64,000 nucleotides of DNA from a bacterium (GTDB taxonomy: Bacteria; Margulisbacteria; Marinamargulisbacteria; UBA817; JABISL01): NCBI GenBank assembly GCA_018700055.1, contig JABISL010000034.1, positions 1,560-65,559 of the forward strand, given 5' to 3'. Positions 1-64,000 of the stretch are shown here, piece after piece (the first letter of the stretch is position 1; every line of letters begins with the position of its first letter). The translations under genes were made by a program, and so were the position numbers. The notes beneath the pieces were generated by a model. That model did not search any database. It had not been told where the DNA came from and was given only the letters and a program-made list of their open reading frames with translations.

Positions 1-445
1 GCCGCTCTATACTTTTTACTCGGATGTCGCCACCAGCATTAACTAATATATTTTGGGCCCCATTGGCTTCTAAATACTCAAATGTCTTGTCGACGATATA
101 GCCTTTGCCAATCCCACTTAAGTTAATGATGGTGTCTTTTTCTAATCGAGTTTGGTTGCCTTTAATTGTGATGCCATGATGTCCATCTGGTGTTTTTGAT
201 AGCCCTTCAAAATCAATGCGGAACAAATTATTGGTTTCGTTTTGTAATTTAAGACTGAGTTCAAGTATTGCGTATAAGCTTTTGGGAATCCCTACCCATT
301 TTTCTTTAGAACTATTGTTTAGTAGTGATAGATCACTAATTGGATCATAGAAATTGATCGCTTGTGCCAAAGATTCCATATACGTATAAGCATCTCTCGC
401 TAAATGCTCGTGGTGCGATGCAATTATTTGGATATTGGTGGTCAT
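1..445 (-). CDS. apbE: ApbE-family FAD:protein FMN transferase (flavin transferase). The N-terminal part is in the window and the C-terminus runs off the left edge. The start codon is uncertain; ATG at 443-445 is the first in-frame ATG, and the frame stays open upstream.
   Basis: My own minus-strand translation (no ORF-track entry because the gene is truncated) reads MTTNIQIIASHHEHLARDAYTYMESLAQAINFYDPISDLSLLNNSSKEKWVGIPKSLYAILELSLKLQNETNNLFRIDFEGLSKTPDGHHGITIKGNQTRLEKDTIINLSGIGKGYIVDKTFEYLEANGAQNILVNAGGDIRVKSIER. It contains the ApbE hallmark motifs GIGKGYIVD (consensus GIAKGYAVD) and VNAGGDI. Confidence 0.65.
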   Translation of the reverse strand, partial: MTTNIQIIASHHEHLARDAYTYMESLAQAINFYDPISDLSLLNNSSKEKWVGIPKSLYAILELSLKLQNETNNLFRIDFEGLSKTPDGHHGITIKGNQTRLEKDTIINLSGIGKGYIVDKTFEYLEANGAQNILVNAGGDIRVKSIER

Positions 446-486
446 TAACGACCCTGTAGCGATAAAGTTCTTGTGGAAAGGGTGAT

Positions 487-984
487 CTATTTGGAAACTA
501 ATGTTTGTACCCAATTATGAGGGAGTTCATTGCCTTGATAGAGCAGCTGTCCGTTTTTATCGACGATGAGAACGGTGGGGGTTCCTGTAATACCAAGTTC
601 TTTAACCCAGGCGAGTTTTCTATCCATAACAACTGGCATATTTAGGTGTCTTTTTCTGACATATTTTTTCACTTTTCGTTTCTTTTCTCCGGCGTTGATA
701 ACCAACATATTAATTGGGAGCTTTTGCTCTTTAATTTCGGCATAATCTTTATTTAAGTGGGCTAATTCAACCTTACAAACGGAACACCAGGTAGTGAATA
801 CACTGATTAATGTTGCAGCGTTATTCTGGATTGATGTGATGTCTCCCGATAAAGTACGAAAAGAGCCTGTAGGTACAATGTCGCCTACTTTTAGTTTAGT
901 TACTGTTGTTGATTCGAAGGCGAAAGCTGGAAGCGTACTCAATAAAATGAGTCCTAGAATAATTATGTTGTAACGAAATTTCAA
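487..984 (-). CDS. TlpA/ResA-like periplasmic thioredoxin-fold thiol:disulfide oxidoreductase
   Basis: 165 aa. It has an N-terminal signal peptide (IIILGLILLSTLPAFA) and a WCSVC CxxC redox motif in a thioredoxin-like context. Confidence 0.65.
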   Translation of the reverse strand: MKFRYNIIILGLILLSTLPAFAFESTTVTKLKVGDIVPTGSFRTLSGDITSIQNNAATLISVFTTWCSVCKVELAHLNKDYAEIKEQKLPINMLVINAGEKKRKVKKYVRKRHLNMPVVMDRKLAWVKELGITGTPTVLIVDKNGQLLYQGNELPHNWVQTLVSK

Positions 985-1034
985 AATAAAGCTCCTTTTG
1001 GATTCTGCGTGGTTAATCTATTATACTAAACGTT

Positions 1035-1286
1035 ATGATTCGCATGCTAATAGTTTTGGTTACACTTGGGGTAAGTATAGTAGGGGTTACTGCGGCAGAC
1101 CTTCAGACTACTTCGAGTTCAGACTCAGGGACGATACAATTTTTTGATAAGGGTTATTTGAATGATCCCATCATGCAATTTGAATCGGATCCATTACGTA
1201 GTGCGTTGGATCAACATATTTTTGGAATTCGTGAAGGATCTATAGGTGGATATGATTCAGCTGGGGGGTCTTGCGGGTGCAATTAG
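1035..1286 (+). CDS. hypothetical small secreted protein
   Basis: 83-aa ORF with a hydrophobic N-terminus (signal-like). I recognise no motifs. Confidence 0.25.
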   Translation: MIRMLIVLVTLGVSIVGVTAADLQTTSSSDSGTIQFFDKGYLNDPIMQFESDPLRSALDQHIFGIREGSIGGYDSAGGSCGCN

Positions 1287-2428
1287 TCGGCGTCTTTACT
1301 ATTCTTATTATGGCGTTTGTTATGGCCAAGCAGATTTTTGCGGAGCAGTACATTGCCTTTAAGTCGCTTAATTTTAAGGACTCAAAGAAAATCGATATTT
1401 GGGAAGGCTTAGTTCTTTATAAAACAGACTTATCAACTCATACTCAAATGACGGTTCAATACGGTTTGGACAGTGTGACCTCAGCTAGTTTTGGGGTGGT
1501 TTCTGGTGTGTCAGGGGCAAGCGCGAGTGCTAGTGCGATTCGCATCTCTGATGATGAGGAAGATGATGATGAGGACTCCGAATATACTGCGAGTGAAAGA
1601 TCTACGAAAACAAGGCAGCAGGCAGGATTATCTATTACTCATGCTTTTGCTCCGGATGTAAAAGGGACCTCGTCTGTAAGGATGAGTTATAAAACAGATT
1701 ACCAGTCTTATATTGCGGGCCAAACAATCACATTTCCTATAGCTGGACCTAACACGATTTTAGGCGTGGGTGGGTATTATACGCAGAATAATAATAACCC
1801 TTTGGTTACCACTACAAATGTTCAGCTTGAGCCGCCTTCGGATACTGATAGTACCCGTGTGACAGTTATTGGGTCGTTAGAACATGTGCTTTCACGCAAA
1901 AGTAAACTCAAGTTTTTGGCAGAAGGATTTGAAGATAAAGGGTATTTATCAACGGGATATCAACGCGTGACGATCACCTCAGATGATTCAGAAGCCTTGG
2001 AAGTATTGCCTAGTACACGAACTGGTTTGGCGCTTAGTATGATCTATAGTCAGTGGCTATTTGACTCTGCAGCACTTCATTTAAGAGGAAGAGTCTATCA
2101 GGATAGTTATGATATTAATGCCTATAGTTTGGATGCTCAGATAATGAAATATTTAGCAGAGGATCTTGTGGGGGATGTTCGTTTACGATACTACACTCAG
2201 TCTTCAGCAAGCTTTTTTGGTGAGTCATTTGTTAATATGCCTGATGGATTTTTTACGAACCATCCTGCGTTATCTCAATTTAATGCGTATCAGGCTACGG
2301 CTGGCATTAAAAAAGAAGTGGAATGGTTTGGGGGAGATGGCGCGATCAGCGCTGTTGTTAGTTTTTATTATGCAGACTTAGATTATAATTTTGGAACCCT
2401 TATGTTGGGGTACGAAACCACTTTTTAG
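1271..2428 (+). CDS. putative outer-membrane beta-barrel protein with an acidic DE-rich stretch
   Basis: 385 aa. It has a signal-like N-terminus, alternating hydrophobic/polar beta-strand-like segments, and a C-terminal aromatic residue (...LGYETTF) typical of OMP beta-barrels. It also has a DDEEDDDEDSEY acidic run. The start is probably downstream of the track start. Confidence 0.4.
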   Translation: MRVQLVGVFTILIMAFVMAKQIFAEQYIAFKSLNFKDSKKIDIWEGLVLYKTDLSTHTQMTVQYGLDSVTSASFGVVSGVSGASASASAIRISDDEEDDDEDSEYTASERSTKTRQQAGLSITHAFAPDVKGTSSVRMSYKTDYQSYIAGQTITFPIAGPNTILGVGGYYTQNNNNPLVTTTNVQLEPPSDTDSTRVTVIGSLEHVLSRKSKLKFLAEGFEDKGYLSTGYQRVTITSDDSEALEVLPSTRTGLALSMIYSQWLFDSAALHLRGRVYQDSYDINAYSLDAQIMKYLAEDLVGDVRLRYYTQSSASFFGESFVNMPDGFFTNHPALSQFNAYQATAGIKKEVEWFGGDGAISAVVSFYYADLDYNFGTLMLGYETTF

Positions 2429-2438
2429 GAGACTATAA

Positions 2439-3122
2439 ATGATTGGATTTATAACGGATTTGTTAGCATCATCGAGTCATAATATGGTTCTTATGGTTGG
2501 TTTGGTGTTTTTGGGTGGGATATTAACCTCATTAACTCCTTGTATATTTCCTATGATTCCAATTACCTTTTCGGTTATTACGAGCATTCATCCGGACTCG
2601 GGACGTTGGGGAAAAGTAGGGATGGTGTGTGCCTATGGCATGGGCCTTTCATTAGCTTATGTTGTACTGGGTGCGGTCGCGGTTCTATCGGGTAGCATTT
2701 TTGGCAGTATTTTGCAGGCCACTTGGATTAAGATTGTTATCGCGAATGTCTTTTTTTATATCGCGTTTTCAGCTAAAGGGTGGATGCGTCTTCCACAGGT
2801 TCAGTTCAAGCATCAATCGGTTAACTCAGTATTGTCTGTTGTCGGAATAGGGTTCGTCACCGGGGCCACAATGTCGCCATGTACGCTTCCTGTATTAGCG
2901 ATTGTGTTGGCATACGCTTCTCAGCAGAGTTTGGTGATGGGTATGTTTTTGTTGTGGGTTTACGCCATGGGGTTCTTTATTATTCTGATGGCGATTGCCT
3001 TATTTGGGGCATCATTCAAGGATCGACTGCCACAATCGGGTCCTTGGTTGAAGCGTGTAGAAACAGTGCTCTTTATATTAGCGATGGCGATTGGGGAATG
3101 GTTCTTGATGCAAGCTGGCTAA
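2439..3122 (+). CDS. ccdA: CcdA/DsbD-family membrane thiol:disulfide electron transporter (cytochrome c-type biogenesis protein CcdA-like)
   Basis: 227 aa with six hydrophobic segments. It has two conserved membrane-embedded cysteines in LTPCIFPMIP and SPCTLPVL contexts, as in CcdA/DsbD beta domains. Confidence 0.65.
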   Translation: MIGFITDLLASSSHNMVLMVGLVFLGGILTSLTPCIFPMIPITFSVITSIHPDSGRWGKVGMVCAYGMGLSLAYVVLGAVAVLSGSIFGSILQATWIKIVIANVFFYIAFSAKGWMRLPQVQFKHQSVNSVLSVVGIGFVTGATMSPCTLPVLAIVLAYASQQSLVMGMFLLWVYAMGFFIILMAIALFGASFKDRLPQSGPWLKRVETVLFILAMAIGEWFLMQAG

Positions 3123-3190
3123 TAAATTCTGACAGGGGGTATTTGGGTTAGTGATTGCCGGCATTGCCTAGGGTTTGATATAGTATCGGG

Positions 3191-4147
3191 ATGTCAGAAC
3201 AAGTCTATAATGATGTGCAGAACGTAGTCATAGTCGGATCAGGTCCAGCGGGTCATACTGCTGGGATTTATGCTGGTCGTGCATTATTGAGCCCCGTGAT
3301 GTTTGAAGGTGAGATGGCCGGTGGTGTTGCCGCAGGTGGTCAGCTGACCACAACTACTGATGTTGAAAACTATCCCGGATTTCCTGAAGGGGTTATGGGC
3401 CCGGATCTCATGTGGAAGATGCGTGAGCAGTCCATTAAATGTGGCACAACAATTATTACGAAGACCGTCGATTCAGTTGATTTTTCTAAGCAGCCATTTG
3501 AGTTAACGACACGTAAAGGTGTGGTAAAAGCCAAAACAGTTATTATTGCTACCGGAGCGACAGCAAAGAGATTAGGTATTCCAGGCGAAGACACTTATTG
3601 GCAGAAAGGCATGTCAGCTTGTGCTGTTTGTGATGGGGCGTTGCCTATTTTTCGTGAGAAACCATTGGTTGTTATTGGAGGAGGAGACTCTGCTGTAGAA
3701 GAGGCAGGGTACCTAACCAAATATGCAAGCAAAGTGTATCTCTTGGTTCGAAAAAATGAACTTAGAGCATCAAAGGTAATGCGTGAGAGAGCGATTGCCA
3801 ATGAGAAAATAGAGATCCTCTGGAATACAGAAGCTGTAGAAGCAACTGGTGGTAACTTGTTAGAGCAAGTGCGAGTGATAAACAATCAGACCAAAGAAGA
3901 GACTGTATTGGATGCGAGTGGATTATTCTATGCTATCGGACATGTTCCTAATACATCGTTCTTAGATGGCCAAATAACCCTAGATGCCGAAGGGTATATC
4001 GTGGTGTCAGAGCCAGGAACTACGAAAACCAATATCCCCGGTGTTTTTGCTTGTGGTGATGTCCAAGACAAAACCTACAGACAAGCAATAACCGCGGCGG
4101 GCTCAGGGTGTAAGGCTGCTTTAGAAGCAGAACGATACCTCGGGTAA
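3191..4147 (+). CDS. trxB: thioredoxin-disulfide reductase
   Basis: 318 aa. It has an N-terminal GSGPAGHTAG FAD-binding motif, the CAVCDGA redox-active disulfide motif and a GGGDSA NADPH motif. Confidence 0.9.
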   Translation: MSEQVYNDVQNVVIVGSGPAGHTAGIYAGRALLSPVMFEGEMAGGVAAGGQLTTTTDVENYPGFPEGVMGPDLMWKMREQSIKCGTTIITKTVDSVDFSKQPFELTTRKGVVKAKTVIIATGATAKRLGIPGEDTYWQKGMSACAVCDGALPIFREKPLVVIGGGDSAVEEAGYLTKYASKVYLLVRKNELRASKVMRERAIANEKIEILWNTEAVEATGGNLLEQVRVINNQTKEETVLDASGLFYAIGHVPNTSFLDGQITLDAEGYIVVSEPGTTKTNIPGVFACGDVQDKTYRQAITAAGSGCKAALEAERYLG

Positions 4148-4166
4148 ATTTGACGATCTGATTCAC

Positions 4167-4230
4167 TTTAGATTCGATTTTTGTCCTCGAGTTATTTGAA
4201 ACATCCCTCCGGGAAAACCGAATCTAGAAA
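4167..4230 (+). repeat. Structured intergenic repeat, copy A (TTTAGATTCGATTTTTGTCCTCG ... CCGGGAAAACCGAATCTAGAAA). It lies 20 nt after the trxB stop.
   Basis: It shares the cores TTTAGATTYGATTTTTGTYCTCG and GGRAAAMCCGAATCTA with copy B (34757-34820) and GTCCTCGA/CGGGAAAA with copy C (18305-18352). The outer arms TTTAGATTCG / CGAATCTAGA are inverted repeats. Confidence 0.5.
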
Positions 4231-4367
4231 TTTAAGCTGCGATGTTGAATAGAATGGGTCGAGGCTCGATTAACGCGTGGTTTTTTGTGAGGAGGTAGAT
4301 TCTCTTTGTCTTCGAAAGAAGAGTTAGCGTCTGGATTATTAGTTGAAGGGGGAAGTATGCCGTCATT

Positions 4368-4793
4368 TTATAGTAGCGCATCGATATCAAGAAGCTCAAC
4401 GGTAGAAATAGCTAAGCGACCTAAATCAGAATAGTTTGGTTCTGTTGCTCGATCAACAAGGCCTTGATAGGCTTCAATGGCTTTGTTTCGACTATTATTT
4501 AATCCCCAATCTGAGTTAAGCCGTAACCCAAGGTTCTTGGGGTCATTTAATATTATATCGGCGTCTTCAAAGAAGGTCAGAATGTCTTTTGAATAGTGAT
4601 CTGATCCATCGCTAAATACGGATAGATTAATGATTGTATCGTAAATATCAGTTAGTTCTTTGGTAGGGTTGAAGGTGTTGGGGTCCTTGGGTGGGCGTCC
4701 TGAAGCCGGCCGATTTGTGTTTTGGGTAGAAAATAAATTTCCCCAACTATTTGCTGTAACTACTGAAGATGTTGAACTTAATGTGGGTGCCAT
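4368..4793 (-). CDS. hypothetical protein (acidic, with a disordered N-terminus); third gene of a 3-gene operon
   Basis: 141-aa ORF lying 12 nt downstream of the previous gene on the same strand. I recognise no motifs. Confidence 0.4.
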   Translation of the reverse strand: MAPTLSSTSSVVTANSWGNLFSTQNTNRPASGRPPKDPNTFNPTKELTDIYDTIINLSVFSDGSDHYSKDILTFFEDADIILNDPKNLGLRLNSDWGLNNSRNKAIEAYQGLVDRATEPNYSDLGRLAISTVELLDIDALL

Positions 4794-4805
4794 GATTGTT
4801 CCTTT

Positions 4806-5723
4806 TTAGTTGGTTAAGAAATTAAGTTTGTGATGTAAATTTTCGATGAAAGTGGGTTTGCCACCTGCCATTGGAAAGTAGGGGGAAAAAACTTGGTCTC
4901 TAAGTGTATATTCGATAGTTGTAATATCGGCTTTTGATAACTTATCTTGGTTATAGGTTTCAATGCAACTTTGTAGAAGTAAGGCAACTTGTCCTTTGGC
5001 ATACCCTCGCTCCTGTTTTTTTGATTCTTTTTTTAATTCAGAAACAAAATTATTGAAACTATTTATATAAGGTTCTGTGCTGGGTTGTGATGGTTGTCTA
5101 TTTAATAGAGATTCACCCTCATTATGTAACTTAGTTAAGTTGGGGTTATTTCTGAGTAGGGGTTCTTTTTCACAGAGTTGTTTAAGTTCGGTGAGGGCTG
5201 TTTTGTGATCAACTGGCGCATCGTTATTTTTATAAAGGCTATTTAATTGAATTTCATTAATGACTTGTTCATATAAGGAAGCTGCTGTTTTGGGAGTAAG
5301 GGACTCGTAAATAGGAAGCAAATCAAATCGTCCATTATCACGATTATAGAACGCGGGGAGAGTTGGTAAGGGTAAAGGCGATATGTGGGGAGTTGGTGTT
5401 AGTGCTATTGCAACGGTGTTGGGGCTAAGACCGATTGCAGGTTTAACTTCAATTTTTTGTGCCTCTGCTTCCGCTAATGTTGGAACGTTGGCGGGGGTTT
5501 CGGATCGAACAGGATTGTTTTTTGGGGTTGTAGGCGGCAATTGACCTGCCAGAGGTTGAGGTATGGGCTCATTGTTTAGAAGTGCTCGAGATTGGCCCAT
5601 GATATTGAGTTGGTTTTGACTATGAGCTTTGGCGGTTTCGTTGCGTTTGGAAATCGCGAGCATAGTGTCTTTGTACTCATTCATGGCGTCTCTATTTATA
5701 GATGGTGTTGTGTTTAAGTTCAT
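4806..5723 (-). CDS. hypothetical Pro-rich disordered protein. The start is probably the ATG at 5721-5723 rather than the track's GTG at 5735.
   Basis: About 305 aa, with long P/T/L-rich low-complexity stretches (PIPQPLAGQLPPTTPKNNP..., TPTPHISPLPLPTLP). No signal peptide. The track start, a GTG, lies inside the upstream hairpin. Confidence 0.4.
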   Translation of the reverse strand: MNLNTTPSINRDAMNEYKDTMLAISKRNETAKAHSQNQLNIMGQSRALLNNEPIPQPLAGQLPPTTPKNNPVRSETPANVPTLAEAEAQKIEVKPAIGLSPNTVAIALTPTPHISPLPLPTLPAFYNRDNGRFDLLPIYESLTPKTAASLYEQVINEIQLNSLYKNNDAPVDHKTALTELKQLCEKEPLLRNNPNLTKLHNEGESLLNRQPSQPSTEPYINSFNNFVSELKKESKKQERGYAKGQVALLLQSCIETYNQDKLSKADITTIEYTLRDQVFSPYFPMAGGKPTFIENLHHKLNFLTN

Positions 5724-5727
5724 AATG

Positions 5728-5763
5728 GTCCTCACGGTAATTTTATATACTTATCGTGAGGAC
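5728..5763 (-). promoter_or_regulatory. Perfect 9-bp stem hairpin (GTCCTCACG-18 nt-CGTGAGGAC) ending 4 nt before the ATG. It sequesters the SD-like GAGGAC.
   Basis: Read directly: the inverted repeat gtcctcacg ... cgtgaggac. On the mRNA (minus) strand the 3-prime arm CGTGAGGAC is followed by CATT ATG. Confidence 0.5.
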
Positions 5764-5858
5764 GGAGGGTGGAATTTCAATTATTTAGTTTGAGCTTGAT
5801 AAGGGGATAGGGGTAGAGGTTATCTCACACACGAATAATGGTTTTGGGAAGATTGAGC

Positions 5859-6371
5859 CTATCGGATACTTAGTAGTTGAGCTAGTCGTTCAGGGGCGAC
5901 AGTGTGAATTGGTGGCATAGGTGGGTGGGCTATTTTTTTGTCGCTTTTTCTAGGAAATGAAGTAGCTGATGTAGGAAGGTTTTGGCTTGGAGGTGTGTTT
6001 TCTAATTGGTAGGGTCTTTCTGCACGAACGGCCTCACTTGTTTTTGCGGATAAGAGATCTTTTGCTTGGAGGGTTTGTTGTTCTATCTGCTGATCGGCAG
6101 AAGTAGGGATTAGGTCTTGCATTTCTTTTCTTTGAAACTCGAGTGCTCTTAAGATGTCTTTTTGTTCTAGAAGCTCTTTGCTTGGAATGGTTCGGCTATG
6201 GCCCAATATGTTAATTACGTTGGATAATTTCTGCTTAATAAACGAAACGGTTTCTTTTGAGTCTTGAGATAATGTTGAACGGGCTTCATTCGTCTCGCTA
6301 TTAGGCCCTTTTAAGGCAGACTTTTTGTCTGAATAAATTGAGAATGGAACAGTTAATGTTGGATTTAGCAT
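5859..6371 (-). CDS. hypothetical protein; first gene of the 3-gene operon
   Basis: 170-aa ORF with S/T/P/Q-rich composition. I recognise no motifs. Confidence 0.4.
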   Translation of the reverse strand: MLNPTLTVPFSIYSDKKSALKGPNSETNEARSTLSQDSKETVSFIKQKLSNVINILGHSRTIPSKELLEQKDILRALEFQRKEMQDLIPTSADQQIEQQTLQAKDLLSAKTSEAVRAERPYQLENTPPSQNLPTSATSFPRKSDKKIAHPPMPPIHTVAPERLAQLLSIR

Positions 6372-6375
6372 AAAG

Positions 6376-6412
6376 CACCTCGATAATTTAGTTATACTAA
6401 ATTATCGAGGTG
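6376..6412 (-). promoter_or_regulatory. Perfect 16-bp inverted repeat (CACCTCGATAATTTAG-TTATA-CTAAATTATCGAGGTG) ending 4 nt before the ATG of the 170-aa gene. It contains the SD GAGGTG in its 3-prime arm.
   Basis: Read directly at 6376-6412: cacctcgataatttag ttata ctaaattatcgaggtg. On the mRNA strand: CGAGGTG CTTT ATG. Confidence 0.55.
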
Positions 6413-6547
6413 GGACTGGCCTGAATTTCATTTATTTTATTAAAATTTTATTTTATTTTATTGGATGGGTAAAAAATGGGTTCAGAGTTAAGTTAAATAG
6501 GGTGGGTTTATGTTACAATTGGGTGACGTTTACAGGAGGAATATGAG

Positions 6548-7942
6548 ATGACTATAGACACTACAAAGATACGAATAGAGAAAGATACGATGGGTGAAAT
6601 GCAGGTTCCTTCGGACATGTATTATGGGGCACAGTCTGCCCGCTCATTAATGAATTTTCCAATTGGATGGGAAACGTTTCCTAGAGAATTTATCAAAGCC
6701 TTTGGCATCCTTAAGAAGGCTGCGGCATTAACAAACTTAGCATCTGGCGTATTGTCGCAAGAAAAAACGGACCTAATCGCGAAAGCGGCTGACGAAGTTA
6801 TTGAGGGCAAACTGGATGATCATTTTCCCTTAAGCGTATGGCAAACTGGGTCTGGAACGCAGACGAATATGAATGCGAATGAAGTTATCGCGAATCGTGC
6901 GATTGATATTGCAGGTGGTGTTGTAGGTTCAAAAGAGCCGATTCACCCTAATGATGATGTGAATAAATCACAATCTTCTAATGATACGTTTCCTACCGCA
7001 ATGCATATTGCCGCGGGGATGGAAATTCACGAGTCATTGATTCCGGCGATTAAGCAATTGAGAGATACATTTGCTCAAAAGGTAGAAGATTTTAAAGATG
7101 TCGTCAAAATTGGCCGAACGCATTTGATGGATGCGACGCCAGTAACTGTTGGGCAAGAGTTTTCAGGGTACGTACAGCAATTGAACAACGCACTTGAGCG
7201 TATTGAATCCGCTCAAAAACACATTTATGAGTTAGCTCTGGGTGGGACGGCAGTAGGGACAGGACTTAATACCCCGGAAGGCTATTCAGAAAACGTAGCC
7301 AAAACAATCGCAGATCTAACAGGGCTTCCTTTTGTAACAGCACCGAATAAGTTTGAAGCGTTGTCGGCACATGATGCCATTGTTCAAATGAGTGGTGCAT
7401 TCAAAACTTTGGCGGGGGGATTGTTCAAGATTGCCAATGATGTGCGTTGGTCTGCGTCTGGCCCGAGATGTGGCATTGGTGAGCTGCTGATTCCTGAAAA
7501 TGAACCTGGGTCATCAATTATGCCAGGGAAGGTAAACCCTACTCAGTGTGAAGCCCTTACAATGATTGCAGTTCAAGTTATGGGAAATGATGCCGCGATT
7601 GGGTTCGCAGGTGCATCAGGGAATTTTCAGTTGAACGTCTATAATCCAGTAATGATCTATAACTTGCTTCAGTCGATTAAACTTTTGGCTGATGGTTGCA
7701 ACGCATTTAATGATAAATGTGCAGTTGGCATTGAGCCGAATGCAGAGAATGTAGATAAGAACCTCTTTGGGTCCTTAATGTTGGTTACTGCGCTTAATAC
7801 TCACATTGGGTATGATAACGCAGCTGCGATCGCTAAGAAGGCTCATAAAGATGGATCTACGTTGAAAGAAGCGGCGGTTGGACTAGGTCATCTGACGGCG
7901 GAGCAGTTTGACGAATGGGTCAAACCAAAAACAATGGTCTAA
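6548..7942 (+). CDS. fumC: class II fumarate hydratase
   Basis: 464 aa. It has the [16 protein letters not shown] fumarate lyase signature and a typical FumC N-terminus ([17 protein letters not shown]). Confidence 0.92.
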
Positions 7943-7959
7943 TCTTGTCATCTAATTTT

Positions 7960-7996
7960 CCGCAGAGCTATCTGAAATGGCCCTGCGGAAAAAAAG
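7960..7996. terminator. Candidate bidirectional intrinsic terminator between the convergent fumC and the 8057-9373 gene
   Basis: ttttCCGCAGagctatctgaaatggccCTGCGGaaaaaaag. It has a 6-bp GC stem flanked by a T-run on one side and an A-run on the other. Confidence 0.4.
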
Positions 7997-8056
7997 AGTA
8001 AGATGCCTCGGCCTTCGAAGAATTAGAAGACAGTTAGAATTAAGAAGATTAAATTT

Positions 8057-9373
8057 CTATTTTGCTAACTTTTCAAGCATTTTAGCGACCTTGGAATCGC
8101 CATTCTTTTCATAGAGTGCTTCGAGGACTAAGGCGCCCATCTCGGTATCCCCAATTTTGAGGTAGTTGTGAGCGAGTAGATAGTAGGCTTCAAGTCGTTC
8201 TTCGTCTAATAACATGCTGGTTTCTAGGTAGTTAATAGCGGCATGGTGATATCCCATCTTGGTATAAACATATCCCAATTCGAAGTGAGCATCGTCCATA
8301 TCTTGTTCGTAGAAAACAATCTTGAGGAGTTGTTTTTCAGCATCAAGATAGTGCCCTCTTTCGATTGCGCGTTCGGCATGACTGAATAGATAACTTAGGA
8401 AGTTTTTGGCGCCATAGTCATAAGGTGTGCCTAGTTGTGGCGTCCATCGTAACCCTGCAAACGCAATATTATTAGTAAACGACTCATCTGTGTCAGTAGA
8501 TATACGAACCGTGTTACTGTAACCGCCGTTCAGCTGTAATGAGTCAGTTAGAAACTGTAAATATTGTACGCCAATTGTAGTGTCTTCATCTGTTCTTTCA
8601 GTGTCCCAATTGGGGTATTCTGAGTTTCCTTTTGAATAAATAAGAGTTAAGAGTTGATTGGCTGAAAGTTGTGCATAAGCCTCTCCTTTCATTGTGGTTC
8701 CTGAAAAATTATATGTCGTTTCTAAAGAAGAACTGTCCGCTACTTCATATCCCGCACCCAGACTTATCCAATGGTTAAGTGGCAGGTAAAGTGTTCCTCC
8801 GTAATTGTTCTCAGCGGTATCTATATCAACATCATTATATTGAAGGCCACTGTTTTCATAATATACATCGAGTCCTAAATTGGGATTAAAGTAATAAGAT
8901 AAGCGAGGTTTGAAAATGAGTTTTGAATATTGGTTTCCACTAGACTCAACCTCTTTAAACGTGTCATAAAACACGCTTCCGTTAAGTGTTAGTTGAGGGC
9001 CAAAGCTGTATTGTAACGTAGCGTAGGCTTGGTTTTTGACATATTGGTCAAAGTTTGAATTCATGTATTTATCGATGTTGCTCTGGAAGCCTGCATTCAG
9101 TGAAAGATCAGGGCTAAGGTAGCTGGAAATTCCGATGCCTATTCCAGCTTTGCTCGCAGTGACGTTTTCAGTTGTTGTGGAACTTAGGCTGAGATTATCA
9201 TTGGATTCTACCCCAAAGTCTAGTATTGGTGTGATTGAAATTCCGGCCCATAGGCTTTGGTAGGTGATTGCAAGTATGGCTATACATATTAGTGTTGTTT
9301 TTTTCATAAGGGTCCCCATAGAAAGGCCCTCCAGGCTCTGTCTGGAGGGTGCATTGTGTAGCAGATTAGTCAT
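8057..9373 (-). CDS. secreted / outer-membrane-associated protein with a C-terminal TPR-like domain
   Basis: 438 aa. It has a signal peptide (LICIAILAITYQSLWA) and a long beta-rich, S/T/N/G-rich region. The C-terminal roughly 100 aa carries TPR-like helical repeats (YYLLAHNYLKIGDTEMGALVLEALYEKNG). Confidence 0.35.
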   Translation of the reverse strand: MTNLLHNAPSRQSLEGLSMGTLMKKTTLICIAILAITYQSLWAGISITPILDFGVESNDNLSLSSTTTENVTASKAGIGIGISSYLSPDLSLNAGFQSNIDKYMNSNFDQYVKNQAYATLQYSFGPQLTLNGSVFYDTFKEVESSGNQYSKLIFKPRLSYYFNPNLGLDVYYENSGLQYNDVDIDTAENNYGGTLYLPLNHWISLGAGYEVADSSSLETTYNFSGTTMKGEAYAQLSANQLLTLIYSKGNSEYPNWDTERTDEDTTIGVQYLQFLTDSLQLNGGYSNTVRISTDTDESFTNNIAFAGLRWTPQLGTPYDYGAKNFLSYLFSHAERAIERGHYLDAEKQLLKIVFYEQDMDDAHFELGYVYTKMGYHHAAINYLETSMLLDEERLEAYYLLAHNYLKIGDTEMGALVLEALYEKNGDSKVAKMLEKLAK

Positions 9374-9974
9374 TTAGATTATCTAATAGGTTGTTTAGTT
9401 CATCTAGCCGGCTATCGATTTGTCGTTTAATTCGGTCTTTGTTTCGAATACGTTCATGCAGTTTACTGCGATGACGGTCGAAGTCTCTTCGATGTTTCAT
9501 GCTTTTTCGGTTTATCAGAGAGGTGTTAGGTCCGCTTCGGTGGTGTTTTCGAGTTAGTTTTTGGTCTAACTTATTGAGTTTTTTAGATAATTTATGAGCC
9601 AATTTACTTTTTCTTCGTCTTTTTTTGAGTTTGTTAACTTGCTTTTCGTTGAGTAAGTCGCGTGTTTTTTTTAGATCATCAATTTGAGTGTCCATTAACC
9701 GTTCGTTAATTAAAGCGACTGAGTTTTTCAGGTCAGCGATTTTGATCTCATCAGGTGTATCTTTAAGCAGTTCTTCACGAATACTTTGCTTTTTCTCTGT
9801 TTTTTGTGACACAAGATGTCGTCGTAACTTACTAGACTTCTTTTTTTGGTCGCGGATTTCATGTATTTGCTCACGGGATAAATCAAGTTCATCTACCCAA
9901 TTTTCTGCAAATGATATTGTGGGGATACTTAAGATTGCGATTAATGTTAGTGCTAATAGTTTTTTCTTAGTCAT
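9366..9974 (-). CDS. periplasmic highly basic coiled-coil protein with LTXXQ-like motifs (Spy/CpxP-family-like envelope stress protein)
   Basis: 202 aa with a signal peptide (LLALTLIAILSIPTISFA). It has LSREQ and LNEKQ motifs resembling the paired LTXXQ motifs of CpxP/Spy, and extreme K/R content. Its stop overlaps the downstream gene start. Confidence 0.35.
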   Translation of the reverse strand: MTKKKLLALTLIAILSIPTISFAENWVDELDLSREQIHEIRDQKKKSSKLRRHLVSQKTEKKQSIREELLKDTPDEIKIADLKNSVALINERLMDTQIDDLKKTRDLLNEKQVNKLKKRRRKSKLAHKLSKKLNKLDQKLTRKHHRSGPNTSLINRKSMKHRRDFDRHRSKLHERIRNKDRIKRQIDSRLDELNNLLDNLND

Positions 9975-10014
9975 GGTGTGGTCCTCCTTTTAAGGCCATT
10001 TGATCATTATACAA

Positions 10015-10299
10015 TCAGGATTCCTCAAATGTTCCCAGTATTTCTATATTGATATCGGCATCTTGCTCCATAGATATATAATCATCCGCGAACATTTCGT
10101 CCAAATACCCATTTACTTCTGACTCAAGTGCCACCTGGGTATAGATATTGATAGATAGTACCAGCGCTAAGCAAAAGGCCAATGAGCCTATTAACTTGGG
10201 CCGGAACCATTGGGAAAAGGCAGGTTTCTTCACTTCTCTTTCGTTTAGAGTGTCATTTATTCGATACCATAATTGATTGGGTGTTTTATTGTCTAACAT
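10015..10299 (-). CDS. putative anti-sigma factor (single-pass membrane protein)
   Basis: 94 aa with one TM segment (LIGSLAFCLALVLSINIY). It sits immediately downstream of, and overlapping, the ECF sigma factor gene, which is the classic sigma/anti-sigma arrangement. Confidence 0.4.
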   Translation of the reverse strand: MLDNKTPNQLWYRINDTLNEREVKKPAFSQWFRPKLIGSLAFCLALVLSINIYTQVALESEVNGYLDEMFADDYISMEQDADINIEILGTFEES

Positions 10300-10842
10300 G
10301 TTGTCCTACCTCCTTTATATATACGTTTTTTAATTGTTTCTTTGCTCGGTTGATTCTTGATTTCACAGTGCCAATATTGATATTCAAAAGTTCTGCAATG
10401 CGTTCGTATGGGTGGTCTTCTAAAGTTTTCATAACCAAGCATATTCGATAATCTGGTTTTATCTGCGCTAAACATTTCATGATTACTGGGTCTGTAAATT
10501 CCAAATCGGGGAGATGATCTTCGGTTTTTCCACCCCAAAAAAAGAGCTGTTCTGTTTTTTGAGAAACGTTTGATTTCGCTTCAACTGATTCAGTGTGTGA
10601 TTTACCGCAATACGATAGATCCATGTGGTGAACTGCGAAGAAAAGTTATATTTTTGGCGAGCATCATAGATTTTTATATAAATATCGTGTGCTAAGTCTT
10701 CGGCCTCCTGAGTATTTCGAGTAAGTTTGACGACAACATTAAATATATAGCTGGATGTTGCTAAATAGATCTCATGGAAAGCGGATCTATTACCATTTTG
10801 AAAGGCGCGAATCGTATCATCTGATATCTGTATTGATTCCAT
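10286..10842 (-). pseudogene. ECF (sigma-70 family) RNA polymerase sigma factor, split into two overlapping frames by a 1-nt frame change in a homopolymer. It is either a pseudogene, a phase-variable gene or an assembly error.
   Basis: ORF 10483..10842 encodes sigma region 2 (FTTWIYRIAVNHTLNQLKR). ORF 10286..10624, in a different frame, encodes region 4 (ERIAELLNINIGTVKSRINRAKKQL). The frames cross in the A7 run at 10537-10543 and the T6 run at 10555-10560. Confidence 0.55.
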
Positions 10843-10896
10843 ATAGTACCCTTCCCTCTTTTCCCATGATACAACCCTTATTGGTTTTTGTTCCCG

Positions 10897-11562
10897 TTAA
10901 TCAAGCCACTGTGTATAGTCGGAGAGAGGGAGTCGAGTAGGGACGAAAGTGTTTACGAGTGCATTTGGATCCGGTGCACCTAAGCTAAGGCCGCAGACGA
11001 TAAGTCGGTCAGGCGCTAAGTTGATGTGGTCACGTATTGTTTGAGAGAAGGCCAATAAACTGGCTTGAGGGCAACTGCCGAGCCCTTCGATGGTAAGACC
11101 AAGCATGACGTTTTGGAGGAATAATCCCATGTCGAGAAAGGTTCCTTTTTCTGAAGCCATAGGCAGATGAAAGATCATTAGACATGGCGCGCCAAAACAT
11201 TCAAAGTTTTCTCGTGAGTGTGCTTTTCTTTTGTCGTGATCGTCTCGTTTAATGCCTTTTAAATCAAAGAGTGCGTACCCACAGTCACGAGCCCGGGTTT
11301 TGAATGTGTCAGGGAAAGGGTTGGGGCTGTATTGATAGTCCGGGGAATCGAATTCATTGGCATCAAACTTTTGGCACATGGTTTCAATCAAGGTGCTCAG
11401 TGTATTTCCGGTGAGTATAGCGACTTCCCAAGGTTGGGTGTTTTTGGTGGATCCCGCCTGCCCTGCATTAGTGAGTATAGTTTCTAGGATTTGTCTGGAA
11501 ACTGGGGTGTTTAAAAAAGCGCGTTTACTGTGTCTGGATGTGATTGCACTGTGATCGATCAT
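10897..11562 (-). CDS. nitroreductase-family (NAD(P)H flavin oxidoreductase) protein
   Basis: 221 aa. The N-terminal HSKRAF..V..E.L..IL.AG.QAGSTKNTQPWE pattern is typical of the nitroreductase fold. Confidence 0.65.
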   Translation of the reverse strand: MIDHSAITSRHSKRAFLNTPVSRQILETILTNAGQAGSTKNTQPWEVAILTGNTLSTLIETMCQKFDANEFDSPDYQYSPNPFPDTFKTRARDCGYALFDLKGIKRDDHDKRKAHSRENFECFGAPCLMIFHLPMASEKGTFLDMGLFLQNVMLGLTIEGLGSCPQASLLAFSQTIRDHINLAPDRLIVCGLSLGAPDPNALVNTFVPTRLPLSDYTQWLD

Positions 11563-13658
11563 TTGCTTTTAGAAGTGGTGATCATATCGCCCATGATGGC
11601 GATAGTTTCTTCTAAATAAATGTCTTTAAGGAGAGATGTCTTCCAGGTCTCTAATTCTTTTTTACGAGCATCATCTTTAATGCTTTCTGCGGTAGGAATT
11701 AGGATGGTGACAGTGGCATTTTCGGTTGCGGCAGAAAGGTCATTGATGGATTTGGATTCTTTGATAGCCGCCCGTTGTTTGGCCCACGCTCTTTCAAAGT
11801 GCAAAGGTTGTAATGCATCTTTCTCTGTTTTGTTGGTAAGGATATAAGAGTTTATTTTGGTAAACTTGGGACTGACTTTGACGCGTCGTTCGCTTTGATC
11901 TCGTAATGGGCCTTTGTGCCATTTTTTTGACCATTTGGGATACGCGAGTCGGTTAATTTCGGTAGCTTCCATTGCATGCGGAAGTGTTTTTTCCCCAATT
12001 TCCATATAATCATTGGGGGAAGGTAAGATGATATCGGGAATAACGCCTTGATACTGGGTGGTTTTGCCATTTACGCGATAAAACTTTTGGATAGTGGATT
12101 TGAGTGATCCCAAGGGTTTGTATGATTGATAGAAAGGGTGGGCATCTAAGTTATAAAATGTTTGAACGGTACCCTTTCCAAAGGTTTGAGTCGTTCCCAC
12201 GATGATGGCGCGTTCGTAGTCCTGAAGTGCTCCAGCTAGAATTTCTGATGCGGAAGCACTAAATGTATTTACCATTACAATTAGGGGACCGTTATACGAA
12301 ATAGTGGGATCTCGATCTTCTAGAGAATGACTAGTATTGCGATCTTTTACCTGAACGACTGGGCCGGTTTTGATAAAGTGCCCGGTAACGCCAACCGCAT
12401 CTTTTAGGGAGCCACCCCCATTGTTACGGAGGTCCAAGATTATGCCCTGAATTTGGTGTTTTTTGAGCTCTTGAATAGCCTTGAGGATGTCATCAGAGGC
12501 GTTTCTGGCGGATTGTTTTTTGAAGTTTCGATAGAAAGAAGGGAGATAGATGTAGCCGATGTCGGCCTTAGTAGCTTTGGATTGATAGATGGCCGTTTTG
12601 GCATAGGTATCTTCGATTACTACGACGTCTCGAATGATTGGGATGATTTTGATTTGGCGATCGGGTTTTTTGACGGTGAGTTTTACGAGCGTCCCTTTTT
12701 TACCTCGAATGTGTTTCACAGCTTCTCTAACAGGAACATCCACGATATCAACAGGGTCGCCCTTTTTCTGAGCCACTTTTAGGATAATATCTTCGGCTTT
12801 GAGTTCCCCTTGTCGCCAAGCTGCACTGCCTGGAATGATCCGGACGACTTTTATTTTGCCGTCATCTTCTCTTAGAACGGCGCCAATGCCCTCCAATGTC
12901 CCGGTCATACCGATATCGAAGTCTTCTTTTTCGGCTGGTGGAAAATAAGATGTGTGGGGATCATAGACTTGGGCAAGTGCATTTAGATAGCGTTCATGGC
13001 GGTAGCTACGTTTCTCTTTTTGAAGACGTTTTAGACGCCGTCCTAAGCTTTTTTGGATTTTTTTTCGGGCTTTTTTTTCTAATTTGGCATCCCACTTAAA
13101 GGCCAACGACTCCGTGTTATTGGATGGCGTTTTGTCATCTTCCTTGAGGAGATTGAAGTAACTGATCATAACTTGGTAAGAAATTAATTTTCTCCAAAGT
13201 TGTTTTTGGGCGTCTTTATCTTTGGGGTATGCGCGCTTCTCAGCTTTGAGTTGTATGCTTACGTTTTGGGTGATGGGGAATGGGTCACTAAGGATGTCTT
13301 TGTAGATGCTTTGTACATATTGGATGCCTTCTTGATATCGAGCGGTGGCATCTTCAAAAAATGCATCTTGAGACTGAAGCAGTTGGTTATCGATGGTGTA
13401 TCGATAGTTATTTAATGCATTGATATCTATTTGGGTTAGAAATGTTTTGCCAGGGTCGAGTCTTTTGAGATAGAGGTCATAAACGCGTTCAGAATAACTA
13501 TTGTCGATTTTAAGTGGCGCATAGTGAGTTTGGGTTAGGCTATTTAGGATTAAGTTGGTTAGCGCTTTTTCCTTGGGGCTTGGGGTTGCCCACAAGGGCA
13601 CGCAAATAGCGAGAATGATTCCTGTTATTAGCCCCCGTTTAAGTTTTCCCCTGATCAC
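11559..13658 (-). CDS. prc: tail-specific (C-terminal processing) protease, S41A family
   Basis: 699 aa with a signal peptide, a PDZ-like segment, the RNNGGGSL and VNTFSASASEILAGALQDYERAIIVG catalytic-domain motifs, and an approximately 110-aa C-terminal extension after the catalytic domain. Confidence 0.85.
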   Translation of the reverse strand: MIRGKLKRGLITGIILAICVPLWATPSPKEKALTNLILNSLTQTHYAPLKIDNSYSERVYDLYLKRLDPGKTFLTQIDINALNNYRYTIDNQLLQSQDAFFEDATARYQEGIQYVQSIYKDILSDPFPITQNVSIQLKAEKRAYPKDKDAQKQLWRKLISYQVMISYFNLLKEDDKTPSNNTESLAFKWDAKLEKKARKKIQKSLGRRLKRLQKEKRSYRHERYLNALAQVYDPHTSYFPPAEKEDFDIGMTGTLEGIGAVLREDDGKIKVVRIIPGSAAWRQGELKAEDIILKVAQKKGDPVDIVDVPVREAVKHIRGKKGTLVKLTVKKPDRQIKIIPIIRDVVVIEDTYAKTAIYQSKATKADIGYIYLPSFYRNFKKQSARNASDDILKAIQELKKHQIQGIILDLRNNGGGSLKDAVGVTGHFIKTGPVVQVKDRNTSHSLEDRDPTISYNGPLIVMVNTFSASASEILAGALQDYERAIIVGTTQTFGKGTVQTFYNLDAHPFYQSYKPLGSLKSTIQKFYRVNGKTTQYQGVIPDIILPSPNDYMEIGEKTLPHAMEATEINRLAYPKWSKKWHKGPLRDQSERRVKVSPKFTKINSYILTNKTEKDALQPLHFERAWAKQRAAIKESKSINDLSAATENATVTILIPTAESIKDDARKKELETWKTSLLKDIYLEETIAIMGDMITTSKSK

Positions 13659-13671
13659 TATGACAGGCTCC

Positions 13672-14853
13672 TTAGGATTCTTCTAAATGAACTCTTTTGA
13701 CTTCTTCAGCTACTAGGTAAGGGACCTTTTTGTCCAATACAGCGGGTAGAATGTGGTCAACCGTAGGGTTTTCTACAGCGGTAGCCAATGCTCTTGCTGC
13801 TGCAATTTTCATTTTTTTTGTAATACGAGGTGCACGTGCATCGATTGCCCCACGGAAAATTCCAGGGAATGCCAATACGTTATTTACTTGGTTAGCGAAA
13901 TCGCTTCGTCCAGTGCCTACAATAAATGCCCCGGCTTCTTTTGCGTCTTCAGGCATTATTTCTGGGATTGGGTTAGACATAGCCAAGATAATGGCTTTGT
14001 CTGCCATAGATCGGACCATGTCCTTAGTGACACAGTTGGCGACACTAACACCAACAAATACGTCGGCATCAACAATGGCGTCTGCGAGAGATCCATTTTG
14101 ATTGTTCCGATTGGTTCGTTTGGCGATACGTAGCTTGGATGCGTTTTCAACAACATCAGGACGTGTTTCAGAAACGATTCCTTTGGAATCACAAAGTATG
14201 ATTTCTCGAACAGATTCTGGCTTGGCATCATCGTAGCTCATGCTTAGTAAAAGCTCTGCAATTGCAATTCCAGCAGCACCAGCACCATTGATAACAACTT
14301 TGAGTGTAGTTGGGTTTTTTCCGGCGAGCTTTGCAGCATTGAGGATGGCGGCCAACGTTACAATAGCTGTGCCATGTTGATCATCATGAAATACTGGAAT
14401 CCCAATATCTAATAAAGCTTCTTCGATTTCGAAGCAGCGAGGTGCAGCGATATCTTCAAGGTTAATTCCGCCAAATACAGGAGCAAGATTTTTCACGATG
14501 TTGATGATTTCGATTGTGTTTTGAGTTGTGAGACAGATTGGAAATGCGTCTACATTCGCATATTCTTTAAATAAAATGGCTTTGCCTTCCATTACAGGGA
14601 TTGCGGCTTCGGCACCAATGTTTCCAAGTCCTAGTACAGCAGAGCCGTCAGAAACGATGGCGACAGTGTTTTTCTTAAGAGTGAGGTCATGGACTCTCTC
14701 AGGGTTTTTGTGAATTTCTTCGCAAACGCCAGCTACTCCTGGGGTATAAGCTAAAGATAAATCGTGAGTGGTTTTGAGGGGGGCTTTTAAAGCGATTTCA
14801 AGTTTTCCGCCTAGTTCTTCGTGGTATTCAATGGATTCTTCATAAATCGTCAT
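13672..14853 (-). CDS. maeB: NAD(P)-dependent malic enzyme (short form)
   Basis: 393 aa. It has the LSLAYTPGVAGVC motif, a GAGAAGIAIAELL Rossmann motif and malic-enzyme family architecture. Confidence 0.85.
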   Translation of the reverse strand: MTIYEESIEYHEELGGKLEIALKAPLKTTHDLSLAYTPGVAGVCEEIHKNPERVHDLTLKKNTVAIVSDGSAVLGLGNIGAEAAIPVMEGKAILFKEYANVDAFPICLTTQNTIEIINIVKNLAPVFGGINLEDIAAPRCFEIEEALLDIGIPVFHDDQHGTAIVTLAAILNAAKLAGKNPTTLKVVINGAGAAGIAIAELLLSMSYDDAKPESVREIILCDSKGIVSETRPDVVENASKLRIAKRTNRNNQNGSLADAIVDADVFVGVSVANCVTKDMVRSMADKAIILAMSNPIPEIMPEDAKEAGAFIVGTGRSDFANQVNNVLAFPGIFRGAIDARAPRITKKMKIAAARALATAVENPTVDHILPAVLDKKVPYLVAEEVKRVHLEES

Positions 14854-14921
14854 GGGTTATTCTCCTTACTTTAAAGCTCAAGTATAACGGAGAATTACGC
14901 TAGGCACAAATTTAGCAGGGG

Positions 14922-15752
14922 CTATACACCGGTTTTTTGGTCCCATTTTTCGATATGAAGACGGGGGGAGAAAGTGTATTGGTGGGTTTTACATAAGGTT
15001 TGGATAGTTGGTGCCAAGCGTAGGTAGTCCTTTCGGTTATCTGCTGCTGGCATTAGTAATATGCGATTATTGGCGATGGCGTGAGGGGTTTGGTATGTCT
15101 TTTGAATTTCATGGAGGTCATTTTCGTTCTGAATCACAAACTTGAAGCTTGATTTGGGATTACGACCAAACCAGTCGATAACATCAGTACAATATCGTTT
15201 ATCAAGAGACATGCCGCTATTGGCTAGTTTGGGGCTGACGTTATATTGAGAGATGTGTGAATCCAGTTTTTTGGATGGAATAAGTGTCCCATTAGTTTCC
15301 ATTTCTATTTGGATAAGATCCACATCCGCCTTTGGCGTAGATGGATTACGGAGTTTCGAAGCAAGTTTGAAGTTCTCTCGGCCGCTTTTGACTTGGAGTT
15401 CATCCGATAAGTCGTCTAAAAAGGCACAAATGGCAGTGTCATGGAGTAGGGGTTCGCCCCCAGTAACAACTAAGTGAGTGCCGGACCGAAGACTATCAAT
15501 CCATCCGTTTAGTTTCCAAGTTTTTAATAAAGTATCTATTGGAGTGGGAGTTCCCTTGGTCCATACCTCGATGGTGTCACAGCGCCAGGTGGCTCCGAAA
15601 TCCAGTGTTTTTGTCTTAATTGTGTTGGGGCCACCGCAAGTAAGGTTACATCCGGATAACCGTAAGAATAGTGCGGGAACACCGGCGGAAATACCTTCGC
15701 CTTGAATCGATAAAAAAGATTCAGAGATGGATAGGGTTGTTGATTTTGTCAT
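14922..15752 (-). CDS. queE: 7-carboxy-7-deazaguanine synthase (radical SAM QueE)
   Basis: 276 aa. The FLSIQGEGISAGVPALFLRLSGC, LVVTGGEPLLHD, METNGT and VSPK blocks run colinear with E. coli QueE. The cysteine spacing is unusual (C-x3-C-x17-C) and the protein is longer than typical. Confidence 0.7.
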   Translation of the reverse strand: MTKSTTLSISESFLSIQGEGISAGVPALFLRLSGCNLTCGGPNTIKTKTLDFGATWRCDTIEVWTKGTPTPIDTLLKTWKLNGWIDSLRSGTHLVVTGGEPLLHDTAICAFLDDLSDELQVKSGRENFKLASKLRNPSTPKADVDLIQIEMETNGTLIPSKKLDSHISQYNVSPKLANSGMSLDKRYCTDVIDWFGRNPKSSFKFVIQNENDLHEIQKTYQTPHAIANNRILLMPAADNRKDYLRLAPTIQTLCKTHQYTFSPRLHIEKWDQKTGV

Positions 15753-15827
15753 ATTTGAAATTCCTGGAGTAAGTATAAAGGTCGAGTATTTTTTTGTGAA
15801 ACATAAGTGCTCGGCTATAATAAGTAA

Positions 15828-16772
15828 ATGAAGTGGGAAAAATGGACCGGGGTATTGATGGTTGTGTTTGCAGTAGTGTTTTCACCAGCACTATTTGCGG
15901 AAGGTCCTGTTGTTTATGTTCTAAAGCATAAGTCTCTTTCTGTTTATAACGAGACAGAGGCGGCTGTGGTGGCGGATTTGAAATTGGACTACACGGTTGT
16001 AACAGCGAATGTCACTCTTGATACGATTAACTCGGTGTCGAGAGCGATTCGGAAGAAAAAGGCTGTGGCAGTCGTTGCCATTGGGACTAAGGCAACAGCA
16101 ATGATTAAGAAGAAGGTTACGCGTATCCCAATTCTTTTTTGTATGGCGTTGCGACCTGTTAAGACCGGTTTGGTTCCTTCGCTTAAACGGCCTGGTCATA
16201 TGATTACCGGAATTTCATTGGATATTCCGGTTGAAGTCCAGTTTAAACGTATTCGGAAACTTTTTCCTTGGATCAACAGAATCGGTGTTTTATACACTCC
16301 AAATCAAGATGAAGCGTTGATAGCGGCTGCCAAAAAATCAGCTAAACGATATGGGTTTAAGTTGTATATTAAGCCAATCCATTCGCAGAGTCAGATTCAA
16401 CCGCAGCTTAAGGATCTTTTTCAGAAACAAATTGAGCTGCTATGGGCCATTCCTGATCAAAAAATATATTCCAAACAAAACCTAGAATATATTCTTTTGT
16501 CCCTCAACCGGTTCAAAATTCCTTTTATGGGATTGTCTCGCGCCTATTTAAGTATGGGTGCCTTTTTCTCATTTGATCCAGATCCGAGTGATATAGGGAA
16601 AAGAACAGCCGCTCTAGTGAAGCGAGTGGATCAAAAAGGGGTGTCGCCAGGCAAAATATCTATAAAGGGCCCTAAAAAAATTAACTATTCTATCAATCAA
16701 CGTGTGATGAAGCGGTTTGGGTTTCATCCGCCACAAGAGACATTGAGAAATGCTAAAGAGGTCTTCCAATAA
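15828..16772 (+). CDS. periplasmic substrate-binding protein of the ABC_sub_bind (PF04392-like) family
   Basis: 314 aa with a signal peptide. The fold pattern resembles the uncharacterised ABC-type periplasmic components often found upstream of cyclase or kinase sensors. Its stop overlaps the downstream cyclase start (ATGA). Confidence 0.45.
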   Translation: MKWEKWTGVLMVVFAVVFSPALFAEGPVVYVLKHKSLSVYNETEAAVVADLKLDYTVVTANVTLDTINSVSRAIRKKKAVAVVAIGTKATAMIKKKVTRIPILFCMALRPVKTGLVPSLKRPGHMITGISLDIPVEVQFKRIRKLFPWINRIGVLYTPNQDEALIAAAKKSAKRYGFKLYIKPIHSQSQIQPQLKDLFQKQIELLWAIPDQKIYSKQNLEYILLSLNRFKIPFMGLSRAYLSMGAFFSFDPDPSDIGKRTAALVKRVDQKGVSPGKISIKGPKKINYSINQRVMKRFGFHPPQETLRNAKEVFQ

Positions 16773-18280
16773 TGGGGAAGGTTCGGATAAGCCTACTCGT
16801 TAAGTTTGTTGTCGCCTTGTCTCTCCTGATTGTCATGACCTCCATGATTATCACTCAGTTTTTCTTGACCAAGCAAACTCAACTCTATAGTGAAACGCTA
16901 CAGATGCGGTCTGAAACAGTGACCAAATCATTGGTTCAACATGCTGAGTTAGGTGTGCTGATCGCAAATAAAGAGTTGTTGTTGTCGTTGCTTGGAAAAG
17001 TGATGAAAGATGAGAATGTTTTGTTTACTGCTATTTTGAATCCGAAAAAGCGAATTTTGGCGATGGATAAACAGAAAGCCTTGGACCTAAGACTGGTCAG
17101 TCGATTGATTAGCCGGCTGGATCTTAAACGACCAGAAAAAGGTGTGGTGTCTAAATTGGCGTCAATTAAGGAGCTCGACTACCCGGCGTTTTTTTTGATG
17201 TCGCCAGTGGTTAGTAAAGAAAAAGTAATATTGGATGAAGAGGAGCTATTGTTTTTTACTGACATGGCCGATTCAGTAGGTGGGCAAGTGATTGGTTATG
17301 GGTTAGTTGTGGTTTCTACTAAAGCGATAGCATTAGCCATAAAGCGAAACCGGACGATTAGTTTGTTGATTACCCTGGGCGTTATTGTATTGGGAATTGT
17401 AGTGGGGCTGTTGTTTACGAGCTTTATTATTAAGCCTGTAAAAGCCTTGGTTAGTGGCACTAAATTGGTGTCGGGAGGGGACTATTCTATTCAAGTGGAT
17501 GTGAGCTCAAAGGATGAGATTGGGGTGCTAACGTATTCGTTTAATACCATGGTTGATAAAATCCGAGTGCAGCAAGATCAGCTTATGGACTATAATCGAA
17601 CTTTGGAAGAAAAGGTAAAACAACGCACGTCAGAGTTGGCTGTCGAAAAAGAAAAATCTGATGAGTTGCTACTCAATATTTTACCGTTATCAATTGCTGA
17701 TCGTCTCAAAGCTAAAGAAGAAACCATTGCAGATAGTTTTGATGAGGTGACCGTTTTGTTTTCGGATATTGTTGGGTTTACCCCACTTTCTTCCAAAATA
17801 TCAGCTACAGAATTAGTTGTTTTGCTTAATGACATTATCTCCGAATTTGACCGTATGACGGAGCGGTTTGGGTTGGAAAAAATTAAGACCGTTGGGGATG
17901 CCTATATGGCAGTGAGTGGTGCGCCAGACTTTCGCTCAGATCATGCCGAGTGTGTAGCAAATATGGCGCTGGAAATGAGAGAGTTTCTGAGTGACTATCA
18001 TTCCAAAACAGGCGATGCGATTAGTATTCGAATAGGTATAAATACCGGACCTGTGGTTGCAGGTGTTATTGGCCTCAAGAAGTTCGTTTATGATCTTTGG
18101 GGCGACGCGGTTAATGTGGCTAGTCGTATGGAATCCAGCGGCGTTCCAGGCGAAGTTCAGATCTCAGAAAGTACTTATGCCCATATTAAGGACAAGTTTA
18201 TAACCGAAGATAGGGGCGAGATAGAAGTAAAAGGCAAAGGGAAAATGCAGGCATACCTCTTAAAAGGAACGCTCGGATAA
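16772..18280 (+). CDS. membrane-anchored class III adenylate/guanylate cyclase with a HAMP domain
   Basis: 502 aa with an N-terminal TM, a periplasmic region and a second TM. It has HAMP (ALVSGTKLVSGGDYSIQVDVSSKDEIGVLTYSFNTMVDKI) and CYCc-domain motifs (VTVLFSDIVGFTPLSS, KTVGDAYMAVSG, WGDAVNVASRMES). Confidence 0.85.
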   Translation: MGKVRISLLVKFVVALSLLIVMTSMIITQFFLTKQTQLYSETLQMRSETVTKSLVQHAELGVLIANKELLLSLLGKVMKDENVLFTAILNPKKRILAMDKQKALDLRLVSRLISRLDLKRPEKGVVSKLASIKELDYPAFFLMSPVVSKEKVILDEEELLFFTDMADSVGGQVIGYGLVVVSTKAIALAIKRNRTISLLITLGVIVLGIVVGLLFTSFIIKPVKALVSGTKLVSGGDYSIQVDVSSKDEIGVLTYSFNTMVDKIRVQQDQLMDYNRTLEEKVKQRTSELAVEKEKSDELLLNILPLSIADRLKAKEETIADSFDEVTVLFSDIVGFTPLSSKISATELVVLLNDIISEFDRMTERFGLEKIKTVGDAYMAVSGAPDFRSDHAECVANMALEMREFLSDYHSKTGDAISIRIGINTGPVVAGVIGLKKFVYDLWGDAVNVASRMESSGVPGEVQISESTYAHIKDKFITEDRGEIEVKGKGKMQAYLLKGTLG

Positions 18281-18304
18281 ATATTGGAAATATCTGCGTA
18301 TTAT

Positions 18305-18352
18305 TTAATGTTTTTGTCCTCGACGTATAGTAATACGCCTCCGGGAAAAAAA
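18305..18352 (+). repeat. Structured intergenic repeat, copy C (TTTTTGTCCTCGACGTATAGTAATACGCCTCCGGGAAAA). It lies 24 nt after the cyclase stop.
   Basis: It shares CGTATAGTAATACGCCT with copy B and TTTTTGTCCTCGA plus CCTCCGGGAAAA with copy A. Confidence 0.45.
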
Positions 18353-18360
18353 TAAAAAAA

Positions 18361-18456
18361 GCCTTGATCTTCCCAATATTTAAACCGAGCTGGGGAGGAG
18401 TTTTTCGGAAAACCCAGAAGCTGCCTTGATTTTCGGAAAATTTAAATCGATATTGG
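18361..18456 (+). repeat. Two imperfect 33-nt direct repeats (GCCTTGATYTTC..AATATTTAAAYCGA..TGG) separated by about 30 nt, in the convergent 3-prime intergenic region
   Basis: 18361-18393 gccttgatcttcccaatatttaaaccgagctgg versus 18423-18456 gccttgattttcggaaaatttaaatcgatattgg, about 75 percent identical. The CGGAAAAYY motif is also repeated in this region. Confidence 0.4.
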
Positions 18457-18466
18457 AAGTGGCTTT

Positions 18467-19240
18467 TTAATGGGAGTGCGCTTTATGACCATGGTGATGC
18501 GTTTTCTGGGTGTTTATTTCTTCATGTGCATGGGAGTGGTTGTCGGAACGAAGCCTAACATTATCGGGGGAGGGTGTATTTAAAAATCCGTGTATTTGTA
18601 TGAGAAAAAGTAGGGCGCCAGCAACGATAAGTCCTCCATTGGCAAAGGTGCTAAACTTTGTGAATGAGGGTGTTTTTCGCCAGTTGGAAATAAGAATAAT
18701 CATTGCTAATAAGGCGACGATTTGCCCGATTTCTACGCCTACATTAAATGATAATATTCTCATAACAAGGCCATGATCTCCGAGAGGGAGTTGTTGTAGT
18801 CTAGTTGAAAGCCCAAAGCCATGAATCAATCCAAATAAGAAGACGATAGAAATAAGATTGGGGCTTTTTATTTTGAGATACTTTTTGAACCCATCAATAT
18901 TCTCAAACCCTTTGTAACAAACACTCAAGGCGATTATGGCATCCACAAGGTAATAGTTGGCGGAGACATTAAAAATAGTGGCGAAAATGAGTGTAATACT
19001 ATGTCCTAAGGTAAAGGCTGTAATAAACTTGAAGATGTCTTTGAACCGGCGTAAAAAGAAAATAATCCCGAGTAAAAATAAAAGGTGATCATAGCCAGTA
19101 ACCATGTGAATAGCACCTAAACGGATGTACTCTAAATAGCCGCCGTTTAGCATGGTGACTTGGTTTGCTTTAGAAATTCCGTGAGCAAAGGCTTGTGTAG
19201 TTGGAGAGAGACAGATTATTAGTAAGAATTTTTTTAGCAT
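18467..19240 (-). CDS. HupE/UreJ-family membrane protein (Ni/Co-type metal transporter accessory) with a His-rich C-terminal tail
   Basis: 257 aa with a signal peptide and multiple TM segments. The C-terminus reads HSHAHEEINTQKTHHHGHKAHSH. Confidence 0.6.
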   Translation of the reverse strand: MLKKFLLIICLSPTTQAFAHGISKANQVTMLNGGYLEYIRLGAIHMVTGYDHLLFLLGIIFFLRRFKDIFKFITAFTLGHSITLIFATIFNVSANYYLVDAIIALSVCYKGFENIDGFKKYLKIKSPNLISIVFLFGLIHGFGLSTRLQQLPLGDHGLVMRILSFNVGVEIGQIVALLAMIILISNWRKTPSFTKFSTFANGGLIVAGALLFLIQIHGFLNTPSPDNVRLRSDNHSHAHEEINTQKTHHHGHKAHSH

Positions 19241-19256
19241 ATTGATACCTTCTTTT

Positions 19257-19691
19257 TTAAATTTTGGCTTTTGCTGTGTCGAGTTTATCTTGAACCATCT
19301 GAGTGTTGGGGTGGTTGGGGCCGAGGGTTTCGGTGAGTTCTGCGATGGCTTGTTCGTAGTGAATAATGGCTTTTTTGGGACGGAGAGTTTGATCGAAAAG
19401 GGTGGCGATTTGGAATAGGATTCCAGCCGAATCTTCGTGCGGTTTTAGGTGATGATTTTGAGATGTTTTTAAGGCCTCAAAATAGTGCTCGAAGGCTTCT
19501 TTACGATGACCAAGAGATCGATGGATTATAGCGATTTCAAGGTGTACATTACTAAGCGTTTCGGGATCAGGAGTAACGGTTAATTGATCGAGAACGAGAT
19601 TGAGTGACTCTAATGCCTTGCTAGGTCGATTTTGATTTAGCCAGTTTTCCGATTTTTGGAGCAACTGATCAATTGCGTCTGTCTTAGTCAC
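19257..19691 (-). CDS. TPR-repeat protein
   Basis: 144 aa of helical repeats with a TPR-like pattern (AIIHRSLGHRKEAFEHYFEALK...). Confidence 0.45.
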   Translation of the reverse strand: MTKTDAIDQLLQKSENWLNQNRPSKALESLNLVLDQLTVTPDPETLSNVHLEIAIIHRSLGHRKEAFEHYFEALKTSQNHHLKPHEDSAGILFQIATLFDQTLRPKKAIIHYEQAIAELTETLGPNHPNTQMVQDKLDTAKAKI

Positions 19692-19693
19692 TT

Positions 19694-21166
19694 TTAGTGG
19701 TTGCCTGCGATGCTAGTGAACCCTTTTTCGGACTTGAACTTGGAACTCTCAAATTGGTGAAGCTTTTCAAGGTGTGTCCAATGTATGATTTTTCCAAAGG
19801 CTTGAAGAAAAGAAGCGATCTGGGTTTCGGCATCGGGATCATTGGTTAATAATCGGATACGATATAAGTCGATTGGATGGGTGTCCGATGTATCGTTTAT
19901 GTGGACACAGCTGCCTCGATTGGCTATGCAGTCGAGTGTAAATGGCCCGGAAACAATCGTGGATTGAACGATTTTTTCTATTTCTTTGGCTTGTGCCTGA
20001 GATTGGAAATAAACATCGATGCCAGCGAGGATGCGTTTATGAGGTGTATTGCTATATTTGGGTAGGGTTTTTTTAATTTGGACAGGCGCATAGGGTCTGG
20101 AAGTGTACTGGGTTGGACTTTTTCCTAAGTTACCAATGACCTGGTTGGTGAACTCTTTCGTTCCTAGTGCAGGATTTGATTTGGCAAGGTCACCGGTTAG
20201 TTGGCCACTTTCTAGTGTCGTGTAAAGGGCTTTTTCAATAGATGTGGCTTCATTAAATAATTCTAAATGGCGGAGCATAATGATACTCGCAGAAATGAGG
20301 GCCGTAGGGTTGGCGAGATTTTTACCAGCAATATCAGGGGCGGACCCATGAACGGCTTCAAAGATTGCGGCGTTATAGCCAATATTGGATGAAGCGGCGA
20401 CGCCGAGGCCTCCTACTAATCCAGAAGTGAGATCACTAAGGATGTCACCATTCATATTGGATGTGACGATGATATCGAATAGTTCGGGTCGGATGACTAA
20501 TTGATGTGCACAATTATCGATAATAATGTGGTGACCCTCAATATCAGGATATTCGTCGTTAACCGATTCAAAGGTTCGTTTCATTAAGCCTTCGGTAAGC
20601 TTCATGATATTGGCCTTAGTAGCACAATGGACGCTTTTTTTATTAAGCGCTCGCGCGGTTTCAAACGCGAATCGGATAATCTTTTCACAGCCTTGCCGAC
20701 TCATCAACTTGAGACCCTGAGCGACGTCAGGGGTTTCCATATACTCAATTCCAGCATAAAGATCCTCAACGTTTTCTCTAACGACAACTAGGTCGATGTT
20801 TCGGTCACTAAATGGTGTAATAATGCCTGGTAGATTGGTGACTGGTCGCGTATTTGCAAAGGTTTCGAACTGTTTTCTTAAGGTGACATTGGCGCTTTTT
20901 TCGCCGTAGCCAACGGGCGTTTCGAGGGGGCCTTTGAGCGCAATTCTGGTTTGTCGGATAGAGTCCACGGTGGCTTGTGGAACGCCTGTAGGGTCGCCTT
21001 TAAGGAAGACGGAGGCCCCAGCTTCACAGAACTCATACGTTAATGGCACATTGGCAGCTTCTAATACTTGAAGTGCTGCATTAACAACCTCTGGTCCGAT
21101 GCCGTCTCCTGGAATAACGGTGATTTTTTGATGTGTCATTTCTTCATTATCGTGAATTTGGGTCAC
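19694..21166 (-). CDS. isocitrate/isopropylmalate dehydrogenase-family enzyme of NAD-IDH-like type, with an approximately 130-aa C-terminal extension
   Basis: 490 aa. N-terminal ITVIPGDGIGPEV, catalytic loop NMNGDILSDLTSGLVGGLGVAASSNIG. The closest motif match is NAD-dependent IDH (GDILSDL..GGLG..NIG). The C-terminal residues after about 355 are unrecognised. Confidence 0.65.
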   Translation of the reverse strand: MTQIHDNEEMTHQKITVIPGDGIGPEVVNAALQVLEAANVPLTYEFCEAGASVFLKGDPTGVPQATVDSIRQTRIALKGPLETPVGYGEKSANVTLRKQFETFANTRPVTNLPGIITPFSDRNIDLVVVRENVEDLYAGIEYMETPDVAQGLKLMSRQGCEKIIRFAFETARALNKKSVHCATKANIMKLTEGLMKRTFESVNDEYPDIEGHHIIIDNCAHQLVIRPELFDIIVTSNMNGDILSDLTSGLVGGLGVAASSNIGYNAAIFEAVHGSAPDIAGKNLANPTALISASIIMLRHLELFNEATSIEKALYTTLESGQLTGDLAKSNPALGTKEFTNQVIGNLGKSPTQYTSRPYAPVQIKKTLPKYSNTPHKRILAGIDVYFQSQAQAKEIEKIVQSTIVSGPFTLDCIANRGSCVHINDTSDTHPIDLYRIRLLTNDPDAETQIASFLQAFGKIIHWTHLEKLHQFESSKFKSEKGFTSIAGNH

Positions 21167-21186
21167 AAAGTATAGGAGGTTTTGAT

Positions 21187-21636
21187 TTAAGCGATTTGTC
21201 GAATGGCTTCATAGAGTCCAATTCCTACGGTTGTGGCTAGGTTTAGGGATCTAATATTGGGGTTAATCATTGGAAGTGTGACGCATTGATCGGAATATTG
21301 TTGTCGTAGAGTTTCGCTTAATCCAAGCGTTTCACTGCCGAATACTAGAGAATGGTTCGGCGTATAGTTAACTTGGGTGTAGGCTATTTCGGACTTGGTG
21401 GTGAAGAGGGCCAGGGACTTGGGATCCAAAGACGCGAAATAGGATTCTGTATCCGGAAAAACTTCCCAATTTACATAAGGCCAGTAATCAAGCCCCGCAC
21501 GTTTGAGGTGTTTGTCGTCTAAAGTGAACCCCAATTCACCTACCAAATGTAGCCTGGTATTTGTGGCTGCACAAAGGCGAGCCACATTACCGGTATTGGG
21601 AGGGATCTTTGGATCTACGAGAACAATGGTTAGCAT
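21187..21636 (-). CDS. trmL: tRNA (cytidine/uridine-2-prime-O)-methyltransferase of the TrmL/SpoU family
   Basis: 149 aa. The MLTIVLVDPKIPPNTGNVARLCAATNTRLHLV N-terminus and overall size are typical of TrmL. Confidence 0.75.
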   Translation of the reverse strand: MLTIVLVDPKIPPNTGNVARLCAATNTRLHLVGELGFTLDDKHLKRAGLDYWPYVNWEVFPDTESYFASLDPKSLALFTTKSEIAYTQVNYTPNHSLVFGSETLGLSETLRQQYSDQCVTLPMINPNIRSLNLATTVGIGLYEAIRQIA

Positions 21637-21645
21637 CGTTTAGTA

Positions 21646-22629
21646 TTATATCCCGTATTGCCAACCAAGTGTGATGATGGATGTGGTTTCGAGTTGAGAC
21701 CCGTTAAGCGTTTGTGCTATTGGAGTAATCAGTTCTAATGCGAAGCGGTGTCCGGAATAAGGCCCTTCGGGTTGAATGAAGTTGATTCCAAGGCCTATCT
21801 CTGTTCGTGTTCCACCGGAGTTAATTGGGTTGCCGGCAGGCGACTTGGTGCTCGATATTGTAGCGTCTGATCCTTTGATTGATCCCCAAACGGTATGATC
21901 CACTCTGGCTGAGATACTTAAACTGTTTCCTAGAGGTTTTGCGATCCAAGTAGTGGCCTTGTATTGATCTCCTAAGCGATAGTCACGAGGATTGTCATTG
22001 GTACGAATGGTTGCGGAGGTTTGGGCTCCCAAGGACAAGTCAGCGTGTGTTTGAACGTAAGTGAGTCCTGGTAGAAGGGATGTGGACCCGGATCCAATTT
22101 GCATCGGATACGTTTGGACTGACCCTCCAGTGCTTGAGTTAATACGTCCTATTGGTAGGCTTGCCCCTGCTGTGAGATGGAGCTTATGGGTCGGTGTTTT
22201 CCAAATGGTATAGAGCGCAGAAAGTGACACGTCGCCGAACCCTTGAGACATTTCAGACATGGTCGCAGATGACATTTGGTTAATCATTGTCATGTTTTTT
22301 CGTGACCACGGGAGCATGATCATCCATGTGAAGTCGTCTGTAGGGGCGATCATAGCGCCAAGCATAAGCATATCCATACTCATTGACTGAGGCGCCATCA
22401 TATAGCCAGTAGCAGCGCTATTTAGTCCCGCCATGTTCATTCTCATATATCGTGTTGATAGCATCCATTCGCCTTTATTATGGGTGTGCTCACCCATTAC
22501 TGAGATAGGGGCATGGGCATCTGGGCGACTCACAGCCATAGCGGGAGAAAATGCTGAGAGTAATAGTATGCCTGTCATTAGACAAAATAATTTGTTTTTC
22601 ATAGTAATAGTCCTTTGTATATGATCCAA
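21646..22629 (-). CDS. outer-membrane beta-barrel protein with a strongly Met-rich region
   Basis: 327 aa with a signal peptide (LFCLMTGILLLSAFSPAMA). It has a dense Met cluster (MRMNMAGL...MMAPQSMSMDMLMLGAMIAP...WMIMLPWSRKNMTMINQMSSATMSEMSQ) and beta-strand-rich remainder. Confidence 0.4.
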   Translation of the reverse strand: MDHIQRTITMKNKLFCLMTGILLLSAFSPAMAVSRPDAHAPISVMGEHTHNKGEWMLSTRYMRMNMAGLNSAATGYMMAPQSMSMDMLMLGAMIAPTDDFTWMIMLPWSRKNMTMINQMSSATMSEMSQGFGDVSLSALYTIWKTPTHKLHLTAGASLPIGRINSSTGGSVQTYPMQIGSGSTSLLPGLTYVQTHADLSLGAQTSATIRTNDNPRDYRLGDQYKATTWIAKPLGNSLSISARVDHTVWGSIKGSDATISSTKSPAGNPINSGGTRTEIGLGINFIQPEGPYSGHRFALELITPIAQTLNGSQLETTSIITLGWQYGI

Positions 22630-22681
22630 TCTCCGATGTTAAATTTGGGGTGGATATGGATGGAGTTCAGCGTAAGGCTGG

Positions 22682-23131
22682 TTATATTACAAAGGAAGTA
22701 TTGGGTGGCTGTGTGGGTGGAGGCCGCTTAATGGAGCGGGAATTCTCATTTAAATAGGCGAGTTGGGTGGTTGTTATTTTTGGGATAGTTATTGCGAGTA
22801 GTGATGGATTAGCGGCTATTTTCGGGAAGACGGTTTGGTCCAAGTCTTGTGTTTTGGGTTCAGAGGTTGGATTGGGTGATGGTGTTATGGATTTTATTGG
22901 ACTACTAGGGTTACAGACGATGAAGTTGTCGTGTGTGGTTTGACCTTGAGTGGGCAGCAAGGGAATGCTGATACTCATAATCAAGACATAAGTTAGTAGT
23001 GTGAGTGCAGAAATATAGGGTTGGAGTCTACGGAGCATTTGCATAACCTTATTACTATAGTAGCGATATATTACCGTAAGAATTAAGATGTTTACAAGGT
23101 GGGGATGATCACTTATGATACTAAGTCTCAA
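22682..23131 (-). CDS. hypothetical membrane-anchored Pro-rich protein (the start is probably internal)
   Basis: 149-aa ORF with one TM (ISALTLLTYVLIMSISIPLL) followed by a P/S/T-rich low-complexity tail. The track start overlaps the repeat region at 23116-23148. Confidence 0.25.
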   Translation of the reverse strand: MRLSIISDHPHLVNILILTVIYRYYSNKVMQMLRRLQPYISALTLLTYVLIMSISIPLLPTQGQTTHDNFIVCNPSSPIKSITPSPNPTSEPKTQDLDQTVFPKIAANPSLLAITIPKITTTQLAYLNENSRSIKRPPPTQPPNTSFVI

Positions 23132-23148
23132 TTGATACTAAGTCTCAA
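23116..23148 (+). promoter_or_regulatory. Two perfect 16-bp direct repeats (TGATACTAAGTCTCAA) with 17-bp periodicity. They lie 50 nt upstream of the porin-like OMP gene in a divergent intergenic region.
   Basis: Read directly: tgatactaagtctcaa t tgatactaagtctcaa at 23116-23131 and 23133-23148. Confidence 0.5.
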
Positions 23149-23198
23149 AATGTAATATTGACGAGTACAAAATATATAGAAAATACAGGAGATTTATA

Positions 23199-24338
23199 GT
23201 GAAAAAGACAATAGCAAGTATATTAATGATTGGGGTTTTGGTTAGCCCGATGGTGGCAGCGGACTATAAGAGTTTGGATAGTGAAAAAGGGTCTGGCGGA
23301 TACGCTATTACCGCTTTTGATCGAAATGCATCACGGAAAGTGGCATTGGGTGGTTATTTTGATACGGAATTTATTTCGAAAGATGGATCATCTACATTTC
23401 GTGCCCATCGCTTGGTACTAGAAACATCTGCACAATTGCACAAAAATTTGTTGTTTAGTTCAGAAATAGAATTTGAATATGGCGCTAAAATTGCAGGCGA
23501 TTCTACAGATACTGATGGTGAACTTAAGATTGAACAAGTTTGGTTTGATTACCGATTGAATGATGCTCTAACTACACGTACAGGAATTGTTTTGGTTCCT
23601 TTTGGTCGGTTGAATCAGCTTCATGATTCTGATGTTAGAGATACAACAGAGCGTGGCGTATTTGCTAAGTACATAGTTCCTACTACTTGGAGTGACACAG
23701 GCGCAGGGTTGTTGGGTCAGTTAGAATTTGGTGATGTGGAAGTAAGTTATGAAGGGTATTTGATCAACGGATTAAATGCTGCACCTACAGCTGCTAAAGG
23801 GATTCGTAGCTCACGCCCAGGATTCAAAACGGACAACAATGAGAACAAGGCGATTGTTGGTCGATTGGGACTTAGCCCGTATCAAGGATTAGTTGTTGGT
23901 GTGAGTGGTTACACAGGTACTTATGACACCGATGGCGATAAGTCGATAGGGATGTTTGGATTAGATGCTTCTTGGAAAAACGGACCCGCTGAAGTCGTTG
24001 CTGAATGGGCTCAAATTGATGCGAACCAAGAAACAAGCGCAACGCCTCAGACGCTTTCTGGATATTATGTTGAAGGTCGTTACCATTTATCGCCTGCATG
24101 GTTAAAGTCTGGATTGCCTGATTTTAAACATCCAGTAATCACACTGTTTGGTCGTTTGGGATCCGTAGATTTGGATACGTCAGTTGAAGATTCTATGGAT
24201 ATTACTCAATACACGTTTGGATTAAACTTCAGACCTATTGAGAATGTTGCGTATAAGTTTGAATATGAAATTAATGAAGAAAAGACTGATGCTACAGACA
24301 ATAACGCGTTTATTGCTTCGATTGCAGTTGGCTTTTAA
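23199..24338 (+). CDS. porin-like outer-membrane beta-barrel protein
   Basis: 379 aa with a signal peptide (ILMIGVLVSPMVAA). It has an alternating beta-strand pattern and a C-terminal ...IASIAVGF (terminal Phe). Confidence 0.4.
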   Translation: MKKTIASILMIGVLVSPMVAADYKSLDSEKGSGGYAITAFDRNASRKVALGGYFDTEFISKDGSSTFRAHRLVLETSAQLHKNLLFSSEIEFEYGAKIAGDSTDTDGELKIEQVWFDYRLNDALTTRTGIVLVPFGRLNQLHDSDVRDTTERGVFAKYIVPTTWSDTGAGLLGQLEFGDVEVSYEGYLINGLNAAPTAAKGIRSSRPGFKTDNNENKAIVGRLGLSPYQGLVVGVSGYTGTYDTDGDKSIGMFGLDASWKNGPAEVVAEWAQIDANQETSATPQTLSGYYVEGRYHLSPAWLKSGLPDFKHPVITLFGRLGSVDLDTSVEDSMDITQYTFGLNFRPIENVAYKFEYEINEEKTDATDNNAFIASIAVGF

Positions 24339-24366
24339 TTCATTTTCGAATTTGATAGCACGGAGA

Positions 24367-24394
24367 ACGGCTCTTTTGGGAGCCGTTCTTTTTG
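24367..24394 (+). terminator. Candidate rho-independent terminator after the porin gene. Alternatively it lies inside a Tat-like leader of the next ORF if that ORF starts at TTG 24352.
   Basis: ACGGCTC-ttttgg-GAGCCGT, a 7-bp GC-rich stem, followed by tctttttgtg. It lies 28 nt after the stop at 24338. Confidence 0.5.
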
Positions 24395-24486
24395 TGTGTC
24401 TGGGAGTAGAGACAGCGTGTTGGGGGATAGAAACGCCAGATTATTCGGAGAAAATATATGCCACATCGGATCAAGCATTAGTTCAA

Positions 24487-24927
24487 ATGTTTCCCAAGGC
24501 GTTACGGTTTGAAGAAAAGACAGTGACCTTAAGTGCCAAAGAAAAAAAAGTGGTAGAAACCGAATTGGGATGGCGAGTGACCCAAACTAATTACTCAGTT
24601 GTTAATGCAATGGCGGAAGATAAGATCCTAGGATACGGCATAATCTTGGATGAGTTGGGCAAGCATTATCCGATTACTTTTATGGTGGGAATAAGTCCTG
24701 ATTTATCAGTAAGTAATGCGGTAGTGATGGTGTATCGAGAACGGATTGGATGGAAAATTAAGAAACGTCGATTTCTGAAACAGTTTTTTGGGAAGACGTT
24801 GAAGGATGCCATTGCAGTAGATCTCGATATCAATGGAATTAGTGGCGCGACAATATCGTCTTGGGCGGTTGCCTCTGGGATTAGACGGGCATTGGTCGTG
24901 ACCCAGGTGATACAATCTAGACTATGA
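24487..24927 (+). CDS. FMN-binding domain protein carrying an ApbE flavinylation motif. The start is uncertain; in-frame alternatives are TTG 24352 and GTG 24394.
   Basis: The C-terminal DLDINGISGATISSWAV matches the D-x-x-[ST]-G-A-[TS] covalent FMN attachment motif of NqrC/RnfG-type FMN_bind domains. The track ORF 24238.. overlaps the porin gene by 100 nt and is probably over-extended. The TTG-started form would begin IARRTALLGAVLFV, which is Tat-like. Confidence 0.5.
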   Translation: MFPKALRFEEKTVTLSAKEKKVVETELGWRVTQTNYSVVNAMAEDKILGYGIILDELGKHYPITFMVGISPDLSVSNAVVMVYRERIGWKIKKRRFLKQFFGKTLKDAIAVDLDINGISGATISSWAVASGIRRALVVTQVIQSRL

Positions 24928-25568
24928 GGAAATTTCATCGTGTAGCCAGTATGGTGTCATTGTTGGGCTTGTTATTGTTGGCTTTAACAGGGTTATATTT
25001 GAATCATTCTGACTCGTTTCAACGATTGGATATAAGAGATCCGTTTGCGCGAGGGATTAGTGTTATGGCACAAGACCCTAATGAGGCCAATAGAGTCTGG
25101 ATTGGGACTAAGCATGGGCTGTTTCTTAGTCAAGATGGGGGGGTAAATGCGCAAGAAGTCCGGCTACCCTTTCCCGCTAAAAAAGTAAGATATTTACAAG
25201 TCGCATCTGACGGTAGTGTTTATGCGGGCTTGGCTGATGGGGTTCTTTTTCGACTGGATGTGAATGGGCCTTTCTGGGAACGCCTTATCTTGCCCTCTAA
25301 TACCTATGAGCTTAAGGGAATGATTGTGTTTGGCGAGAGTATTATGATAGTGAATCGTCAGGGCCTTTTTCAGCGGCGCATGGGGCAGTCTGAGTGGGCA
25401 TTGTTGCAGAAGGACGTCTACCCTAGGCCTGTCCGTGATTGGGTAAAAGATATTCATACAGGACACATATTTCGTGGGCCATTGTTGGTTTGGTTGTATG
25501 ACATATCTGCTGTGATTCTTTTGGGGTTAATTGTAACTGGAATCGCGATGTTCTTTCGCAAACGTTAA
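24924..25568 (+). CDS. PepSY-associated-TM-like membrane protein (two TM helices flanking a periplasmic repeat domain)
   Basis: 214 aa. It has an N-terminal TM (MVSLLGLLLLALTGLYLNH) and a C-terminal TM preceded by HTGHIFRGPLLVW, which is a PepSY_TM-like His/Gly signature. The start overlaps the FMN-bind gene stop (ATGA). Confidence 0.4.
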   Translation: MRKFHRVASMVSLLGLLLLALTGLYLNHSDSFQRLDIRDPFARGISVMAQDPNEANRVWIGTKHGLFLSQDGGVNAQEVRLPFPAKKVRYLQVASDGSVYAGLADGVLFRLDVNGPFWERLILPSNTYELKGMIVFGESIMIVNRQGLFQRRMGQSEWALLQKDVYPRPVRDWVKDIHTGHIFRGPLLVWLYDISAVILLGLIVTGIAMFFRKR

Positions 25569-25617
25569 GCTTAGCGTTTATACCGTACTTAGAGCGCTTG
25601 TTGGGCTCCAAATCTAA

Positions 25618-26562
25618 TTAAGAGAGGAACTCTTCGTCCTTAAACCGGTCAATAGGCTGGCTTCGAATGACGGGTTTGCTTTTTTTGGAAGGAACGCCCA
25701 ATTGTGTGGCTTCTAAAAGGTACAGCGTGCGTGCGCCGATTAAGATGACCATAAAGGCTTGAAATATCCAGGCAAAGAAGGCAAATACACCACCAAAAGC
25801 CCCATAGAATGGATTGATTTGAGCGATGTACCCAATGGCAGTTGCGAAAATGTATTTGAGGCAGGTAAAAATAAACCCAATGATGGTGGTCATTACAATA
25901 CTGTTTAGCCATGATCGGTTCGTATCTGGGCGCATGAAGTGATACATGAGGAATATGAGTAACCAAAAAGAAAAGAAGGTTAGGGTGTTAGTAATTAGGA
26001 TGAAAAAATTGGTTTGGAAAAACTCGGGAACCATTTTTTGGAAGGTTTCAATATGGATTAACCATTCCATTGCTTGTGTAATTAGGTGTCCTCCGAAGTA
26101 GAGAGTGAATAGGCCTAATATAAAAATAGGGATAGATACAATTTGAATGACAATTTCTTTTTTGGTTGTAATATGTGGGTCGCAAAAAATGCCATGTAAT
26201 GTGTGATGAAGTGCTAAGAAGAGGCTGGAAGCAAAGTAATAAGCAGTAAAGAATGATAGGAGACCGTAAACCTTTCGTCCGGGAACGATAAGTGTCATGA
26301 CGGTTTCGATAAAGGCCTCCATGTTCACGGGAATACGTGGAAGAACTTGGTATAGGGTTGCTGCAAGGTCTTTTCCTTCAAAAGGGAAGATAGACATAAT
26401 ACTGGCACAAACGATTATCAGGGGAATGATAGAAACGATTGTGTAATACGAGAGTGCTGCAGCTCTATAGCGATAGCGGTGAGCGATGATATCGGGAAAG
26501 GCTGTTTGAATACAAATTAGTAGTCGTTTGAGATATAGCGTTACAGAATCCATCACAGGCAT
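25618..26562 (-). CDS. YihY/BrkB-family (ribonuclease BN-like) inner membrane protein
   Basis: 314 aa, polytopic. It has the YRAAALSYYTIVSIIPL N-terminal motif typical of YihY. Confidence 0.55.
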   Translation of the reverse strand: MPVMDSVTLYLKRLLICIQTAFPDIIAHRYRYRAAALSYYTIVSIIPLIIVCASIMSIFPFEGKDLAATLYQVLPRIPVNMEAFIETVMTLIVPGRKVYGLLSFFTAYYFASSLFLALHHTLHGIFCDPHITTKKEIVIQIVSIPIFILGLFTLYFGGHLITQAMEWLIHIETFQKMVPEFFQTNFFILITNTLTFFSFWLLIFLMYHFMRPDTNRSWLNSIVMTTIIGFIFTCLKYIFATAIGYIAQINPFYGAFGGVFAFFAWIFQAFMVILIGARTLYLLEATQLGVPSKKSKPVIRSQPIDRFKDEEFLS

Positions 26563-26723
26563 TTTAGCTTAAAACGATGGCTTTGGCAGCTAAGAAATTA
26601 TTCTCAAAAGGTCGTTTTTGTAAAATAGATGAATACACACACGAAAATAGATAAAAAATGCACCATTGCCAAAGGGATAGTCCCTTGGCGTTGGTGGCAT
26701 TTTTTTGACTGTAATAGTGGATT

Positions 26724-27356
26724 TTAGTTGGATATGTTGTTGAATCCAAAAGTAGGTGGCTGCATTTCACATTGCCCCCCACTGCCATCTATTTTTCCTG
26801 TACCATCAGTTACGAACTGACCTATAGTAGCTCCGGATACAACTAGATTAGAACTTAATTGGAATCCCTTGGTGGCATCAGATGAGGTAGTTGGTGCTTT
26901 CCATGGGGTTACACCATCGCCTCCACCTGTAGATGTAGATGCGGTGGATAGGTGAAGCCAAACCTTATTTTCAGTTCCGTCACAGGTTGTAGTGGAGCCA
27001 TCGATCGGGTTGATAACATCCTCTGATCCATTGTTGCCACATACATCAGACGTTTCATCTTCATCGGCAGTACAGGTTCCAGTAGTAGAAGTAGATGCGT
27101 ATTTAATGTTGTCACTCATTTCTATGATAACACAGTTATATGTTCCATCAGCGAGTTCCCCTGACCCAAAATCAGGGCTGTCGAGTACATTTTTGTATTC
27201 TGGATCGGTATTGTTTACAACAACGACCGGGTCAGTACAAAATGCGCTTTCAGAAACCGCAAATCGATAAACCTTAACTTTTAAAAATGCTGGATCTGCG
27301 CCGTTGACGAGCGTAGTAAATAGGATTGCTGTAATTAGTAATCCCCATATTTTCAT
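26724..27356 (-). CDS. secreted Cys-containing, T/S/G/D-rich hypothetical protein
   Basis: It has a signal peptide (MKIWGLLITAILFTTLVNGA) and six or more Cys in the mature part. I recognise no motifs. The start was chosen at the internal Met of track ORF 26724..27374. Confidence 0.3.
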   Translation of the reverse strand: MKIWGLLITAILFTTLVNGADPAFLKVKVYRFAVSESAFCTDPVVVVNNTDPEYKNVLDSPDFGSGELADGTYNCVIIEMSDNIKYASTSTTGTCTADEDETSDVCGNNGSEDVINPIDGSTTTCDGTENKVWLHLSTASTSTGGGDGVTPWKAPTTSSDATKGFQLSSNLVVSGATIGQFVTDGTGKIDGSGGQCEMQPPTFGFNNISN

Positions 27357-27403
27357 TTGTTGAACCCCTTTCAATTAAGACAATTGTTATGACTTGGCCT
27401 GAT

Positions 27404-27532
27404 TTAACTTCCGGCCCCTTTTAGTGTAAACGTGTTTGTGCTTTCTGGTGCTTGCGCACAAGATAGAACAGAAACAGTGACACCAACCCCAATGATGACC
27501 GCTAGCATTGTTAATACAGCTTGTTTGAACAT
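27404..27532 (-). CDS. unannotated 42-aa small ORF with a signal peptide / lipoprotein-like leader plus a 15-aa mature peptide
   Basis: My own translation: MFKQAVLTMLAVIIGVGVTVSVLSCAQAPESTNTFTLKGAGS. It has a hydrophobic leader ending VLSC (lipobox-like). It is below the ORF-track length cutoff. Confidence 0.3.
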   Translation of the reverse strand: MFKQAVLTMLAVIIGVGVTVSVLSCAQAPESTNTFTLKGAGS

Positions 27533-27602
27533 AAATAAAACCCCATCCTTTCCCCAAAGTGGATTGCTAGATTTACTCTACCATTAATTTATCGAATCTC
27601 AT

Positions 27603-27640
27603 CGTTATTTACTCTTTTTCTGTCCTCGACCTTCGATAAA
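27603..27640 (+). repeat. Partial member (copy D) of the GTCCTCGA / CCTTCGATAA intergenic motif family
   Basis: ttctGTCCTCGACCTTCGATAAatgaaagggcagg. It shares GTCCTCGA with copies A and C, and CCT(C)CGATAA with the two SD-hairpins at 5728 and 6376. Confidence 0.3.
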
Positions 27641-27657
27641 TGAAAGGGCAGGTCTAA

Positions 27658-27918
27658 TTAAATATTGTTACCAATTTCATCCATAGCGTGGCCTACCAAC
27701 CAGTTACAGAGGTTGTCGATACGTAGCGTTTCTTCAGAAGAGAGTGTGTCTGGAGAGTGCCATTTACAGTCCAGGATGGTGTGGGTATTAGGAGATTCTT
27801 TAATATGAAGCGCGATTGTTGAGTTGGGCATTTCAACTACACTGGTGGCATGGTAGTTTTCTGGTGTTGAAAGTTGGTTTTGAACAATTAATAATGGATT
27901 GATGTTGGGTTGTGACAT
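27658..27918 (-). CDS. small hypothetical protein encoded immediately downstream of cysteine desulfurase
   Basis: 86 aa. It is conserved-looking but I do not recognise it; it has two Cys (ILDCKWHS, NLCNW). Confidence 0.3.
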   Translation of the reverse strand: MSQPNINPLLIVQNQLSTPENYHATSVVEMPNSTIALHIKESPNTHTILDCKWHSPDTLSSEETLRIDNLCNWLVGHAMDEIGNNI

Positions 27919-27933
27919 AAATGGGCTCCAGGG

Positions 27934-29094
27934 TTAGGCTTTTTTCGATGTAATTGATAATCGTGGTAAGAGTTGAGAGAGAGAGTTGATAAGTTGATCA
28001 ATGGATGAATTCGTAGTGGCATGTCCCCAGCTGAGTCTGACGGCGCTGAGGGCTTCTTTTGTAGAAAGGCCCATTTCTAATAGTACATGTGATGGTTCTA
28101 CAGACCCTGTTGAGCATGCGGACCCAGTAGATACACAAATACCTTCTAGATCGAGACTCATCATAATGGCACTACCGCTAATGTTGTCGAACGATACCAA
28201 TAACGTGTTGGGCAGGCTTTCTTTAGGTGAATATATCTGAACCGGGGTTGATAGAGACTTTATTTTTTTGATTAAGTGTTCTTTAATTTTGGCCATATGA
28301 GCAATTTCTTTTTCTTGATTTTGTTTCCACCAGTTAATCGCGCTAGAAAATCCTATAATTCCCAGGGTGTTTTGTGTTCCTGCACGTAAACTTCGTTCAT
28401 GGCTCCCGCCTCTGAGTAAGGGTGTTAGCCAAGTTTCATCTGCGCAATATAGACAGCCAATGCCTTTTGGCCCATATAACTTGTGGGCGCTGAGAGATAG
28501 CGTGTCTAGTCCAATGTCGCTTACGTTTAAAGGGACTTTTCCGACATATTGAACGGCATCGCTATGAAAACGGACGCCATTGAATTTGGCGAGATCTGAT
28601 AGTTGAGAGAGGGGTTGGATCGTTCCAGTTTCATTATTGGCGGCCATGATACTGACTAGGGAAGTACTTGTTGTTATGGCTTTTGAATAGGCTTCCATAT
28701 TAATGCGGCCATTTTCATCTACTGGTAGATATGTCACTTGAACCCCTTCTTTTTCTAATTGGTTGCAAGTGCTGATGATACTCGTGTGTTCAATAGACGA
28801 GGTGATGATGTGAGGTGATTTTTCTTCCAAGAGTGCTTGTGAGACTGCGGATTTAAGTACCCAATTGTTGCTCTCTGTGGCGGATCCCGTAAAGAACAAG
28901 TGCTCTGGAGATTTCGCTCCGATGAACTGTGCTATGGATTCTCGCGCGGATTCAATGTCTTCTTGAGCGCTTTGCCCTAAGTGATGCAAGCTAGATGGGT
29001 TTCCAAAATGGGATAATCCTTTTTTTATAGCAGACTCTACCGTTGGGTGGAGCGGTGTTGTGGCATTATAGTCCAGATAAATAGTGCTAGACAT
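27934..29094 (-). CDS. cysteine desulfurase (class V aminotransferase, NifS/IscS-like)
   Basis: 386 aa. It has the PLP-lysine motif SAHKLYGPKGIG and the active-site Cys loop STGSACS. Confidence 0.85.
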   Translation of the reverse strand: MSSTIYLDYNATTPLHPTVESAIKKGLSHFGNPSSLHHLGQSAQEDIESARESIAQFIGAKSPEHLFFTGSATESNNWVLKSAVSQALLEEKSPHIITSSIEHTSIISTCNQLEKEGVQVTYLPVDENGRINMEAYSKAITTSTSLVSIMAANNETGTIQPLSQLSDLAKFNGVRFHSDAVQYVGKVPLNVSDIGLDTLSLSAHKLYGPKGIGCLYCADETWLTPLLRGGSHERSLRAGTQNTLGIIGFSSAINWWKQNQEKEIAHMAKIKEHLIKKIKSLSTPVQIYSPKESLPNTLLVSFDNISGSAIMMSLDLEGICVSTGSACSTGSVEPSHVLLEMGLSTKEALSAVRLSWGHATTNSSIDQLINSLSQLLPRLSITSKKA

Positions 29095-30025
29095 AGCGCT
29101 GTAATGTTGTGCAAAAGAGGGTGTAGAGTGAAAGCTGAGTGGCCAAAAAGTTGTCTCGGGTATTGGTTATGTTTTCTACAGTTTCAGTGAAATAACTTGT
29201 GTTTGTAAGTAATATCTTTAAAAAGGAAAGTGTTTCTTGTTGAATCTTTGCTCTTACTTCTTTGGCGTCTGAATAAAAAAATAAGTTAAAGTGCATTTTT
29301 ATTTTGTCGATTAAGAATCGAATATCCTGGCTTGGAATTTGAAAAAACCCTTTGAGATTTACCATTTGCCCCTTGCTAGTTTTTAGTTCCATGTTCGCAG
29401 GGAAGAATTGTTGGATATGGAGATAAAGAGCGTTTAATTGTTCGCTTGGTAAGCTAGATAAGATGATAAAAAATAAATCTAAATCCTTGTTTTCACCGAT
29501 TGAACTAATCATTTGAACGGGGTTTTGGGTAAGAATATTAATCCGATTAATACTAGCTTCGAGATCATTGCTATATTTTTGAAATAGATGGACGAGAGAG
29601 GCGATGAAATCTCGGTTTAACTGGGCATTCTGTTTGGTTTTTGAGAAGACCTTATTAAAAAAATAGGATTGGAATTGTTTGTATGATTGGTCAATCTTTC
29701 CAAACGTAAATGACGAACTCATTTTGTTTTTCCACTGTATGGTAACCGTTTTACCTTTAGTGCTAATCCATTTGATATGGGTGTTCTCTAGGCCATCTAA
29801 TAGACTAAGTGCAGTCAAAAGCATTAGTTGTATAAACGTGACAGATTCAGGAGAGGACACAAATGAGGGCAGTTCAATTAGGTCTTTTTCTGTATTTAGA
29901 AAAGCTAAAAACTGAACTTGGAGCGGATTGTTTTTTTTAAATAATGGCTGAGCGTCACCCAGATGGGTGACGATGCTTTGAAGAATTGAAACAGACGCCG
30001 GCAGTGAAGTTGCTGAGCCGGACAC
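29087..30025 (-). CDS. hypothetical protein co-transcribed with cysteine desulfurase (overlapping by 8 nt)
   Basis: 312-aa ORF. I recognise no motifs. Confidence 0.35.
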   Translation of the reverse strand: MSGSATSLPASVSILQSIVTHLGDAQPLFKKNNPLQVQFLAFLNTEKDLIELPSFVSSPESVTFIQLMLLTALSLLDGLENTHIKWISTKGKTVTIQWKNKMSSSFTFGKIDQSYKQFQSYFFNKVFSKTKQNAQLNRDFIASLVHLFQKYSNDLEASINRINILTQNPVQMISSIGENKDLDLFFIILSSLPSEQLNALYLHIQQFFPANMELKTSKGQMVNLKGFFQIPSQDIRFLIDKIKMHFNLFFYSDAKEVRAKIQQETLSFLKILLTNTSYFTETVENITNTRDNFLATQLSLYTLFCTTLQRYV

Positions 30026-30028
30026 TAG

Positions 30029-30466
30029 TTATGATTTAGCGGCTGCCGGTGCTTTTTTAGCGGCTGCTTTTTTTGGAGCTGCTTTTTTAGCCGTTGTAGC
30101 TGCTGGCTTTTTTGGAGCTGCTTTTTTAGTTGTTGTAGCCGGTGCTTTTTTAGCGGCTGCTTTTTTCGGAGCTGCTTTTTTAGTCGCTGTAACTGGCGCT
30201 GGTGTAGTAGCTCCTTTGTTATTTGCAAGAGCAAGCTTAGATTTGGTTCTAGCTGCAGTATTTTTGTTCAAAATTCCTTTGCTAACACTTTTATCAATAA
30301 TGCTAAGCGTGTTTCTCACGATAGTTAGTTGATTGGCGTCTTTTGATTCAATCGCTGCGTATGCTGCCTTGATTGCAGATTTCATTTGAGTTTTGTTTGA
30401 AAGGTTGCGTGATCTGTTTCGCGCGTTCCGTTTAATGTCTTTTTTTGCTGCTTTAATATTTGCCAT
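30029..30466 (-). CDS. rpsT: 30S ribosomal protein S20 with a C-terminal histone-H1-like KAAP-repeat extension
   Basis: The N-terminal roughly 85 aa read MANIKAAKKDIKRNARNRSRNLSNKTQMKSAIKAA.. (S20). The C-terminal roughly 60 aa read TTPAPVTATKKAAPKKAAAKKAPATTTKKAAPKKPAATTAKKAAPKKAAAKKAPAAAKS, encoded by tandem DNA repeats at 30040-30200. Confidence 0.8.
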   Translation of the reverse strand: MANIKAAKKDIKRNARNRSRNLSNKTQMKSAIKAAYAAIESKDANQLTIVRNTLSIIDKSVSKGILNKNTAARTKSKLALANNKGATTPAPVTATKKAAPKKAAAKKAPATTTKKAAPKKPAATTAKKAAPKKAAAKKAPAAAKS

Positions 30467-30486
30467 GCTTCTTCTCCACTAGTACT

Positions 30487-30516
30487 TTGACATGATATGA
30501 TGTCATTTCATATTAT
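30487..30516 (+). promoter_or_regulatory. candidate sigma-70 promoter for accD (TTGACA - 18 nt - TATTAT) with an embedded palindrome TGACAT-gatatg-ATGTCA
   Basis: tTTGACAtgatatgatgtcatttcaTATTATttg, about 37 nt upstream of the accD ATG at 30553. Confidence 0.35.
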
Positions 30517-30552
30517 TTGTTGAGCTCAAATGGTAGCTCAGATAGAGGTTAT

Positions 30553-31416
30553 ATGTCAATAATCGACTGGTTCAATCAACGTGAAAAAATAGAAGATCGC
30601 TCAAAAAAGCTGGATATCCCAGGTGATTTGTGGGTGAAGTGTTATAAATGTAGTGACATTCTTTATCTAAAGGATTTGGAATCTAGCAAAAAAGTTTGTC
30701 CTTCTTGCAAGTATCATTTTCGGATAACGCCGGAAGAAAGACTACAGTATCTTTTTGATTCCAATTCCTTTGAAGAGGCGGAAGACTCCATTCGTGCTGT
30801 GGATTTTCTTAAATTTCGGGATACTGAAGAATATAAAGATCGACTAGAAAAGGCACGAAAAAAGACAAAGCATGCAGATGCGATTATCATTGGTGTCGCT
30901 AAAATTAAAAAACGAACTGTAAATGTAGGTATTATGGATTTTTCTTTTATGGGTGGCAGTATGGGATCGGTTGTTGGGGAAAAAATTACTAGGCTGATTG
31001 AGTTAGCCTTGGAAAACCATCATCCGTTGGTTATGTTTACGTCTTCAGGTGGTGCTCGGATGCAAGAAGGGATTATGTCCTTAATGCAAATGGCGAAAAC
31101 AAGTGCGGCATTACAGCTTTTAGCCAAAAAGAAGATTCCATATATTTCAGTTCTATGTGACCCAACAATGGGTGGGACCTCGGCCAGTTTTGCGATGTTA
31201 GGCGATATTAATATTGGAGAGCCTGGCGCATTAATTGGATTTGCAGGGCCTCGCGTTATTGAGCAGACTGTTCGTGAAAAGCTGCCAAAAGGATTTCAGA
31301 GAGCAGAGTTTTTGTTGAAACACGGAATGTTAGATATGGTAGTAGAGCGACAATCCATGCGGGACACTCTGGCTCATTTAGTAAATGTGCTCGACCCCCA
31401 CAGAAAGCCGGTATAA
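30553..31416 (+). CDS. accD: acetyl-CoA carboxylase carboxyltransferase beta subunit
   Basis: It has the Zn-ribbon CxxC...CxxC (CYKCSDILY...CPSCKYH) and a carboxyltransferase domain. The start was set to ATG 30553 (MSIIDWFNQ; the GAGG RBS is upstream) rather than the track's TTG 30517. Confidence 0.9.
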   Translation: MSIIDWFNQREKIEDRSKKLDIPGDLWVKCYKCSDILYLKDLESSKKVCPSCKYHFRITPEERLQYLFDSNSFEEAEDSIRAVDFLKFRDTEEYKDRLEKARKKTKHADAIIIGVAKIKKRTVNVGIMDFSFMGGSMGSVVGEKITRLIELALENHHPLVMFTSSGGARMQEGIMSLMQMAKTSAALQLLAKKKIPYISVLCDPTMGGTSASFAMLGDINIGEPGALIGFAGPRVIEQTVREKLPKGFQRAEFLLKHGMLDMVVERQSMRDTLAHLVNVLDPHRKPV

Positions 31417-31419
31417 ATT

Positions 31420-32382
31420 ATGAAACCATTAGATTTTGAAAAACCATTAGATGAGTTATACGCCAAGATTGATGAGCTACGACGTTTGTCCGCAGAGGGG
31501 CAAGTGGATTTAAGTGATGAGATAGCTAGTATCGAAAAACGTGCCGAAAAATTGCGTAATGAAGTGTTTAGTAACCTAACGCCTCATCAAATTCTTCAAA
31601 TAGCACGACATCCGAATCGACCAGACACCTTTGGATTATCAATGTTGGTGTTTGATGATTTTGTTGAGCTTCATGGTGATAGACAGTTTCGTGATGATCC
31701 ATCTATTGTTGGTGGTATCGCTCAGTTAGGGACGCATCGCGTCATGGTGATTGGTCATCAAAAAGGGCATGATACGAAGGAAAAAATCTATCGTAACTTT
31801 GGAATGCCTCATCCTGAAGGGTATCGAAAAGCATTGCGATTAATGCATATGGCTGAAAAGTTTAATATGCCAATCGTTACATTTATTGATACCCCGGGTG
31901 CGTACCCTGGAAAAGAAGCTGAGGAACGTGGGCAGTCCGAAGCGATTGCGCGTAATTTGAGAGAAATGTCTGGCCTATCGGTTCCTGTAATTACGTTTGT
32001 TATAGGTGAAGGTGGGTCTGGTGGCGCTTTGGGAATTGCGGTGTCGAATCGGATATATATGCTGGAATATGCGGTTTATTCGGTGATTTCTCCTGAGGGA
32101 TGTGCATCGATTTTATTTAGAGATGCGGATCAAGCAAACTATGCTGCTGAAAAACTTAAAATTACAGCGGGAGATATATCGAATCTTGGTATTGGCGATG
32201 GCGTTTTGAAAGAACCCTTGGGTGGCGCACATAATGATTGGCCACATGTGTCTGAAACGATTCGGTCTAAAATCAATGAAGACCTTAAACGGTATGAGAC
32301 GATGTCGCCGGAAGAAGTGTTTCAAGAACGTTACGATAAATTCCGATCATTCGGGAAGTTTGAGGATCCCGTCAAAGCGTGA
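31420..32382 (+). CDS. accA: acetyl-CoA carboxylase carboxyltransferase alpha subunit
   Basis: 320 aa. It has the characteristic LDFEKPL..L...I..L N-terminus and the TFIDTPGAYPG motif. Confidence 0.9.
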   Translation: MKPLDFEKPLDELYAKIDELRRLSAEGQVDLSDEIASIEKRAEKLRNEVFSNLTPHQILQIARHPNRPDTFGLSMLVFDDFVELHGDRQFRDDPSIVGGIAQLGTHRVMVIGHQKGHDTKEKIYRNFGMPHPEGYRKALRLMHMAEKFNMPIVTFIDTPGAYPGKEAEERGQSEAIARNLREMSGLSVPVITFVIGEGGSGGALGIAVSNRIYMLEYAVYSVISPEGCASILFRDADQANYAAEKLKITAGDISNLGIGDGVLKEPLGGAHNDWPHVSETIRSKINEDLKRYETMSPEEVFQERYDKFRSFGKFEDPVKA

Positions 32383-34097
32383 AAACTAAAGCAGTCAAAT
32401 CACCTGATGCGGTTTGGCAAGCTTATCCTCAAAATATAGAGTTAGCCAAGTCCTTGGCGAAGACGTTGAATTGCCATGCGATCACTGCGCAACTTTTATT
32501 GAATAGAGGGATTCGATCGGTAACGGAAGCTAAGGCATTTTTGTTTCCAGAACTGGATGCCTATCAAACGCCTTTTCTCAGTGAGCCATTGGCGGCAGCA
32601 ATTGAATTGATTAGTGACGTTGTAGAATCAAAAGGGCCTGTATTTGTATATGGTGACTATGACGTAGATGGGGTTACATCAACGACTATTATGGTTGATA
32701 TTCTTAGACGCTTGGGTGTTCATGTAGATTATATGATTCCGGATCGTTTCAAAGATGGGTATGGCCTGGGAAAAAGTGCTGTTCAAAGAGTGTTGTTGGG
32801 TAACTATTCATTAATGATAGCTTTGGATTGTGGGATTAGTAATTGGCGTGAAATTGAGGTTATTCGCCAAGAAAAAGAGACAAAGGTTCTCATAATGGAT
32901 CATCATAAAACGCCTCAAAAATTACCGGATGCACAAGCCATTCTTAATCCAAGAGATCAACCAGAAGGCCACCCGTTTGGTGAATTGTGTACGGCGGGCA
33001 TTGTTTATTGTTTTTGGATGGAAGCAATCAAAGCGAAGGGTTGGGATTTGGATATTACCGATTATCTTGATGTTGCTGCTCTTGGGACAGTGGCAGATAT
33101 GATGCCGCTTTCTGGACAAAATAGAGTGCTTACAATGTTTGGATTGAAACAGCTTTCTTCTCGAAACAGAGATAGTTTACGGATACTTTTGGAAAGAGTG
33201 GGGTTTAAAAATTCTCAAGTGACTTCTCGCGATATTGGATTTGTGATTGCTCCTAGATTAAATGCGGCGGGTCGTTTGGTTCATGCGAAGGCGGGGGTTG
33301 AACTTCTTCTTGCTGGAACTACGGAAGAAATGTTTCGGATATCAGGTGAGTTAGATGGACTTAACCAAAGGCGAAGAGAAATGGGACAGTTGATTTTAGC
33401 GGGGGCAGAAGCTCAAATAAAAGCGGATCCATCTGTTTTGGACGCCCATGTGGTGGCCTTGTCTGGTGAGGATTGGCACACCGGAATTATTGGCATAACA
33501 GCGGCTCAATTGGTCCGAAAACATGGTCGCCCTGCAGTAATGATCACCGAAGAGTCAGGGATTTGTAGAGGATCTGCTAGAAGCGTGCCTGGAGTAGACA
33601 TCTATCAGGTTTTGAAGGCTTGTGATGGTCATTTTGAAACATTTGGAGGCCATGCAGGTGCCGCTGGTTTTAGTATGTTGCCAGAGAAGGTTCCGGCTTT
33701 TTTGCTTGCTTTGCGGGAGATTTCTTTGACGATGATTTCATCAGGGGATTTAGTTCCTGTTTTGGATATAGATATTGCTGTGGACCCTAAAGATATGACT
33801 CTGGATCTTGTATCTGATTTAGCGAAGATGGAGCCATTTGGTATGGGAAATCCGCAACCTGTTTTCTATACAAATCAACTTCGTCCCGAGGACTTTCGAA
33901 CAGTGGGTGACGGCTCACATTTAAAGGCGAGTTTTCGATCCTTAGATGGCAAGACAGTTGTGGATGCCATTGGATTTGGTATGGCCGACAAGCTTCCTAA
34001 ACTGTATGAAGATCAAGTTGAGTTAGCCTTTCATTTGGAGACAAATGAGTGGGGCGGTGTGGTTGTGCCTCAGTTGAGGTTGGTAGGTGTTCGATAG
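32379..34097 (+). CDS. recJ: single-stranded-DNA-specific exonuclease RecJ
   Basis: 572 aa with DHH motifs (VYGDYDVDGVTST, DHH at MDHHK) and a DHHA1 domain (GGHAGAAGF). Confidence 0.85.
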   Translation: MKTKAVKSPDAVWQAYPQNIELAKSLAKTLNCHAITAQLLLNRGIRSVTEAKAFLFPELDAYQTPFLSEPLAAAIELISDVVESKGPVFVYGDYDVDGVTSTTIMVDILRRLGVHVDYMIPDRFKDGYGLGKSAVQRVLLGNYSLMIALDCGISNWREIEVIRQEKETKVLIMDHHKTPQKLPDAQAILNPRDQPEGHPFGELCTAGIVYCFWMEAIKAKGWDLDITDYLDVAALGTVADMMPLSGQNRVLTMFGLKQLSSRNRDSLRILLERVGFKNSQVTSRDIGFVIAPRLNAAGRLVHAKAGVELLLAGTTEEMFRISGELDGLNQRRREMGQLILAGAEAQIKADPSVLDAHVVALSGEDWHTGIIGITAAQLVRKHGRPAVMITEESGICRGSARSVPGVDIYQVLKACDGHFETFGGHAGAAGFSMLPEKVPAFLLALREISLTMISSGDLVPVLDIDIAVDPKDMTLDLVSDLAKMEPFGMGNPQPVFYTNQLRPEDFRTVGDGSHLKASFRSLDGKTVVDAIGFGMADKLPKLYEDQVELAFHLETNEWGGVVVPQLRLVGVR

Positions 34098-34138
34098 TAT
34101 TGCCCATCGACTCTATAGCAGCTATAGTAGTCCACTGT

Positions 34139-34214
34139 CGGGGTGTGGCGCAGTTGGTAGCGCACCAGTTTTGGGAACTGGGGGCCGGAAGTTCGAGTCT
34201 TCTCACCCCGACCA
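34139..34214 (+). tRNA. tRNA-Pro (anticodon UGG)
   Basis: Folded by hand into a 76-nt cloverleaf. It has a 7-bp acceptor stem (CGGGGTG/CACCCCG), a D-arm GCGC-AGTTGGTA-GCGC, an anticodon stem CCAGT/ACTGG with loop TTTGGGA (UGG at positions 34-36, G37), a T-arm GGAAG-TTCGAGT-CTTCT and the ACCA end. Confidence 0.85.
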
Positions 34215-34246
34215 TTAGGAAAAATGATAGACTATAGTGTAAGGAA

Positions 34247-34738
34247 TTGGAGATCAATATGAATTTAAAAGACGTTAAAAAGCTTATTAAACTAGTAGAA
34301 GACGCCAATATTACTGCCTTATCTATAGAAGAAGATGGGAAGAAGATAGAAGTCAAAAAAGATTCTATTCATGCATCAGCACCGTCTTATTTGGCCCCTC
34401 AGCCAGCTCCGGTTATGACGGCACCAGTTGCTGCGGCTCCTTTAGCTGAGACGCCTCAAGCAGCTCCTGCTTCGGTTGAGCCAGTGAATGATTCGAACTT
34501 AGTGGCAATTAAGTCCCCCATGGTAGGCACGTTTTATGCGTCTTCTAGCCCTGAAACACCGGTTTATGTGAAAGAAGGGTCTTCTGTTAAGGAAGGCGAT
34601 GTTGTTTGTATGGTTGAGGCTATGAAGCTGTTTAATGAAATTGAGTCTGAAGTGTTAGGAACTATCGAAAAGATTTTGGTAGAGAATGCATCGCCAGTAG
34701 AGTATGGCCAAGACCTTTACCTCGTTAGACTGTCATAA
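34247..34738 (+). CDS. accB: acetyl-CoA carboxylase biotin carboxyl carrier protein
   Basis: 163 aa with an Ala/Pro-rich linker and a biotinyl domain containing the EAMKLFNEIES motif. No accC is adjacent. Confidence 0.85.
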   Translation: MEINMNLKDVKKLIKLVEDANITALSIEEDGKKIEVKKDSIHASAPSYLAPQPAPVMTAPVAAAPLAETPQAAPASVEPVNDSNLVAIKSPMVGTFYASSSPETPVYVKEGSSVKEGDVVCMVEAMKLFNEIESEVLGTIEKILVENASPVEYGQDLYLVRLS

Positions 34739-34756
34739 ATTTCGCGAATTGAACGA

Positions 34757-34820
34757 TTTTAGATTTGATTTTTGTTCTCGCCGTATAGTAATACGCCTGT
34801 AGGAAACCCGAATCTAAAAG
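34757..34820 (+). repeat. Structured intergenic repeat, copy B (TTTTAGATTTGATTTTTGTTCTCGCCGTATAGTAATACGCCTGTAGGAAACCCGAATCTAAAAG). It lies 19 nt after the accB stop.
   Basis: It has outer inverted arms TTTTAGATTTG / CGAATCTAAAAG and an inner hairpin CGTAT-AGTA-ATACG. It is homologous to copies A and C. Confidence 0.5.
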
Positions 34821-34953
34821 CCCGGAAAATACGATATTCTTTACGCATGAAGAGCGTGTGTAGCTTATGTGCATAGGATACCCCCTCCCCTATAAAATGT
34901 TTAAAAAGTGTGAAAACTGGGTACTCTATTAATTACGTAGGGGGGGACTTACG

Positions 34954-35124
34954 ATGAATAAGAACGCGCGTCTAGCGATGATGCGTCATTTTCTCGAAGC
35001 TCAACGTATTGGGGAGGAAGCGGAGTTACACGCACAGTCAAATGTGCATAACGCTGATCTTGATCACCAAGACATGGAATTTCGTGTGAATGATCGCACA
35101 GAAGCATCAAACGCCACAGTTTAG
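34954..35124 (+). CDS. unannotated 56-aa small ORF with a strong RBS
   Basis: AGGGGGGGActtacgATG, then MNKNARLAMMRHFLEAQRIGEEAELHAQSNVHNADLDHQDMEFRVNDRTEASNATV, ending TAG at 35122-35124. It is followed by the hairpin AGACAAC...GTTGTCT. It is below the ORF-track cutoff. Confidence 0.3.
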   Translation: MNKNARLAMMRHFLEAQRIGEEAELHAQSNVHNADLDHQDMEFRVNDRTEASNATV

Positions 35125-35167
35125 ACTGTGCCGGGGACTAGACAACACCGAGTACAATCGGGGTTGT

Positions 35168-37351
35168 CTACCCTGATTTGGGGCGGAAAACAGCGGTGAC
35201 GTCGGGAACGGCGCCCACGATTTTTTTTAGATGATTCAGGTGATCCATATCTTTCAGTTCTAGTTGGATACGAATCATAGCGCGTCCATCACTAAATACT
35301 TTACTGCTAGCTTGTAGAATATTGGTTTTGGATTCTGAGATTCGGTTTACGATGTCTTTTAATAGACCCATTCTGTCATACCCTTCAATTTCTAGGGTGA
35401 CTGGGAAAACACGTTCGCTGGATTTGATTTCCCACTCGACATCGATCAATCTATGGCGATCTTTTTCAGAGAGCTTGCTTATGTTTTGGCAACACGTTCG
35501 ATGAACGGCTACGCCAAATCCCATAGTGACAAAGCCGATAACATCGTCTCCTGGTAGTGGATGGCAACATTTGGCCAAATACACTTCAATGTTTTCTTCT
35601 CCGAGAACGCGAATTCCATAAATGGACTCCTTGCCAGTTTGGGCGGGTGTTTTGTAGTCCAACGATTGAAGGACTTCGGCATTGCTCGGTTGATCAAGTT
35701 TGCCAGTGATTTTGTCTAAATGTCGGATGACGCCTGGTACGCCGATATCTCCATTTGCAATAGCTAGGTAAAGGGTCTCTAGTGAGTCAAACTGATGTTT
35801 ATCTAAAAAGGGTTGGATATTTGGTCTGTTTGCTAAATCCTTAGCAACATATCCGGCGGCAACTAAGGCTTTTTCCAGTTCATGCTTGGCACGATCCTTT
35901 TTTTCGTTGGCATCTTGGCGGCGGAACCACTGTTTGATTTTGCTTTGTGCATAACTGGTTTTGACAAACTCAAGCCAGTCTAGTTTAGGGTTGGCGGTTT
36001 TGCCTTGTATTATTTCAAGGCGATCGCCATTTTGAAGGGTGTAGTGAAGCGTGACGATGTGACCATTTATTTTGGCGCCTTGGATACTGTTTCCGACTTC
36101 AGTATGGACTCTATAGGCAAAATCAATAGGCGTAGCACCTTTAGGCAAAACAAAGAGTTCTCCTGCGGGAGAAAAAACGAAGACCTCGGCGGCAAAAAGA
36201 TCGATTTTGAGGGTTTGGATATAAGAGTCTGGATCATCTTGTTGGGCAGATAAAATTTGTCGTAACCAAGCAAAGTCGGCTTGGTATGTCGTTGCATCTG
36301 ATTTTTTCCCTTCTTTGTATTTCCAGTGAGCGGCGACCCCATACTCTGCAACCTCATCCATTTCTTTGGTTCGAATTTGTATTTCTACAGGGCGTCCTTC
36401 ATGGCCGATAACGGTGGTATGCAAAGATTGATACATATTGGTTTTTGGTAAGGCAATATAGTCCTTAATTCGACCGGCTACGGGGGTAAATTTTGCATGA
36501 ATAATTCCGAGGGTTTCATAACAATTTGCAAGGGTATCTACAATGATGCGAATGCCAAGCAAGTCATACATTTCGCTGTAGTCATCCCCTTTTTGGATTT
36601 TTCGGAAAATACTAAAAAAGTGTTTGGGCCGTCCGGTCACAACACCTTTTACCGGACTTGAATCCAATAGGATCTCTACCTGTTTGATCATTTTTTTGAT
36701 ATATAATTCGCGCTCCTCTCTTTTGGAGGCAACAGCAGATCGAATAGATTTGAACTCTTCAGGAAATAAATACATCATCGACAAATCTTCTAATTCCCAT
36801 TTAAGGCTTCCCATACCCAATCGATAGGCAAGTGGCGCAAAGATTTCTAATGTTTCTTTGGCGATTCGTTGTTGTTTGTCAGGGCGTAAATGTTTGAGGG
36901 TGCGCATATTATGTAAGCGGTCGGCGAGTTTAATGATAACGACTCGTAAATCCTCTGCCATGGCCAAAAACATTCGTCGATAGTTTTCTGCTTGAGCTTC
37001 TTCAGAGGTGCCAAAATAAACTTTTCCCAATTTGGTGACACCTTTGATTAAGTGGGTTACTTCAGAACCAAACTCAGACAAAATTTCGGATTCTTTGGCG
37101 TTGGTATCTTCCAAAACATCATGGAGGAGGGCTGCAGCGATAGTATCTCGCCCTTGGTTTTGTTCTGCCAAAATAATCCCTACTTCTAAGGGGTGTGTAA
37201 TATAGGGTTTTCCAGATTTACGAATTTGGTTGGTGTGCCAATGATCAGCGAACTCATAAGCGGAGCGGATGAATTGAATATCCTCAGGCGGCATTGTATC
37301 GCCAAAGCAGTTAATTAAGGTATCGATTGTTGGCGACTCAGACATACCCAC
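35168..37351 (-). CDS. spoT: bifunctional (p)ppGpp synthetase/hydrolase of the RelA/SpoT family
   Basis: 727 aa. It has the HD hydrolase motif (HPLEVGIILAE...LLHDVLEDT), a synthetase domain, and TGS and ACT-like C-terminal regions. Confidence 0.9.
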   Translation of the reverse strand: MGMSESPTIDTLINCFGDTMPPEDIQFIRSAYEFADHWHTNQIRKSGKPYITHPLEVGIILAEQNQGRDTIAAALLHDVLEDTNAKESEILSEFGSEVTHLIKGVTKLGKVYFGTSEEAQAENYRRMFLAMAEDLRVVIIKLADRLHNMRTLKHLRPDKQQRIAKETLEIFAPLAYRLGMGSLKWELEDLSMMYLFPEEFKSIRSAVASKREERELYIKKMIKQVEILLDSSPVKGVVTGRPKHFFSIFRKIQKGDDYSEMYDLLGIRIIVDTLANCYETLGIIHAKFTPVAGRIKDYIALPKTNMYQSLHTTVIGHEGRPVEIQIRTKEMDEVAEYGVAAHWKYKEGKKSDATTYQADFAWLRQILSAQQDDPDSYIQTLKIDLFAAEVFVFSPAGELFVLPKGATPIDFAYRVHTEVGNSIQGAKINGHIVTLHYTLQNGDRLEIIQGKTANPKLDWLEFVKTSYAQSKIKQWFRRQDANEKKDRAKHELEKALVAAGYVAKDLANRPNIQPFLDKHQFDSLETLYLAIANGDIGVPGVIRHLDKITGKLDQPSNAEVLQSLDYKTPAQTGKESIYGIRVLGEENIEVYLAKCCHPLPGDDVIGFVTMGFGVAVHRTCCQNISKLSEKDRHRLIDVEWEIKSSERVFPVTLEIEGYDRMGLLKDIVNRISESKTNILQASSKVFSDGRAMIRIQLELKDMDHLNHLKKIVGAVPDVTAVFRPKSG

Positions 37352-37359
37352 ATTGTACC

Positions 37360-37956
37360 TTAGATCAATGCGTCTTGAATGAGTATTTTGGCTTGTTGTA
37401 ACGCAATATGTCGATGCGATAAGGCGTTTTTTTCTTGGGAGCTCATTTGGGCAAACGTTCTGTCGTCGCCTTCAGGGATAAAAACAGCGTCATAGCCAAA
37501 TCCATTGTCTCCGACTAGATCGGGACTAATATGGCCGCGAATAATGCCAGATGTCGTTTGGATCGCGTTGTCCGGAAACCGAATGGCGATTACGCATTGA
37601 AACTGGGCATCACGATTCCCGGTGTGATGGAGCTCTTTCAGAAGTTTATGGCAGAGTTCTTCTTTGCTTGCGTTTTCACCTGCATACCGAGCGGAATAAA
37701 TGCCTGGTGCACCGTCTAGGATATCCACTTCTAATCCCGAGTCATCAGCAACAAGAATGGTGTTGGCTTTAAGGGAAAAAGCGGTGACTTTTTTTATTGC
37801 ATTTTCTTCAAATGTGAGTCCATCTTCAATGATAGTTACAGGGTTGGGATAAATGTCTTTGTAAGGTGAAACAGAGACGGGCAAATCGGATAAAAGTGAT
37901 GTCATTTCGTGACACTTATTTGCATTGTTTGTTGCTAATACGATTTGATGGGTCAT
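37360..37956 (-). CDS. rdgB: non-canonical purine NTP pyrophosphatase (RdgB/Ham1 family)
   Basis: 198 aa. It has the LATNNANKCHEM N-terminal motif and Ham1-like blocks. Confidence 0.8.
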   Translation of the reverse strand: MTHQIVLATNNANKCHEMTSLLSDLPVSVSPYKDIYPNPVTIIEDGLTFEENAIKKVTAFSLKANTILVADDSGLEVDILDGAPGIYSARYAGENASKEELCHKLLKELHHTGNRDAQFQCVIAIRFPDNAIQTTSGIIRGHISPDLVGDNGFGYDAVFIPEGDDRTFAQMSSQEKNALSHRHIALQQAKILIQDALI

Positions 37957-38001
37957 ACAGGTAGTCTATGATATAATTTTGGTGTTAATCAAGCGTATAT
38001 A

Positions 38002-38790
38002 TTGAGTAGTTTCTCAAATGCTATGAGGGGGTTGAAGAGGATGTTTATTAAAATCACGGTCTTAGTGATTGTTGTTTTTAGTTGGATAACGACGACTATT
38101 GTTGCGATGATGCCATCGTATGTTAAGCCTATTTGGCATGGTCCTCGATCGATAAAGACCGTAGCGCTAACCTTTGATGATGGACCGCATCCGGATTATT
38201 CGAATACGATTTTGGACGTGTTGAATACTCATGATGTGTCGGCAACCTTTTTTGTAGTGGGACGATCCGTTTTGGCCTACAAGACAATTGTCCAGCGTAT
38301 GGCTGCGGAAGGACATGAACTAGGGAATCACACATTTACTCATCAACGGTTGGATCAGCTAGCTCCGGCAGAAATGGTATTAGAGATGGATTCGATTAAT
38401 CGTTTAGTCAGGGAAGTAACTGGCCAGAATATGACTTTTTTTCGACCCCCAGGAGGTCGATATAACCGGTATGTTCTGGATCATCTAAAAACCACTTCAA
38501 TGCAAATGGTTCTGTGGGATATTAATACCGGGGATTATTATGTTCCTGTATCTGAGGAAGATCGATCGGATTACCCTTATGCTAAAAATACAGTCCAGAA
38601 AAAAGCCGCTCGTGTAGTTAAAGAGATATTAGAGTCCGTACAGTCGGGCAGTATTATTCTTTTGCATAATACGGATGGCGAGACGATTAAGGCGCTTCCT
38701 CAGATTATTACAGCGCTTAGGGGGCAAGGGTATCGATTTGTTACATTGTCTAAGATGCTAAAAGAGGGGTCCTTGGTGGTTAAACGATGA
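38002..38790 (+). CDS. polysaccharide deacetylase (NodB homology domain)
   Basis: 262 aa with an N-terminal TM and the NodB motifs TFDDGPHP and HTFTHQ. Confidence 0.75.
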   Translation: MSSFSNAMRGLKRMFIKITVLVIVVFSWITTTIVAMMPSYVKPIWHGPRSIKTVALTFDDGPHPDYSNTILDVLNTHDVSATFFVVGRSVLAYKTIVQRMAAEGHELGNHTFTHQRLDQLAPAEMVLEMDSINRLVREVTGQNMTFFRPPGGRYNRYVLDHLKTTSMQMVLWDINTGDYYVPVSEEDRSDYPYAKNTVQKKAARVVKEILESVQSGSIILLHNTDGETIKALPQIITALRGQGYRFVTLSKMLKEGSLVVKR

Positions 38791-39623
38791 CAAGGTTGTC
38801 TCAACTTGTAATGGATCAAGGGATTCAGACGGTTTTGGTGGATGCATCGGGAGTCTTGTATACGGATGATGGTGTTGTCCCAGGTGTTCCTGAGACTATT
38901 CAGTCGCTTAGAGATGCGGGTTGTTATGTAATAGTTGTGACTAACAATTCGGGGCACTCTCAGGCGATGATTGCGGATCGGTTAACTAGGTTTGGGATAC
39001 CAATAGACCCTCAAGATGTGATTTCATCAGGGTTGGGATTGTCAGAAGATGCGCAGTGTCGTCAAATTATTGAGGGGCGATCGGTTTTTGTTTATGGACG
39101 AGCGTCGTCTCATGGATACGTCACAATGGCTGGGGGGCAAATCGTTGATGAGGTTGGTGATAGTGAAGTGGTTGTGATGATGGCCTCACTCAAAGCGGAT
39201 AATCAGGCGGTTTATGAATCGGTTAGGGCGCATGTTATTGCAACTGGGGTTCCGGTTGTTTGTGCTAATCCGGATCAATATATTTGGAATCAAGAAGGGT
39301 TATATAAGGTTTGTGGCTACTATGCGACGCAATTGGAAAAAGAAACTTCGTGCTCAATGACATGGATTGGCAAACCTTTTTGCAATTTCTCTATGGTAGT
39401 ACACGATATATTAATGAGGCGGAATATTTCCGTTGATAATAATGTTCTTTTTATTGATGACAATATCCACAATGTAGATCGACTTCGGTCCGACCTGGGA
39501 ATCCTAGGCGGTTGTGTTAGTCTAACGGGCTTAATGAACCACTATGGAATGGATATTATACAGATTGGTCAGAATACGGATTATGTATTCGAGACATTGG
39601 CAGGGGAAATATCGACTAACTAG
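38787..39623 (+). CDS. HAD-superfamily class IIA-like hydrolase
   Basis: 278 aa. It has the N-terminal DASGVLY (motif I) in a HAD-IIA context. Its start overlaps the deacetylase stop (ATGA). Confidence 0.5.
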   Translation: MTRLSQLVMDQGIQTVLVDASGVLYTDDGVVPGVPETIQSLRDAGCYVIVVTNNSGHSQAMIADRLTRFGIPIDPQDVISSGLGLSEDAQCRQIIEGRSVFVYGRASSHGYVTMAGGQIVDEVGDSEVVVMMASLKADNQAVYESVRAHVIATGVPVVCANPDQYIWNQEGLYKVCGYYATQLEKETSCSMTWIGKPFCNFSMVVHDILMRRNISVDNNVLFIDDNIHNVDRLRSDLGILGGCVSLTGLMNHYGMDIIQIGQNTDYVFETLAGEISTN

Positions 39624-39658
39624 ATATGGGGACAGGTTAAATAACGTTAACGAGGCAA

Positions 39659-40318
39659 ATGATGAGTTTAGAAAATTATAAATTAACAGTATTAAATGAA
39701 ATGGGCGTATTGAAGAAAGTTTCTTCTTTTGTTCAAGAAACAGTTTTTAATTTAGGTTGTGTGAAATCGGCTTTTGATTCTCGACTACCTGTAGGGGAGT
39801 TTCCGATTAAGGGTTATGAAAACGATGACCCTAATGACGGGATATGTCGGTCTTCATTAACGTCCAATGCGGACTCAAGTGTATTCGGAGGTTACTCAGC
39901 GAAGTCTTCACCAGAGGGGTCTCCTGTATCGAGAGCGGGTCGAGTCATTAGTCTTTCTTCAGATGGAGGAACGGATGGAGACGCTTCGCCGGCTTTTCTT
40001 ACTGGACGAGAGAGTAAGGTTTCGATGCCCTTGAAAATTTCTGAGTATGGGGCGCAACAAACTATTTATCCAATAGTAGAGAATCCACCGATGATGAGGG
40101 CTAGCTCTTTACAAAATATAGCTAGTGAGCGACTACACTCTCCTGTAAAACAGCAATCTGGATCGTTTCCGAGAAGTTCTTTCCAGGGGATGTTTAAGCA
40201 GGGAATGTTAACTTCTCATGTTCCTCGTGCGAGTAATTTGAAAGAGGGGCCTTCAAAAGAGGCCTATGATAGAGCTTTGATTATAGGGTCGTCAAAATCA
40301 AGAGCTGCAAATATCTAA
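39659..40318 (+). CDS. hypothetical Ser/Pro-rich intrinsically disordered protein with SP motifs
   Basis: 219 aa. It has no signal peptide and is low-complexity S/P/G-rich (SSPEGSPVSRAGR, LHSPVKQQSGSFPRSSF). Confidence 0.4.
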   Translation: MMSLENYKLTVLNEMGVLKKVSSFVQETVFNLGCVKSAFDSRLPVGEFPIKGYENDDPNDGICRSSLTSNADSSVFGGYSAKSSPEGSPVSRAGRVISLSSDGGTDGDASPAFLTGRESKVSMPLKISEYGAQQTIYPIVENPPMMRASSLQNIASERLHSPVKQQSGSFPRSSFQGMFKQGMLTSHVPRASNLKEGPSKEAYDRALIIGSSKSRAANI

Positions 40319-40395
40319 AGCGTATAAGGCGATAATGTTGATAGAGGAGGGGATGATGAATAGAGTGTTGATGCTTTGTTTCATCTATATGGTTT

Positions 40396-43300
40396 ATGAA
40401 CATGTTTAATAAAGTGTTATTTAAAGTTTTGGCGGTTGTTTCTCGGGATGTTCATCAAACCAGCGCGGTTTTTGGGACGCTAACCGTTACAGAAAGAATG
40501 GAAACGGTTTTTTCTGATATGTTGAAGGTGATAGATGAGCAGTTTCCTGCGGATCTAACATTAGTACATACTGATGGTCCGGCTAGAGAGTCTCTTTCGG
40601 TCTCACCACCTTTGCCAAGGGCAGGGTCCCAGGATGGCCGTGAGTCTAAGATGTCGTCTCCTCTTCGAGCATATACTCGGACAATGACCCCGACAGATAT
40701 TCCTGATCGAAACGATGAGGTAAGTGAACCCTTTTCAGTTTTGAGTAATGTTCTTGATGAAATGAGCCAAAGCAACCTTCAAGTTGGCGATGAAATTGTT
40801 CCTCTGTCAGTGTTTTATATGTATTTGAGGATACTAGAAAGGGAGTTTGAGACAGCGGTTGTTTCTTATACTTCTGGAATTGGAGATTTCATTCAAGCAC
40901 TTCAGGATTATATGAGAGAGCATAATGCTAACCCGATAGGTGCGATTCACAACTTCCATCAGCATCTTTTGGGGGAAAGAACATTAGCGTCAGAATGGAT
41001 TGAGAAACACCAAATAGCAGGAGATGACAATGAAGGTGGGTGGGAATCTGAGCTAAAAAAAATATTTAAGCAAGCCAACAGTAGTATGGTTTCCGTTGGG
41101 GTTTCTTTCCAGAAAGATGCCAACTATTTTGATCGGAATTATACGGCTTTTCGTAAATATTGGGATTTAATGGAGCCAACTTATTCGATGGGCATGGGGA
41201 TGTCTCGGAACAATAAAAGACAGTACTTTTTGATGGCGGCTACATTTTCTCGTGTTTTAGCTCAAAGATTAGGGGATTTGTATTCAGATAGCCCCCTGCC
41301 AGAATTTAATTGGCGGAATGTTTTGTACGATAGTTTTATGAGTACCTTACCCGTATCCAAACCCGCGATTGGGCTAGATACGTTTATGAATGAGCTAATG
41401 AAGAAGCCAGAGTTGATAAAAAAAGAATCGTTTTTTGTTAATGGTGATCATTGCGATCTTTTAATTTTTGATAACCGAAAGAAAGGGTTGTTTAATGGGT
41501 TTGAGTCAGAAGCCTATGGGATGCTATGTTCGCAGTTTCATGAAGCATGGGCGCTGGCGCTTACTGAGCTAGGGATGGATCGTGTACGCCAAGTAACCAC
41601 CCCTTTTGGTGGTGGTTATATGGAGGCTGATTTTATCACTCTAGTTGCATGTAAACCGGGTGATAAATTCGATAGCCTGAAAGCATTTTTTACTAGTAAA
41701 TATTCAATTTCAGAGATTGTGTCGAGCGGGGATTTCGAAAAGAAATATCAAGGCGATATATTTATGGGAGGGTGTTATGTGCCGCCCAAAGATCAGGGGC
41801 TTCAAGTAGGAGAAATTGCGGCGTTCTTTACGTTAAAAGAAGGGTTGAACTGTGTAGCAAAGGATATCGTCATCACTCGGGACGGTAATACAGTTCCTTT
41901 GAAATATGATGATCTTGTCAGGGTTACTAATAGTACTAGAACCAATTCTTCAAAGGCGATAGGTGCACTAGAAAAGGTGGGGTTCGGATTAATGGGGCGT
42001 TTTCAAGAGTATGAGAAAAGGGCTGACGTTTTGATTGATGCGTTATCTAAAACAGATAAGGCGCTTGTGACAGAAATGTGTAATGCACATTTTTTACTGA
42101 ATAGAGAGGGTATGACAAACGATTATGGTCAGCCAGATTTACCAATGTACAACGAATATGATCACCCTGTGGTCAACACGAGAGACTTTTTTTGGGTCCC
42201 AGAAGTGTATCAGGAAAGTCAGCCTGTTATGGAAAAAATGGACGATTTGGACCGGTTGGTCTTGGCGATTCAAGCGGATTTTGATTCTCGAGCAGGGTCT
42301 ACAGAAGCGATTCAAATGGTGAGAAAAGAGATGTTGTCTCGAATAGATAGGTTAGGAGTATTTAAACAATATTTGATAGATAATGTTGAGAAACAAGACC
42401 GATTTTTTGAGTTTATGGCTAGGCAATGGGAAGTGTTTCAGGAAGAAGTTCCTGATGACTTTTCGACAGTTAGGAGACAATACTTTGATCATTGTCACCC
42501 GGCTAGATCAGATGAATATCGCCCGCCTAAGCAACTTGCTTGTTTTAATACGGGATTGGTTCGAGAGGCGTTGCCTCCGACATGGGATGTGGAGCAGTTT
42601 CGTCCGGATCTGTTAAAAAAGAATCGAACATTGGTGGCTTTTTTTATGTGCCTACGTCACCTAGGCGATTCTTTATATGTATCACATGACTTGGATCAGT
42701 CAAGACTGGGCAAGGCGATTAAAATGATTCGTGGGTTTCAAAAAATGGAGACAAATCTTGAAACCAAGCTTCAAGCAACGATTTACCCGAAAGTTACGCG
42801 GATATTTGGTAGTCAAGAAGAGGTGTCTGGCGGAGAGTTATTTGATGCTGAAGGCCGAGGAATTACCAAAGAAAAAATTAATGAAATGTTTTTAGAAATG
42901 AAAGGACTATTGGCCTTTGTTCCGAAAGCTCAATGGCGACTACTTCAGAAAAATCAAATTGTAGTGGATTTTTATGGGACAATGAATATAATGCAAAGTC
43001 TTGTAGCGTGTTTGGACTGTTTGGAGCAAGTTCAGAATGAGGGTGTGAGCCCTTCCTTTTTTGATTCTTTGAAAAGTTTGATAAAGCTTGTTTCTGACTT
43101 AGAAAAAATGCTTTCTAGGGCTCAATCTGGGGATGTGTTATTTGATGGAGAAGAGAAACCTCTTCAATGGATGGGTGTTTTGTCCTTGTCTAAGCAAATG
43201 TATTTGCAAACAGCTATTGGCGATACGTTATCACCGCTGTATGGGGTATTGACGAGCCAAATTCGTCAGTCGCTATTGGCGCATCCAGAGTCTTTTTTGG

Positions 43301-43749
43301 ACAACTATAAAAAAATGGCTGAAGTTAGTATTGCTGCGTCACTGTTGTTAGGCGATTTTAGTATTTCAGAAGGATTTGAGAAGCATTTTTCAGCGGTATT
43401 GCTTAAAATGAACATGATGTTGATTCAGACTCCGATAGATGGAAAGGGTTTAAAGCATCTAACGCGTGATATTCAGTTTGCGCAGAAACGAAATACTTAT
43501 TCTGAAGTGGAGAAGGAGTGCTGGCGTGATTTGGAACGATATATTAGTTTAACTGTTTCAGATGCGAGGTCTATTGATAGAGTCTCCGAAGAAAAGGTTT
43601 CAGTTGCTAGGCAAGAAGCCCTCAATGATATCTGGCAGAGCCTACAAGGCAGTGTGTTAGGAGCGGAAGATAGACCCCCGCTGCCGCCTGAAAAAAAAAT
43701 GTCACGGCGAGGGACAAAGAGCTTGTTTAAAGTGGCTTCGAACTCTTAA
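40396..43749 (+). CDS. large (1117 aa) hypothetical protein with no recognisable domains; candidate orphan / effector-like protein
   Basis: Long uninterrupted ORF. It has an S/P-rich N-terminus with SP/TP motifs and a Pro-rich C-terminus (RPPLPPEKK). It has no signal peptide and no TM. Confidence 0.5.
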   Translation: MNMFNKVLFKVLAVVSRDVHQTSAVFGTLTVTERMETVFSDMLKVIDEQFPADLTLVHTDGPARESLSVSPPLPRAGSQDGRESKMSSPLRAYTRTMTPTDIPDRNDEVSEPFSVLSNVLDEMSQSNLQVGDEIVPLSVFYMYLRILEREFETAVVSYTSGIGDFIQALQDYMREHNANPIGAIHNFHQHLLGERTLASEWIEKHQIAGDDNEGGWESELKKIFKQANSSMVSVGVSFQKDANYFDRNYTAFRKYWDLMEPTYSMGMGMSRNNKRQYFLMAATFSRVLAQRLGDLYSDSPLPEFNWRNVLYDSFMSTLPVSKPAIGLDTFMNELMKKPELIKKESFFVNGDHCDLLIFDNRKKGLFNGFESEAYGMLCSQFHEAWALALTELGMDRVRQVTTPFGGGYMEADFITLVACKPGDKFDSLKAFFTSKYSISEIVSSGDFEKKYQGDIFMGGCYVPPKDQGLQVGEIAAFFTLKEGLNCVAKDIVITRDGNTVPLKYDDLVRVTNSTRTNSSKAIGALEKVGFGLMGRFQEYEKRADVLIDALSKTDKALVTEMCNAHFLLNREGMTNDYGQPDLPMYNEYDHPVVNTRDFFWVPEVYQESQPVMEKMDDLDRLVLAIQADFDSRAGSTEAIQMVRKEMLSRIDRLGVFKQYLIDNVEKQDRFFEFMARQWEVFQEEVPDDFSTVRRQYFDHCHPARSDEYRPPKQLACFNTGLVREALPPTWDVEQFRPDLLKKNRTLVAFFMCLRHLGDSLYVSHDLDQSRLGKAIKMIRGFQKMETNLETKLQATIYPKVTRIFGSQEEVSGGELFDAEGRGITKEKINEMFLEMKGLLAFVPKAQWRLLQKNQIVVDFYGTMNIMQSLVACLDCLEQVQNEGVSPSFFDSLKSLIKLVSDLEKMLSRAQSGDVLFDGEEKPLQWMGVLSLSKQMYLQTAIGDTLSPLYGVLTSQIRQSLLAHPESFLDNYKKMAEVSIAASLLLGDFSISEGFEKHFSAVLLKMNMMLIQTPIDGKGLKHLTRDIQFAQKRNTYSEVEKECWRDLERYISLTVSDARSIDRVSEEKVSVARQEALNDIWQSLQGSVLGAEDRPPLPPEKKMSRRGTKSLFKVASNS

Positions 43750-43758
43750 TTCATCACA

Positions 43759-46719
43759 ATGATTATTCTTTATTCTATTATTATTTGTCTAAATGTAGGG
43801 TTGGGGTTTTTAGCGTTATTTAAAAATAATAATCAAAAAGGACTCGTTCAAACGAGAGCGGCTTTTTTTAATCTTTCTTGTTTTTGTGCGCTTTGGGTTC
43901 TGTCAGTCTGTATGGTGAAATATGGGGCTAGTCCAATTTTTTGGATCAAAATGGCCTTTTTTTCGGGGATAGGGTTTGTCTTTAGTTTTTTGTTGATGAT
44001 ACTCAGATACCCTACTCATATAAACCTTCCTAAATGGGTTTGGGGGTTAGTGATTGGGGGGGCAGTCTTGTTATGCGGGCTGAGTTTTACGCCTCTAATT
44101 GTTCAAGGGTTTGATGCAAGTGCACACCAGGTAAACTATGGCCCTTTATATAGGGTGGTGGTCTATTATATTTCGGCGTTAATTTTGACTTCTGGATTTC
44201 TGGCTATTCATCAGTATAGAAAAGGAAGTGGTTTGGATCGATTGCGTGTCTTTTATTTGATATCAGGGATGTTGTTTTCTTTTGTTGGTATCTATATTAC
44301 CAATATTCTTCTTCCAAATTTGTTGCATACAAACAAAAGTAGTGCCTATGGACCTTTGTTTTTGACTGTATTTTTGGCGACGACAGTTTACTCTATTCTG
44401 AAGCATCGTCTTATGGAAATTGATCTTGTGATCAAAAAAGGCGTGTTTTATTTTCTGCTTACTACATGTTTGTCCCTCCCGGTTTTATTTTTGTTTATGG
44501 TAACAAGTATTCTTACAGCAGATGAATCTGGACTCACGCTCTTTTTTTGTTTTGGGTTTGTAGCCATAAGTATTGTTCTTTTGTATCCCCATCTTATTGA
44601 AATTATTGACCATATTACAGAACGGTTGTTTTTTCGGAAGCCAACGGATTACCAAGCATTAACGACGGATATTAGTGGTCGTCTTTCTAGAGTTATCACC
44701 GAGACGCAATTGGCAGATGTTCTGGTTCGAGTAATGACGGATCGATTAAAATTGTATGGTGCAAGTTTATATGTTTTAAGGGGAACGGGAGCGTTTTCTC
44801 GGGTGGAAGGGGTAGGGTCTATGAAAAATATTCCTGAGGTATTACCTGAGGACCATCCCGTGATTCAATGGTTTAAATATCGCCCTTGTAGTGTTTACCC
44901 TAATGAACCTGTTTTTGATGTTAGTGATATTCCACAAAAAGAGTTGTTTACACAAGAAATGTCTTTTTTTATGGTAAACGGTGTTGGTGTAGGGATTCCT
45001 TTTATGTATGAGGGCCGTTTGATGGGGTTTTTGTTATTAACTGAAAAATTGTCTCAGAAAGCGTTTACTCAGAACGATACATTGTTTTTTGAGATGGTTT
45101 CGAATCAAGCTGTTACTGTGCTACAAAATATGGTGAGTATCGCTGAAGTAAAGCAACAAATATCGACATTAAATGACTTGAATGCGTTTGCGGTAAGGGT
45201 TTCTGAAACGTTGGAGTCGGATGCTATTTTTGAGGTTTTTTCTACGGATGCTAAAAAGTTTTTGGGATTTGATTGGGTGATATGTAGTGACTCAACCAAG
45301 CTTTTAGGCGATGAAAGTGGCGCGTCTTGGTTTGATAGGGACAGTGATTCAAAAAAAATAAAGCCTTTTCCATGTAGTGCCTATAAAGAGTATGTTCTTC
45401 AGTTAGATTCCGAGTATGGTCCGTTTGTACTGTCTTCGGATATGCATCCTGAGCTGACAAAATATAAGGACTATTTGACGGAGCAATTGGGGAACCATAG
45501 AGTGATCGGGATTCCTTTTTTACATAGTGGAAAGCTGATGGGGATAGCATTGGGAGGATTATCCAATGTTCGATCAGAATTGTCTCCTCGTAAGATGATG
45601 ATGTTGGGGACCTTGGCTCAACAAACGGCTGTGGCATTATATAACGCCCATCTCTATGAAGAAATGCGTCAAATGCAGTCTTATCATGAGGCTATACTAG
45701 GTAACATGACGAGTGGTGTGGTGGTTTTAGATGACCAGAACTGTGTGGCTTTGGTAAATCAAGCGTTTGCGACAAGTATTTCAATGCAGAGAGAGGCGAT
45801 GGTACATGTTTCGATTGATGATCTTATTAAAAAGAACAGAGCTTTGATAGCGTTGACGGAGAACCGAGGGCCTCGGCAGCCGGTAGAAATTATCTTGAAA
45901 AATGAAACAGGGATGCATGACTACTCCCTAAGTGTGGAAGAAATCCCGTTTGGGGAGGTTGTATATCGAGTAGGTGTTCTTAGTGATTTGACGTCGATTA
46001 AAAAGCTTCAGAAACAAATGATTCATGCTGATCGATTGTCATCGTTAGGGACCATGGCTGCGGGGATTGCCCATGAAATTCGAAATCCGCTTTCAGCTGT
46101 TTTGTTATGTACTGAAATGCTTCAAACCAAATGGGAGGATAACGGGTTTACGAAGACGTATGTGGATACAGTGGATACACAAGTCACTCGTATTAATACG
46201 CTCTGTCAGTCACTGCTACGCTTGGGAAAACCTCAAAAGCCGAGGTTGGACGAAGTATCACTTCGCCAAGTGTTTCAAGAAATGGAGGATTTGTTAGGGG
46301 TTAAGTTTCGGGAGAAAAGTGTCTCTTTTGAGAGTCGTGTAACGCAAGAGTGTTCAGTATATGCAGACCGAAATCAATTGGTTCAAGTATTAATAAATAT
46401 TATTTTGAATGCATTGGATGCAGTTCCTGATACGGGTGGCGTTATTTGGTTTTCTTATGAGTCGAGTGGGGAGATTGCAGTTATCAGGATTCATGATAAT
46501 GGAAAAGGGATTCCTTCTGATGATATTTCTAAGGTATTTGATCCGTTCTTTACTAACAAAGAGCAAGGGACGGGGCTTGGATTGTCGATTGTTCATCAAA
46601 TTATTCAAGATCATAGAGGTACAATATCGGTTCAATCTAGTCCTGATCAGGGGACAGAGTTTGTTATATCGATTCCCTTATTTGCCATTAGACGAGTGCC
46701 TAAGGAATTAATGGTATGA
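43759..46719 (+). CDS. sensor histidine kinase with an N-terminal multi-TM (HK 7TM-like) domain plus GAF, PAS, HisKA and HATPase_c domains; paralog 1
   Basis: 986 aa with about 8-9 N-terminal TM segments. It has the H-box SLGTMAAGIAHEIRNPL and ATP-lid motifs DNGKGIP and GTGLGLSIVHQII. Confidence 0.8.
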   Translation: MIILYSIIICLNVGLGFLALFKNNNQKGLVQTRAAFFNLSCFCALWVLSVCMVKYGASPIFWIKMAFFSGIGFVFSFLLMILRYPTHINLPKWVWGLVIGGAVLLCGLSFTPLIVQGFDASAHQVNYGPLYRVVVYYISALILTSGFLAIHQYRKGSGLDRLRVFYLISGMLFSFVGIYITNILLPNLLHTNKSSAYGPLFLTVFLATTVYSILKHRLMEIDLVIKKGVFYFLLTTCLSLPVLFLFMVTSILTADESGLTLFFCFGFVAISIVLLYPHLIEIIDHITERLFFRKPTDYQALTTDISGRLSRVITETQLADVLVRVMTDRLKLYGASLYVLRGTGAFSRVEGVGSMKNIPEVLPEDHPVIQWFKYRPCSVYPNEPVFDVSDIPQKELFTQEMSFFMVNGVGVGIPFMYEGRLMGFLLLTEKLSQKAFTQNDTLFFEMVSNQAVTVLQNMVSIAEVKQQISTLNDLNAFAVRVSETLESDAIFEVFSTDAKKFLGFDWVICSDSTKLLGDESGASWFDRDSDSKKIKPFPCSAYKEYVLQLDSEYGPFVLSSDMHPELTKYKDYLTEQLGNHRVIGIPFLHSGKLMGIALGGLSNVRSELSPRKMMMLGTLAQQTAVALYNAHLYEEMRQMQSYHEAILGNMTSGVVVLDDQNCVALVNQAFATSISMQREAMVHVSIDDLIKKNRALIALTENRGPRQPVEIILKNETGMHDYSLSVEEIPFGEVVYRVGVLSDLTSIKKLQKQMIHADRLSSLGTMAAGIAHEIRNPLSAVLLCTEMLQTKWEDNGFTKTYVDTVDTQVTRINTLCQSLLRLGKPQKPRLDEVSLRQVFQEMEDLLGVKFREKSVSFESRVTQECSVYADRNQLVQVLINIILNALDAVPDTGGVIWFSYESSGEIAVIRIHDNGKGIPSDDISKVFDPFFTNKEQGTGLGLSIVHQIIQDHRGTISVQSSPDQGTEFVISIPLFAIRRVPKELMV

Positions 46720-49655
46720 GGTGGGTTTATGTTCTTTTGGTTTTTTTGACCTTACTAATCACTTCATTTCGGGTAATATTTCATGCTCGACCTAGCAGTC
46801 GTTGGTTTTTTTCGTTATTTGGGTTTTCTACTATATTGTGGACAGCGTCTACATATTTGATGATTTATATGGAAACAGCCGCTTTGTTGTGGACCCGAAT
46901 TACCTTTGTTGGGCCTGTAATTTTTATTGTAGCGCTTAACTATTTTGTGCATGATTACCCTGCGCCTTTGTCGATGTCACGATGGGTGAAGTGGAGTCTT
47001 TTGAGCTTAGGAATCGTACAGTGTATATCTGTTTTTTTTCCTTGGGTTGTTTTGTCAGTTGGCCCGTATCCAGAGATTGTTTATGGCCCTGGATTTTCTG
47101 TATATACGGGGCTATCTCTTTTAGGCCTTGGAAGAGTGTTTCGTATTCTGATTCGGCAGCAAAAAGAACTGATTGGATATGAGCGCCTTTGTGCACGTTA
47201 CTTTATTTATGCCTTGATAGGCTTGGTGGTAGTTCCAATTATTTCGAACCTATTGTTACCGTTGTGTGGCATTACGGATTGGACCTGGTTGGGGATTTGT
47301 TCGTTAATGATTTTTCCTGTCATTCTTAGTATTCCTGTATTGGGGTATAACCGAGTGCAATTGATCTCGATATTGCAGGAGATGATGTATTATACATTTT
47401 TATCTATAGCAGTAGGGTCTATCTATGCTGGGACGACGTATATGGTTCGATTGATACCTGGGTTTGGCAAGTCTAGTAGTATGGGACTAATACTCTTGGT
47501 TTCTATAGGCGTTATGCTATTAATTCCTAAGTTGCAGTTGTTTTTTCGATATGTGGTTAATTTGATTTTTTTCCGCCAACATTTTGACTATCAAAAAACG
47601 TTAAGGGAACTTAGTGACAGGTTGCATTCAATGATTCATTTGGATGGCATTGCAACCACGCTGACTTCGGCATTGCCAGTTGCCTTAAAAGTGGATCAAG
47701 TTCGCTTGTTATTGCGAGTTCCGGATGGACGATATGTTCAACATGGACATTATCTAACAGATGGTCATGAATTAAGTGAGACGGACGCTATTTCGAAGCA
47801 GTTGAAAAAGAGCTCTAATGGATTGGAGTATGACGCTATTCAACTTGAAAGAGATTTTTGTGAAGGGGATAAAAAAAGTGAGATGACTCGCCTTTTGGCC
47901 CGCATGTCTGAGTTGGGATATAAACTTTGTTATCCACTTATTATTTCAGGTCAATTAGAGGGCATATTATGCATTGGGGCTAAGCGAATGTTTGTTCCTT
48001 TTAATCGGGATGATGTCGTTCTTGTTGAAAGTATAGTGAACCATACGGTTTTGGCGATTCAAAATGCGCATATCTTCCATGAATTGGAAGAAAATAGAGA
48101 TACATTACAAGCGTTGAATCGGTTTTGTGCTCAGATGAGTACATCGGTGTCTGTTACGAAGCTTTGTGATGATGTGTCGGATGTGCTGGCCTATTTTTTA
48201 GGGCTTAAGAATACGATTGTTTATCGTGAACATTATCAGACGAGAGAGATGGAGCTAGTGTCGATTACAGGGGATGGATTATTTCAAAATGGCAGATGGG
48301 ATTTAGAGGTAGATGATATATTACTTCATTGGCAGGCAAGTAGATCGAGCATGGCGCCTTTTGTTTATACGGATGACTTAAACCATCCCTATAGGAAAGG
48401 GCTTAAACGAGTGATGGATATGTTTGGTGCAAGTCAAATGTTGGTGATTCCATTGTTAGTAGGTGAGCGTGTCATTGGTTGTGTTTTTGGGCTATCCAAG
48501 ACTTCTATCGACTATATTGCGATGAGTAGAAAACAGGTCTTGGGGACCATCGCTCAAGAGTGTGCGGTGGCTCTTAATAACGTTCGTTTATATGACTATA
48601 TGACTCAGCTCAAAAACTATCATGAGTCTATCTTACATAACATGGGAACGGGTGTTTTGGTTTGTGATGAGCAAGGGCAAATAGTCAATTGTAATAAGTT
48701 GGCAGGGGGTCTTTTTGGACAGTATCCAAGTGATTTGTTGGGTCGGCAGCTATCGGAATTAGCAGTTAAGGTCCCGTCACTTTCGATTATTTTGGAAACG
48801 TTTGATACTGGAAATAAGATTGAGGAAATAATGTTGAAAATAGACTCGAATTCCTTACACTATTCATTAATGACGAGTACAATTACTGTTTCTGATAAAC
48901 GATTTGTGATTGCTGTCTTTCATGATATAAATCCCATTAAACAGTTGCAGCGGCAAGTAGAGCAGGTGGATCGTTTGGCTTCGTTAGGGACAATGGCGGC
49001 GGGTGTAGCGCACGAAATTAGAAATCCATTGGTATCTGTAAAAACATTTTCTCAGCTTATTCCATCACGAAAGAATGACCCTAGTTTTCGAGAAGAGTTT
49101 GCGAAAATTGTTATCCCACAAGTGGAACGGATTAATGATATGTGCCAATCTCTTTTGGATCTTGGGCGCCCTAGGAAGCCTGAATTGGGCGCTCTATTTC
49201 TTAAACCAGTTCTTTCTAAATTAGCGACGATTACTCAGGTAGAAGCGAGTTCTGCTAATGTGACCTTAACAATTTATTGCGATGAGGACGTTCAGATAAT
49301 GGCCGATTTGTCACAAATTTCTCAGGTGTTTCTTAACTTACTAATGAATGCCTATCAATCGATGCCCGATGAGGGTGGAGAGGTTGTGATTCAGATTGAT
49401 ACATCTAACGCAGAGTTTGTGTCTATTCGGGTTTCAGATAATGGCTGTGGAATGACTTCAGATCAAATGGATCAAATATTTGATCCATTTTTTACTCTTA
49501 AAGACCAAGGAACGGGGTTGGGGCTATCGGTGGTTCATCAGATATTAAAAGATCATGGCGGAACGATTGAAGCTGAGTCTGAAGAAGGAAAAGGAACTTG
49601 TTTTACACTACGTTTGGCGGTTGTTAAAAAATCGGATCTATTAACCTTGGCTTAA
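46716..49655 (+). CDS. sensor histidine kinase, paralog 2 (same architecture); its start overlaps the paralog 1 stop (ATGA)
   Basis: 979 aa with multi-TM, GAF and PAS regions. It has the H-box SLGTMAAGVAHEIRNPL and HATPase motifs DNGCGMT and GTGLGLSVVHQIL. Confidence 0.8.
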   Translation: MRWVYVLLVFLTLLITSFRVIFHARPSSRWFFSLFGFSTILWTASTYLMIYMETAALLWTRITFVGPVIFIVALNYFVHDYPAPLSMSRWVKWSLLSLGIVQCISVFFPWVVLSVGPYPEIVYGPGFSVYTGLSLLGLGRVFRILIRQQKELIGYERLCARYFIYALIGLVVVPIISNLLLPLCGITDWTWLGICSLMIFPVILSIPVLGYNRVQLISILQEMMYYTFLSIAVGSIYAGTTYMVRLIPGFGKSSSMGLILLVSIGVMLLIPKLQLFFRYVVNLIFFRQHFDYQKTLRELSDRLHSMIHLDGIATTLTSALPVALKVDQVRLLLRVPDGRYVQHGHYLTDGHELSETDAISKQLKKSSNGLEYDAIQLERDFCEGDKKSEMTRLLARMSELGYKLCYPLIISGQLEGILCIGAKRMFVPFNRDDVVLVESIVNHTVLAIQNAHIFHELEENRDTLQALNRFCAQMSTSVSVTKLCDDVSDVLAYFLGLKNTIVYREHYQTREMELVSITGDGLFQNGRWDLEVDDILLHWQASRSSMAPFVYTDDLNHPYRKGLKRVMDMFGASQMLVIPLLVGERVIGCVFGLSKTSIDYIAMSRKQVLGTIAQECAVALNNVRLYDYMTQLKNYHESILHNMGTGVLVCDEQGQIVNCNKLAGGLFGQYPSDLLGRQLSELAVKVPSLSIILETFDTGNKIEEIMLKIDSNSLHYSLMTSTITVSDKRFVIAVFHDINPIKQLQRQVEQVDRLASLGTMAAGVAHEIRNPLVSVKTFSQLIPSRKNDPSFREEFAKIVIPQVERINDMCQSLLDLGRPRKPELGALFLKPVLSKLATITQVEASSANVTLTIYCDEDVQIMADLSQISQVFLNLLMNAYQSMPDEGGEVVIQIDTSNAEFVSIRVSDNGCGMTSDQMDQIFDPFFTLKDQGTGLGLSVVHQILKDHGGTIEAESEEGKGTCFTLRLAVVKKSDLLTLA

Positions 49656-49680
49656 ACTTTTCGCTTAGTGATCGATAATA

Positions 49681-51876
49681 GTGAGTATGAAAATACTCTC
49701 TTCTAAATCTCGAAACTTTGGTAGTGAAATGTCTATGGGCGTGTTGTCTGCTTTGAGTATGGTTTTGGCGGGTGTTTCATTTTCAGCATTGATATTTACA
49801 GGGCCCTTATTGCCCTACTTGCCGGTGGGTTTAAGTTTGATATTGGTAGGTTGGGGTGTTGCGACTCTTTATAGCACCTTTCGTACCAAGGTTCCGACTC
49901 AATTAATGGGACCTCAAGATAAACCTATAGTGATATTAGCCAGTATGGTTATTTCGTCATCTCTAGGACTTTATACCTTTCAGGAACATGCCCTTTTTTC
50001 TACGATTATGACGATTGTGGTCGCCACTAACCTCATATTTGGATTGGCGATGATTGTGGTAAGTCGGTATCGTCTCAGTCGTATGGCTGAGTATATCCCC
50101 TATCCCGTTGTTGGTGGATTTCTAGCTGGTACGGGCTACTACTTTTTGGATGCAGCGATCTATGTTTTAACTGGGATGAAGTTGTCTATTGTAACGATTC
50201 CTAACTTGCTTTCCTGGCCGACAGTGTTCTTATGGGGCCCTTCCTTGGTCATGGGGTTAATCATGTTTGTTTTGATTCGTCGTCTAAAAAAATCTTGGGT
50301 TATGCAAGCGTGTGTTGCGGTTTTGTGGCTCGGTTTCTTTTTGGTTTCTTTTTATATGGGGTTTGATATGGAGACCCTTCGGGAAGCGGGTTTTTTCTTT
50401 CAGCCCATTTCAAATACATCCTTTTCTTTTTGGATACAGTCATACCATTTTGATTCGATTCATTGGCTATTCATTCGTGATCATCTCGGAGACATTATTG
50501 CTTTATTATTATTATCATTTTTGGGAGCATTGTTGAATCTGACGGGGTTAGAACTGGGCTTAAGACAAACGGTTGATACGGATCATGAACTTCGAGTGGT
50601 GGGTGAGGTTAATTTACTTATGACCTTCTTCGGGGGGTTACTTAGTTATACCCAAATTGGACCGACGCTTCTTTATTCTAGAGCTGGAGCTTCGACTCGT
50701 GTGCTGGGGATAATTACTGCGATTGGTTGTTTTCTTTGTGGGTTGTTTGGGACTGGGGTTATCGCATTTATTCCTAAGATGGTGTTAGGGGCACTTATCT
50801 TGGTATTTGCTATGGAATTCCTTTATACATGGATTTTTGCGATTAGGCGTCATATTACCAAGATTGAGTATGGTGTCATCTTAATGATTCTTGCGGCGAT
50901 TGTTGTTGTAGGCTTTTTGGAAGGGATCTTATTAGGTCTTTGCGTATCGATCGTAATGTTTGTTGTTAATTATAGTCGGATTAACGTGGTTAGATCGGTA
51001 TTAAGTGGCGTAGAAACGCGTAGTAATGTGGTGAGAGATGTTGATCAAAAAAGGTATTTGGAGTCGTTGGGTGCATCTGTAAATATTCTTATGTTACATG
51101 GGTATGTGTTTTTTGGATCTGCTACCCATTTAATGGGGACGATTAAAGCCTGTTTTTCAGGCAAGGGAAGACAGAAGGTAAAGTATATTATTTTGGATTT
51201 TCGCTTGGTTCATGGCATGGATTCGTCTTCAATATTTGTGTTTGGTAAGTTGTCACATTTTATTCATAAACATAATGTGCATTTGGTACTTACAGGCCTA
51301 TCGGATACGATTCGTCATGCCTTGTACGTCCATGATTTTTTTGTAGATGAGCGGTGTCATTACTTCAAAAACTTTGACTTAGGTATGGAATGGGTAGAAA
51401 CCCAGATATTATTTGGTCGCAAAACAGAAAAGAACGATCGCCCCACAGCCAAGGGGTACTTGATGGAAGTATTGCATGACTCTGAAAAAGCAGACGCTCT
51501 TCTGGGGTATCTAACGCCGGGGACGTTTCAACGAGGGGATGCCATTATTCAAGAAGGGGACCAAGGCGATCAAGTATTCTTTTTAGTACAAGGAAAGGTC
51601 TCTGTCTATATGCAAGGCTCTGGGGACAGGCCGATTCGACTACGTTCTTTTTCAGCGGGGACGTTGGTGGGCGAAATGAGTCATTACTTGAGTTATGAGC
51701 GCTCAGCTAGTGTAATTGCTGATACGGATTGTAAAGGATATGTGATTTCTCATGATGCCTTGATGCGTCTTTTTCAAGAAAGACCGAAAGTAGCAGCGGC
51801 TTTTCATGAACTATGTGCGCGCCTCATGGCAGAGCGCATCTATCATATGAACAAGCAGCTCAAATCTCTTTTTTAA
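49681..51876 (+). CDS. SulP-family anion transporter fused to a STAS domain and a C-terminal cyclic-nucleotide-binding domain
   Basis: 731 aa with a polytopic SulP core. It has a STAS-like segment (YIILDFRLVHGMDSSSI) and a cNMP-binding domain (GDQVFFLVQGKVSV...FSAGTLVGEMS). Confidence 0.75.
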   Translation: MSMKILSSKSRNFGSEMSMGVLSALSMVLAGVSFSALIFTGPLLPYLPVGLSLILVGWGVATLYSTFRTKVPTQLMGPQDKPIVILASMVISSSLGLYTFQEHALFSTIMTIVVATNLIFGLAMIVVSRYRLSRMAEYIPYPVVGGFLAGTGYYFLDAAIYVLTGMKLSIVTIPNLLSWPTVFLWGPSLVMGLIMFVLIRRLKKSWVMQACVAVLWLGFFLVSFYMGFDMETLREAGFFFQPISNTSFSFWIQSYHFDSIHWLFIRDHLGDIIALLLLSFLGALLNLTGLELGLRQTVDTDHELRVVGEVNLLMTFFGGLLSYTQIGPTLLYSRAGASTRVLGIITAIGCFLCGLFGTGVIAFIPKMVLGALILVFAMEFLYTWIFAIRRHITKIEYGVILMILAAIVVVGFLEGILLGLCVSIVMFVVNYSRINVVRSVLSGVETRSNVVRDVDQKRYLESLGASVNILMLHGYVFFGSATHLMGTIKACFSGKGRQKVKYIILDFRLVHGMDSSSIFVFGKLSHFIHKHNVHLVLTGLSDTIRHALYVHDFFVDERCHYFKNFDLGMEWVETQILFGRKTEKNDRPTAKGYLMEVLHDSEKADALLGYLTPGTFQRGDAIIQEGDQGDQVFFLVQGKVSVYMQGSGDRPIRLRSFSAGTLVGEMSHYLSYERSASVIADTDCKGYVISHDALMRLFQERPKVAAAFHELCARLMAERIYHMNKQLKSLF

Positions 51877-52721
51877 GGGTTGTTAATACCGCCGATGGAT
51901 TCAAATAGTTTTTCGTGAGATTTGATGAGCTTTTTGGCAGTGGTAGTTACTCCTTCGTGTATAGGCGTCATCATAAAAAGGGCACCAACGCCTGGCGGTT
52001 CATTGGATCGTTCCATATAGCCTTGCGCTACGAAGTATTGAGGGTCTTCTAGGATAGTGGCTTTTTCAGGGTCCATGATATAGAAAAAGGTACCTTCAAA
52101 TGTCCATAAACCTTGTGTGTTTTCAAACCCAGTAATTTTGAGACGATCGACATATTCTCCATTTATGTCATAGATTTTTCCATTTCGTTTAATTAACGGA
52201 TTATCTGTTGTGAGATAGATGTAGCCATTTTCTCCTAATATTGGATAGCTATGCGCTAGCGTAATGAGCATGCCATCCCGACTAAGTGTGCAGCGTCCAT
52301 CGGAGACAAAGCTCCATGTGCCATCGGGAAGCTCTACTGTAAAAAAATTGGTGCGTCCGCTGATGTAGAGGTCCAATGCACGATTAGTATGTGTGGCTCC
52401 TTCTTTGGCCCAATCCATGAATTGTATGGGGACTAGATCCTTGTTTTCGTTGTAATACATTGCGATTTTTTGGCGTTTGTATCCCGGCATGGTGGCATTT
52501 ACGGTAGAGAGCAAGTAGTGTTTGAAGTAGTTGTCATACCCCGACATGCTTTGCCCGATGACCTTGAGATAATGTGGGTAAGTGGTGGTGTTATCAGACA
52601 AGTCTCGTTGTACGTAAGTATTATCTGGCCACGTTTTGGCCATAGGTGCGGGAACGCCGATGTTGGCGATAGCATGTGAAGCTATGGCGATTAGGGTTAG
52701 AAAAGTTAATAGACGACTCAT
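51873..52721 (-). CDS. secreted hypothetical protein
   Basis: 282 aa with a signal peptide (LTFLTLIAIASHAIA). I recognise no motifs. Its start overlaps the upstream gene stop. Confidence 0.35.
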   Translation of the reverse strand: MSRLLTFLTLIAIASHAIANIGVPAPMAKTWPDNTYVQRDLSDNTTTYPHYLKVIGQSMSGYDNYFKHYLLSTVNATMPGYKRQKIAMYYNENKDLVPIQFMDWAKEGATHTNRALDLYISGRTNFFTVELPDGTWSFVSDGRCTLSRDGMLITLAHSYPILGENGYIYLTTDNPLIKRNGKIYDINGEYVDRLKITGFENTQGLWTFEGTFFYIMDPEKATILEDPQYFVAQGYMERSNEPPGVGALFMMTPIHEGVTTTAKKLIKSHEKLFESIGGINNP

Positions 52722-53218
52722 AGCCCCATTATACCAGTCAGTTTACGGTTTTTTCGTTTGGATGCTCGATACTCCCAAGGTGGGAGGGGTTTTTGGGATT
52801 TCCATAATCCTTGTCGAGTAGATTTGGCAATAGATTCCAGAGACTGGCATGATTTGATAAGGGGTTGTTTGGGGTAGCACCAAGCATGACCATTTTTGAT
52901 CCAAAGTGTATTAATAGAAGCATTTTCATGGACAATGTCTGCTAGGTAGCGACCGTAAATATCTTTTTTGGCGATAAAGGCCGTTACTTCTTGATTGAGT
53001 AGTCTTTTTTGTAGTGCTTTTTTGGCGGTTTTGCCATAAGGTTGTTTCCATTCAGGGGAGTCGATGTGATTGAGTCGGATCTCATATGTTTGGTTCTGAT
53101 GAGTTATTACTAAGGAATCGCCGTCGATTACCCGTGTAACGTTGCCTGTAACAGTCCATGCATGGATAGGCGTGGTTAGAAATAGAGATGCCACGATGAA
53201 ATAGAAGAACGGCTTCAT
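52718..53218 (-). CDS. secreted staphylococcal-nuclease-like (thermonuclease / SNase fold) protein
   Basis: 166 aa with a signal peptide. It has the SNase blocks VIDGDSLVI, IRLNHIDSPE, YGRYLADIV and NGHAW. Confidence 0.6.
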   Translation of the reverse strand: MKPFFYFIVASLFLTTPIHAWTVTGNVTRVIDGDSLVITHQNQTYEIRLNHIDSPEWKQPYGKTAKKALQKRLLNQEVTAFIAKKDIYGRYLADIVHENASINTLWIKNGHAWCYPKQPLIKSCQSLESIAKSTRQGLWKSQKPLPPWEYRASKRKNRKLTGIMGL

Positions 53219-53236
53219 TAGGTCTAGTGTAGCAGC

Positions 53237-54691
53237 TTAGCTCATAAGAGGGAGAATGAGGTTGTCTACTTTGTTTCTAAATTGATCGGGGCCTTTTTTA
53301 ACTCGATGGGCGACCTCTTCAACCCGAATGTCACGCTCTTCTCTAGCTAAAAGCTGCTGCCCTTTTGGCGGGGGTTCAATGAGTTCAACCCCACGCCTAA
53401 TTAAGAAGGGAAAAGCTTTGTTTATTCCGCCAACAACACGGTATTCCAAAACAGTTTGCCCCGACTTTAAAGCATTATTGGATTGAGCGGTTCTTAATCC
53501 GGCTAAGCGTCCTAGGATGAGTTTTGTTCCAGGGTTTCGGTTGAGTATCATTGTAATCGCCATGTCAGTTACATTGTGAGTGGCGACCATGAATTCAGAG
53601 TTTTGATTTAAGGTGGTACCTTGCGCTCCTTTTTCAACAGAATTTCTGTAGGTGTCGTCCGTACCGGACTTTGTTGTGTGAATAATTCCTTCTGGTTCAG
53701 ATAGCATATAGGCCCCACGTACTGCCCTGTTTATAGTGGCTAAGTTGTTTGTTTTAGTAAGAAGGTTTGTATCATCAATACGATCGCCTCCATTTTGTAA
53801 GTAGTTTTGAAGCACTTCCCCATAAACGGCTTGATCGTTAGTGTTGAAATGAAGGATTAGGCATTTGGCTGTTTCGTGTATAGCGAGTTGGACATTTGAT
53901 TTTTCGGCATCCATTTGTAGTCGGACTCCACTAGCGATGGATAAGTTTCCAAGTCGTTCGCAACGATCAATGCTATTTAGAAACGTTTTTTTGAGATCTC
54001 CAAAATCATCCGGGGTAATTAAGCTTTCGTTGTCTGGATAGGTGTTGTTAGGGTTTTTTGCGTAATCGAGTAAAACCTTAAACTCGGGTAGTTTTTTTCC
54101 ATTTTCAAGAAGGTTTTGCATGGTTAGTAACACCTCTTCAAGAAAAAGGGACCCTGTTACTTTTAGCGCTGCAATTTCTGGTGGTCTTAGGCGGGTTTCT
54201 CCGACGAACATGCCGCTTACTTGCTCAAAAGCCGTTTCAATTTGTTCTTCGGTTTTGCAGTATTCATTAACGAGGTTGTAGCACCCAATAGTTCCTGGGG
54301 AATCTGAGGTATTTAGTCGTGCCTCTTCTAAGGTCTCTCCGGCATAAAAAGAACTAAATGCCCATCTTACTATGGGGTGTCCTACGGGGTTGTCTAAAGC
54401 GATTTCTGTGGCCTTCATTATTCCCGCACGTGCTGTGGCTGGGCATTTGGATATGAGAACCATAGCCCCAAATAGTGCGGCATCTTTTACTAATGTAGCC
54501 GTTGGGACGTTTTCAAGTCCGCTATGATGAGACAGTTTTTTTGCGAGCCCTTCGACGTCTTTAGAGTTGGGGTCGGTTTGGGGTACATGTTGGGCTTTTG
54601 TAACGGTGCTAGTTGTAGTTCCAAATCCACGGAATACGACGGGGCCAATATGTTTGAACGCACGTACAGCTGGGGTAGTTAATCCTTGCAT
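53237..54691 (-). CDS. proline dehydrogenase (PRODH / PutA catalytic-domain-like), monofunctional
   Basis: 484 aa. The motifs FYAGETLEEA, LQMDAE, VRGAYM and ATHN correspond to conserved PRODH blocks. Confidence 0.55.
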   Translation of the reverse strand: MQGLTTPAVRAFKHIGPVVFRGFGTTTSTVTKAQHVPQTDPNSKDVEGLAKKLSHHSGLENVPTATLVKDAALFGAMVLISKCPATARAGIMKATEIALDNPVGHPIVRWAFSSFYAGETLEEARLNTSDSPGTIGCYNLVNEYCKTEEQIETAFEQVSGMFVGETRLRPPEIAALKVTGSLFLEEVLLTMQNLLENGKKLPEFKVLLDYAKNPNNTYPDNESLITPDDFGDLKKTFLNSIDRCERLGNLSIASGVRLQMDAEKSNVQLAIHETAKCLILHFNTNDQAVYGEVLQNYLQNGGDRIDDTNLLTKTNNLATINRAVRGAYMLSEPEGIIHTTKSGTDDTYRNSVEKGAQGTTLNQNSEFMVATHNVTDMAITMILNRNPGTKLILGRLAGLRTAQSNNALKSGQTVLEYRVVGGINKAFPFLIRRGVELIEPPPKGQQLLAREERDIRVEEVAHRVKKGPDQFRNKVDNLILPLMS

Positions 54692-54855
54692 AATAATAAT
54701 CTCCTAAAATGAACCGTAATACGGTGGGGAAAAACACTTAGGGTGGCGATAACTTGTAGTAGGCTTTTTGCAACTTTCCGAATTATTCGCCTGTTTGTTG
54801 TATTTAATTCTAATTATTTCGAATAATATTTTACGATATTAGCAGTTTTTTAATA

Positions 54856-54878
54856 TAAATTCCAGTAAATGGAATTTA
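54856..54878 (-). terminator. hairpin terminator overlapping the msrA stop (TAAATTCCA-gtaaa-TGGAATTTA followed by TTTATATT on the mRNA strand)
   Basis: A 9-bp perfect inverted repeat, read directly. Confidence 0.45.
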
Positions 54879-55463
54879 TTTGGGCCAGTGCTGTTTAAGA
54901 AAAGAGTCTCTACCGGATCCTTTTTTGTAACGGTTGTACTGGAGGGTGCTTTTTTTGTAATAATCCTGATGGTAGTCTTCGGCTAGGTGAAATGTAGTGT
55001 ATGGGCGGAGTTGAGTAACTATTGGGAGATCAAATTTTCTGGAGCCAGACAGCGCTTGTTTTGCAGCGATAGCCAGTTGGTGTTGATCGTCGTCATGGTA
55101 GAAAATAATGGTTCGGTAGTGTTTGCCGATGTCAGCAAACTGTCCATCATCTTGGGTGGGGTCGATGCTTCTCCAATAGGTAATTAATAGTTGGTCGTAG
55201 CTCACGACCTTGGGGTTATACGTGACTTGAACGGCTTCGGCATAGTCTGTTTGGCCATGCGCTACTTCATGATAGGTCGGATTGGGTGTCGTTCCACCAG
55301 CATAACCAGCGACAACTTCAGTGACGCCTTCTAAGGATTCAAATGGGGGCTCCATGCACCAAAAGCAACCGCCCGCGAACGTAGCTGTTTGAGTAGATGC
55401 GCAGCTTGGTGTTGTCATGAGTAGACCTCCGAGGAGTATTAATGTGAGTAGTTGTTTGAGCAT
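54876..55463 (-). CDS. msrA: peptide methionine-S-sulfoxide reductase MsrA
   Basis: 195 aa with a signal-like N-terminus. It has the GGCFWCME active-site motif. Confidence 0.85.
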   Translation of the reverse strand: MLKQLLTLILLGGLLMTTPSCASTQTATFAGGCFWCMEPPFESLEGVTEVVAGYAGGTTPNPTYHEVAHGQTDYAEAVQVTYNPKVVSYDQLLITYWRSIDPTQDDGQFADIGKHYRTIIFYHDDDQHQLAIAAKQALSGSRKFDLPIVTQLRPYTTFHLAEDYHQDYYKKSTLQYNRYKKGSGRDSFLKQHWPK

Positions 55464-55478
55464 TGATCAATTGAACAT

Positions 55479-55508
55479 GGGACACATCATCCTAAGGCAA
55501 TGTGTCCC
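55479..55508 (-). promoter_or_regulatory. perfect 9-bp stem hairpin (GGGACACAT-12 nt-ATGTGTCCC) ending 15 nt upstream of the msrA ATG and after the stop of the Cys/His-rich small gene
   Basis: Read directly at 55479-55508. Confidence 0.45.
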
Positions 55509-55522
55509 AGTTAATTATTTAT

Positions 55523-55768
55523 TTAGCAGCAGCCCTGTCCGTGTGTGTGGGTGTGTCCACCAGTGGAGGGTGTGTCTGTTTTACAGCATTTGCAAAATCC
55601 CTTACAGACTTTTTTGAGTCCAATAATGGTTAGAATTGCTGGCCATACAATAGAAACGGTGTCAGTGCTAAGTACACCAAAGCGACCTAGTAATAGCGTT
55701 AAACCGATAAGGGTGATGCCAATACCTACTGATTTGTGGCATAAGCATTTACAAATTCCGTGAGACAT
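55523..55768 (-). CDS. small membrane protein with CxxC pairs and a Cys/His-rich metal-binding-like tail
   Basis: 81 aa: MSHGICKCLCHK...(two TM-like segments)...KVCKGFCKCCKTDTPSTGGHTHTHGQGCC. Confidence 0.4.
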   Translation of the reverse strand: MSHGICKCLCHKSVGIGITLIGLTLLLGRFGVLSTDTVSIVWPAILTIIGLKKVCKGFCKCCKTDTPSTGGHTHTHGQGCC

Positions 55769-55848
55769 AAATAATCCTCCTAGTATTGGTCCAGTAATAA
55801 GAAATTGGACTGTATTAATTATACACTAGGCGAAAGTTGAAAAGGGAT

Positions 55849-56046
55849 CTATTCCCAGCCTTCGACTTCTTTGATTACAGGTAATGTGTAGTCTGCAGCA
55901 ACCCATTTGTAGATATCTTGAGCAGGGGTTTTCCCATCTGTAGAGAATAAACGGACATCATTTGTGTAGTTGCCTTTTTTCTTTGGTTTTTTGTCAAAAA
56001 AGAGGATGTAGTTGTTTTTAAGTAGAACGATGTAAAGTTTTTTCAT
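55849..56046 (-). CDS. small hypothetical protein
   Basis: 65-aa ORF, lysine-rich. I recognise no motifs. Confidence 0.2.
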   Translation of the reverse strand: MKKLYIVLLKNNYILFFDKKPKKKGNYTNDVRLFSTDGKTPAQDIYKWVAADYTLPVIKEVEGWE

Positions 56047-56213
56047 AATGGTAGCTTCTTCCGTTTAAATAGATGGTATGACTTGGCCTTTATAGTATAG
56101 GGAAAACGACTATTATGCACCCTTTATTTGTAGTAGATCCACTTTGACCTTCGGCAAAGGTGGATCACGGCTGCAATTAGATCAATCCTCCTTCGCTTTT
56201 GTTTCCTTACTAA

Positions 56214-58505
<2,292 letters not shown>

Positions 58506-58524
58506 GAAAAAGGGAGTATTAATT

Positions 58525-58842
58525 ATGACTAATTATATGTTTGCGTATCATGGTGGTGACCAGCCAGAGAGCCCGGAAGAAGGGGCAAAGCACATGACAA
58601 ACTGGAAAAAGTGGGTGGCTGATCTTGGTGATGCAATGGTGACTCCCGAAGTCCCATTGGGAATGTCTAAGACAGTAAGTTCTTCTGGTGTTGCTGATGA
58701 TGGCGGGGCCAACCCAATATTGGGTTATACAGTTATTGCAGCAGAGAGTATGGATGCCGCATTAAAGATTGCTCAAGCATGTCCCTTTTTGGCGATGAAC
58801 GGCACGATTGAAGTGGCAGAAGTTAGGCAAATGCCGGGATAG
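58525..58842 (+). CDS. small YCII/DGPF-like domain protein (tentative)
   Basis: 105 aa. The pattern is a weak match to YCII-related proteins (MFAYHGG...W..W...L). Confidence 0.3.
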   Translation: MTNYMFAYHGGDQPESPEEGAKHMTNWKKWVADLGDAMVTPEVPLGMSKTVSSSGVADDGGANPILGYTVIAAESMDAALKIAQACPFLAMNGTIEVAEVRQMPG

Positions 58843-58862
58843 ATTAGGGTATAGTTAACACT

Positions 58863-59939
58863 ATGGCACCGACTATATTTATTCTATCGACCGCAGACAA
58901 AGGTGGAGAACGGACTCATATCCAGCAGATTACTTCTGGGTTGGGGGCTGAGTATGAATTCAGGGTTATTCAAAGTGGGTTATCGCCTCTATCGTTGAGG
59001 TCTCTTTATTTAGAGATTAAAAAAGATAAACCCGTTTTAATCCATGCGCATGGTTATAAGTCGTTTACTCAGGTTCGGTTGCTTAAGCTGTTAGGCTGTC
59101 GAGTGCCCCCTATTTTAGGGACTATCCATGGGTTTCATTTGTCTCGATATCCAAGTGCAATCAAACGGTTTTTTCGGCTTAGGATTGAGCGGATGTTGTG
59201 TCGCTTGCAAGATGTAACGATTGCCGTGAGTCAGTCGGATTACGATGCAATTTTGAGTTATCGATTGGCAGATGAAAAGTCTCTGGTGTTGATCCCAAAT
59301 GGGGTATCGATTTCTGATAAGACAGTGGTTCAAAGTGAGAAGGCGGTAGATGAACTGAGACAATTAGGCATCGATCTAGATAGGCATGATATTGTGATAT
59401 CGGTAGGTGCATTGGAACCAGTAAAAGGCTTTGATTTCTTGATTGAATCGATGCATCGGATTGTTCAGAATCAATCCGATACTCGATTGCGTATAGTTGT
59501 TTTGGGAGAAGGTGTTGAAAGGCGAAGGTTAGAGCGTCAGATTAAGACCCTTGGACTGATTAATCATGTGTTTTTGGTCGGCCGAAAGGATAATTGCCAG
59601 GGATGGCTTTCATTGGCGTCTATTTACTTATGCTGTTCCCACTATGAAGGCTTGCCCTACTCTGTATTAGAGGCGATGAGTATGGGCTTACCAGTGATTG
59701 CGTTGGATGTGCCAGGTTGTAGAGACTTGGTTCGTGATGGTGAAACGGGATTATTGGCTCCTTTTGGGGATTGTGAGGCGTTTGTTAGTGCGGTTCAGGC
59801 GGTTCGAGAAAATGAAGACCTAAGAGCGCGATTGGGTGAGGGGGGGAGAGACTTGGTTATCAAAACTTATTCGCTGCAGGGTGCATTGGATAAATTGCGT
59901 GGGGCTTATGGACGGGCAGGCTTTTCTAGACTTCTTTGA
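58863..59939 (+). CDS. GT4-family (GT-B) glycosyltransferase
   Basis: 358 aa. It has the C-terminal E-x7-E motif region SHYEGLPYSVLEAMSMGLPVIA. Confidence 0.7.
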   Translation: MAPTIFILSTADKGGERTHIQQITSGLGAEYEFRVIQSGLSPLSLRSLYLEIKKDKPVLIHAHGYKSFTQVRLLKLLGCRVPPILGTIHGFHLSRYPSAIKRFFRLRIERMLCRLQDVTIAVSQSDYDAILSYRLADEKSLVLIPNGVSISDKTVVQSEKAVDELRQLGIDLDRHDIVISVGALEPVKGFDFLIESMHRIVQNQSDTRLRIVVLGEGVERRRLERQIKTLGLINHVFLVGRKDNCQGWLSLASIYLCCSHYEGLPYSVLEAMSMGLPVIALDVPGCRDLVRDGETGLLAPFGDCEAFVSAVQAVRENEDLRARLGEGGRDLVIKTYSLQGALDKLRGAYGRAGFSRLL

Positions 59940-59997
59940 CTGTAAAGAGGTATTATTTTTCTAGGTATAGGGCTTTTTACTTTATATTAATAATTGG

Positions 59998-60750
59998 TTG
60001 ATGGGAGTGTTTTCTATGGGGTTTCGTATTAAGTTGTTTTTGAGGACCTGGATTCTTCCACCTGGTATTTTAGTTGTCTGGGTATGGTTGAACTCTTTGT
60101 CTGAACGTTGGCGATATACTGGATTTCGGCAAAAAGGATATGATGAAAAACGGTATTGGCAAGATCGTCACAAACAATATGGAGAGTCACTTCGAGGGGT
60201 AGGCTTTAAGGGTATGGATGAGTTGGAGAATATGGCTTGGTACCTGAATGGGAAATATATTTTTCAGGCCCTTTTGGCGCAACTAAATTTATCTACTTCG
60301 ACTTCTATATTGGAAATTGGTTTTGGGACTGGCTTTTACACGCAACTTTTAGTAGAAAGAGGTATTGGTTCATATCTTGGCGTAGATATTGTTGATCAAC
60401 ATCATGATAAGTTGCAAAATATTCTATCTGGTACATCTTCAGAGCTTTTAGTAGCAGATATTGGAAAGGAAAATATTAAGAGTTTTTCAGCAGACCTTGT
60501 TACTATGCTAGATGTATCGCAGCATATTGTGAATGATAAAGATTTGATTTTTTGTTTGAAACAGGTAGATGCTTGTTTAGAGTCAGGTGGTTTTTTTATG
60601 GTTACTGATTCGGATGAAACCTTTCGGGAATCTTTTTATGTGTGTGGTAGATCCTTTGATTTTTATAAGACAAACTTATCTAATTATCGTGTGTTTCATC
60701 AAAAGGTTAGGTTTAGAGATAAATATGCTTTGGTTCTTCAAAAGAAGTAG
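59998..60750 (+). CDS. class I SAM-dependent methyltransferase
   Basis: It has the ILEIGFGTGFYT motif I. The true start is possibly the ATG at 60001. Confidence 0.55.
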   Translation: MMGVFSMGFRIKLFLRTWILPPGILVVWVWLNSLSERWRYTGFRQKGYDEKRYWQDRHKQYGESLRGVGFKGMDELENMAWYLNGKYIFQALLAQLNLSTSTSILEIGFGTGFYTQLLVERGIGSYLGVDIVDQHHDKLQNILSGTSSELLVADIGKENIKSFSADLVTMLDVSQHIVNDKDLIFCLKQVDACLESGGFFMVTDSDETFRESFYVCGRSFDFYKTNLSNYRVFHQKVRFRDKYALVLQKK

Positions 60751-60755
60751 GTTTT

Positions 60756-62183
60756 TTGGGGCTGATTTTGTTTAAAAAAGACCTTTTATATTTTTTTGTC
60801 TCGAAGGTGTTTCATATTGGCTTTGGGTTGTTTATTTTACGAACCTTATCTAATAATTTGTCCCCAGCTAGTTTTGGTTTGTATGAAACAGCCTTTGTTA
60901 CTATACAGCTCCTTAGTTTGATTATCGGTCTGGGTTTGGGGTCTGGATTGACGCGAGAGGTGGCTGTTGGATCTAGGGATGTTAAAACATTGTTTTCTTT
61001 TGCGCTTATATTGGTGCTGCTTATGGGTTGCGGGGCTATTTTTTTAGGGTGGGGACTTTCTCCTTGGCTTACAACCTATTTATCTAAGGAAGTTTTAGTC
61101 TTTGTTTTTGTTTCGGCTGGTTTTTTCGCTCTGAACGAGCTTGGGTTTGGTTTGGTTAGAGGGTATTCCTATTCTAAGTATTATTTACTGATTATTTGTG
61201 CTCAAAATGCGGTTTTTTTAGGGACGCTTTATTTCTTTTTTACGGCATATAATGTCTCTTTGTTTTATGCGCTTCTTGGGTTTTTTTTGGGGCAAGTTAC
61301 AGCCTTTTTATTATATGGGATTCGGTTTTTCCCGTCTCTGTGTCGACCCGCTTCTTGGGGCTCATTTTCGGGTATCTTTTTCTTTTCATTTCCACTAATG
61401 TTGTCTAACTTATTGGCCTTTGTTTACCACTCTTCAGATCGGTATATGTTGGCGCTTATGCAATCGCTAGAGGAGGTTGCATTTTATAGTATTGCTTACC
61501 GAGTTTTTGGGTTGCTTATGGTTGTTATAGGAGTAGTCCAAATGGCTTTTCCTGGGTATATTTTTCGGGTTTATGCAAATAACCCGAAGTATTCACAGGC
61601 GCTTAGTAGTACGGTTCAGATCGTATTCTTTCTTTATTCAGTATGTTCAGTAGGGTTGTCGATTGGGGCTGCCTTTTTAGTACGTTTTCTCTCCTCATCG
61701 GTCTATTTGCCTGCGGTGCCGATAATTTTTGTGCTGATGATGGCAGGTCTTTTCCAAGGGCTATCAAGTTTGCTAGTTTCTGGCATTAGTTTTGAAGGGC
61801 GGACATCTAGGTTTTTGGTAGTAACTTTTGTGTGTGCGCTTGTTAACTTCTCACTTAATTTTATTTGGATTCCACCGTATGGCATGATGGGGGCAGCCGT
61901 TTCCACTTCTATTTCAATGGCGTTGATGTGTTTATTGAGTGCGATTGTGTCCTTTTATACGCACCCAATTTCTTATAAATGGGTGCGTATTAGTTTGGAT
62001 TTGATACTATTGTTTTCATTTTTAATGTGGCAGTTGTTTTTCCCTATGGCGTTGGGTTTTAGGCTATTGGTTGGTGGTGCCGTTATTCTATTTGCAGCGG
62101 TTATTTTAATTTCTCGTGATGAAATCTTGCTTATTAAGGAGGAGTTAGAGAAATATGATGTTTTTGCGAAGATTTTGCGTTAG
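60756..62183 (+). CDS. polysaccharide biosynthesis membrane protein (MOP/Wzx-like flippase)
   Basis: 475 aa with about 12 TM segments and no other domains, in a glycan-locus context. Confidence 0.5.
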   Translation: MGLILFKKDLLYFFVSKVFHIGFGLFILRTLSNNLSPASFGLYETAFVTIQLLSLIIGLGLGSGLTREVAVGSRDVKTLFSFALILVLLMGCGAIFLGWGLSPWLTTYLSKEVLVFVFVSAGFFALNELGFGLVRGYSYSKYYLLIICAQNAVFLGTLYFFFTAYNVSLFYALLGFFLGQVTAFLLYGIRFFPSLCRPASWGSFSGIFFFSFPLMLSNLLAFVYHSSDRYMLALMQSLEEVAFYSIAYRVFGLLMVVIGVVQMAFPGYIFRVYANNPKYSQALSSTVQIVFFLYSVCSVGLSIGAAFLVRFLSSSVYLPAVPIIFVLMMAGLFQGLSSLLVSGISFEGRTSRFLVVTFVCALVNFSLNFIWIPPYGMMGAAVSTSISMALMCLLSAIVSFYTHPISYKWVRISLDLILLFSFLMWQLFFPMALGFRLLVGGAVILFAAVILISRDEILLIKEELEKYDVFAKILR

Positions 62184-63288
62184 GTTTTTTTTGCTATTAT
62201 TTCAGAGGCGTAACCGAACGGCGTTGTCTGAAGTTAACACTATATTGATACTGACTTATATGGGCATTGGAAATTTGATTTTGATGAGCCCAATGTTACA
62301 AGCGTTGCGTGCAGCTATGCCAAATGCACGTATTATTATCCAGGGATCTAAAGCCGCACATTCCTCAGTTATTTTGCCGGAAGGCTTGGTAGACGAGCAC
62401 CATATAGTGGATGTGGCTGAAAATAGTATTTGGCGCTTTCTCAAAAGGGGTTTTGTTTTACGTAACCAGGTAGACCTATTAATTTCTGACTGTCACAGTT
62501 TAATTTTTAGTTTGATGTCTCAAGTCGCACTTATGAATATTCCGAATAGAATAGGCCATATTAGCAGTGAGAGATGGCAAGGAAATTATGACTTTATCTA
62601 TAATCTGCCCGTTTCTATGCCAGCATTTTCTCATGAAATTGATCGATACCTTAGGCTGTTGCGCCCATTAGAAGCGTATCAGGCTATTTCTCCTGAGTCT
62701 GCCAACCTTCTGTTTTCGTTGCAAGACAAAGATGTTGTCCATGCGCGTAATTTTATGGCTTCTTTGCCTAATAGAAAGCATGTTTTGGGTGTTCAAATTG
62801 GTGCATCGGTGCTTTGGAAGCAATATCCCAAGGCCCTACTTGTATCGGTACTTTCTCAATTGAGTGCGTACCCAATCATGTTTGTTTTTTTGGGGTCCCC
62901 TGCCGATTTGGCTTTAGGAGAAGAAATTCGTGATGAGCTGAATACCGTTGATTCCATTGTGATTCATATGACAGCTGAATTGTCACAGTCTGCAGCTGTT
63001 ATTTCTGGTTTAGACGCTGTGCTGACAAATGATAGTGGTCTTATGCATGTGGCTCACGCCTTTCGTAAGCCGCTTGTGGCTCTTTATGGGCCAACTGAGT
63101 ATGAACGCACCGCTCCTCATGGGGAGAATGTTCGTCTTATACGTGGTGAATGCCCTTGCCAGCCTTTTGAGGATATTATGAATCACCAGGCAGTTCAGAA
63201 CTGTCCAAATGACCGCGTTTGCTTATCCTCAATTTCTTCAGAAAATGTTGTTCAGGAAGTTTTGGCTTCTTTAGAGATTGCATTGTGA
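62155..63288 (+). CDS. GT9-family glycosyltransferase (ADP-heptose:LPS heptosyltransferase-like)
   Basis: 377 aa. It has ILILTYMGIGNLILMSPMLQAL near the N-terminus and the C-terminal DSGLMHVAHAFRKPLVALYGPT, typical of RfaF/RfaC-type GT9 enzymes. Confidence 0.7.
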   Translation: MMFLRRFCVRFFLLLFQRRNRTALSEVNTILILTYMGIGNLILMSPMLQALRAAMPNARIIIQGSKAAHSSVILPEGLVDEHHIVDVAENSIWRFLKRGFVLRNQVDLLISDCHSLIFSLMSQVALMNIPNRIGHISSERWQGNYDFIYNLPVSMPAFSHEIDRYLRLLRPLEAYQAISPESANLLFSLQDKDVVHARNFMASLPNRKHVLGVQIGASVLWKQYPKALLVSVLSQLSAYPIMFVFLGSPADLALGEEIRDELNTVDSIVIHMTAELSQSAAVISGLDAVLTNDSGLMHVAHAFRKPLVALYGPTEYERTAPHGENVRLIRGECPCQPFEDIMNHQAVQNCPNDRVCLSSISSENVVQEVLASLEIAL

Positions 63289-64000
63289 TTATACTTGCGT
63301 ATTTAAGAAAATATAATTTATTTGTATTAATCATTAAAGCTTTTTTGAAGGTGGTTGAAAGGATCACAAATCTTTGGTTTCGTCATTTTGATGTGAGTAG
63401 AGATACAAGGCTAGCTAATTTTATTTTGCCGACTGTAGAAAACGAAAGCCTTTGGCCTACTTTTGATGAGTGTGAAGGTTGTTCGAATGATGTTACAGAG
63501 TTTCTCATAGAGATGTACTTGTCCCATCGCTTTGATTTATTGGGCAGTGGCTGGGTACGCAATGCTTATGATTCTACTTGTCTTGGGTTAGAAGGTAGTC
63601 GATATGAGTCATTGTTGGAAATTTCTAGTTTTGATCCAAAAGGGGAGTGGCTTTCAGGATTGTTGCGACCAGCACATGTGGGACGGAGTATGGAATCCTG
63701 GGCACTAATAAACGATCAAAATTATAAGCCTATTGATTGGCAACGCGATTTTAAGAGTGGCTATAGGTGGTCTCAACGGGATTGGTATAAGGACCTTGCG
63801 ATAATACGTATGCCTGGTGTTGATATCAAAGTGCCTTGGGAACTTGCCCGACTTCAGCATTTGCCTAGGATGGCTCTTTTGGTGCAGAAACGGCCTCAAT
63901 TTCAAGAAAGTGTTATTCGAGAATTTCGATCTGAGGTATTGGATTTTATAGCAACCAACCCTCCACGAATGGGTGTGAATTGGGTCTGTACCATGGATGT
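63285..64000 (+). CDS. heparinase II/III-like family protein (partial, running off the window end). The start is uncertain: GTG 63285 or ATG 63513.
   Basis: My own translation (no ORF-track entry): ...NYKPIDWQRDFKSGYRWSQRDWYKDLAIIRMPGVDIKVPWELARLQHLPRMALL...GVNWVCTMD. The pattern is typical of the N-terminal region of heparinase II/III-like proteins found in LPS/capsule loci. Confidence 0.45.
   Translation, partial: MIILAYLRKYNLFVLIIKAFLKVVERITNLWFRHFDVSRDTRLANFILPTVENESLWPTFDECEGCSNDVTEFLIEMYLSHRFDLLGSGWVRNAYDSTCLGLEGSRYESLLEISSFDPKGEWLSGLLRPAHVGRSMESWALINDQNYKPIDWQRDFKSGYRWSQRDWYKDLAIIRMPGVDIKVPWELARLQHLPRMALLVQKRPQFQESVIREFRSEVLDFIATNPPRMGVNWVCTMD

Follow-up and report, generated by a model that had tools for sequence, protein, structure and literature searches.

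A co-oriented seven-gene array in an uncultured diderm bacterium: one undescribed system or a mosaic of modules

Seven genes packed on one strand of a bacterial chromosome, among them a polysaccharide deacetylase, two tandem sensor histidine kinases and an anion transporter with a cyclic-nucleotide-binding tail, raise the question of whether they form a single system or separate units that lie side by side. The array was analysed within a 64-kb stretch of DNA, here called the window, from an uncultured, sparsely sampled diderm. On balance, we favour the reading that this co-oriented chromosomal run is a mosaic of separate modules. Five of the seven genes are ordinary family members, and two are orphans found in this species only. 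The value of the array is modest; it neither overturns current understanding nor opens a long-standing question.

The earlier note on this DNA had described seven plus-strand genes with gaps of -4 to +77 nt, and the ORF list of the window gives exactly these coordinates: the ORFs are packed within 38002-51876 and are separated, in gene order, by -4, +35, +77, +9, -4 and +25 nt (Table 1). Two of three overlaps had been read as ATGA; both internal ones (NodB/HAD and HK1/HK2) have this sequence, and the third, at 51873-51876, is a convergent TTAA stop/stop overlap between the SulP ORF and a minus-strand 282-aa ORF. None of the gaps contains a terminator-like hairpin. A promoter-like hexamer pair precedes the array and is listed as a candidate only; promoter-like sites are no commoner than by chance (40 versus 38.4 in shuffled sequence). 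When the gaps were searched for regulatory RNA with Rfam, a tRNA-Pro gene at 34139 was returned and nothing else. Co-transcription of at least some sub-blocks, with the ATGA junctions of NodB/HAD and HK1/HK2, is plausible from the sequence, and any operon boundaries drawn within the array are putative.

Table 1. Coordinates of the array genes and of nearby sequence signals in the window
Feature	Coordinates	Strand	Remarks
Promoter-like hexamers TTGATG-16-TATGAT	37945..37972	+	45-nt rdgB/NodB divergent region; candidate only
CE4/NodB-type polysaccharide or peptidoglycan deacetylase (NodB)	38002..38790	+	N-terminal membrane anchor or signal; Pfam Polysacc_deac_1
HAD-IIA (NagD-like) hydrolase (HAD)	38787..39623	+	Start overlaps NodB stop, ATGA
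219-aa orphan	39659..40318	+	Ser-rich (16%), pI 8.8, no transmembrane segment
18-codon upstream ORF	40353..40409	+	Strong Shine-Dalgarno sequence; stops 14 nt inside 1117-aa ORF (sequence reading)
1117-aa singleton orphan	40396..43749	+	pI 5.35, predicted mostly helical, no transmembrane segment
HK1 histidine kinase	43759..46719	+	HisKA_7TM, GAF, GAF, PAS, HisKA, HATPase_c
HK2 histidine kinase, HK1 paralog	46716..49655	+	Start overlaps HK1 stop, ATGA
SulP/SLC26 anion transporter (SulP)	49681..51876	+	STAS and C-terminal cNMP-binding domain; Pfam

The outer modules: deacetylase, hydrolase and transporter

The first gene of the array encodes a member of the CE4 family. Its Polysacc_deac_1 domain (PF01522, E 6.6e-38) carries the Asp-Asp and His-His metal/catalytic motifs of the family, seen as TFDDGP and HELGNH, and an RPPGG motif, and a hydrophobic segment spans residues 18-36. 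The true start is probably ATG 38024 or 38041, and JGI calls a product of 249 aa. The full CE4 domain and the catalytic motifs are shared with PgdA, PdaA, PdaB and NodB, and the top PDB matches are 7y51 (1e-39) and PgdA, 2c1g (7e-33). In contrast to these named enzymes, the array deacetylase lies under every NCBIfam equivalog cut-off, its top matches PdaB, PdaA and PgdA included. The second gene encodes a HAD hydrolase with the Hydrolase_6 signature (Pfam, E 6.1e-19); in NCBIfam its HAD-SF-IIA score of 69 bits falls short of the cut-off, 100. With NagD, PH1952 and the 2hx1 sugar phosphatase it shares this signature, and its nucleophile Asp aligns with theirs, as do the Thr of motif II and the Lys of motif III. 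Its motif I, DASGV, retains the nucleophile, but Asp+2 is replaced by Ser, so that it resembles 2hx1 (DAFGV, likewise without Asp+2) and differs from NagD (DIDGV); because of this replacement, phosphatase activity is not to be assumed. Together, a membrane-anchored extracytoplasmic deacetylase translationally coupled to a cytoplasmic NagD-like hydrolase would form one module, which may act in the modification of amino sugars or of an envelope glycan.

At the other end of the array, the SulP ORF, for which ATG 49687 is the likely start, encodes about 12 hydrophobic segments and the domain succession of SulP/SLC26 transporters, a Sulfate_transp membrane domain (PF00916, E 1.1e-21) followed by STAS (PF01740, E 6.4e-11). 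The cyclic-nucleotide-binding domain ascribed to this protein in the earlier note is borne out (PF00027, E 2.4e-17): it contains a phosphate-binding cassette, GEM...RSAS (GEMSHYLSYERSAS), with the Glu and Arg that place it among cNMP domains by sequence, and it matches the structures of PKG, PKA, CRP and HCN in the PDB. The same three-domain architecture occurs in at least 995 database proteins at about 32% identity. The array protein has the domain order of this subfamily and a similar length (727-749 aa), but is only about 32% identical to its nearest member. Compared with the BicA, DauA and SLC26Dg class, it scores far under the NCBIfam cut-offs for sulP, DauA and BicA. A literature search found no characterised SulP-STAS-cNMP protein. 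The array adds a further divergent member to a widespread, uncharacterised family. Anion transport by this module may respond to cAMP or cGMP through the cytoplasmic STAS-cNMP tail. The HAMP-containing class III adenylate cyclase and its PF04392-type partner, to which the earlier note had drawn attention, are indeed encoded in the window, at 15828-18280, 31 kb away from the array. A defence system was also considered and rejected, as the PADLOC matches come only from the generic cNMP domain.

Two orphan proteins restricted to one species

The third and fourth genes, which would form a further module, encode two proteins, probably cytoplasmic, and translation of the larger one is probably coupled to that of the kinases that follow it. 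The earlier note had seen no recognisable domains in either, and Pfam and NCBIfam searches agree. The 219-aa protein, which is probably largely disordered, also has no match in PHROG or PADLOC and is the sole member of its 90% cluster. A GAGG Shine-Dalgarno sequence lies 5' of its start, and its in-frame codon log-odds is 0.136, with all other frames negative. The 1117-aa protein matched itself alone among 5.8 billion proteins in a word-indexed search and among 1.84 billion representatives in an exhaustive search with phmmer. It is a large protein from a genuinely coding gene, and the set of representatives offers no detectable homolog of it. No PDB entry matched it at E 10 or below, PADLOC and a viral contig scan were empty, and a PHROG search gave a single, insignificant match (E 0.22). 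AlphaFold models were unusable, with pLDDT values of 33 for the full length and 39 for residues 601-1090. The protein has no internal repeats, and its low-complexity stretches cover approximately residues 50-110 and the last 32 residues. Its ORF lacks a Shine-Dalgarno sequence and has a codon log-odds of 0.21, even along the gene. Read from the sequence, the 18-codon ORF upstream is a possible coupling leader. Both orphans are coding, with native in-frame codon usage, and on the evidence of the searches both are species-restricted.

Neither orphan has a signal peptide. Their termini had been called eukaryote-like and rich in SP and TP; these dipeptides are not enriched (8 versus 5.6 expected and 4 versus 2.7 expected), although both proteins do carry S-, P- and K-rich low-complexity stretches. 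A common origin of the two was rejected: the shared motif GRESK[VM]SxPL[KR] is marginal (BLAST E 0.14), and its score was reached by 6 of 500 shuffles. No paralogs of the orphans were found among the other unannotated proteins of the window. Further P/S/T-rich orphans are encoded at 4368-6371.

The tandem kinases

HK1 and HK2 are sensor histidine kinases, with a DHp domain carrying the phospho-acceptor His (HisKA, E 7e-13 and 6e-11) and a HATPase_c domain (E about 6e-27). The H-box and the N, G1, F and G2 boxes read as intact in both; HEIRNPL, DNGxG, FDPFFT and GTGLGLS occur in each, and the strict N-box pattern fits HK1 alone. The earlier reading of the two as paralogs with the same domain order holds (BLASTP, 28% identity over approximately 957 residues, E 4e-105). 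Their description as 7TM-GAF-PAS kinases stands in part: Pfam reports HisKA_7TM, GAF, PAS, HisKA and HATPase_c in HK1 and GAF, GAF_2, PAS, HisKA and HATPase_c in HK2, which stays under the HisKA_7TM threshold, though its membrane region aligns with that of HK1, and each kinase has two GAF domains, not one. Binding of cNMP by these GAF domains was rejected, since both sequences, read by eye, lack F-x3-D-E of the NKFDE signature. No HK1 ortholog was found in the database, where the top match covers 23% of the query at 31% identity, and metagenome scans with HK2 gave no relatives. With this array, a 7TM-GAF-GAF-PAS kinase pair is on record for a lineage barely sampled by public data.

The kinases had been called orphans, and no receiver or Hpt domain is present in the 64 kb. 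Pfam detected none in window ORFs of at least 120 aa lacking prior annotation, the absence in five ORFs at 30.5-37.4 kb resting on precomputed Pfam labels, and phmmer, run on all six frames with four receiver sequences and one Hpt sequence as queries, gave nothing better than E 0.33. The top NCBIfam matches are AtoS, ZraS and NtrB, the partners of NtrC-family regulators, with 267 and 295 bits for AtoS, in a match that spans PAS, HisKA and HATPase, and 182 and 200 bits for ZraS (HK1 and HK2, respectively). Unlike these proteins, the array kinases score under the equivalog cut-offs, combine a multi-pass membrane region with a two-GAF sensor and have no adjoining NtrC-type regulator. A second likeness is to PrsK (TIGR02916) of the PEP-CTERM/exosortase system, with which HK1 shares the PF16927 7TM N-terminus followed by GAF and the HisKA/HATPase_c core, and a deacetylase gene lies near the kinases as it does in exosortase exopolysaccharide loci. 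However, HK1 and HK2 reach only 125 and 133 bits, well short of the cut-off of 300, in matches confined to the kinase core; they also carry an additional GAF and a PAS domain and are some 300 aa longer. Pfam found no PrsR, exosortase or PEP-CTERM family in the window ORFs, and the array deacetylase scores 54 bits against the cut-off of 276 for the XrtA-system enzyme. On both counts, the sub-cut-off kinase scores and the absence of these families from the window, the pair falls outside PrsK. We hypothesize that the kinases form a module of anciently duplicated membrane sensors, which would use GAF-GAF-PAS input and autophosphorylate on the histidine of HEIRNPL. Because their core is AtoS/ZraS/NtrB-like, their phosphate acceptors are probably response regulators of the NtrC type from other loci of the genome.

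Separate modules, one circuit or an acquired island

The proposal that the array is one undescribed system is not supported: no relative with the array is known from the word search, phmmer, or the GTDB and metagenome scans, the homologs of its genes lie in unrelated contexts and the cyclase is distant. A narrower version, to which we give a smaller, though appreciable, chance than to the mosaic, is a single signalling operon. In it, HK1 and HK2 would have the 1117-aa protein, and perhaps the 219-aa protein too, as a substrate, scaffold or accessory partner, and the SulP-cNMP transporter would belong to the same input/output circuit. The tight spacing of the genes, with HK1 starting 9 nt past the 1117-aa stop without a Shine-Dalgarno sequence, two ATGA overlaps and no hairpins, fits a single transcript, so that a functional linkage may exist; the gap before SulP is also short (25 nt), a cognate response regulator is absent from the window, and in distant HisKA_7TM kinases, too, a large upstream gene overlaps the kinase start. 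Set against this, no conserved copy of the array was found, and the 1117-aa protein has no homologs and does not resemble the proteins encoded upstream of other 7TM kinases. Orphan kinases are common among bacteria. The three distinct contexts of SulP-STAS-cNMP homologs that were examined contain no kinase, NodB or HAD gene nearby, in agreement with tblastn, but at about 32% identity they are distant and say little about this lineage. The neighbours of distant HisKA_7TM-GAF kinases are likewise unrelated. A GTDB scan anchored on RelA reached at most 47% identity, with neighbours that do not match, and metagenome scans with HAD gave no relatives. The earlier note had expected its case to weaken if orthologs proved to be scattered, and it does so slightly: SulP and kinase homologs are scattered, but those examined are distant. 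More specifically, the tandem kinases could have a cytoplasmic partner invented in this lineage, the 1117-aa singleton alone or together with the 219-aa protein, which would be translated in lock-step with HK1 and replace the response regulator as a non-canonical output or scaffold, with a cNMP-gated SulP in the same circuit. We regard this as very improbable; if the orphans did turn out to be partners of the kinases, they would show a two-component kinase connected to a protein of recent evolutionary origin.

The mosaic of modules also has to be weighed against horizontal acquisition. A signalling or effector island, with the orphans as secreted, eukaryote-targeting cargo, was suggested by the Pro/Ser low-complexity stretches in both proteins, by the P/S/T-rich orphans elsewhere in the window and by the tRNA-Pro gene 4 kb upstream of the array. 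This reading is disfavoured and in our judgement very improbable: the housekeeping genes of the window span the GC, GC3 and codon log-odds values of all seven genes, the array has no flanking or direct repeats, Pfam scans found no integrase or transposase, and secretion-system genes are absent from the 64 kb. The array therefore lacks the marks of a genomic island, BCCP, relA and rdgB separate it from the tRNA gene, and neither the dipeptide counts nor the lack of signal peptides fits secreted cargo. That the two orphan ORFs are instead non-functional, as chance, decaying or mis-assembled sequence, would agree with the lack of homologs and of a confident fold and with the missing Shine-Dalgarno sequence of the larger one, and yet this appears the remotest of the readings. 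An open run of 1117 codons in DNA of 41% GC cannot be due to chance, and the in-frame log-odds of 0.21 and 0.14 stand beside 0.23 +/- 0.06 for reference genes, the five other frames being negative. In addition, identical sequence was independently assembled from several samples; the DNA of the 219-aa gene recurs in three others at 99.9-100% identity, which is too uniform for dN/dS.

Array organization: one unit or a mosaic of modules

The seven plus-strand ORFs of the array lie exactly where the earlier note had placed them, and their domain content is confirmed by Pfam and NCBIfam (see the table). Five of the genes belong, as new members, to known families, and the other two are orphans specific to the lineage. 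The earlier note had read this arrangement as a dedicated, undescribed system; its observation stands and its interpretation is partly supported, the claim of an undescribed system having adjacency as its sole basis.

Features of the array and of its surroundings
Feature	Position	Strand	Remark
CE4/NodB deacetylase		+	array member; Pfam, NCBIfam
HAD-IIA hydrolase		+	array member; Pfam, NCBIfam
219-aa protein	39659-40318	+	array member; zero family matches in Pfam, NCBIfam
18-codon upstream ORF (MMNRVLMLCFIYMVYEHV*)	40353-40409	+	preceded by strong Shine-Dalgarno GGAGGGG
1117-aa protein	40396-43749	+	array member; zero family matches in Pfam, NCBIfam
Histidine kinase HK1	43759-46719	+	array member; Pfam, NCBIfam
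Histidine kinase HK2	46716-49655	+	array member; Pfam, NCBIfam
SulP-STAS-cNMP_binding transporter		+	array member; Pfam, NCBIfam
Motif GRESK[VM]SxPL[KR]	40004-40036		in 219-aa protein
Motif GRESK[VM]SxPL[KR]	40636-40668		in 1117-aa protein
PF04392 protein and HAMP class III cyclase	15828-18280	+	one-base overlap at 16772
ORFs of 141, 309 and 170 aa	4368-6371	-	zero Pfam matches
282-aa orphan	51873-53218	-	orphan convergent with SulP; span given for the orphan and the staphylococcal-nuclease homolog together
Isocitrate dehydrogenase	19694-21166	-	
Isocitrate dehydrogenase	56259-58505	+	

The arguments for functional linkage come solely from spacing. The junctions measure, in order, -4 (ATGA), +35, +77, +9, -4 (ATGA) and +25 nt, and one system is favoured by the two ATGA overlaps, by the lack of terminator-like hairpins within any gap of the array and by the start of HK1, which follows the 1117-aa ORF by 9 nt and has no Shine-Dalgarno sequence in front. 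The 1117-aa ORF has none either; the 18-codon ORF upstream, whose own is strong, ends 14 nt inside it and may be a translational-coupling leader. However, the remaining evidence is either silent or runs counter to a dedicated system. The SulP-STAS-cNMP architecture is common (at least 995 matches, approximately 32% identity), and kinase, NodB or HAD neighbours were found in none of three distinct contexts, namely an abundant marine 727-aa clade (read three times) and the distant loci L085 and L086. Distant HisKA_7TM-GAF kinases have other neighbours, acyltransferase/methyltransferase fusions to which the 1117-aa protein is unrelated. The composition of the array is unexceptional, and neither flanking repeats nor integrase or secretion genes were found. 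Its PADLOC matches trace to the generic cNMP domain only, and orphan kinases are common among bacteria. We consider that the array is most likely a mosaic of modules.

Enzymes, kinases and transporter

The anchored CE4 enzyme has intact TFDDGP, HELGNH and RPPGG motifs. Motif I of the NagD-like HAD protein (residues 19-23, window 38841-38855) reads DASGV, in contrast to DIDGV in NagD, the Asp+2 general acid/base being replaced by Ser; the solved homolog PDB 2hx1 (DAFGV) likewise lacks Asp+2. The two enzymes, read as coupled, would probably act together on envelope amino-sugars.

HK1 and HK2 are indeed paralogs over their full length (28% identical, E 4e-105), each combining a multi-pass membrane region (approximately 270 residues) with two GAF domains, one PAS domain and a HisKA/HATPase_c core that is intact. 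The HisKA_7TM threshold is reached by HK1 and not by HK2, whose membrane region aligns with that of HK1. Both are predicted to detect membrane or cytoplasmic cues via their 7TM, GAF and PAS modules, to autophosphorylate on the histidine of HEIRNPL and, because the kinase core is AtoS/ZraS/NtrB-like, probably to signal to NtrC-type regulators encoded elsewhere. The reported absence of receiver and Hpt domains from the 64-kb window was upheld by Pfam on the remaining ORFs of at least 120 aa (precomputed labels for five ORFs at 30.5-37.4 kb) and by a six-frame search that used four receiver sequences and a single Hpt sequence as queries; such a regulator-free window is unremarkable. Among 5.8 billion clusters, the best match to HK1 was 31% identical, in the kinase core. 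In two distant lineages (L083, 8286-13488; L081, 5451-12931), a HisKA_7TM-GAF kinase is preceded by an Acyl_transf_2/methyltransferase fusion protein, which may be a conserved pairing; a 4-nt overlap joins the pair in L083, and the fusion of the Nitrospirales contig includes PilZ.

Since it keeps the Glu and Arg of the cNMP phosphate-binding cassette, the SulP protein is probably an anion carrier modulated by cyclic nucleotides. The HAMP class III cyclase and PF04392 partner described earlier are real but lie 31 kb away, and their one-base overlap suggests a cyclase sensor dependent on the binding protein, which is periplasmic. The abundant 727-728-aa SulP-STAS-cNMP clade (L084, L087, L088, L089) has a constant neighbourhood across metagenome contigs from different samples, including LVIVD-repeat, PD40/Tricorn-like, FMN_bind and TonB-receptor genes.

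The two orphan proteins

Both orphans are real genes: their in-frame codon log-odds (0.21 for the 1117-aa and 0.14 for the 219-aa protein; mean 0.23 +/- 0.06 for 22 Pfam-supported window genes) accompany strongly negative values in all other frames, and GC and GC3 are typical. The statement that they have no recognisable domains agrees with the family searches. A word-indexed search with the 1117-aa protein recovered that protein alone, as did phmmer run exhaustively against 1.84 billion cluster representatives; it had no matches in the PDB at E 10 or below, none in PADLOC, a single insignificant one in PHROG (E 0.22) and no relatives in a viral contig scan. Two single-sequence AlphaFold runs gave pLDDT values of 33 and 39. 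Hydrophobic segments are absent from both orphans, as are the P-loop, HExxH and comparable simple catalytic motifs, and we read both as cytoplasmic proteins. Their low-complexity stretches are rich in Ser, Pro and Lys; the description 'SP/TP-rich' was not borne out when counts were compared with expectation. The motif common to both is marginal (BLAST E 0.14; score reached by 6 of 500 shuffles), and its two sites have no DNA similarity. The 1117-aa protein is probably co-expressed with the kinases, and we regard an orphan acting as a non-canonical kinase partner as very improbable.

Source lineage and other features of the window

The exact array proteins were located on a single 168-kb contig of JGI metagenome 3300072015 and in a single NCBI MAG (locus tags HOH87_), and short contigs in three other assemblies are 99.9-100% identical in DNA. 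The adjoining RelA/SpoT reaches at best 47% identity among the best 80 loci listed from GTDB species representatives, and metagenome scans returned no relatives of HAD and HK2; the source lineage looks isolated. Porin, TamB-like and heptosyltransferase genes in the window point to a diderm cell.

Downstream of the array, the palindromic TTAA forms a stop/stop overlap between SulP and the 282-aa orphan, which has a signal-peptide-like N-terminus and a staphylococcal-nuclease homolog directly upstream on the minus strand. The three adjacent minus-strand ORFs, with Pro/Ser/Thr-rich stretches, are an apparent second orphan cluster of the same genome. The two isocitrate dehydrogenases differ, one belonging to the Iso_dh type and bearing the bacterial C-terminal domain, the other being a monomeric IDH. 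Plus-strand GC skew is positive in all 2-kb bins of window 1-64000 (+0.09 to +0.29), irrespective of gene strand, a strand asymmetry of unusual strength.
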